Source: Jimgerdemannia flammicorona (Eukaryota). Taken from it: a stretch of 35,824 nucleotides of DNA. The translations under genes were made by a program, and so were the position numbers. The notes under the pieces are model-generated. The model ran no database searches. It worked only from the letters and a program-made list of their open reading frames with translations, and was not told the DNA's origin. Each line of letters begins with the position of its first letter. The stretch's first letter is position 1. Of the stretch, positions 1 to 35,824 are shown one piece after another. The stretch spans positions 1 to 35,824 of the forward strand of contig RBNJ01000237.1 in assembly GCA_003990765.1 (NCBI GenBank). The letters run 5' to 3'.

Positions 1-273
1 CAAGAGTACTTCAAACTTGGCCAAGTACTCAACCAAGACCCAGAAATGACCAAAGAAAATTGGATCGCAGAATGCCAGCTCTCCTATTCCCAGATCACCA
101 TTGCTAAGAGAATCCACAAGCTATTCTGAGAAAATGAACCAGCACTAGCCCACCTATGAGGAGTGACTCCCTCAGACTTCGACCAAGTCAGGCAACATCA
201 TTGGGAAACAGTAATACAACAAATTGTACAGTACAAGACCATACAGATCATTGAAGCTTGGGAGTTTGAATAG
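1..273 (+). pseudogene. ORF3 of gypsy A, C-terminal part, with stops
   Basis: Frame 1 reads QEYFKLGQVLNQDPEMTKENWIAECQLSYSQITIAKRIHKLF*ENEPALAHL*GVTPSDFDQVRQHHWETVIQQIVQYKTIQIIEAWEFE*. Both internal stops are TGA, consistent with CGA decay. Confidence 0.85.
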
Positions 274-310
274 ATGCTTCAAGGATGAGATCATCTATTC
301 AGGAGAAAGT

Positions 311-777
311 TGTGATAGTATAGCCAGATTTGGAAGAAGGAAATAGGGAACAGACACTTGATCGCACTCAGTCCCAAAGTAGTATAGCTACATAGTTAGC
401 AGTCCCCGATTTCGCCATTTGCTAAATATTTCACAAAGTGCAAGATTGAGCTTCTCAATATAGTATAGCATTTTGCAACTAGCAAAATATTTCGCAAAGT
501 GTTAAATGACTCATAACCTAGCCATGTAACTCAGTAACCATCTCATAGCTAGCAAACTTGTATAAATAACCCAGTATCTTCAAGTGAATAAACCTCAAAT
601 CAAAATAGTTCAAAGCAAAGAGATAGCAAAGGAACTAGTAAGCCTGCGAGCAGATATACTTTGAACTCACCCACCCTCCCCTGCAACTTCAAGAGACTCT
701 GTGAGAGTTAGAACAGTCAAGTTTTCAAGATACAGAAATCTGACATACTTTCAAGAGTAAGTGTCCACTACATTATA
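311..777 (+). repeat. 3' LTR of gypsy A (B-type U3)
   Basis: Near-identical to the B LTRs. TATAAATA at 561-568 and AATAAA at 587-592. Confidence 0.92.
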
Positions 778-939
778 ATAACTATATATTTCTCATAAGT
801 ATAAAATTCTTACATTTACAAGATTGAGTAACTGTTAACCATAATACTATACTATATATATATCAGAAATTAAATTCAGATACTATAATAAAATATCTAT
901 TTTTCTGATTCTTATTTCTAATTCTAATTAATTATCATA
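778..939 (-). repeat. Highly decayed U3 fragment of an older LTR of the same family, interrupted by element A
   Basis: ATAACTATATATTTCTCATAAGT...AAATTCAGATACTATAATAAAATATCTATTTTTCT resembles 1664-1880. It ends ATTATCATA, like a decayed TCACA terminus. Confidence 0.55.
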
Positions 940-1417
940 TAATAAAAAAAATTTAAACATAATTATCTTTACTATTATATATTTATTAAAATTAACATAA
1001 AAGTATTATAATAAATATTACTTAATAAATTATAGAAAAATAATAGTATACTAGTAAAGTTTCAGTAATAGAAAAAAAATTCATAGTATTTTGAATATTA
1101 TATATATTATAATATAGTAGGTACATAACTAGAGAAATGCAATAAATCTCTATAACTCTTCTTAACTCCTCAGAGTCACAAGTAGTATCTGTCTGATCTT
1201 ATTATCAGACTACTAGAGTGAGACTGATCTGAGGTTTATTCACTCTAGATACTGAAGATATTTATATAAGCTTGCTAGCTATAAGATAGCTAAGTAATAA
1301 CTATATTTTCTATAAGTCATTCTTCATAAGTATTAATTCTTAACATTTATTAAATTTTTAATAATTATTAAAATTTAATATCTGTGAAATCTTTGACATT
1401 TGTAAATACTTTAATAT

Positions 1418-1903
1418 TGTAATATAGTGGACACTTACTCTTGAATGTATGTTGGATTTCTGTATCTTGAAAACTTAATGGTTCTGACTCTCACAGAGTC
1501 TCTTGAGTTGCAGGGGAGGGTAGGTGAGTTCGAAGTATATCTGCCTGCAGGTTTACTAGTTTCTTTGCTATCTCTTTGCTTTGAACTATTTCGATCTGAG
1601 GTTTATTCACTCTAAGATACTGGGTTATTTATACAAGATTTGCTAGCTATAAGGTGACTAAGTTATGACTACATTTTCTGTGAGTCAGCAAGTGTAAATT
1701 CTCTACATCTGCCAGAATCTTTATGATCATGAAGGATTTACATCTGTAGAATTTCTATAGTTGCTAAAGTTTCTACGAATGTTAAAGTTTCTACACTTGT
1801 AAAATATGACTGCTATTTGTAAGGCTAAGCTATATTGGGAATTGGATTCAGGTACTACAATCAAATATCTATTTTCTGTTTCGATTTCATACCATATGTT
1901 ACA
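1418..1903 (-). repeat. Solo LTR inserted inside the 3' LTR of D
   Basis: TGTAA...TTACA termini with 4-bp TSD ATAT (1414-1417, 1904-1907). Removing it restores sequence colinear with the uninterrupted D 5' LTR at 3281-3340. Confidence 0.9.
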
Positions 1904-2209
1904 ATATTTATTAAAGTTTCTATATTTGTGAAATATGACTGCTATTTATAAGACTATACTATAATAAATCAAGAAATTAGATTCATATACTGTGATCAAA
2001 TATCTATTTTCTATTTCAATTTTATACTATATATTATATCTTCTCTCTAAATAGATTATTTTTAATACAAAAATATCTATTTAAATTCCTATATCTCAAT
2101 TTTTATATATTTGTTTCCTCTATATAGATATATTTATAATATATTCAAGCAATTGTCAGAATATTTTTCAAGGTCCCAAAAAAGTCTTCAAATAAATAAT
2201 TTGAATAAT

Positions 2210-2865
2210 AGTATATATATTGTCAAAAGTTAGATAATAGTATCAAAAATTGACAGCATTCTTCAAACAGTTTACAAATTGTCAAAAGTCAGATAATAAT
2301 AGTTTGTATCTTTAAAAGTCAGGTGGCAGCTTCTTCTAAAAATTGGGTAATATAAATTATATATTACAGGATGACAAATCATAATTATATTATGGAATAG
2401 CAAATTGTATATCATGGGATAGCAAATTGTAATTATATTATAGAATAGTAAATTGTATGTCATAAGATAGCTTCTAGGCTCATTGAGTGTGAGTAATGAT
2501 TTATATCTTCAAAAGTCAGATAATGGTTTATATGTTATCAAAAGTTAGATTATAATAGTTCATATATATTTTCAAAAGTTGAATAGCAGCTTCTTCCAAA
2601 AGTTAGATAGTGGTAAATTATATACTATAGGATAGCTTCTAAGCTCATTAAGTATAAGTATTGATTCATATCTTCAAAGTTGGATGACAGTTTGTATGTT
2701 ATCAAAAATCAGACAATAATAGTTTATATCTTCAAAAGTCAGATGATAGCTTTTTCTAAAAGTTGGGTAGTAGCAAATCATATATTATAGAATAGCTTTC
2801 TGGCTCATTAAGTGTGGGTAATAGTTTATATATTATCAAAAGTTAGATAATAATAGTTTATATTA
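2210..2865. repeat. Hierarchical minisatellite inside D
   Basis: About 12 recurrences of a (T)CAAAAGT(C/T)(A/G)G core, grouped in ~160-bp higher-order units that each contain GATAGCTT..GCTCATT(A/G)AGT. Confidence 0.85.
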
Positions 2866-2935
2866 GTTATTTATTATTTAGCTTGAAAGTGATAGATTTA
2901 TCTTAACTTAAATTACTAGCCAATAGATACTAAGT

Positions 2936-3434
2936 TACAATATAGTAGATGTATAACTGTATAAGTATATCAGATTTCTGTATCTTGAAAACTTGATATT
3001 CTTTAACTCTGCAGAGTTCTTAGGATATAGGAGTGAGTGAGTTTGAAGTATATCTGCTCACAGACTTACTAGTTCTCTTATTTTCTCTCTACTTTAAACT
3101 ATTTTGATCTGAGGTTTGTTTACTTTAGATACTGGGGGATATTTATATAAGTTTGCTAGCTACATATAAGATAGCTAAGTTATGACTATATTTCTTATAA
3201 GTTATTTTTCATAAGTATTAATCCTTAATATCTGTTAAATTTTTAACAATTGTTAAAACTTTAACATCTATAAAATCTTTGACATTTGTGAATACTTTAA
3301 TATTTGTTAAAATTTCTATATTTGTAAAATATGACTGCTATTTATAAGACTGTACTATAATAAATCAGAAAATCAGATTTATATACTATGATTAAATATC
3401 TATTTCCTATTTTGATTTCATATTATATGTCACA
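2936..3434 (-). repeat. 5' LTR of D
   Basis: R-U5 matches the A/B/C LTRs and U3 matches 1236-1417 plus 1908-2038. Ends TGTCACA on the plus strand. Confidence 0.85.
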
Positions 3435-3543
3435 ATATATATATATATTTAATTTGATTATTTTACTTTAGTATATATATTAATATTAGAACAAGGTTTT
3501 AAAGTACTTAAACCAGAACAACTTATCTATTTAAAATTAAATA

Positions 3544-3698
3544 TATTAAAAATCTAAGTTTCTATTATATATATCTCAATATGTAGTAGTATAGCAAATC
3601 TTTATTTATATCATCAATCTTGATGTATAAAAGGTATAACTTGCTTAATCAATAAACAATTACTTCTTACTTTGCTTATTCTCTCTAACTCTATAATA
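3544..3698 (+). repeat. 5' LTR of copia E
   Basis: Direct repeat of 27650-27799. Confidence 0.9.
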
Positions 3699-3899
3699 AA
3701 TATTATAAGCTCTATTAGTAAAAGTAGATAATAATAAAAACATCTCTTTAATATATACTATATTATATACAAAGAAGATATCAAACTCAGATATATCAAA
3801 TACAAGCTCATTAAGTAATATAAGCAGAATGAATATTAGCATAAGTATGGTCCCAATAGTCATGATGATAACTATTTCTACAGTGGTAGTATTAGTATT

Positions 3900-6800
3900 A
3901 ATAATAATAGTAAAAAGAATAATTTTTATCTTTAATGGTAAGAATTATACTATATAAGTATACTATATAAAGAATCTCTTAGAGGAATGTAGTTTGGAGA
4001 ACTACTGAAAGTCATAGATACAAATAATAAGATATAATATTATAAAGAATTATAAAGTGCTAAGAGAGATTATGTTGATCCTTTTAAATATATAAATAAA
4101 ACTCATCATCAATACTATAATAGTGAATAAAGTCTGGAAGATCTTATATAATTACCACTAACAAATATCAGTATCAAAAAAATTCTATCTAAAAGTACAA
4201 CTATTTAATCTCTAAATAAAGTCCAAAGAGAGCAACTGAGACTATACTGATTAAGTTGATGAGCTAGTAAATTAAGTAAACTCTCTTATATCTATATTAG
4301 TAAATACTATCAAGGATGAAGACAAGATTCTAGCTCTTATACAAGACCTTTTTGAGATATATAATATTATTATTATCTATGAGAGAATCTAGCAAGATAT
4401 TGAACTATAAGTATATTATCACAAGTCTTTTAAATGAGAAATTGAGACTGGGTGATAACAATAATAAAGATGATGAGAAAGCATTCTAACAGAATATATA
4501 AATAAGTCAAAGATAAGTAAGATAAAGGACAAGAGCAAAGCCAGTAGTATAATAGTTAGTATAATAGTTAGCAAGTCAAATTTAATAGTAAATACTTCTA
4601 CTATAATAAGCATGAATACTATAAGTAAGACTGTAACTATAAAAAGAAGAAAAAGAATAGTTAAGAACAATAGCAGACAAATATAGTAGATACAAATAAT
4701 GATGATAGCAGAGGTCTATTCTTTACAGAGATGGCAATCTATTTATATATAAAGAGAGATAAAGAAGTAAATTTAAAAAAAAAAATTCAGATGGCAAAAA
4801 ATAGTAATACTAATATCAATAGTACTAGTACTAATATAAGCTATATACCAAGTATTTATATATATAGTGAAGAAGTATGGCTTATAGATTCTAGTATAAT
4901 ATAATATATAATAGTATACTATAAGTAGTTCTCTATATATAAGAAGTTCAAGTACTCCATATCTATCAAACTGGATGATAATAATGTTATATATACCCAA
5001 AGCAATGATAATATTAGTATATACCTATATAGAAATATTGACAAACCTTTAGATATCTTTGTAGATATATTGTATATATCAGATATAAGTAAGAACCTCT
5101 TCTCAATAGGCCAGATGATGGCTTGAAGAAATAGAGAAGTAAATATATATCCAAACAGTATAACAGTAATCAATCTGAAGAATAATAAGGAGTTAATATA
5201 TGTATTAAACAAGGAGAATCTATATGTAATTAATAATATATCAAATAGTATATTATATATATTCTATATATAACTATAACTGGAAAGAATCTCTAATATA
5301 TATATATAGTATGAATATTTAGGACACATTAGTAGAATATGCTTAGAATAGATGATAAGAAGTAGTTCAGTGAGAGGATTACTGGGCTATATATCTCTGA
5401 ACTTCTTTTGTATAGATATATAGCAAATAAGACTTTCTGGTAATCTTTTCAGAAATAGATAAAGTGAGTAACTAATATTTTCAATATAATATATATAGAT
5501 ATCAATGACTCTATATATACTTCAATATACTCTGAGAAGAGATACTTTATTATCTTTATTAATGATTATACTTATAAAATCTATATATACTTTCTTATAG
5601 TAAAGAATGTAATATTTAAAAATTTAAAATAATTATGGAGAATGAAATAGAATATAAAATATAGACTCTATACTCAGATAACAGTAAGGAATATATCAAC
5701 AAAGCTTTTAGACAATTCTTGAGGAATTATGGTATTTAATACTCTATGATAGCTCTCTATATATCTTAGTAGAATAGTATAGCAGAATACTTTAATTGAA
5801 TAATAGTAGAGATAACTCATACAATGATAAATATGACTAGCTTACCACACTCCTTTTGGACTGAAGTAGTGAATATAGTAGTATATACTCAAAATTATTA
5901 TATTTCTCAAGCTCTAAGTAAGGAATCTGATAATAATCAATAATCTAGAAATAATACTAATCTTATCCCTAAAGAATTGTAGAGTAGATCTAAGTCTGAT
6001 ATTTTGCATCTATATATATTTAAAAGTGAGGCTTATATTCTAGATAAGAGTAGTAATAAAGATTAGTTTGAGTCTAAGATATATAATTATATATTCCTTA
6101 AATATAATAGGGTGATATATAGATTATAAAACTTGTAAAAACACTATATAATTATCTCTCATAATGTTCAGTTCAAGGAGACCAAGTAGGAAATTTATGT
6201 AGAAATTTCTATCTCTATATCCAATCCAACAGTATAGTCAGTAATATCTATACTAACTTCAAAGATAAGTAGAATAATCTCTATATCTAGAACAGTAGTT
6301 AAAATTCCAATAAAGGTATCTTTGATATCTACACTAGTACCAGTACAGTCTATATCTATATCAATAATACTATTAGAGCTAAGAATTATAGAAATTACAG
6401 ATAAGAATAATAAAGAGGATACCTCTCCAAAGAGAAAAAAGAAGTATAGATTAAGACTGAATAGTGAAATTTAAGTAGATTTAGGAGGTTATTGAGATCT
6501 ATCTAAGACATTCTGTCATAATAGCAAATATCATATAAACTATATCTGTGAGTATACCTATATAGCAATGACTAATAAGCCAGTAAACTATAATGAAGCC
6601 ATTCACTCAGATAATAAGAAAGAGTGAAAAAAGGCTATAAATAAGAAGTGTAGTTTGCTTATTAAAAATAGTACTAGGATCTAGTTTCTTCTCTGATAAA
6701 TAGGCAATCTATTAGATCTCAGTAGGTCTATAAAATCAAATAATAACTAAGATAGTATAGAGTAATACAAGGTCCAATTTGTGACAAAGAGATATTCACA

Positions 6801-7313
6801 AAACTTTAATATCAACTATAATAAGATCTTCTCCCTGATATTTAAGCTTACTTTACTTAGAATACTTCTTATAATTAGAGCTAAATATAACTATGAAATC
6901 CACTAAATAGATATCAAGATAGTATTTCTAAATAAAAATATAAATACTGAACTATATGTATATTAATTATAAGGATATAAACTATATGATAATAAGTAAA
7001 AGAAGCTCATATATAAATTATATAAAAATCTCTATAGTATCAAACATACAGCAAAGTTGTAGAATTAAAAATCAATAAATATCTTATAAAAGACAATTGA
7101 TTCAAGTATTACAAAGTATATTTATATATATACTTATTATATATTCTCAGGAATAGTATATTTAAAAATTTGGATTAATGATATCATTTTAGTTAGAACA
7201 ATGAGTGAAATTAATAAAGTAAAGATAGTATTATATAAAGAGTTTAAAATAATAGATATGGGTAATAAATCTTTTTTTTTTGAAGATATTCATCATATGT
7301 AATAGAAGTATAT
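3900..7313 (+). pseudogene. Copia E gag-protease-integrase-RT, heavily decayed
   Basis: Remnant motifs: FNGKNYTI* (~3931), WLIDSS (~4879, protease), SDNSKEY (~5672, integrase), H*IDIKIVFLN (~6901, from HQMDIKTAFLN) and WINDII (~7171, from WVDD). Start coordinate is approximate. Confidence 0.8.
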
Positions 7314-7782
7314 TGTAATGTAGCAGATGCTTACTCTTAAAAGTACGTCAGATTTCTATATCTTGAAAACTTGACTGTTCTGACTCTTGCAGAGTCTCTT
7401 GAAGTTGCATGAGAGGGTGGGTGAGTTCGAAGTGTATCTGCCCACAGGCTTACTAGTTCCTTTGCTATCTCTTTGCTTTTTGAACTATTTTGATCTGAGG
7501 TTTATTCACTCAAAGATACTGGGTTATTTATACAAGTTTGCTAGCTATGAGATAGTTACTGAGTTACATGGCTAAGTTATGAGTCATTTAACACTTTGTG
7601 AAATGTTTCACCAGTTGCAAAATGCTATACTATATTGGGAAGCTCAATCTTACACTTTGCAAAATATTTAGCAAGTTGTGAAATCAAGAACTGTTAGCTA
7701 TGTGGCTATACTACTTTGGGACTGGGTGTGATCAAGTGTCTATTCTCTATTTCCTTCTTCTGAATCTGGCTATACTGTCACA
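7314..7782 (-). repeat. 3' LTR of B (469 bp)
   Basis: Direct repeat of 13563-14024. Adjacent PPT AGGAGGAAG at 7784-7792 on the minus strand. Confidence 0.97.
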
Positions 7783-7819
7783 ACTTCCTCCTGAATAGAT
7801 GATCTTGTCCCTAAAGCAT

Positions 7820-8281
7820 CTATTCAAACTCCCAAGCTTCAACGGTCTGTATGGTCTTATATTGCACGATTTGTTGCATTACTGTTTCCCAATAGTGTTG
7901 CCTGACTCGGTCGAAGTCTGAGGGAGTTACTCCTCACAGGTGGGCTAGTGCTGATTCATCCTCTTAGAATAGCTTGTAGATTCTTTTGGCAATGGTGATC
8001 TGGGGATAGGAGAGCTGGCATTCTGCAATCCAATTTTCTTTGGTCATTTCTGGGTCTTGGTTGAGTACTTGGCCAAGTTTGAAGTACTCTTGGAATTCAT
8101 TCCAATGCTGATAGGCCTTGAAGTGTGAGATCTGAGAGAGATGAGTCTGCACAATGCTTTGGATACTATCATAAGACTCCTCTATGGTTGGAGACTCAGT
8201 GGTGTACCATTGTCTCTTGATGGCTCTTTGGGCAGCACTAGTGATCTTGAGTACTATCACAGTACTTTTGTTACTGGCCAT
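7820..8281 (-). pseudogene. ORF3 of B, ~153 aa, unknown function, two in-frame stops
   Basis: The ORF-track entry 7964..8281 continues in frame through TAA and TGA to ...VEAWEFE* at 7820. Its ATG overlaps the last pol codons (TAT TAT GGC CAG TAA). Homologues are present in A and C. Confidence 0.85.
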
Positions 8282-11200
8282 AATATTTCTTGAGTCAGTT
8301 TCGATGAATGGTGGTGGGGATTATTATGCCTGAGGGTTTTCGTAGCCAAAAGGTGGTTCCTTTTATATCTTGCACAAGGTAAGGTCCTTCCTACTTGGGC
8401 TCCAGTTTTTGTGACCATGAAGCTTCAACCATATTCCAATACACCAGAACTTTGTCTCCTATCTTGATAATCTCCAAGGGTTTGTGGGTCTTTTCTGCAT
8501 TCCTCCATTGTAGTGTCTGCACCTTGGTTATGTAATTCTCAGCCTTCTTTCTGATTTGGTGTAGTCTCCATATTTCCATGTCCACATGTTTCCATACAGC
8601 ATCTCCATTGGATGATAAGGTTCTCAGAGAACATTCTTCTCCGAATAGCATTTCTTGAGGGGTAAAGTGGGTACTTTGTGATCGGATATCCCGGAGAGCA
8701 GATAATGCTATTGGTAGATAGTGATCCCAGTTCTCGTAGTTATCGCAGATCTTGGCAATAACGTTCTTAAGGATTTTGTTGGTCCTTTCTACTTGTCCAT
8801 TTCCTTGAAGGTGATATGCTGTGGTCCGAATATGCTGGATCTTGTACTTTTTATAGAGAACTTTGAAGAACTGGTTCATGAATTCTGTTCCTCTATCTGT
8901 AGTTACTTGTGTTGGGGTCTTGAACTGGCAGATGATTTCCTTGTGGAAGAAATTGGCAATTGACTGTATATTGGCTTCCATAAGAAGTCCCACTTCTATC
9001 CATTTTGTAAAGAGGTCTACAATGACAATGATGTATCAGTTGCCAGTCAAGGTCAAGGGTAGGGGGCCGATTATATCCATTGCAATGTAGGCAAATAGTA
9101 CTGGTTCTATGTATACTGATCCTGAGGCTTGATTTCATTGATCTTGTTTCTGTTTCTGGCATTTGTTGCAGGTCTTGATGAATTGTCTGATATCTTCCTC
9201 TATCCCTGGCCACCATATTGTTCTCCTTGCCTTGTCATATATATTCGTTCCTCCTAGATGGCCAAGTTCATGTACTGATTTCATTGCTTGCTCCTTCTTG
9301 TATTCTGGTATGACTAGTAGTTTTCCTTTCTTCAGTGTTTCTCTGTCAGTTTTGAATTATTTCCATGTTCTGTTGATAATCATTTGTGTCCATTCTTCCA
9401 GATGTTGGGGCATCTTTCACTGTCCCAGATATGTGATAATTCCATAGTAGAGCTCCTTATTCATGATGATTTTATAGGGGTGGGGTCTTTCAGGGTGTCC
9501 GTGAGAGGGCATCAGCATTAGCATTGGTTCTTCCAGAGCAGTGTATGATAGTTACATCATAAGCTTGCAACTTCATTATCCATCTGGCATAGATTCCTTT
9601 GGGTTGTCTAGTTGTCAGTAGTTAGGTGAGAGCTGAGTGGTCTGTTTGGATGGTGAAGTGTCTTCCAGCCAAGTAGTAGTGAAACTTTTCTATAGCCCAG
9701 ATGACTGCGAGGCATTCCAACTTGTAGGATTCATATTCTTTTTCAGCTCCTCGGGTTCCATGGCTGAGGTATACAATGACATACTCCACTTTATCTTTCT
9801 TTTGAGCTAGGACTGCTCCTAGTCCTTGTGCACTTGCATCAGTCTGTAGGATGAATTCTAGAGTCCAGTCAGGTCTTCTGAGGATGAGTGCCTGGGTCAG
9901 TCTGACCTTGAGTTCATCAAATGCTTTTTGTTGTTTACTAGTCCACTGGAACTTGGTATCCTTCTTGTTAAGTTTGTAGATTGGTTCTGCAATATTAGAA
10001 AATCCTCTAATAAATCTGTGATAATAGGAGGTGAGTTTCATGAAGGCTTGGGCTTCCGTAACAGTGGTGGGTCTTGGGTATGCTGCCACTGCTTATATCT
10101 TGAGGGGGTCTGTGTATATTCCATCTCAGTTGATGATGTGGCTGAGATTGAAGATCTCGATTTCTGCAAACTTGCACTTCTTGGGTTTGATGTAAAGGCC
10201 ATGTTGTCTTAGTCTCTCCATTATCTGCTGTATGTGCTGCAGATATTCCTCAGGTGTCTTGCTGTAAATGATTATATCATTAACATAGACCATCATCCAT
10301 CTTCCCATATCATAGTGGAAAATTTTGTTCATTATTCACTGGAAACTTGCTGGTGCATTGCACATTCCAAATGGTATTCATAGATAGACATAGGTTCCAT
10401 CTGGAGTGATGAAAGCTGACTTTTCACTTGCTATGTCTGTGAGTCCGATTTGGTGGAATCCTGAGTATAAGTCCAAGGTGCTGTAGTATTGTGCTTTATC
10501 TCCCAGTGTTATGAGGATGTCATTGATGAGGGGCAGTGATTAGCGATCCTTCTTGGTAACTATGTTGAGGTTTCTGTAGTCGACACAGAGTCTTGGGGTG
10601 AATTCTCCAGGCTTGCTATCTTTTTTCAGGGCCAGTACAACAGGTGAGGACCAGGGACTGCTGGCTTCTTTAATGATATCAGCTTCTTCCATCTGCTTGA
10701 TTTCTTCTCTGAGCCATTCTTGGTAGGCTGGCAGGACATGTCTTGCTTTCTGATAAATTGGTTCAGTGTCTCCAGTATCTACTTCGTGATAGTAGTGTGG
10801 GGTCTTCCCTTTGATATCCTTGAAATCTGTGGCAAGGACATCTTCGAATTCGTGGAGTATTTTCTTGAGTTCTTTCTTGAGTGGAAATTCATTTCCAATG
10901 GTGTAGCTGTGCTTGCTTGTGTTTTCCTCCTTCTTATGCTTGAGTTTGGTGATCTTGGTGTTGGCAAATACTCCTCTTCCTGTGGATCTGAATCCATTCT
11001 TTCCTCTTCTTATTTCCTCCAGCTTCTTAACTTCTATGATCTTTGGTTATAGGATTGGAAAGATCAATATTTGCACCAATTGGTTCTTCTTCTTGACTGG
11101 AAATGAGATTATAGGATTGTAATTCCTAGCAATAAGTAGAATTTCTCCGGTGTAGTCTAAATTGATGACTCCTCCTTCAATTGTAATTTTGCTCCTAGCC

Positions 11201-13448
11201 AGACTGCTTCTTGTCTTGAGAATCCTGACATGATCCTTTGGGATGGTCATCTCCAATCCAGTTGCAAGTAGGGTGGTTGTCTGGGATTCCAGTATGGTCT
11301 CTTCTACTGTAGCGATGTCCATTCGAGCTGCATTTTCTGACTTATATTCTGGCAAGGCTGCATCAGGGTGGATCTTTCAGATCTTGACCTTGATTTCTTC
11401 TTCATCATCACTGTCCTCCAGGAGAGCTGGTGGTTCATCATCTTCCTCCTTCTCTTCTTCCCTGATCTGTTTTTCGAGGGCTTTCTGCCTTCTTTTCTGG
11501 TGGACCTTCCTGATTCTGATGGTGCACTGGTAGCAATCATTGACATGCTCCATGCAGTACATTTTGATCCCATGAGGACAGACTCCTTGTGGGGCATAAC
11601 CTTCTGTGATCTTCTTATATCATTCTTCTTCACTCATCCATCCACTTTCTTCTTCTTTGGAGTAGTCACCATATAAGCTTCCTCTTGCTTGCTCTTTTCT
11701 TCCTCCATATCAGACAGGACTCCTTTGTTGATATTGATGGGAATTCATATCTTCTGTCCCTGGTAGGTGATCTGCATCTTCTGGGCATTGAGATTGATTA
11801 CTGCCTTGGCTTTGTGAAGCCATTGATTGCCAATAAGGATTTCATAGTTGGTGGCATTGGTTACAATTATATCTACTGAGATGGTTGCTTCTCCAATCTT
11901 GATGGGAACATCTCAGATCTTTCCCAGAGGTGTGGCTCTTGTACCATCGGCTGTGATGAATACTAGCTTAGTTGCTTCTTCCACATCCCAACCTAGGCGG
12001 TCTGCTGCCTTCTTGCTGAGGAGATATCCTCCTGCTCCCGTATCAATGATGGCCTCAAAGATTCTATCTTTGATTTGGCATATTGCATATGCAGAGGTTT
12101 TGTGATTGTCCTCACTTTCTTCTCCTGAGTCCTCTTGAACATTATTGGTCTTGGTTATCTTCTATCTCTGTTTCTTAGTTGTTTCGGCAAGTCCAAACCT
12201 CATTTGCTGTCTGAATGTTGAGATTTCTGCAAGCTGACCAAAGGTTGCATTGACCTTTTGTTGGCTGAGGTCCTTTAAGATATCATACTTGAAGGTCTTA
12301 GTCTTGCAAAGCTTCTTTTCTTTTTCTCCTTCAATGGCTGGAGTGGTTCCTCAGATGATATCTTAAACTGCTTGCTTCAGCTCTGTATCTTGGTCCATCT
12401 CTTTGGCTTGGCTTTCTGTAGCAGTTTCCATCTGCTTTTCCACTGGGCTCTTCTTGGGTCTTCCTGGTGGTCTCTTGTAGGGCTCTTTGTGAGCATCCTT
12501 CTTAGTGGTCTGAGCAGGATAGACCTCCCATTCTTCTTCATCAGAATCTCCAATCTCCTTGAAGGTAATTATATTGGTCTGCTCCTTGTTTCATATAGCA
12601 TTGCTTGGTTGAGCCTTGTGCTTGGTTTCGCTTATACATTCATAGGAGTAGTGGCCTTCTCCTCTGCAAGTATAGCAGGTGCCTTTCTTCTTATCTGAGG
12701 TGGTGGCAAACTTCTGGACAGAGCGGTGGTCTCTTCTTCAAATTTCCTTTACCATGTCTCCCAGGTGGGCAGTCATTTTGGCAAACCTTTTGGCGAGTTC
12801 CTCCATAGGGTCACTGTTCTTTTGCTGCTCTGTAGCTTTTGGCTGAGGTGTATTTCAATTGATCATTGTGGTAGGGATCACACTAGTTGTCTTGAGTGCC
12901 TCAATTCTGACTCCTGTGACCCTTTTCATTATATGGTCTTGTGGATGTCTGGCTATCCAGTATCGCTGAGCATAGGTGACCTTCTGTAGTAGATCCAGAA
13001 TTACTGGTAATGAGCGGATGGTCATGGCTATTTCTGAGTGGACTCCTTTCATAAAGGTTGCCTCAGCTACTTGATCTCGGATAGCAGCATCATAATCTGC
13101 CAGGATTATCTGATATTGAATTCTGGTATAGAATGTGTTTAGATCCTTGCTTATTCCTTGGCATATTGTATTGAGCTGATCCTTCAGGGCTTGCTTGATC
13201 TCGTCTGTATAATATGTATTTCAGAGCCAGATCTTCTGTAATATCAGTATAGCATTAGCATCATTTCCTGCATGGGTTGCAGCTGTGAATGCTGCTCTGG
13301 CAGGGCCTCATAGGCTAAAGAACATGAGGGCTACTTGCTGTGCTGCTGTCAGGGTCCTTACAGTGGCATACTGCTCGAAATCATCAATGAAGATGATGAT
13401 TGATTCATCTGAGATATATCTGTGGAATACTGGTGGTCTCATATTCAT
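8271..13448 (-). pseudogene. Gag-pol polyprotein of B, inactivated by stops and frameshifts
   Basis: Gag starts MNMRPPVFH. Zinc knuckle CYTCRGEGHYSYEC (~12636-12677), protease AIIDTGAG (~12031-12054), RT LCVDYRNLN and MVYVNDII, RNase H FILQTDAS...LECLAVIWA...TDH...NADALS, integrase HELGH...CNKC, DIIGP, TDRGTEF, GQVERTN and GPY. No chromodomain seen. Confidence 0.95.
10978..11393 (-). pseudogene. dut: dUTPase domain within pol of B, between protease and RT
   Basis: All five trimeric dUTPase motifs are recognisable: AARMDI (AGxDL), KTRSSLA, GGVINLDYTGEI, QLVQIL (RIAQL) and RGKNGFRSTG (RGxxGFGSTG). Confidence 0.93.
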
Positions 13449-13546
13449 CTTGTCTGGGTATTGGGGCTCGGTTTGTATGGTCATTCAAGTGGTGGTGGTT
13501 GTTTGTTATTCAGCTTGAAAGTGAGGGATTCATCTTGAATCACCAG

Positions 13547-13559
13547 CCAATGGGCACCA
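13547..13559 (-). promoter_or_regulatory. Primer-binding site of B
   Basis: Minus strand reads ...TTACA-ACT-TGGTGCCCATTGG. Decayed copies occur in C (15161-15173) and D (~2920-2932). Confidence 0.75.
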
Positions 13560-13562
13560 AGT

Positions 13563-14024
13563 TGTAATATAGCAGATGCTTACTCTTGAAAGTACGTCAG
13601 ATTTCTGTATCTTGAAAACTTCTGACTCTCGCAGAGTCTGTTGAAGTTGCATGGGAGAGTGGGTGAGTTCAAAGTGTATCTGCCCACAGGCTTACTAGTT
13701 CCTTTGCTATCTCTTTGCTTTTTGAACTATTTTGATCTGAGGTTTATTCACTTGAAGATACTGGGTTATTTATATAAGTTTGCTAGCTATGAGATGGTTA
13801 CTGGGTTATGTGGCTAAGTTATGAGTTATTTAACACTTTGCAAAATGTTTTGCCAGTTGTGAAATGCTATACTATATTGGGAAGCTCGATCTTGCACTTT
13901 GTGAAATATTTAGCAAGTTGTGAAATCGAGAACTGTTATCTATGTGGCTATACTACTTTGGGACTGAGTATGATCAAGTGTCTATTCTCTATTTCCTTCT
14001 TCCGAATCTGGCTATACCATCACA
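13563..14024 (-). repeat. 5' LTR of B (462 bp, 7-bp deletion relative to the 3' LTR)
   Basis: Direct repeat of 7314-7782. Confidence 0.97.
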
Positions 14025-14028
14025 ATAT

Positions 14029-14726
14029 ATACTATATTCTTGAGCCAAAAAACCTATATTAAGATTATACTAAAATAATTTAGTATGAGTGAATACAAAT
14101 CTGTCAGAATCTCTATAGAGTTATCTGTAAGGTTAAAGAAGTCCAGTAATACTATACTCAAAACTTTGTCCAGAACTAATAATATTCTCTATTGATAAGT
14201 AGTGAGATCTCTAATACATATATCTTATACTTAGAACAAGATCTGATATATTATATATAGTCAACAAAGTAGCACAATACTTATTCTACTATAACAATAT
14301 GTATTAGATAGCAATCAAACATATTTTGCAGTATATTAAAAATATAGTATACTATATACTCAGTTTGGATAATAATAATAAGAGATAAAGTGGGAGTACT
14401 ATAAGGTTATCTAGTATATATATATAATACTAATTAGATTAATAATCTAGATGATAGACAGTCTATGACTGAATACCTCTTTAAATCACAAAGAAGTAAT
14501 TTTATAGCAAATATATAAGCAATCTTCAGTAATAACATCATCTATATAAGCAGAATATCAAGTATTATCTATAGTGACAAAATAAGCTATATAGCTTTAA
14601 GAACTTCTAAAAGAGTTAGGATATAATTAATAGTATTCTATATTACTTTTACAAGATAACCAGTCTATGATTGCTCTAGTAAAGAACTCTATATTATACT
14701 AGAATGAAGTATATTGATATATATAG
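14029..14726 (+). pseudogene. Copia E RT C-terminus and RNase H, middle fragment
   Basis: Remnants *AEYQV (~14547, from EAEYQA), QDNQSMIAL (~14652) and RMKYIDI (14701-14721, from RTKHIDI), cut by insertion of C. Confidence 0.85.
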
Positions 14727-15157
14727 TGTGACAGTTGATCCAAATTAGAAATATGAATTAGAGGAATTAGACATTTGATCACAGTATCTGAACCCAATTC
14801 CTAATATAGTATAGTTATATAAATAGCAGTTATAGAACTTTGCTACTAGCAAATACTTTGCTATTAACAAACACTTTACTACTAGTAAATACTTTACCAT
14901 TAGAAAAATGACTTACAACATAGCTACCTTATAGCTAGCAAACTTATATAAATAATCTAGTATCTTAGAGTGAATAAACCTCAGATCAAAATAGTTTAAA
15001 GCAAAGAGAAAGTAAAGAAACTAGTAAGCCTATAGGCAGATATACTTCAAACTCACTCACCCCTGTATCCCAAGGACTCTATAGAGTCAAAGAAGATCAA
15101 GTTTTTAAGGTACAGAAATCCAACATACTTCCAAGGTTAAGGGTCTACTATATTACA
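14727..15157 (+). repeat. 5' LTR of C
   Basis: TGTGACAG...TATTACA. Direct repeat of 26847-27277. Confidence 0.95.
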
Positions 15158-15268
15158 ACTTAGTACCTATTGGCTAGTGATTTAAGATGAATCTCTCACT
15201 TTCAAGCTGAACAATAAATAACCACCACCTAAACAACTATATAAATTGAACTAAGATATCTAGACAAG

Positions 15269-18200
15269 ATGGATATGAGACTATCAGTATTCCATAGTTA
15301 TATTTCAGATGAGTCAATTATTATATTTATTGATGATTTCAAGTAATATGCTATTATAAGGGGCCTGACAGCAAGACAGCAAGTAACTCTCATGCCCTTT
15401 AGTCTCCAAGGACCAGTAAGAGCAGCATTCACAGCTATAATCTATGTAGAAAATGATGATGATACTATGCTAGCAGCACAGAAGACCTTGCTCTAAGCCA
15501 CATACTATACAGATGTGATCAAGCAAGTCCTGAAGGATCAGCTCAATACAACTTGCCAAGAAATAAGTGAGAATCTAAATATATTCTACACCAGAATCTG
15601 ATATCAGATAATACTTGCAGATTATACTACCACAATCAGGGATCAAGTAGCCAAAGTAACCTTTATAAAAGGAATCTATTCAGAGATAGCTCTGGCCATC
15701 TACTTATCACCAATAGTCCTGGATCTGATACAAAAGGTCACCTATGCTCAGCAATACTAGATAGCCAGACACCCATAAGACAATATAATAGAGACAGTTA
15801 CTGGAGTCAGAATCAAAGCATCCAAGGTAATTAGTGTGATCTATATCACAGTGATCAATTAAAATACACCTCAGCCAAGAGCTATTGAATAGTAGAGGAA
15901 TAGTGAACCTATTAAGGAACTTACCAGAAAGTTCATCAAAATAACAGCTCATCTAGAAGATGTGGTAAAGGAAATTAAAGGAAGAGACTACTACTCAGTT
16001 CAAAAATTTGCCATCACCTCAGACAAGAAGAGAGGTACTTGCTATACTTGTGGAGAAGAGGACCACTACTCATATGAATGTATAAGTGAAACCAAGCATA
16101 AGGTATAGCCAAGCAATACTACTTTAAATAAGGAATAGGCCAACATCATTATCTTTGAAGAAATTGAAGAGTCTGATGAAGAGGAGTGGGAGGTCTATTC
16201 TGTATAGACTACTAAAAAGAATGTCTACAAAGAACTCTACAAGAGATCACCAGAAAGACCTAAGAAGAACTCAGTGGAAAAACAGATAGAAACTGCTACA
16301 GAAAGTCAAGGTGAAGAAACAGATCAAGATATGGAGCTAGAACAAGCTATTCAAGATATCATCTGAGGAACCACTCTAGTCAGTGAAGGAGAAAAGATGA
16401 AGAAGCTTTGTAAAACCAAGACCTTTAAGTATGATATCTTTAAGAATCTCAGTCAATAAAAGGTCAATGTAACCTTCAGCCAGCTGGTAGAAATATCTAC
16501 ATTCTGATAGCAAATGAGATATGGACTTGCTGAGACAACTAAGAAGTAAGGTTGGAAGATAACCAAGGCCAACAATGTTCAAGAAGATTCAGGAGAAGAA
16601 AGCAAAGACAACTGTAAGACCTCTGCCTATACAATCAGCCAGATTGAAGATAGAATCTTTGAAGCCATTATTGATACAGGAGCAGGAGAATGACTCCTCA
16701 GTAAGAAAGCAGCAGATTGCCTAGGTTGGGAAGTTGAGGAAGCAATCAAATTGGTGTTTGTCATAGCAGATGGTACAAGAGCCACACCTCTGAAAAAGAT
16801 CTGAGATATTCCATCAAGTTTGGAGGAATAACTATTCCAGTGGATATAATAATAACCAATACAACTAACTATGATATCCTCATTAGCAATCAATAGCTTT
16901 ATAAAGCCAAGGTAGTAATTGATCTAAATGTCCAGAAGATGCAGATCACCTACCAAGATCAGAAGATGTGAATTCCCATCAATATTAATAAAGAAGTCCT
17001 GTCTAAGATGGAGGAAGAAGAAAGTTAGCAAGAAGAAGTCTATATGGTAACTACTCAGAAAAAGAAGAAAGTCAGATAGATTAATAAAGAGAACTAGTAC
17101 AAGAAGATTGCAGAAGAATATACACTATAAGGAGTTTACCCCTATGGAATAAAAATATACTGCAGTGAGTACATTAATGACTGCTACCAATGTAGCATTC
17201 GTATCTGAAAGATCTATCAGGAAAGAAGACAGAAGACTTTTGAAAAACAGGCAAAAGAAGAGAAGGTGGAAGAGGATGATGAACCACCAACCCTCCTAGA
17301 GAATAGTAATGATAAAGAAGAAATCAAGGTCAAGATTCAGAGGATCTACCCTAATACAGTCCTATCAGAATACAAGTCAGAAAATACAGCAGGAATGGAT
17401 ATTACTACAGTAGAAGAAACTATACTGGAGTCCTAGACAACCACTCTACTCACAACTGATCTGGAGATGACCATTCTAAAGAACTATATCAGAATCCTCA
17501 AGATAAGAAGTAGTCTGGCTAAGAGCAAAATTACCATTAAAGGAGGAGTTATTAATTCAGATTATATTGGAGAAATACTACTCATTGCTAGGAATTACAA
17601 TTCTACAATTTCATTTCCAATTAAGAAGAAGGACTAACTGGCACAGATGTTGATTTTCTCAGTTCTTCAGTCAAGAATCATAGAAGTCAAGAAGTTGGAG
17701 GAAACAGAAAGAGGAAGGAAAGGATTCAGATCTACAGAAAGAGGAGTATTTGTAAGTACCAAGATCACTGAGCTGAAGTACAAGAAGGAGGAAACTACAG
17801 ACAAGTATAGCTATACTATTGGAAATGAATTCCTACTCAAGATGGAGCTCTAGAAAATACTATATAAATTTGATGACATTCTCACTACAGACTTCATAGA
17901 TATCAAAGAAAAGACTCCACACTACTATCATGATATAGATACTGGAGATACCAAACCAATTTACCAAAAGGCAAGACCTGTTATACCAGCCTACTGAGAG
18001 TGGCTCAGAGAAGAAATCAAGCAGATGGAAGAAGCTGGTATCAATAAGGAGGCCAGTAGCCCCTGGTCTTCACCAGTTGTACTAGCTCTAAAAAAAGGAA
18101 GCAAGTCTGGAGGATTCATCTCAAGACTCTGTATTGATTACAGAAAGCTCAATATAGTTACCAAGAAGGATCACCAACCACTGCCCCTCATCAATGATAT

Positions 18201-18858
18201 TCTTATAACTCTGGGAGATGAAGTACAGTACTACAGTACCTTGGATCTATACTGAGGATTCCACCAAATCAGACTCACAGAAACAGCAAGTAAGAAATCA
18301 GCCTTCATCACTCCAGACAGAATCTATATCTACTTGCAAATACTATTCAGAATGTGCAAGTTTCCAGTGAATGATAAATAAAATCTTCCACTATGATATG
18401 AGAAGATAGATGATGGTTTATGTAGATGATGTTATTATCTATAACAAGATAGCTAAGGAATATCTGCAGTATATTCAGCAGATAATAAAAAAGCTAAGAT
18501 AGCATAGTCTTTATATCAAGTCCAAGAAGTGCAAGTTTATGAAAATTGAGATTATCTATCTTGACCATATCATCAATCAAAATGGAATACACACAGACTC
18601 TCTCAAGATATAAGCAGTAGCAGCATACCCAAGATCTACTACTATTACTGAAGCCCAAGTCTTCATGAGACTTACCTCATATTACTGCTGATTTATCAGA
18701 GGATTCTCCAATATTGCAGGCCCAATCTATGAACTCAATAAGAAGAATACTAAGTTCCAATAGACTGGCAGGCAACAGAAAGTATTCAATGAGCTTAAGG
18801 TTAGATTGACTCAGGCACCCATCCTCAGAAGACCTGATTAGACTCAAGAATTCATCCT
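15269..18858 (+). pseudogene. Gag-PR-dUTPase-RT of C (5' part of gag-pol)
   Basis: CYTCGEEDHYSYEC (~16039-16080), AIIDTGAG (~16664), LCIDYRKLN, YVDD at 18419-18430. Interrupted at the RNase H start (QEFIL). Confidence 0.93.
17322..17739 (+). pseudogene. dut: dUTPase domain of C
   Basis: AGMDI, IRSSLA, GGVINSDYIGEI, *LAQML and RGRKGFRSTE. Confidence 0.92.
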
Positions 18859-18905
18859 GGGGCACCTTTCTCCTGTACAATTCACATTATACAAAACTTC
18901 AAGCA

Positions 18906-20970
18906 ATGGTTTTTGATACAACTAGGAGAAAAGGTACTATCATTATGGCATCAAGCAAGAGTTCTGATGGGCATACTGGGTCAGAGAGATCTGGGGCTTT
19001 TGGCTGGCAGAATGTGGGGAGGGGTTATGGCCTGGAGATAGGGGCCTTTGGAGGGTCGAAGAGTGGCAAGGGCTCTGGAGGAGGTCCAGTGTTAGGTGGT
19101 AATGGGGGGAGGACTGGCCCCTCAAGCTTTGCAGACAAGGTGAAGAGAAGTGGATGGCCAGCTGGAGACAGGGCTGGTGCTGCTGCAGGGAAGGACAAGG
19201 TGAGCCTTGGGAGGGGGGGAGGTCCTCAGGCTGGAGGTAGGAGCATAGGATCTGGAGGTATTGTGGCTGGGGGTGAGACTGCTGATGGAGGTGTGATGGA
19301 AAATCAGGAAAAAAAAAGAGATGTGATGGCTGATGATGGAGTGGGGCTGGGGTTACTGATTTGGAAGGGGGACCTGGCCAATGGTATGATAGGGCTAGTG
19401 GTGGCACCATTACTCAAGAAGTCGGTTTCGGAGTTTGTGGCTACCTTGTGCTTCCAGGGCTTAGCAGTGATGGCAAGGATAGTTCTGGGGCTTATCTCAC
19501 AGCAGGTGGCTGGGGTGGCCTCAGTGAAGTTTCTGAGGGGGCTGGAGGGGGTAGAGGTAGGCTTTGAGGAGGCAGGCCCACTGGATGAGGCGATGAAGAC
19601 TAGAGTGATGATTGGTGAAGTAGTGGTCCCTATAGTGCACTGCCTTAGGTAGAACCCCAGAGTGGTACAGCTGCTAGTCAAAGGAGTACCTATGATGATA
19701 AAGATTAAGACTAGGAGGAGGGTTGAGGAGGTAGTGGCAGAGTATGGTGATGTAGTGGATATCAGATTCTGAGTGTGGGAGGGGACAGCAATTAGGACAG
19801 GTGATGTGAATGTCAGGATTAGGCTGGTGGAGAAGGAGGCCACTGGAAAGGCAAATGACTGGCCTTCAGTACTGATGTGGGGGGCTGTTGTCTGTAGAGT
19901 GTCAAGGGTGAAGGAGAGTGAAGAGGAGGAGGAGGACTTGTTGGAAGTGCTGAAAGAGTTAAGTAGTGCAGTGGAATGGAGGGTGAAGGCCTGTAAGCTC
20001 TTTGAGGAGACAATACATCTGGAGGTTGTGGAGGGGAAGTGGATCTATATGGACAAGAGGCAGTGGGAGTGGGCACAGGGGTGCAGGAGGCAGAGAGAGC
20101 TTTTGGTAAGTATGAATATGGAGGTAAAGAAGAAGGCAGAGGGGGCTGAGGTGACTGGGGGTATCAAAGCCAGGTCTGGGCTGGTAAAGGAGAGGGGGAG
20201 GTGGAGGCAGGCAAGGTAGGAGCTGGGAAGGTGCCAAGCAAGGACCCATATACTGACAGCACTTTTGAGGTCTGGGAGCAGGAATTGGATGCCACTACCC
20301 CCCCTCTTATCAGGAGGGGCCTGGCTGTGAAGAGAAGGATGACAGAGGATGTACTGATGAAGGGAGCCCAGCGAGTGTAATTTGGGGTCCCTGATGTAGC
20401 AGAAGGGGCTAGGTGGTGGTAGTTGGTGAGGATGAGCTAGTAGATGTCCCTGAGGAGGAGTGGGATGAGGCTGCCAGTATAGGTGCTGACACTATGATGT
20501 TGGATGCAGGATGGCCAGGGACTCTGAGTGGGAAGGAGGTGGAGAACTTGCTGTGGATGAGCAAGGTGATGGACAACCTCACAGCTGAGGCTTTGGGAGA
20601 AGTGGACCTGTGGGCAATGTCTGATGAGCATTGGGTACAGATGCTGTATAGAGATGGAGTGGTGGAAGCACTGAGGGCAGAGATTCTTACAATCTTCCTG
20701 GAGGAGGAGGGTTATGAGGTTGATGAGATGAGGAAGGTGGAGCTGATGGTGGTTGCAGATGAGAGGGCAGCCTACTGTTGGGCTGAGCATCATGGTTTAC
20801 AGCTCTGGAGGGAGGTCTGTCTGGAGTATTGTGAGGACTTTGAGGAGAGAGAAGATGGGGCAATGGTAGAACTTCTGGAAGAGTTAGAGGCATGGGAAGC
20901 TGGAGAAAGGGAACTAGCTGCTGAACATGTCTTGGACTTGGTGCAGGAGGAGAAGAATGTGGACTTATAG
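18906..20970 (+). pseudogene. ORF1 of LINE F (Gly-rich N-terminus, RRM-like core, acidic C-terminus), with stops and frameshifts
   Basis: The ORF-track pieces 18906-19652, 19773-20219 and 20413-20970 are linked by TAG/TGA readthrough or a frameshift. VQLLVKGVP...VAEYGDVVDI...RTGDVNVRI resembles the L1/Tx1 ORF1 RRM. The start could be the ATG at 18946. Confidence 0.75.
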
Positions 20971-21001
20971 AGGATGGGATTGCTACTTAACATTATTTCT
21001 T

Positions 21002-24000
21002 ATGAATAGTACAACTAACATTTTCTCTGTGAATGTAAATGGGTTGAGAGGACCTGGGCAGCATAAGAACATTTTTACTTAGCTCAAGGGATTGGAGGCT
21101 GATCTCTTTTTACTACAGGATATTCAATGTGAGGATGACGATGATTGGGTGAAGTGGACTAGGGAATGGGGTGGGGCTACTGCTTGGTTTGGTAAAGTGG
21201 CGATTCTGGTGAGGAAGAGTAGAGGAGACTTAGAGGAAATCAGAAGCTGGGGTGATCGCTTGGTCTGAGGAGATTGGCAGTGGCCAGGGTGGGAGTTAGT
21301 GAAAGTTGGCTCCTGCTACTGCCCTGCAGTTAGGGGTGAGAGGATTGTATGGATTGAGGAGCTGCTGAAGGAGAGTATTCTCTTGGAGGAAGGGGTTGAT
21401 GTTCTTGGTGGGGATTTTAATATGGTTCAGGATCAGCATCTGGACAAAACTGATGGAGAGAGAAGTGTAGAGGAGAGAAGTAGAGGTCTGAATATATGGG
21501 AGGAGGTAGGGAAGTTGAGCTCCTTAGGGGATATAGGCAGAACATATTGGGGCAATGCCAGGGTCTACACACATTGGGTAAATAGCTTAGGTACAAGGAT
21601 TGATTGGATTCTGATAGCAGAGTATTGGGGTTCTGATGTTTGGAAGATGTTGGAGGTAGAGTGCTAACAGACACCCACAGATAATCCCTCATGCCTCCAG
21701 ACAAGAACCTTCGCCTGAATGTCCTCTACCCATAAGTTCCACAACCCCTTCTCAGCCAGCAGGGAGGAGTTAAGACACCAATGTCTGGGTCCATCTCCAC
21801 TCCCCCCAAACTGCCCCTGCCCCAACAGTTCCCAATGATCAGACCATGGGCACATAAGATTAAAAGAGGCAGTGAGGGTCTATTGGGGGGGAGCAGGTAG
21901 AGATGCTGGGAGGCAGAGGAGGGAGCGCACAAGATGTGCTTCCAACAGATTGAGGAGACTGCAAATGGATTGGGTGGATTTGCTTACTGCTGATGGAGTG
22001 GAGGATTGGAGAATAGAGCAGGCTAAATTGAAGATAGTGGAACTGTGACAGGTATTGAGAGAAGAGGAGGAGACTCATATGCATGGAATGGCTGCTAGGC
22101 TATGGTGGCAGGGGCTTGAGGAGGGTGAGCAGCCTACTAGGTACTTATCAAGACTCCTCAAAGCCAGGAGGGTGCAACATCAGTGGGATGGAATCTTAGA
22201 TGCCGATGGGGACATGGTACATAGCACACAATAAATCTTGGGGTTTTGTAGGAGAGATGGCAGAGTCTGTGGAGTGAGGGGGAAGGGGGTACTGATGGGG
22301 CAGTGATTGCTGATATACTAGAGAAGTGGGAGCTGCCACAAGTAGCTAGACTGGGTGACTTGATCTTACTGGTGCAAAGAGAGGAGATCCAGAGTGTCCT
22401 TGCAGCAACTAAGCTTGGAACAGCACCTGGGGAGGATGGGTTACCATGGGACTTCTGAAAGATAATGATAATAGTCCCTGGTGTTTTGGGTGAGATGACT
22501 GCTCTCTGTGACCATGTTCTTCAGAGTGGTGAGTGGATTGGAGAGCAGAACCTTGGGCTGGTGGCCTTATTGTATAAAGACAAGGGGAAGAGAGAAGACT
22601 GGAAGAACTGGAGGCCAATCATGCTTCTGGATATAGACAGGAAGATGGTGACTAAGGTGATTGTTGCAAGGCTGCAGAAAGTTGCCCAACAGATACTGTG
22701 GGAGGAGCAGCAGGGTTTTATTGGAGGCAGACTTATAAGAGATAGAACTGCATAGGTGTATGGTGTTATTGAAGAGACCTGGACTTGTAGACTGGATGGA
22801 AGGTTGGTCTTTTTGGACCAGAAGAAGGCCTATGACCATGTATGTGGGTCTGGCTGGGCAAGGTGTTGGATCGAATAGGTATTCCCCCAAGATTTTGAGC
22901 ATCTATGTTGAATCTGCTAGAGAGCAGTTGGGTGGTACTGATGTATAATGGCTACTAAGATTTGACATTCTCCTTGGGTAGAGGAGTTCCTCAGGGGGAC
23001 CCTCTGTCTCTTATTCTCTATGCCCTTTTGTTGGAGCCATTGATGGATAGAATTCATAGGAAGGTGAAGGGGCTCTCTATTTATGGTATAGTGTGGAAGG
23101 TAGGGGCCTTTGCGGATGATATGGTGGTTGGACTTGGGTCTGTGGCAGATGTCGAGGTGCTTAAGGAGACAGTGGAATGGTATGAGGCTCACTTGGGGGT
23201 GAAGCTCAACTGATATAAGTGTGAGATAATGGTGCTTAGTAATGAGCTAGTGGGTAAGGATGTCATTGGAACAATTGTCCCTACTGGTGCAGCAGTGTAG
23301 TATCTGAGCATCTTCCTTTCTGTATATGGTTCTGTCTTACCACAAGTATGGTGGGAGAACCAGGTGACTATATGGGGAGAGGCCCTTCGAAGTTGGGGAG
23401 GCCACCATATCTCTCTGGCAGGGTGGGTGACAATTCTGAATGTATACTGGTTCTCCAAGCTGTGGTATATGACCTATCACCTTGATTTCCCAGCTTGGGT
23501 AGTGAAGAGGCTGATAAAGATGGCTAGAGATTAGATCTGAGTAGGGAGGAGGTCTCAGATAGGGTGGGATACTCTTGCAACACTAGTGGTCAGGGGAAGT
23601 CTGGGCCTTGTGGACTTCCCTAAGAGGCTGCACTGCTTGCAAGCCTGGTGGTTGAAGAGAGCTGCTAAATTGCAGGGAGGGGGTTGGGTGCTACTGCTGA
23701 GAAAGGTGTAGGAGATGAGAACCTCCCCTTGAGGGTTCTCTGGAGATCTACTCTCTTTGGTAGGGCTGAATGGAACTCAGTGGCTGCAGTTTAAGAGTTT
23801 TTGGTAGGGGGTGGTAGATAGAGCACACTGCATTGGCCTGCACTGGCAAGGCAATGAGGGGGAGGTGGTTTGGGGGCCTGATATGTGGCGATGGGATAGA
23901 CTGCTCCTGGGGAGTGCTCTACTTGATATATTTAATTTTGGGGATAGAGTGGAGTATCAGCAGGGTCTTGGCCAGGATCTTTGGTCCAGTGGCTGGCAGG

Positions 24001-24659
24001 CAGCAGAGATCAGCAAGGAGTGGGACTGGGCAGATATCTGGTCTTAGAGTACTGAGGTGCAGAGGTGGCTTCCTCCCAAGTTCTGGGTGATATGATAGTG
24101 AATACTGCAGAGGAATGTTATGTTAAACTTTCACACTGGACATCTGGTGGAGAGTGGCCATTATGATTGTGAGGAGTGTTATAATGTAGAGCAAGCAGGG
24201 AGAATTATACAGACACCAGAACATTGGCTGAGAGAGTGTGAGATCTTGAGAGACTTTTGGATAGAAATAGGGGATATATTAGATGTGGGGCAGAGGCTGG
24301 TGAGTGTGGGAGGCCACTGGGAGGACTTGAGGTCTCAGCTAGTGGGTGGGGTGGAGGATAGCTGGCTCACTATAGGGTGGGTATTGGCAGTGTGGGTGGG
24401 ATTGACAGGACATTGGCTTTTTGTATTTGAGGAGGGGTAGCAGATAGGGCTGTAGAAGAAGATTTCCTAGTGGGAGGAGCTATTGGGGGATCTGTTGACT
24501 GGATGGTGGGTGGGTTGGAGTCCTCAGGGTGGACAATATTGCAGTTTGGTGACAAGGATCTGTGTGCAGAGTGGAGAGAGAGTAGAGATTGTATTAGACA
24601 AAATGGTCTTTTATTGAGAAGGGGTAGATAGGAAGGGCCCCCCTAGGGGGATCAGATAG
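21002..24659 (+). pseudogene. ORF2 of LINE F: AP endonuclease, reverse transcriptase, C-terminal Cys/His motif
   Basis: SVNVNGL, LLQD, GGDFN, RIDW, SDH (inverted), GEQPTRY, APGEDGL, NWRPIMLLDID, QQGF, LDQKKAYD, RGVPQGDPLS, FADD (23109-23120) and CEEC...EHWLREC. No RNase H seen. Confidence 0.95.
21665..21849 (-). other. 185-bp internal inversion in LINE F ORF2
   Basis: The minus strand encodes PWSDHW...GPRHWCLNSSLL. It is bounded by GTGC (21661-21664) and GCAC (21850-21853). Confidence 0.93.
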
Positions 24660-24723
24660 GAGGAGGGATCACTGTATTTATATGGGATAGATGGGCATAA
24701 TAAAGGAAGGAAGTCCAAGTGAC

Positions 24724-24777
<54 letters not shown>

Positions 24778-24789
24778 AGAATTCATCCT

Positions 24790-26363
24790 ATAGACAGATG
24801 TAAGCACCTAAGAACTAGGAGTGGTTCTAGCTCAAAAGAAAGACAAAGTAGAGTATATAATTATATATCTAAGCCAAGGAACCTGAGGAGCTAAAAAAGA
24901 ATATGAATCCTACAAGTTAGAATATCTTGCAGTCATTTGGGCTGTGGAAAAGTTCCACTACTACCTTGCTGGAAGACACTTCACCATCCAGACAGACCAC
25001 TCAGCCTACTGACCACTGGATAACTCAAAGGAATCTATACCAGATGGATCATGAAGTTGCAAGCATATAATGTAACCATTGTGTACTACTCAGGAAGAAC
25101 CAACACCAATGCAGATACTCTCTTATAGACACTCTGAAGGACCCCCAACCAGCAAATCAATTATAAATAAGGAGCTCTACTATAGAATCATCACCTATCT
25201 GGGATAGTGAAAGATGCCCCAATATCTAGAAGAATGGATACAAATAATTATCAACAGAACATGGAACAATTTGAAACCAATGGAGAAATATTAAAAAAAG
25301 AGAAGCTACTAGTCATATCAGAATACAAAAAGAGTAAGCAATGAAATCAATACATGAGCTTGGCCATCTAGAAGAAATAAACACATACAATAAAGCAAGA
25401 AGAACAATGTGGTGGCCAAAAATGGAGGAAGATATTAGATAATTTGTCAAGATCTGTAATAAATACCAGAAACAGAAATAAGATCAATGAAATTAAGTCT
25501 CAAAATCAGCACACATAGAACTAGTACTATTTGCCTACATTGTAATAGATGTAATTGGCCCTCTATCCTTGACTTTGACTGGTAACTGATATATCATTAT
25601 TATTGTAAACCTTTTTACAAAATAGATAGAGGTAGGACTCCTCAAAAAAGCCAATATACAGTTAATTGCTGATTTCTTTTATAAAGAAATTACCTGTCAG
25701 CTCAAGACCCCAACATAAGTAACTACAGACAGAGGAACAGAATTCATGAACCAGTTCTTTGAGGTACTCTACAAAAAGTATAAGATTCAGTATATTTGGA
25801 CCACAGCATACCATCCTTAAGGAAATAGATATACAGAAAGGACCAACAAGATTCTCAAGAATATTATTACTAAGATTTGTAACAACTATGAAAACTGAGA
25901 TCACTATCTATCAATAACATTATCTGCTCTCCAGGATATTCAATTACAAAGTACCTATTTCACCCCTCAGGAAATGCTGCTTAGAGAAGAAAGTTCTCAA
26001 GAAACCCTATCATCTAATGGAGATACTGTATGGAAATATATAGATAGAGAAATATAGAGATTATACCAAATCAGAAAGAAGGCCAAGGATTACATAACCA
26101 AGGCACAGGCACTATAGCAGAATAATGTAGAAAAGATTCACAAGTTCCTAGAAATTATCAAGATAAGAGATAAGGTCCTGATATATCAAAATATGGTAGA
26201 AGCTTCATAGTTATAAAAACTGGAGCCTAAGTAGGAAGGACCTTACCTTGTGCAAGATATAAAAGAGACCACCTTTTGACTACAAAAACTCCTAGATACA
26301 ATCATCCCCACTATTATTTACCAAAAATGACTCAAGAAGTATTATAGCCAATTAATAGAGTAA
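24790..26363 (+). pseudogene. RNase H and integrase of C (3' part of gag-pol)
   Basis: Resumes (IL)*TDVST after the TSD. LAVIWAVEKFHYYL, TDH, HELGH, DVIGP, TDRGTEF and EGPY. Confidence 0.93.
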
Positions 26364-26805
26364 TACCATAGCCCTCAAGATTACTAGTACTACACAATGA
26401 GCCATAGAAAGACAGTAGTGTTCTACTGAGTCACCAACTATGGAGGAATCTTTCAATAGTATCCAGAGTATAGTATAAACATACTTGTTATAAATTTTAC
26501 ATTTCAAGATATACCAGGACTGAAATAAGTTTTAAGAATATTTCAAGCTCAGGCAACTGCTAAATTTACAACCAGAAATGAGAAAAGAAGACTGGATCTG
26601 AGAATGCCAGCTCTCTCATACTCAGATTACTATTGCCAAATGAGTAAACAAGTTGTTTAAAGAAGATGAAATGGCTCTAGCTTATCTCTAAGAAGTAACT
26701 CTAGTAGACTTTAGATATATTAGAAGACAATATTGAGAGAATATAATGATGTAAATTATATAGTACAAAGAGATACAAATTATAGAAGCCTGGGAGTTTG
26801 AGTGA
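26344..26805 (+). pseudogene. ORF3 of C, same 462-nt length as in B
   Basis: Start is ATA (decayed ATG). Reads ...EYFKLRQLLNLQPEMRKEDWI*ECQLSHTQITIAK*VNKLFKEDEMALAYL...IEAWEFE* with no indels relative to B. Confidence 0.85.
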
Positions 26806-26846
26806 ATAGAATGTCTCAGAAATGAATCACCTATTCAGAAGGAAGT

Positions 26847-27277
26847 TGTAATAGTTGATCTAAATTAAGAATATAAATTAGAAAAATTAAACATTTGATT
26901 ATAGTATCTGAACCTAATTCCAAATATAGTATAGCCATATAAATAGTAGTTATAGAACTTTATTACTAGCAAATACTTTGCTATTAGCAAATACTTTGCT
27001 ACTAGTAAATACTTTACTATTAGAAAAATGACTCATAATATAACCACTTTATAGCTAGCAAACTTGTATAAATAACCCAGTATCTTAGAGTAAATAAACC
27101 TCATATTGAAATAGTTCAAAGCAAAGAGAAAGTAAAGGAACTAGTAAGTCTGCAGGTAGATATACTTTAAACTCACCTACTCCTATATCTCAAAGACTCT
27201 GTAGAGTCAAAGAAAATCAAGTTTTCAAGATACAGAAATCTGATATACTTCTAAGATTAAGTATTCACTATGTTACA
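26847..27277 (+). repeat. 3' LTR of C
   Basis: Direct repeat of 14727-15157. Confidence 0.95.
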
Positions 27278-27281
27278 ATAG

Positions 27282-27425
27282 TATTATTTTATATAGAAAT
27301 GTGTGAAAAATAGTTCTATATACCTAGAGTATACTCTGATAGAGTATATAATAGCAGATTTATTAACTAAAGCTCTTTCAAAGGCAAATTTTGACTTATG
27401 TATCCAAGAAATGAGACTTATAGTC
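27282..27425 (+). pseudogene. Copia E RNase H C-terminus
   Basis: YYFI*KCV (from YHFIRECV) resumes right after the TSD, followed by IADLLTKAL at ~27351. End coordinate is approximate. Confidence 0.85.
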
Positions 27426-27649
27426 AATTCTATACTAGTAAGCAGTAAGTAATAGTAATAATATGAAGATCTGATTAATATTGCTCAGAATTACTTTTTT
27501 TTACTATCTAATTTATTTATATATTTTCATACTTATAAGTAGAGAATTTGGACCTTTTTTAGTTATCTAGATTATATTCTGTTAGTTATAATTAGTTAGT
27601 TTTATTTGTATTTTATTTCTTTATATATATATATATTATTGAGTAAGAG

Positions 27650-27799
27650 TATTGAAAATCTAAATTTCTATTATATCTTAATATATAGTAATACAATCAA
27701 TCTTTGTCTATATTATCAATCTTGATATATAAAAGTATAACTTACTTAATCAAAAACCAATTACTTTTTACTTTGCTTATTCTCTCTAACTCTATAATA
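27650..27799 (+). repeat. 3' LTR of copia E
   Basis: Direct repeat of 3544-3698. Confidence 0.9.
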
Positions 27800-28199
27800 G
27801 AATAATATACTAGATCTTCTATTTAAAGATTATAATTGTAAAATAAATCTATAAGTTGTTTAAGAATAATAAATTAGCTCTATTATATCTAAGAAATATA
27901 ACTTTAGAAAAAAGCTTAGAAATATAAATAAATATTTAAGTATAAAGTATATCTATTTAGGAAAAAGTTTTAATATTTAATTTAAAATAGATATAAATTA
28001 GAAAATAAATATTTTATTATAATACTTAAATCTGATTTTTAATATATATTATAGTATATAATTTATATATTCTATTTGCTGATATATATAGCTCAATATA
28101 CTACTGAATATTTATATACTATTTATCTCTTTATTTACTAACAATAATCTGACTCAATGTTTACTTTAACTACTATTCTATATTTTAAGTTATAGATTA

Positions 28200-29200
28200 C
28201 ATAACTAGTTATTTGGAATAGTGGAGAAGTTGGTGATCATTTTTATAGATTCTTATTATTTCTTAGCAGTACTCTATTGTCTTTTGATAAGTTGGTGATT
28301 ATTCTGGCAAATTTTCTAATAAGTTTTCTGAATCTTGTATTTAATTTCTTGGAGTTCAAGATGGTTTTCTGTGGTAGCAATTTTAACTGACTGACTTGTA
28401 TCTTGAGTGTGTGGTCTTGACTTATATGTATTTTAAGTTTCAGGATATTTTTCTATAGTCTTGTATCTAATTTTTATAGTGGTAGCTATAAGAGTAATTT
28501 GTCTTCTCAATTTTCAAGCTTTGTACTCCAGGTAGATATTTTGATCCTTAGAATCATTTGTTCTCTTGAAGGCAGTATATTTCTCTATAAAACTTCTTTT
28601 TTACTTCAAACTTGAACTAACTCATATCTTAAATTTTGTACAGTCTATGATCTTATATCCAATTTCCAAAGAGAGTTCTCAACTGACTTATATCTTAAAT
28701 TTTGTGATAATTTTCCATAGTCTTATATTTAATTTTCATAGCAGTAGCAGCAAGAGTGATTCATCTTCTCAATCTCTAAACTTTATATTCCAAATAGATG
28801 TTTTGATCTCTAGAATTAATCATTCTCTTAAAGATAGTATGTTTCTCTATAAAACTTCCTTTTTACTTTAAACTTAAACTAATTTTATCATGAATTCTGT
28901 AGCAATTTTCTATGGTCTTATATTTAATTTTGTAGTGGCAGTAAGAGTATTACTTCAGCTCTTAGAGTTTTTTTCAAAGTTTTTATACTTGACTTCTCTT
29001 GTCTTTCAGAACTAATTGACTAAGGTTTATTTACTACAGATTAGGGGGTATTTATACAACCTTCAGACTATGTACAAGACTAGATAATTGGTTGTAACTC
29101 ACAATTACTAAAAGATACTATTTATCATACTTTTGGAATTCAGGTGACTAACTAACTAGATAAGGCTAATTTTATATTTGTGATGAATTTGACTCATGCA
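28200..29200 (-). mobile_element. Very decayed remnant probably related to the gypsy family, with an internal ~260-bp duplication
   Basis: 29015-29062 (TTGACTAAGGTTTATTTACTACAGATTAGGGGGTATTTATACAA) resembles the TATA/polyA core of the family LTR. 28584-28620 is repeated at 28845-28882. Boundaries are uncertain. Confidence 0.4.
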
Positions 29201-29316
29201 GAATAAGAATATAAAGCCTTTATTACTGATTCTTGATTGTATTAAATGTTTAATATATGAGAAGACTAAATAATTTTGAACCCTTTAAAAGCAATTTCAA
29301 ATAATTTCTTTATATT

Positions 29317-29343
29317 AAAAAAAAAAAAAAAAAAAAAAATATA

Positions 29344-29377
<34 letters not shown>
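29317..29377 (+). repeat. Two poly(A) tracts separated by TATATAT
   Basis: Seen directly. No TSD identified. Confidence 0.85.
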
Positions 29378-29379
<2 letters not shown>

Positions 29380-29817
29380 AGAGAGAGAGAAAGAAAGACT
29401 GGGTTTATTTTAAAGTAATGCACAGTGAGTAATGAATATGACTTAATTATTTTTAAAACATAGCCAGTGATAACATCTCCGAAATTTCTTGATTCAGAGA
29501 TAGATTGCAAAAGCAAATGAACCAAGATTTAATAACAGAAACCTTTTAGTATTATTTTTTATTTAGCTGTTTTATATCTGAAGATATCAAATATTTGACA
29601 ATTACAAGTTGAAATAGAAATGCTCTCACACTAAATTTATTTACGGCAACAATCTATTTTTGGGAACTCCAAATTGGGTAGTCTATTTTACAGCTGTCTA
29701 ACTTGTCTCCCCCCATCTAGGTTGAACGTTCACATGCCCCACCTTGTCCCGATTTATTTTTTATTATTTATTGGTCTTGCTTTCCTTGGAGCTAACTTTT
29801 TTCCCAATCAACCCACT

Positions 29818-31451
29818 ATGACGAAAACCATTTTCCAGACCTTGCTAGTGTTTCTCGCCGCCATGACACACCAGGCCACGGCCTTCACTCCTACCACCCA
29901 GTGGGCGCAGACGGCTGTGCTCATCGATGACATCATCTATGTGTACGGTGGCGCACGATCCAAAATAAATGGCATCACGAATTTGTACACCCTTAATATC
30001 TCCCAGTCTTGGAATACCTCTGCCCCGGCCTGGGCTGATCATTCAAGCGACGCCGGCAACTTCACTGTGCCTAAGTCGGCCTACCATAGCATGTGGCCTT
30101 CCGACGACGAGGAATCATTCTACGTCTGGGGTGGTGGAAATAGTTTCAGTGAAAAGCCGAAGCTAAGCGGATTTGCGCAATACAATATTGCTAACAAAAC
30201 CTGGTCGCTGCCTTCTGGTTCAGCTGCCGTAAGTGTGCCGCTGCCGAGGAGGGAAACAGTCGCATCGTGGACTGCATCCAGCGTCGTCTACATCTGGGCC
30301 GGGTTGGGCGACGGCGATACTGGTGAGTTTGTGGACGATTAACTTTCATCGCACTTGTCAGCCTATTCATTCGCGCGATTTTGTTCTTCGGTACTCTTAA
30401 ATCGATCCCTATTTTGTCCCCATTGAAGGATACTCTATCAACGGCACCTCTGGGACCAAGATCTTCACCGAAATGATTTCCTTTGATACTGTCAATCTTG
30501 CTTGGAGCGTTCTCAGCATCCCTGGGCCATTGCCCATCCCCAGAATCTTGCACACGAGCACGATGCTCCCGTACGGCTTGATTCTAACACCTTATATATA
30601 TATATATTTATTTTTATTTTGAAGATTATTCATTTGCTTTGTTTTTATTTTTAATCAGTAATAATCAAATAGTTATGATCGGAGGATTATATGTCACACA
30701 AACCAATATCACCTCTGTGAATCGGGTTTACGCCAACCTTACTGAGATTCCTGTCTTCGAGTACGTATTGGTGGTTTTCTCGCCCTTCTCTTTGCAATAT
30801 GACACACAGTGACTCGTTCTGAACAATTTCCTGTTTTTTTTTTTTTTTTTTTTTTAGCACAACCGATGGCACTTGGATTCTCAATAACGCATCGGGTAAC
30901 GTACCTATGAATCGACGCGCGCACGCTGCAGTCTTGGGTAAGCGATTTCAAAACGACAAAGGGAAATCACTTCCCCCCGATATCAAAAATCCACGAGCCT
31001 GAAACGACTGACGGATTTCACTCGCACAGGCGAGGACGAATATTCCATTATTATTTGCTGTGGTGGAACGAAAACCAATAATGTCAACCTCAACGACGTT
31101 GCGGTGCTCGATACGGCGACCTGGCAATGGACGCAGCCGTCGGTCAACGGAACTCCGCCTCCGGCGAGGTACGGGTCATCGTCGATAATGGTCAATGGGC
31201 AGATGATCGTTATGTTTGGTACGCGTGACATTTCATTTCCTTTTTTCTTTCTCTAATCTTTTTCGTTCGTCTCATCTTGCAACATGCTGTCCGAGGCAAC
31301 ATATTTACTACGCCATTTGTATGTAACAGGATCGGGCAACTCCTCAGCATTGAACGATATTGCCGTCTTGGACACCAGAATAACACCCTACCAATGGGCG
31401 ACACAATTCGATTCAGATGATGATGAATGGATTGGGGGTCAAGGTGAATGA
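29818..31451 (+). CDS. Secreted six-bladed Kelch-repeat beta-propeller protein, 379 aa, 6 exons
   Basis: Exons 29818-30322, 30429-30570, 30659-30760, 30858-30937, 31030-31218 and 31330-31451. All introns are GT-AG and the total of 1140 nt is in frame. Signal-peptide-like MTKTIFQTLLVFLAAMTHQATA. Blades IYVYGG, FYVWGG, VYIWAG, IVMIGG, IIICCGG and MIVMFG, each with a downstream Trp. Many N-x-S/T sites. CpG retained. The 3' end is less certain. Confidence 0.88.
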
Positions 31452-32142
31452 GTGAACCTTGGATGATGTTTCGTATCTTTGGTGCTCTAGAGGCTGTCAC
31501 GACTGCGCCAATTAGGACTAGCAACCGCTAGCGACTAGCTTCTTTCTTAATCTCAAACTACTCATTTTGGATATGAATACACACTGCTTATAAATATTAT
31601 ATATAACGCATTATCAAACCATGTTTAGCTTTGAATATTCCTTGACTTGTTCTTAACGGTACCTTGGATATACCGTCCAACCATTTCGGTAAACATTGCA
31701 ACGGGTTTATGGAACCTGCGCCAAAAGCAAAGCAAATAATAAAATTATACAAAAGTCGCCAAATTGATATCAGAAAACACAATTATACCAAGTGACCAGT
31801 ACACTGATTCCAGACAAAACACCTGTCATGTTTTCCAACCAAAATGTTCAACCAACGTCTTTGAAGCCTTGCATAAGGACGCAGTATCATGTATAAACAC
31901 GTTTAATATAAGGAGTATCCCTGAATACAATATCATTTGCGCCTTTCAACTTCTTTAGGCCTCGTAAGAACTATTCCAGAAGAGATAATTTTGCTCCCGG
32001 GCCATAGCGCCTCCAATGTTTCCGTAGCCAATTCCAAAAAGCTCGCGCCATCCCAACGAACCAGAGATTGTTGACGGAAAAAACAATGTATGCAGAAATC
32101 GATCAATCTGTGTGTACGGAAATGTACAAAAAGGAATAACAT

Positions 32143-32296
32143 TGTTGAAATTCTTGTAATTATGCATCTCGATAATGTGGCTTAGACTAGAACTATGTCA
32201 TCCTTGAGCTATGTCACTTGATATATGAAAATGTGAGCAATCAATAAACAATGCTGCTGCTCTTCTCCACTCCATATTCCCAACAAATTCACAACA
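32143..32296 (+). repeat. 5' LTR of copia G (154 bp)
   Basis: Perfect TGTTG/CAACA termini, internal AATAAA, followed by the PBS. The partner LTR is not in the window. Confidence 0.85.
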
Positions 32297-33222
32297 AAGT
32301 TTATGAGCCCTGCTTAGCAGCTAAAAAGAAACACCTCTCTAAGACTGTATGCTACTCTATACTAAGATATTATAAGAGATAAATTAAAGAACTAGTATGA
32401 GCATACTAAATATAGCTATAGCAGATGTGAGTCCCCCCAGAATGGGTACAATGATAGTCACAGTCCCTGTAGCAAGTATAAATATAGCCAAGAGGTCAAT
32501 TCCAATCTTTGATAGTAAGAATTATACTATTTGGGTATTTCATATGAGTAATCTTTTAGAAGAATATAGCTTAATAGAGTATACAAAATCACAAGTATAG
32601 ATTTAAGGTTATGATGCTGTAAACAATTACAAAGCATTATATAAAATCACATTCATATTGTTAAAATTGCAAATAAAGCATATAATGTATATAATAACTA
32701 CTTATAAAGTATGAGAAACTCTATATAATTATTATATATAAATATCTATATCAAATTAATACTACTTAAAATCTCAGCTATTTAATTTATAAATGAAGTC
32801 CAAAAAGAGTATCTATGAATATACTGATTATATTAATAATCTGATAAAACAAGTGAATTCTCTAAGTATTTAGCAGAGTATATAAGCAATAAAGATAAGG
32901 TTCTGATACTTATAAAAAGCCTCTCTGAGACATATAATATTATAGTAGCAGTTATATATAAAAGCAGTAAGCATATGAACTATATTCTTATAATAAAAAG
33001 TTTTATGAATAAGGAGATATATTAAGAAAACAGTAGTGATGATAATAAAAAATATTTTATAGATCACACAGATGAGATAAGAAGTACCAATAAGGTCAGA
33101 AATATAAATCTACTAAGTTTGATAGCAACTGTCATTACTGTAGCAAGTATGGATATATATAGAATAACTACTATTATAATGATAAGAAGAATGATGAAAA
33201 TAAGTATAAAGACTAATATTAG
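32143..33222 (+). mobile_element. 5' part of Ty1/copia element G (LTR, PBS, gag), interrupted by H
   Basis: LTR TGTTG...CAACA at 32143-32296 and PBS GTTTATGAGCCC at 32299-32310. Gag IPIFDSKNYTIW (ORF 32397-32600) and decayed knuckle CHYCSKYGYI*NNY (~33130-33171). Confidence 0.88.
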
Positions 33223-35100
33223 TATTGAAAAGAGAGGCATTTTTATTGAGCTTACATAGGATATATATTTTATACATTACTGATAGATAATATAAAACTG
33301 ATGAAATCACTAATCATATATTAATATATTGAGTTACCATCCTAACACTCTTGCTCAACAAGATATGTAAAAAAAAAAGGAATATACAAAAATATACCCA
33401 AATAAGAAAAATAGAATATAAACTAGAAAAAAAAGACAATACATAATATATACCAAAAAAAGAGCTAGAACTGTATGTAACCTAAATACTAAAATATAAA
33501 ATCCAATATTTAAGGAATATTTACAGATTAAAAAGTATTCTGAAATACTTGAAATATTTACAATAATATCTACAGAAATATACTATAACTCACTCATACA
33601 TATGTAAAAAATACAATATAATATTATTTACTTATAGATAAGAGATATAACTGATATATATATAGTTAGAGAGACTTTTTGCAGTCTGAAAAGTATTCAG
33701 TAATTAATCAAGTAGTAGTATAAGATCTATTTCTTCAATACATTGCTTGAACTTTAGCTTTAAAAGGGCTTTAGTAAGTAAATCAGTAGTTATATACTCT
33801 GTAGAGATATATTTCAGATATATAGTATAATTTTCTATATATTTATGAATAAAGTAATACTATATATTGATATATTTCATTCTGCTATAGTACACTGGAT
33901 TCTTGATAAGTGCTATCATCAATTAGTTATCTTACTTAATCAGTATAGAGTTCTTTTAAGTAAAACTGAGCTCCTTTAATAGTTTATAAAGTCAAATGAC
34001 TTTCTTTGTTACTAATGACAATACCTGATACTCTATCTGTATTGAGAATATTCTACTTATATGTTTGCCATAAAATGATAGATTCTTTGCTAATGTGAAA
34101 AAGATATCTGATCATAAACTAATAGTCATCTAAGTCTCCAGCTCAGTTGATATTATAAGTACCAGATAGCTAGATACTATTGCTCTTTCTTAATCTAATA
34201 TCACTGCTTAATATAAGTATTTAGTATGCTGATCTCTTTAAATACCTAAATATCCTCTTAATTACTATCTAATATAAGTTATCATAGCTTGAGCAATACT
34301 ACACTATCTTATTCATAATATATGATATATCAGGTCTCATTTCTAGTATAAGATATATAAGAGAACTAACTACTTATTTGTAAGAAATATTGTTGATAGC
34401 ATTCTTGATAGGCATATTGTTGTTATCTGTTTTAAGCATATTATTGGACTTCCTTAGTTTCATAGAAGTCTCTATTAGAGTGCCAATGAGCTTGCAATTA
34501 CTCATATTAAAGTGTTTGAGGATTATTTGAGTATATGTTACTTGTGAGAGGTATATGGTATATGTATTTCTATTATATATGATAGATACCCTCAATAAGA
34601 AGGATGTATTGCCTATGTTGGTTATTTTGAATTCTTGGCATAGAGTTTTCTTTACTCTATTAAGCCTATTCTTGCTGGCTACAATGATGATATCATCAAC
34701 CTACATATATACTGATGAATACTATACCATTATCATAATACTGAATATATATATAATTATCTACTTTATAATACTTAAATCTATTATCAAGGAGATATTT
34801 ATTAATTCTTTTATTTCATAGGTACACTGCTTGCTTGATGCTGTATAATCCTTTATATAATCAACATATAAGCTTACTGTTCTAGTTATTATATAGTTTA
34901 TATTCTTATAGTTGATGAAGATATCTATATCACCATTCAGGAAAGCTGTCTTAATATCCATCTAATAGATCTCCAGATCATACAGCATGCCAATCATAAG
35001 GAGTATTCTAAGTGAAGTAATCTTGAATACTGATGAAAATATATTATTATAGTCTATACTATAATCTTGTAAATAATCCTTAGTAATGAAATGAGCTTTA
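33223..35100 (-). mobile_element. 3' part of Ty1/copia element H (RT, RNase H, PPT, 3' LTR), interrupted by LINE I
   Basis: Minus strand: KAHFITKDYLQ (from KARFVAKGYSQ) at ~35099, MDIKTAFLNGDID (34961), *VDDIII (~34700), RMKYINI*YYF (~33885), DLLTKAL (~33786). PPT GAGCAAGAG at 33348-33356 and LTR TGTTAG...TCAATA at 33347-33223. Confidence 0.87.
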
Positions 35101-35824
35101 CTGGTGTGGAAATGAGGGGGAGGAGGTATGGGGTCCTGCTATGTGGCGATGGGACTGCCTGCTTCTAGGGGGAGTTCCACTAGCCAAGTTTGACATTGGA
35201 GATGGAGTAGAGTGTCAGCGGCGAATTGGCCAGGATCTTTCGCCAAGTAGCTGGCAGGCGGTGAGGATTGGTGAAGGGTGGGATTGGACAAGGATCTGGT
35301 CTTGGAGTACAGAGGTCCAGCGGTGGCTTCCTCCCAAGTTCTGGGTAGTGTGGTGGTGAATGTTGTGGAGGAATGTTATGTTGAACTTCCGTGCTGGGCA
35401 TCTGGTGGATGGGGGTCAGCTAGATTGTGAGGAGTGTTATAATGTTGGGCAGGTTGGGGGTTTTGTGCAAACACCTGAACATTGGCTGGGGGAGTGTGAG
35501 GTTCTGGGTGACTTTTGGATTGCTGTAGGGGACCGCCTTGGGGTTGAAAGGAGACCAGATGGGGAGAGAGGTCGCTGGGAAGATCTGGAATCTAGACTTG
35601 TGGGAGGGGTTGGCAATCAGTGGCTTACTGTAGGTTGGATTGTGGCAGTGTGGGTGGGGTTGGCTGGACATTGGCTCTTTGTTTTTGAGGAGGGGCAATA
35701 GATAGGGATCCGGGAAAAGTTATCAAGATGGGAGGAGTTGGTGGCAGATTTGCTGACAGGGTGGTGGGTTGGGTGGGGACAGCAAGGTGGGCATCGTCGC
35801 CGTCTGGTGGAGGGGATATGTGCG
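35101..35824 (+). mobile_element. 5'-truncated L1/Tx1-like LINE I (ORF2 C-terminus), related to F; runs off the window
   Basis: Colinear with F from ~23843 to ~24566 (WGPxMWRWD, LPPKFW, CEECYNV, TPEHWLxEC, GHWLFVFEEG). Starts abruptly inside the RT of H. Confidence 0.93.

Follow-up and report, generated by a model that had tools for sequence, protein, structure and literature searches.

CpG-led C:G-to-T:A mutation confined to repeats in Jimgerdemannia flammicorona: probable methylation and slow deamination, and an unlikely case of RIP

Several described systems resemble the transposon mutation reported here. In Neurospora crassa, RIP prefers CpA, takes an arbitrary duplication as its trigger and, in the experiment described in bioRxiv 10.1101/115501, left 3163 changes across 24 spores in a single 802-bp copy; its DIM-2-mediated form extends into flanking single-copy DNA (same source), and DIM-2-dependent mutation prefers CpA though DIM-2 methylates all contexts (bioRxiv 10.1101/115501, PMC8016269). 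In Zymoseptoria tritici, transposons undergo Dim2-dependent C>T change that acts mitotically, falls at CpA in more than 98% of cases and spares CpG, according to PMC8016269 and PMC8497519. Basidiomycetes and Tuber carry a CpG-type C>T bias in transposons that is ascribed there to methylation followed by deamination (PMC4352252), and RIP-like hypermutation at TpCpG is described in Pucciniomycotina (PMC3318451). In MBD4-deficient cells, unrepaired deamination of 5-methylcytosine (5mC; signatures SBS1/SBS96) follows the order ACG>CCG>GCG>TCG at CpG and AC>CC>GC>TC at CpA (PMC11564873).

Among Mucoromycota, Phycomyces blakesleeanus has repeat-confined 5mC at 3.4% of CG, 0.9% of CHH and 0.5% of CHG (PMC11258239). 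PMC8647823 states that no signatures of RIP had been found in Mucoromycotina, and the survey summarized in PMC12543289 places RIP-like signatures in ascomycetes only, scores J. flammicorona as no_rip and counts in it 37,472 repeat matches of at least 1 kb at 95-100% identity, versus 0 in N. crassa. A search of PMC4943192 for Mucoromycota terms gave no match, and the non-subscription literature searched yielded no earlier report of such mutation in Endogonales.

The window analysed here is a 35,824-nucleotide stretch of contig RBNJ01000237.1. A sequence-only reading of it had proposed RIP-like or methylation-driven hypermutation, possibly in an early-diverging fungus, and the host is one: J. 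flammicorona, a root-symbiotic member of Endogonales (Mucoromycota) with a 231-Mb genome. The features of the window, with observed/expected dinucleotide ratios (o/e), are as follows.

1..780, plus strand: end of a B-family copy (internal piece and LTR), cut by the contig start; inverted matches to B of 90-91%; CpG o/e 0.23
800..7313, no strand assigned: very old AT-rich repeat remnants; GC 0.24, CpG o/e 0.04, CpA 0.85, CpT 1.5
7310..7313: left target-site duplication ATAT, 4 bp
7314..14024, minus strand: element B, to which the finding refers, a mutated, full-length Ty3/gypsy LTR retrotransposon carrying a dUTPase domain
7314..7782, minus strand: 3' LTR of B (left), with ends TGTAA...TCACA on the plus strand
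8391-9032, 9625-10092 and 11050-11376: Pfam domains rve, RT_RNaseH and dUTPase of B, respectively
13563..14024, minus strand: 5' LTR of B (right), from the LTR pair alignment
14025..14028: right target-site duplication ATAT, 4 bp
14700..27290 (ends approximate), plus strand: element C, related to B at about 79% identity and older, interrupted by a LINE insertion
18860..24776 (ends approximate), plus strand: LINE-like element in C with a poly(A) end; about 50% GC yet CpG o/e 0.04
29635..31900, plus strand: host kelch-repeat gene region, an unmutated internal control; CpG o/e 1.07, Kelch-type Pfam matches below cut-off
34377..34700, minus strand: reverse transcriptase remnant of an old Ty1/copia element (RVT_2, E=4.5e-9), in a CpG-free block

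The AT-rich remnants include decayed B-family LTR-like pieces near 1414-1614 and 2932-3127, and the LINE-like element has an Exo_endo_phos match at 21269-21664, slightly below the Pfam cut-off. CpG o/e is 0.13-0.31 within B and 0-0.3 in the repeats of the window, versus about 1 in the kelch gene and at gene-rich loci; the last CpG of the window lies at 32170, and 26001-29000 and 33001-35000 contain none.

The LTRs of B, judged by eye to differ by roughly 33 substitutions with two transversions, differ by 31 transitions, 2 transversions and one 7-bp indel, a transition excess with P=2e-4 even if two thirds transitions are expected. Counting as a CpG site any position where other family LTRs show CpG, 20 of the 31 transitions fall at CpG sites (7 reciprocal TG/CA pairs among them), 7 at CpA, 4 at CpC and none at CpT, as the sequence-only reading had described. 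From the genome, 18 more full copies of the family were recovered, 90-92% identical, and 40 full-length LTRs were scored out of 3865 candidates, the 39 besides the query being 90-93% identical. Of 34 family-B regions, only the 18 with both LTRs at full spacing entered the spectra, and region L046, with a truncated LTR end and nine false transversions, was left out of the LTR-pair counts.

The 18 LTR pairs counted contain 468 transitions versus 17 transversions, with only 6 T>C changes; by site, the differences number 257 at CpG, 126 at CpA, 55 at CpC and 22 at CpT. LTR-to-LTR differences split evenly between the two LTRs (243 vs 249). Change per LTR amounts to 0.079 at CpA, 0.049 at CpC, 0.009 at CpT, 0.0006 for T>C and 0.001 for transversions. 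CpG change, at about 0.4 or more per cytosine (0.38-0.86 depending on 5' context), is some 370 times the transversion rate and is ahead of CpA 5- to 8-fold, and the excess over the T>C rate is about 120-fold at CpA, a ratio resting on 6 T>C events, and 13-fold at CpT. Because the CpA and CpT rates stand above that of T>C and the change is restricted to repeats, the process is not one of CpG alone, and its earlier description as CpG-first but broader in context holds. Non-silent internal sites give the same order (CpA 0.085, CpC 0.049, CpT 0.013), as do families Y1 and Y2; small contigs may represent collapsed copies, and the Y1 totals of T>C and transversions were not used because regions L101 and L106 included non-element flanks that inflated both. 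The LTR pairs of younger families, only three partial pairs in 20 regions, were excluded from the rates.

At CpG, the 5' order in family B is ACG 0.86 > CCG 0.63 > GCG 0.53 > TCG 0.38; Y1 and Y2 keep it (TCG vs ACG, 0.21 vs 0.54 and 0.22 vs 0.44), and in each of the three families TCG is the CpG context that mutates least. At CpA, the order is A 0.119 > C 0.086 ~ G 0.081 > T 0.043. Both are the orders of SBS1/SBS96, as expected of 5mC decay; unlike in that human somatic process, the change here is repeat-confined, has a larger CpA and CpC share and shows a slight strand excess. The Pucciniomycotina system likewise directs C>T change to CpG in transposons, but with TCG lowest here the preference is reversed.

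The two cytosines of a CpG dyad behave dependently, with 150 dyads in the TA state versus about 630 expected under independent cytosines (arithmetic on counts). At 0.077-0.092, the CpA rate does not vary with how far away the nearest CpG dyad lies, and a spreading of mutation out of CpG sites was rejected. Symmetric CTG decay, suggested earlier from a GACTGG to GATTAG change, does not hold up: the site exists as quoted (18 of the 19 family copies read GACTGG, element C reads GATTAG) but is coincidental, with paired CWG hits matching chance both in element C (9 observed vs 8.7 expected) and in the 19 copies (10 vs 6.5, p=0.15). CTG ranks with the contexts that change least (0.010). Plant-type CHG methylation decay is rejected, since CHG does not exceed CHH (0.036 vs 0.041, p=0.49) and paired CWG loss is absent.

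A single RIP event introduces many strand-coordinated changes, and RIP mutates closely linked direct repeats hardest. As an explanation of this locus, canonical RIP would entail premeiotic, homology-triggered, RID-type bursts on any long duplication. The resemblance to the Neurospora process is real: C:G>T:A change only, destroyed repeats and AT-rich relics. The 468:17 ratio, the mutation of repeats with genes spared, and the mutated appearance of all 39 other LTRs scored, none above 93% identity, are likewise what RIP would give. The strand-coordinated clusters raised by the sequence-only reading were, however, absent in permutation, heterogeneity tests and power simulation. Adjacent hits share a strand at chance (0.505 vs 0.511), and the strand ratio is homogeneous between copies (chi2 18.3, df 18; heterogeneity tests in three families), whereas simulated one-strand rounds gave a median chi2 of 50-3200 at up to 100 rounds; the power test still accommodates rounds of no more than 1.5 hits if they number 200 or more. 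Nor do linked direct repeats bear an extra load: the LTR/interior fold is 0.94 (0.81-1.09), with 0.34 of CpG intact in LTRs vs 0.26 inside. The CpA preference of RIP is also absent (CpG 0.38-0.86 vs CpA 0.08). In contrast to Neurospora, the hits are independent and single, CpG comes first and, as described below, host duplicates are spared.

CpG load is graded among copies (40-82 of 230 CpG intact), with an LTR-interior correlation of rho 0.53. Outside CpG, the two strands change at equal rates (CpA 0.088/0.083, CpC 0.049/0.049). At CpG, a raw internal asymmetry of 0.31 vs 0.46 fell, after modelling of 5' context and silent sites, to a mild sense-strand excess of 1.23x overall (bootstrap 1.06-1.38) and 1.13x in LTRs, to which inherited silent variants may contribute. 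Non-CpG changes at most 10 bp apart are slightly over-represented (205 vs 177, p=0.007), an effect absent in singletons. As a separate observation, CH load and transversions correlate negatively between copies (rho -0.57).

Host genes served as controls. Those directly beside CpG-free repeats retain CpG o/e near 1, and introns and intergenic DNA at gene-rich loci also have CpG o/e of about 1. Across 61 host loci compared, only three pairs exceed 82% identity, with selection on coding sequence as a caveat to the comparison: HSP70 paralogue segments, 91-92% identical over 1248+642 aligned bases (CpG o/e 1.03-1.12, transitions:transversions 67:34); a kinase pair, 89.7% over 1742 bases (0.85/0.79, 103:33); and a kelch pair, 85% identical along 1118 bases (CpG o/e 1.0). 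Mutation is confined to repeats, and the host genes examined are spared. Retention of CpG by the HSP70 and kinase duplicates is contrary to a process that acts on every long duplicate, host genes among them, once identity passes about 80%. The no_rip score and the repeat-match count of the survey also weigh against canonical RIP, which is already largely refuted and which we regard as very improbable.

An equally improbable account holds that the C>T bias is ordinary and genome-wide, or stems from editing or errors during retrotransposition, with genes kept only by selection. Part of the coding-region variation is indeed inherited silent change of active lineages (silent-site fold 1.37; phase effect), and the mild sense-strand excess at CpG fits this account as well. 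But the LTR-LTR differences arose after insertion and are equal on both LTRs, the non-CpG rates are strand-equal, introns and intergenic DNA near genes keep their CpG, and host paralogues have transition:transversion ratios of only roughly 1-3.

J. flammicorona encodes three class-II DIM-2-like methyltransferase genes (C8187, C3657, C11271) with PC and ENV motifs. In a tree built without basidiomycete DNMT1, so that their assignment to DIM-2 over fungal DNMT1 is provisional, they share a single clade (100/99) with DIM-2-like proteins of Phycomyces, Gigaspora and Trichoderma; for two of them the closest named relatives are from Phycomyces, and one of the three is on a long branch. The third methyltransferase gene was read without its 5' part. 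C8187 is spliced in two of two RNA-like runs, the RNA status of both being a guess. Among the five C5-methyltransferase genes found, none is RID-like, which would weigh against canonical RIP; this search covered 8 PF00145 and 6 TIGR00675 candidates and 11 motif matches and was weak, as it used exon-wise profiles that missed two of the five genes on the first pass and motifs in place of a RID query sequence. The sole methyltransferase among the 11 matches to the RID motif pattern is the DNMT2 control. Equally weak searches found no canonical DNMT1 or DNMT5, and a plant MET1-like query recovered only two already known genes. On the repair side, HhH-GPD gave four matches in three loci, which from their motifs we take to be like MutY, Nth and Mag, and none like MBD4; the genome also contains a fragment of a TDG/MUG-like glycosylase gene.

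These enzymes also bring in a second, RIP-related account, an enzyme-assisted, low-dose mutator in which the DIM-2 paralogues, or a partner deaminase, convert a few cytosines in silenced repeats per cell lineage or sexual cycle. Such a mutator would resemble the Dim2-dependent mitotic one of Zymoseptoria or the DIM-2 branch of RIP in Neurospora, extended to CpG and CpC. We consider it unlikely, though clearly less so than canonical RIP. It would explain the several-hundred-fold excess over background, the lead of CpA among non-CpG targets with CpT spared, as in DIM-2-dependent mutation, and the presence of three DIM-2-like paralogues, one of them long-branched, on a route that requires no RID; the power test permits its many small rounds. 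Zymoseptoria shares with J. flammicorona DIM-2-type enzymes, C>T change restricted to transposons and CpA as the leading non-CpG target. Unlike there, CpG leads here and CpC is mutated; the 5' contexts rank as they do in unrepaired 5mC deamination, and genes beside repeats keep CpG where DIM-2-mediated RIP would spread into flanking single-copy DNA. Still more tentatively, Endogonales might actively mutate transposons without RID, by means of an expanded set of DIM-2 paralogues only (the weak searches having found no canonical DNMT1, DNMT5 or RID); such a mutator would hit CpG, CpA and CpC in small doses and spare CpT and host gene duplicates. If true, RIP would have an early-branching, homology-independent forerunner or counterpart, in a lineage where surveys score it as absent.

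The mutation bias is real and a RIP reading of it unlikely; of the two sources first proposed, RIP fails on strand clusters, linked-repeat load, spared duplicates and CpG preference, and methylation fits the sequence pattern. The best reading, to which we give a probability of about 0.6, is transposon-targeted methylation followed by slow, site-by-site deamination. A silencing (heterochromatin) system, not duplication per se, would mark transposon DNA, and DIM-2-type enzymes would methylate it heavily at CpG, to a lesser degree at CpA and CpC and little at CpT. The 5-methylcytosines would then become thymine one by one through spontaneous deamination and poor T:G repair. The C:G>T:A changes on both strands of each copy are independent because, on this reading, they are single, poorly repaired deaminations; once one cytosine of a CpG changes, its partner would drop to the slower CpA rate, consistent with the dyad counts.

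This methylation-and-deamination reading is closest to the basidiomycete and Tuber case, in that CpG leads and CpA comes next (the Tuber order), the enzymes are Dnmt1-family members of class II and the same mechanism is proposed; the differences are the phylum, the RID of Tuber, of which no counterpart was found here, and substantial CpC with CpT spared. Phycomyces and Rhizophagus irregularis, also Mucoromycota, carry 5mC on transposons, highest at CG, with CHH > CHG in Phycomyces, but those accounts, as far as the cited passages go, describe silencing and not hypermutation (PMC11258239, PMC8647823). Several observations count against the reading. The 1.23x sense-strand excess at CpG is not expected of pure SBS1/SBS96, the TDG/MUG-like fragment is present, no DNMT1 or DNMT5 was found by the weak searches to explain the CpG preference, and close non-CpG changes are slightly over-represented. 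The CpG and CpA excess is larger than in passive decay in mammals, and so large an excess over background could mean enzymatic help. Methylation-linked mutagenesis may do the job of RIP without its hallmarks, tolerating gene-family expansion and a 231-Mb genome, and the fingerprint CpG>>CpA>CpC>>CpT with SBS96-like flanks, together with three candidate enzymes, offers a lead on how DIM-2-type methylation becomes mutation; if the cause is merely passive deamination, this is an extreme case of known chemistry.

Over time, stops would pile up and elements of 44% GC would become blocks of 20-25% GC. Of 410 stop calls in the 19 full copies, 403 derive by C>T or G>A from a parent codon present in other copies, as claimed for CGA, CAA and TGG: CGA>TGA 209, CAA>TAA 66, CAG>TAG 53, TGG>TAG 36, TGG>TGA 24 and two-step 15, counted after removal of seven codon columns with a stop in at least 15 copies (128 calls). 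Family-B copies average over 20 stops each. An age series is observed, in which element C is a later stage, and the remnants at 800..7313 the end stage, of the same decay. Relative to the family, element C has no CpG dyad left and has changed at 0.38 of CpA, 0.23 of CpC and 0.14 of CpT, with 0.03 for T>C and 0.02 for transversions. The claim that old elements lost C and G in nearly all contexts holds in part: the loss is uneven, and CpT o/e is about 1.5 in the oldest blocks.

Forward simulation with family-B rates yields GC 0.35, CpA 1.06, CpT 1.46 and TpA 0.97 and so reproduces the composition of element C (0.363, 1.08, 1.50 and 0.93); for the oldest blocks it over-depletes CpA (0.57 at GC 0.24 vs 0.85 observed), a further point against the preferred reading. 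The composite RIP indices of those blocks are positive (0.14-0.39), which would favour canonical RIP, but the simulation attains RIP-positive indices without RIP; such indices, and ages from LTR divergence, mislead in this lineage.

The host is an early-diverging fungus, as had been supposed: Jimgerdemannia flammicorona (Endogonales, Mucoromycota; assembly of 231 Mb). Exons of two methyltransferase genes in the assembly match proteins of this species at 100% identity. This Endogonales fungus shows a real, several-hundred-fold excess of C>T change confined to its repeats, and we estimate at roughly 60% the probability that this excess works like methylation-linked transposon decay. The kind of process is known; no earlier report of it for the Endogonales lineage was found in open-access literature listings.

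7314-14024 (exact), minus strand: element B, a Ty3/gypsy retrotransposon (domains: integrase, RNase H, dUTPase)
7314-7782 and 13563-14024: LTRs of element B, with target duplication ATAT

Of the 33 substitutions between the two LTRs of element B, 31 are transitions and 2 are transversions, in agreement with the sequence-only reading, which had counted about 33 substitutions, many of them from ancestral CpG and others at CpA or CpC. Here, 20 transitions lie where other family LTRs show CpG (including 7 reciprocal TG/CA pairs), and the remainder affect CpA (7), CpC (4) and CpT (0). Across the window, observed/expected (o/e) CpG is 0-0.3 in repeats and 1.07 in the kelch gene region (29635-31900), with a sharp border beside this gene: the last CpG is at 32170, and the intervals 26001-29000 and 33001-35000 contain no CpG at all. 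The kelch family has multiple members (24 matches, some in tandem on contig C428), and every member examined is CpG-rich. The dUTPase domain (11050-11376, minus strand; Pfam E=3e-14), located upstream of the reverse transcriptase region, is uncommon in Ty3/gypsy elements and is curious given the heavy cytosine deamination in the host. Family-B insertions (loci L035-L069) are flanked by target duplications of 4 bp, in most cases ATAT or another RTRK-type word, which suggests a target-site preference.

In a search of the assembly with the LTR, 40 of 3865 candidates were scored and 34 surrounding regions taken, 18 of which contain both LTRs at full spacing and, together with element B, make up 19 full family-B copies. 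The tree of these copies is star-like, with ~7.6 private transversions per copy over 5.8 kb. LTR-pair differences, which represent post-insertion changes only, were collected from 18 pairs (8128 sites; L046, with a truncated LTR end, was left out). The differing sites comprise 257 CpG columns, 126/864 CpA, 55/586 CpC and 22/1291 CpT, along with 6 T>C changes at 4632 A/T sites, 17 transversions and 2 unclassified differences. Change per LTR is 0.079 for CpA, 0.049 for CpC, 0.009 for CpT, 0.0006 for T>C and 0.001 for transversions; per CpG cytosine, it is ~0.39 in LTR pairs and 0.38-0.86, depending on context, in family B. Non-silent internal sites of family B give the LTR-pair values (CpA 0.085, CpC 0.049, CpT 0.013), and the order CG>CA>CC>CT recurs in two further gypsy families (represented by 18 and 11 partial copies, drawn from 30 loci among 150 RNase H matches). 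Among the 410 stop calls in the 19 copies (7 shared-stop columns set aside), 403 are C>T/G>A derivatives, among them the CGA->TGA, CAA->TAA and TGG->TAG/TGA changes described previously. Because LTR pairs, non-silent internal sites, the two other families and stops agree, the non-CpG excess is real and large, and the proposal of a CpG-first process with broader context holds. Across the 19 copies, a higher load of non-CpG C>T goes with a lower number of transversions (rho -0.57, p=0.012).

RIP, the C-to-T repeat mutation defence of moulds, acts in Neurospora through strand-coordinated events. The RIP-like character initially ascribed to these changes was not upheld, and canonical RIP appears highly improbable: no strand-coordinated clusters were detected, with the TG:CA ratio homogeneous between family-B copies (chi2 18.3, df 18) and neighbouring changes on the same strand at a frequency of 0.505, vs 0.511 in permutations. 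Simulated one-strand rounds yield a median chi2 of 50-3200 at 100 rounds or fewer and come near the data only with at least 200 rounds of at most 1.5 hits each. Windowed strand variance is borderline at CpG (p=0.05) but shows no effect outside CpG, and close non-CpG pairs are slightly over-represented (p=0.007), an effect absent among singletons. Total load differs between copies (intact CpG 40-82/230), as would be expected from age or methylation level. For the size of RIP bursts in Neurospora, 3163 changes were recorded in one 802-bp copy over 24 spores (10.1101/115501). Linked repeats carry no extra load (LTR/interior fold 0.94, 0.81-1.09), and host duplicates, a control of few pairs under selection, are spared: HSP70 segments (91-92% identity over 1248+642 bases) have CpG o/e 1.03-1.12 and a transition:transversion ratio of 67:34, and a kinase pair (89.7% over 1742 bases) 0.85/0.79 and 103:33, compared with 468:17 for LTR pairs. 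CpG o/e is near 1 at kelch loci, too (n=20, 64-85% identity). Over the methyltransferase gene on contig C8187, one run differs from the assembly at 6 sites and one indel and another at 0, so the duplicates are unlikely to be alleles. Furthermore, CpG, not CpA, leads, and PMC12543289 scores J. flammicorona as no_rip, with 37,472 repeat matches that are 1 kb or longer and 95-100% identical, vs 0 in N. crassa. The RIP-like type reported for Pucciniomycotina prefers TCG (PMC3318451), whereas here TCG is the least changed CpG context, and a TCG-type process was rejected. Within the large tyrosine-kinase-like family (PF07714; 572 candidates, at least 150 matches), several loci (L205, L214, L221) have CpG o/e 0.5-0.7, possibly reflecting partial methylation of expanded families, as described for Rhizophagus (PMC8647823).

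Methylation-linked decay accords with the flanking bases. In family B, change at CpG follows the order ACG 0.86, CCG 0.63, GCG 0.53, TCG 0.38, the same in both other gypsy families, and the 5' order at CpA is A 0.119, C 0.086, G 0.081, T 0.043. This matches unrepaired 5mC deamination upon MBD4 loss, for which ACG>CCG>GCG>TCG is reported in knockout cells and AC>CC>GC>TC for CpG and CpA alike (PMC11564873). TA dyads, in which both cytosines changed, number 150 vs ~630 under independence (arithmetic on counts), so the fast CpG rate needs an intact dyad. The mutation rates rank as does reported repeat methylation in Phycomyces, CG 3.4%, CHH 0.9%, CHG 0.5% (PMC11258239). Such decay might be enzyme-assisted, a version that we consider rather unlikely; against purely passive decay stand the very large excess (CpG ~370x transversions; CpA ~120x T>C, the latter with 6 events), an excess of 1.23x on the sense strand at CpG, the preference for CpA over CpT, as reported for DIM-2-dependent mutation in Neurospora (10.1101/115501) and Zymoseptoria (PMC8016269), and the existence of a TDG/MUG-like gene fragment. 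This glycosylase fragment, an N-terminal part on contig C34337 (L122), is the sole UDG-family match in the assembly search, so UNG was either missed or is absent.

Five C5-methyltransferase genes were found in the assembly. Two are DNMT2-like by motif reading (contigs C58 with C2181, L032 and L033; C1744, L158), and two are reported for Phycomyces as well. The other three encode long class-II enzymes (C8187, C3657 and C11271; L055, L056 and L159) that group in a single clade (100/99) with proteins of Phycomyces, Gigaspora, Basidiobolus and Trichoderma, separate from plant MET1-like and CMT rows; C3657 forms a long branch and has an unusual catalytic loop, VGCPCQAF. The best solved-structure match of the two enzymes compared is 9bap, which we take to be Neurospora DIM-2, and, judging by their sequences, all three are probably DIM-2-like. 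GT-AG introns of the C8187 gene are removed in two RNA-like runs. Exon-wise searches, which are weak (one missed two of the five genes), found no RID, DNMT5 or canonical DNMT1, the last although decay is CpG-first. Mucoromycota sister clades of arbuscular mycorrhizal fungi are reported to have lost DNMT5 and RID (PMC8298701).

Symmetric CTG decay, also proposed in the sequence-only reading, is contradicted: CHG does not exceed CHH (0.036 vs 0.041, p=0.49; CTG 0.010, CCG 0/100), paired loss at CWG shows no excess (in element C, 9 sites against 8.7 expected; in B copies, 10 against 6.5), and the GACTGG/GATTAG site combines one CpT and one CpA change. Old elements, described as having lost C/G in nearly all contexts, have done so unevenly: in element C, an older relative of B, 0 CpG dyads survive, and loss is 0.38 at CpA, 0.23 at CpC and 0.14 at CpT, rates to which lineage divergence contributes somewhat (T>C 0.03). 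Family-B rates run forward from one copy give, after four further age units, GC 0.35, CpA 1.06, CpC 1.01, CpT 1.46 and TpA 0.97; the corresponding values of element C are 0.363, 1.08, 0.98, 1.50 and 0.93. At 10-15 units, GC falls to 0.24-0.28 and the indices become RIP-positive, as in the oldest blocks (composite 0.14-0.39), with CpA at oldest-block age depleted beyond the observed level. Element C and the oldest blocks are read as later ages of one process, and, because a simulation without RIP turns RIP-positive, RIP indices are not diagnostic here. The LINE-like insertion that splits element C (18860-24776) has a GC content of 50% with CpG almost absent and a strong sense-strand G skew of up to 0.51; a second fragment, 72% identical to it, occupies 35087-35824.

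Follow-up and report, generated by a model that had tools for sequence, protein, structure and literature searches.

Tandem dyad-centred modules in the U3 promoters of a fungal Ty3/gypsy family, and the recombining ORF3-U3 block of Jimgerdemannia flammicorona elements

The 35,824-nucleotide stretch of Jimgerdemannia flammicorona DNA analysed here (GCA_003990765.1, RBNJ01000237.1:1-35824; hereafter the window) carries a nested set of decayed transposable elements, as established by self-comparison and reading. They belong to a dUTPase-bearing, fungal Ty3/gypsy family, and all of the copies in the window are decayed or dead (Table 1). The RNase H and integrase domains of element B are arranged as in other Ty3/gypsy elements, and integrase is followed by a 153-codon reading frame, ORF3. 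This accessory ORF lies between pol and the 3' LTR and is conserved in intact relatives. Element C is interrupted by a 5.9-kb non-LTR element that has a poly(A) tail and a 15-bp target duplication. The sole relative retrieved for comparison, L001, is a 6479-bp metagenome contig that carries a near-intact element with its CpGs intact, including an intact copy of ORF3.

Table 1. Elements, LTRs, arrays and ORF3 copies in the window (positions counted from its first nucleotide)
Feature	Position	Strand	Details
Element A	1-780	+	ORF3 tail plus 3' LTR
Element A ORF3 tail	1..273	+	cut by window edge
Element A 3' LTR	310..780	+	unit pairs 408-446, 470-507; TGACTCA 507-513; TATA box 561-568
Element D 3' LTR	1225..2036	-	truncated in R at 1225; split by solo LTR; array parts ~1330-1417, 1904-1925
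Solo LTR	1418..1903	-	nested in element D 3' LTR; 4-bp target duplication ATAT; array 1699-1804; TGACTCA 1681-1687
Element D (short, non-autonomous) 5' LTR	2936..3434	-	six to seven 18-bp units at 3222-3329
Element B	7311-14025	-	complete
Element B 3' LTR	7313..7783	-	array ~7587-7685; TGACTCA 7580-7586; TATA box 7525-7532
Element B ORF3	7823..8281	-	153 codons, 2 in-frame stops; 80% identity to intact 153-aa database protein
Element B 5' LTR	13562..14025	-	array ~13829-13927; TAACTCA, a decayed TGACTCA
Element C	14727-27283	+	LTRs 14727-15157 and 26847-27283
Element C 5' LTR	14727..15157	+	TG...CA ends; 4-bp target duplication ATAG; 85% identity to 26847-27283
Element C 5' LTR array	14837..14908	+	four 18-bp units; the first a perfect dyad, TTTGCTA-C-TAGCAAA
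Element C 5' LTR TGACTTA	14909..14915	+	one transition from TGACTCA
Element C 5' LTR TATAAATA box	14947..14954	+	
Element C ORF3 remnant	26344..26802	+	153 codons, 14 in-frame stops, start codon lost
Element C 3' LTR	26847..27283	+	array 26957-27028; TGACTCA 27029-27035; TATAAATA 27067-27074

Seven LTRs of the window align over their whole length, and their U3 regions follow one order: a conserved 5' block of about 100 bp, a variable array flanked by conserved sequence on both sides, TGACTCA, a conserved proximal promoter with a TATA box (TATAAATA), and then R-U5. The initial ~100 bp of U3 can be aligned across all seven, as can the 60-70 bp that precede the TATA box. Arrays of 18-21-bp units occupy the equivalent place in every LTR of the family, between the U3 5' block and the ATGACTCAT plus TATAAATA motifs; the TATA box lies 32-50 bp downstream of them, and B and C each have them in the 5' as well as the 3' LTR. 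A first-pass annotation of this DNA had equated U3 with the array. Each U3 does contain one, but the array makes up only ~70-130 bp of the ~220-290 bp. Directly 3' of the array, TGACTCA (mostly as ATGACTCAT) occurs in A, in the 3' LTRs of B and C and in the solo LTR (four of the seven window LTRs), as well as in the 5' LTR of L001, and the 5' LTRs of B, C and D have one- or two-transition variants at the same alignment position. By its consensus, TGA(C/G)TCA, we take TGACTCA to be a putative Gcn4/AP-1-type bZIP site; the motif alone is not rare, with 11 matches in the window against 5.87 expected.

Tandem Repeats Finder reports period-18 arrays at 14837-14895 in the C 5' LTR (3.3 copies, 80% matches, score 83), at 26967-27027 in the C 3' LTR (3.4 copies, 88%, score 94), at 3220-3311 in D (5.1 copies, 70%, score 79) and at 1331-1401 in the D 3' LTR (4.1 copies, score 58). 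The four 18-bp units originally read by eye in the C LTR are thus present as described, and they recur in the partner LTR. Perfect dyads of the 7-1-7 form lie at 14839-14853 (TTTGCTA-C-TAGCAAA, the first unit of the 5' LTR) and at 26977-26991 (TTTGCTA-T-TAGCAAA), and TTTGCTANTAGCAAA is matched, with no more than two mismatches, by seven of the eight C units (9 such matches window-wide, 0.36 expected). Because the C unit is itself a dyad, each junction between units forms a second dyad, TAGCAAA-TAC-TTTGCTA, and the C array is a series of 7-bp half-sites in alternating orientation. The D and solo LTRs, for which about six units of another dyad had been proposed, have six to seven 18-bp units each, among them the perfect 18-bp palindrome TTTTAACAATTGTTAAAA at 3241-3258 in the D 5' LTR (one match, 0 expected). 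The imperfect paired units noted in A and B are likewise found, as 2+2 units of 19-20 bp with a spacer between the pairs. Array copy number is accordingly varied: 2+2, 4, 6-7, and at least five identical units at the cut end of L001.

Heavy C-to-T hypermutation has affected these copies. The two LTRs of element B differ by 31 transitions versus 2 transversions, and those of element C by 60 versus 3. The C-to-T changes in the elements are mostly at CpA, and the CpG observed/expected ratio is 0.00-0.23 in the elements compared with 1.07 in a gene-like region. Because of this hypermutation, comparisons between copies were based on transversions. Decay of this kind also bears on symmetry: some of the "perfect" palindromes composed of A and T only, for example in D, may owe their perfection to symmetric decay.

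By transversion distance, arrays of different types are 0.22-0.36 apart, proximal promoters 0.02-0.14 and R-U5 regions 0.02-0.07. For A/B against C, the 5' block gives 0.14-0.16, the array 0.22-0.23, the proximal promoter 0.02 and R-U5 0.05, in agreement with the initial observation that R-U5 is shared while U3 differs. The arrays had also been said to switch with subfamily. Their sequences do differ by type, but alignment identifies them as homologous variants and not as unrelated motifs: a unit of A at 472-486 is a single mismatch from the C dyad, and the units of A/B, solo and D have in common a CA-NN-TG centre, a T-rich left flank and an A-rich right flank. Strict CA-NN-TG is found in 4/4 A/B-type units of L001, 4/4 of the listed units at its 3' end and 4/5 of the listed solo units, and in 2/7 of the hits in the D 5' LTR, where the remaining hits are compatible with decay. 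None of the C-type units has the CANNTG core, so that no single common host factor is evident.

The 5' LTR of L001 has an array of the A/B type, with four units in a 21-42-21-bp register that each include GCCA-AR-TGGC. Perfect dyads in this LTR are TGCCA-AA-TGGCA, which occurs twice, and TCGCCA-AG-TGGCGA, which occurs once. The 3' end of L001 has a solo-like array, in which TCTACA-AA-TGTAGA comes first and the 18-bp unit CTTAGCA-GA-TGTAGAG is then repeated, unchanged, at least four times; this repeated unit is a poor dyad (4/7 pairs). In L001, an R-U5 of a third type accompanies the A/B-type U3. Because its two ends carry different U3 types, only local linkage was taken from the contig, which may be a chimeric assembly or a recombinant. 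Since perfect dyads are kept in undecayed L001, the symmetry does not vanish when decay is absent; as judged from this relative, it persists.

Inverted repeats are abundant in the window as a whole, with 74 perfect repeats of 7-bp arms and spacers of 0-5, versus 32.3 +/- 6.6 expected. Permutation of columns, with the tandem structure kept, gave P values of 0.058 (C 5' LTR), 0.028 (C 3' LTR), 0.031 (D 5' LTR), 0.079 (solo), and 0.021 and 0.053 (A); the solo LTR is the least decayed LTR of the window, yet has the weakest symmetry. Shuffles of single L001 units (P 0.14-0.92) gave no dyad significance at the level of the unit. Folded as single strands, the L001 arrays reached z scores of -4.80 (5' array) and -6.35 (3' array), and 0/200 shuffles were as good. 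Units were also aligned on CA-NN-TG; 28 in-register units, 27 of them distinct, were kept from 41 listed regex hits, and five C-type hits, off-register hits and duplicates were left out. Arm positions 3-7 are complementary in 85/135 cells, compared with 73.2 +/- 4.1 after right arms have been reassigned among the units (P=0.004, in a test that is anti-conservative as related units are counted as independent). For the ten least decayed units (L001 and solo) the count is 25/50, compared with 20.5 +/- 3.2 (P=0.11). Arm position 4 has three types of complementary pair, and position 3 has two. The dyad symmetry of the module is thus real and recurrent but imperfect, and it is statistically modest. 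The description of the units as palindromes applies strictly to a few; most are imperfect. That they are phased sites for a dimeric binder is plausible on sequence grounds, in view of the perfect L001 dyads and the arm covariation, but the ten least decayed units lend less weight to the idea.

ORF3 and U3 differ from the rest of the element in their history. Identity between B and C is ~80% over gag-pol and 65-68% over ORF3 and U3, and the ORF3 plus U3 block is 4-5 times more diverged than gag-pol, which bears out the impression that ORF3 is more diverged than pol. Transversions per 60 columns average 1.64 over gag-pol and are 0-2 through integrase; they rise to 4-10 from the interval at 8306, which is 25 bp before the ORF3 start, and return to 1-2 at ~7542, next to the TATA box. 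The block borders are thus sharp, one at about the ORF3 start and the other near the TATA/R border. Purine/pyrimidine site patterns in gag-pol number 455 for B=C, 59 for C=L001 and 74 for B=L001; in ORF3 and the U3 5' block the corresponding numbers are 27, 47 and 15. Because the patterns switch from B=C to C=L001, the comparison indicates an exchange of the 3' block and not just a faster rate: the ORF3-U3 phylogeny conflicts with that of pol, and the 3' block of either C or B appears to be derived from another lineage by recombination. The first-pass proposal of an exchangeable ORF3 plus U3 block is upheld in this respect.

Further mosaicism is seen within the LTRs. In the solo LTR, U3 resembles that of D (0.03 over the 5' block) and R-U5 that of A/B (0.02-0.03); the R-U5 of the D 5' LTR is close to that of C (0.03). 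By U3 the LTRs sort into the types A/B, C, and D plus solo, and by R-U5 into (A, B, solo) and (C, D 5' LTR). The two sets of types, as compared here, assort independently, which fits strand transfer during reverse transcription. The pairing of ORF3 with arrays can be followed in three independent cases. Type-1 ORF3 is found with the A/B array (in A, in B, and at the start of L001, where an ORF3 tail precedes the LTR), and a type-2-like ORF3 is paired with the C array in element C and, at the 3' end of L001, with a solo-like array. These last two are close in the U3 5' block (distance 0.045) and in ORF3 (0.064-0.088, transversions), yet their arrays differ. Different arrays beside related ORF3 copies argue mildly against a strict lock-and-key relation between ORF3 and array, although three pairings are far too few to carry much weight, and the suggested co-evolution of the two gains no direct support from them.

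Among the ORF3 relatives listed there are nine proteins, one full-length (153 aa, 80% identity) and eight mostly partial. A second subfamily comprises 11 proteins with 20-27% identity and a longer acidic tail; an acidic, aromatic tail ends the protein in both subfamilies. A search of representatives returned six proteins at E<=0.001; P0013 and P0015, which are repetitive proteins, were dropped as spurious. Scanning of metagenomes with an ORF3 alignment gave 1 locus from 112 pattern matches, and viral contigs gave 0 relatives from 38 and 18 pattern matches. A match in a bacterial record among the genome contigs (32 residues, 47%) was taken as chance. A 24-mer of the LTR promoter had 0 matches in genome contigs and 0 in viral contigs.

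None of the libraries searched gave ORF3 a name. Pfam shows a sub-threshold match to HTH_Tnp_Mu_2 in 3/11 members (best E 0.0049; bit score 17.4, cut-off 20.5). The best match in a PDB sequence search is an asparaginase at E=0.081, the ESM Atlas holds only unnamed clusters, and a Foldseek comparison of the model with PDB has no hit at E<=0.001, the top one being the Sap1 DNA-binding domain at noise level (E 0.65, TM 0.21-0.26). The wide VIA structure search reached a best Z of 6.7, which is within the noise for helical models. AlphaFold monomers are all-helical and of low confidence, with pLDDT values of 54.5 (from 11 sequences) and 48.2 (from 22 sequences). Only residues ~60-110 reach pLDDT 60-77, and in both models the prediction is best over a helix-loop-helix-turn-helix segment at 60-113. 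Homodimer prediction scored 0.47, and the best of three controls scored 0.00; the mark used is reached by 21/30 proteins solved as same-chain pairs and 0/23 solved single (17/29 and 0/30 for eukaryotes). The dimer runs agree in at least 82% of contacts, with partner pLDDT of at least 65, and place a symmetric interface at residues 40-94, over the most conserved stretch. By residue count the protein is approximately neutral in charge. The predicted dimer would suit a binder of dyads, and it would suit many other roles equally well.

Our preferred reading, to which we assign a probability of roughly 0.55, is that the arrays are enhancer-like modules for host dimeric factors and are tied to ORF3 by position only. 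This had been the alternative offered in the first-pass annotation, and it fits the data better than the cassette proposed there. The array would be the fast-evolving, enhancer-like middle section of the U3 promoter, and its module an 18-21-bp sequence, tandemly duplicated and centred on a short dyad. In the A/B, solo and D types the core would be CA-NN-TG between flanks that are partly complementary, and the C type, TTTGCTA-N-TAGCAAA, would be a related variant. Host dimeric transcription factors would bind the modules and the bZIP site to bring about transcription from the LTR, and duplication and loss would change the number and sequence of modules. Half-sites were compared with RFX X-box, C/EBP, Mcm1 and NFI sites, and all four were dropped because the spacing or core bases do not fit. 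In retrovirus-like copying, the template for U3 would be the 3' end of the RNA and that for R-U5 its 5' end. Since they come from opposite ends, an intermolecular first strand transfer together with one template switch at the integrase/ORF3 border would suffice for ORF3 to travel with U3, and the recombinant product would join R-U5 and gag-pol of one parent to ORF3 and U3 of the other. Several observations count against the host-factor reading, including the weak per-array dyad P values (0.02-0.08), the non-significant single units and the poor dyad of the repeated unit at the L001 3' end. In addition, an upstream block border that coincides exactly with the ORF3 start and a predicted ORF3 homodimer would fit a functional ORF3-U3 module as well.

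The arrays might instead be neutral by-products, duplications made by slippage or template switching where U3 is least constrained, with dyads resulting from snap-back copying and symmetric C-to-T decay and with no sequence-specific function. The array is indeed the most variable part of the LTR, its copy number differs freely, and tests of single units are non-significant. The window is palindrome-rich overall, CpA/CpG-directed decay acts symmetrically on a palindrome, and the least decayed LTR of the window is the least symmetric. A neutral origin does not readily account for an array kept at one position in every type, the undecayed relative included, for three different perfect 6-bp-arm dyads with a CA-NN-TG centre and complementary changes at two arm positions, or for undecayed arrays that fold far better than shuffles; we consider it unlikely. 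Pairing would also be explained if the dyads acted in RNA, as hairpins in which a 5-bp stem bears a C-G-closed tetraloop of the A-R-R-U type, located in the 3' end of the genomic RNA and serving packaging, dimerisation or export, with Gag or ORF3 as a possible binder. The arms vary with pairing kept and the loop-proximal CA..TG is constant. T opposite G, which would be G-U in the sense RNA, occurs in 9/27 cases at position 5 and 7/27 at position 7, versus 2 C-A; the same excess is also expected from C-to-T decay of the left arm. The 3' array of L001 folds better in the sense strand (-38.8 kcal/mol, z -6.35) than in the antisense (-18.6, z -2.19), but there is no consistent strand bias: the 5' array of L001 reaches -45.9 in antisense and -40.7 in sense, and free energy is also lower in antisense for the C 3', A 3' and D 5' LTRs. 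In Cer1, the third gene is needed for nuclear export of the genomic RNA (PMC10309623). The place of the arrays, just upstream of the bZIP site and TATA box, is typical of an enhancer, and we regard the hairpin explanation as very improbable.

It had also been proposed that ORF3 is itself the binder, a trans-regulator that is exchanged and co-evolves with U3 as a cassette. ORF3 would then be an element-encoded homodimeric DNA-binding regulator of its own U3 dyads, comparable to foamy-virus Tas on its response elements. Several features would suit such a role: a conserved 153-aa gene that adjoins U3 and has relatives in two subfamilies, the acidic, aromatic tail, the helix-loop-helix-turn-helix segment, the sub-threshold HTH_Tnp_Mu_2 match, and a homodimer prediction that passed its controls and has its interface over the most conserved stretch. 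Moreover, ORF3 and U3 were transferred as one block. Joint transfer is explained by physical linkage alone, however, and the dimer is compatible with many other functions. ORF3 has no significant match to a DNA-binding family or fold in Pfam, PDB, Foldseek or VIA, its monomer models are poor, and its overall charge is near neutral. Different arrays accompany the related ORF3 and U3 5' blocks of element C and the 3' end of L001. Recognition of U3 DNA by ORF3 therefore seems to us quite improbable. The broader proposition, in which ORF3 is a homodimeric regulator that would recognise its own U3 dyads either as DNA or as RNA hairpins, the whole being a self-contained cassette swapped between lineages and a counterpart of the transactivators of complex retroviruses, we hold to be improbable. 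We return below to the host-factor reading.

Tobacco Tnt1 subfamilies are an example of subfamily-specific U3 regulatory regions. More generally, U3 varies between subfamilies of LTR retrotransposons and carries different regulatory motifs (PMC10794571). The likeness to the present family is that coding sequence and R-U5 are conserved and that a variable U3 has short repeated motifs upstream of the TATA box. The differences are that the modules here are partly palindromic, that the variable block includes a third gene, and that the system is known from sequence alone. Gcn4 sites are reportedly present in Ty1/Ty2. Host factors are documented at fungal LTR elements in that the SREBP Sre1 binds the Tf2 LTR (PMC1941750) and the bHLH protein Tye7 and three E-boxes act at Ty1/Ty2 (PMC3384299). 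Like these promoters, the present ones offer a short site of dyad type (CANNTG) in several copies together with a bZIP-type site, and use by host factors is a candidate role in the present case. The E-boxes of Ty1 are situated downstream of the start site, in TYA and not in U3 (PMC3384299), whereas the arrays here are in U3 and C-type units have no CANNTG. In Drosophila gypsy, too, an array of host-factor sites, for Su(Hw), lies inside the element, though in the 5' untranslated region and not in U3.

Regulatory recombination has reportedly occurred in Ty1/Ty2, and LTR swapping is said to have taken place in soybean. The majority of the LTR recombinants of Onsen originate when the template is first switched, in R (PMC5668417). 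Mosaic LTRs with junctions at this switch, together with crossovers in coding sequence, resemble and fit the assortment of U3 with R-U5 and the ORF3-U3 block described above. Here the events are deduced from old, decayed copies and one metagenome contig, and not from new insertions. HTLV Tax and its 21-bp repeats are a comparable transactivator system. Tas/Bel1 of foamy viruses has demonstrated binding to its response elements (PMC517496, PMC4929722). As with Tas/Bel1, the retroelement here has an accessory gene at its 3' end and repeated U3 elements that could respond to that gene; Tas binding is demonstrated and ORF3 binding hypothetical, and ORF3 has no similarity to Tas. In insect endogenous retroviruses, the third gene (env) and cis-regulatory sequences co-evolve (PMC12992720). 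The state of the third gene and LTR expression change together in those Ty3/gypsy elements without the protein binding the LTR; ORF3 differs from env in being a small, predicted helical protein and not an envelope.

The sound part of this analysis is the description of a promoter module and a recombining 3' block. One practical consequence is that LTR-based dating and subfamily calls fail for these elements, because the differences between paired LTRs are almost all due to C-to-T hypermutation and the LTRs are mosaic. If ORF3 binds the arrays, the pair would be, to our knowledge, the first regulator/operator cassette in an LTR retrotransposon outside the complex retroviruses, and a function would be given to an undescribed family of small proteins. 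If the arrays are enhancers for host factors, the family would provide an ordinary but clean case of modular evolution, in which a promoter is diversified by the turnover of units and by the swapping of 3' ends that comprise the third gene plus U3.

The two ends of L001, the 6479-bp metagenome contig that carries a near-intact relative of the window elements, are not of one kind. At its start (1-540) the tail of an ORF3, the small third gene between integrase and 3' LTR, is followed by an LTR of the A/B type; at its end lie an ORF3 of a type unlike that at the start and, at 6297-6479, a U3 in which a C-like 5' block is joined to a solo-like array. Because its ends differ in this way, L001 is either an assembly chimera or an element that is recombinant or tandem. 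Between them, the gag-protease-RT ORF occupies 843-4619 and the integrase region 4516-5838, so that the integrase, which starts at its own ATG, overlaps the 3' end of the preceding ORF. ORF3, at 5795-6256, likewise begins before the last of the integrase ORFs (5425-5838) has ended. In element B of the window, the stretch between protease and RT (11050-11376, minus strand) reads like a dUTPase when its translation is inspected by eye.

The ORF3-related database proteins include a second subfamily (P0014 and P0017-P0026) with 20-27% identity to the first. Both have in common a motif around R-I/V-Y-L-L-F-R-D...A-L-x-H-L-K/R-G-I; the first subfamily ends C-terminally in EAWEFE and the second in an acidic, aromatic tail.

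Element D is non-autonomous, with full LTRs and a leader of C type. Its internal region contains no long ORF, and sub-repeats of 22-48 bp lie within its tandem repeats.

Features of the window outside the Ty3/gypsy coding regions
Feature	Position	Strand	Remarks
Element D internal region	2354-2850		tandem repeats with a 160-bp period, 2.3 copies (score 417)
Non-LTR retrotransposon	18859-24774		5.9 kb; inserted in element C; endonuclease domain
Open frame with Kelch-repeat matches	29635-30342	+	
Uninterrupted copy of the repeat that B and C entered	33719-35075	-	
Non-LTR retrotransposon, second copy	35100-35822		partial

The non-LTR retrotransposon within element C carries a poly(A) tail of 48 nt, and the target duplication on either side of it (18844-18858 and 24775-24789) is 15 bp long. 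Its GC content is 0.48-0.54, its CpG o/e 0.05 and its GC skew +0.33 to +0.51, a strong strand bias of G over C. Elements B and C were both inserted into one other repeat (6793-7313, 14195-14723 and 27278-27422). The region around the Kelch-repeat frame has a normal CpG content (o/e 1.07), and the frame probably belongs to a host gene that adjoins the transposon nest.
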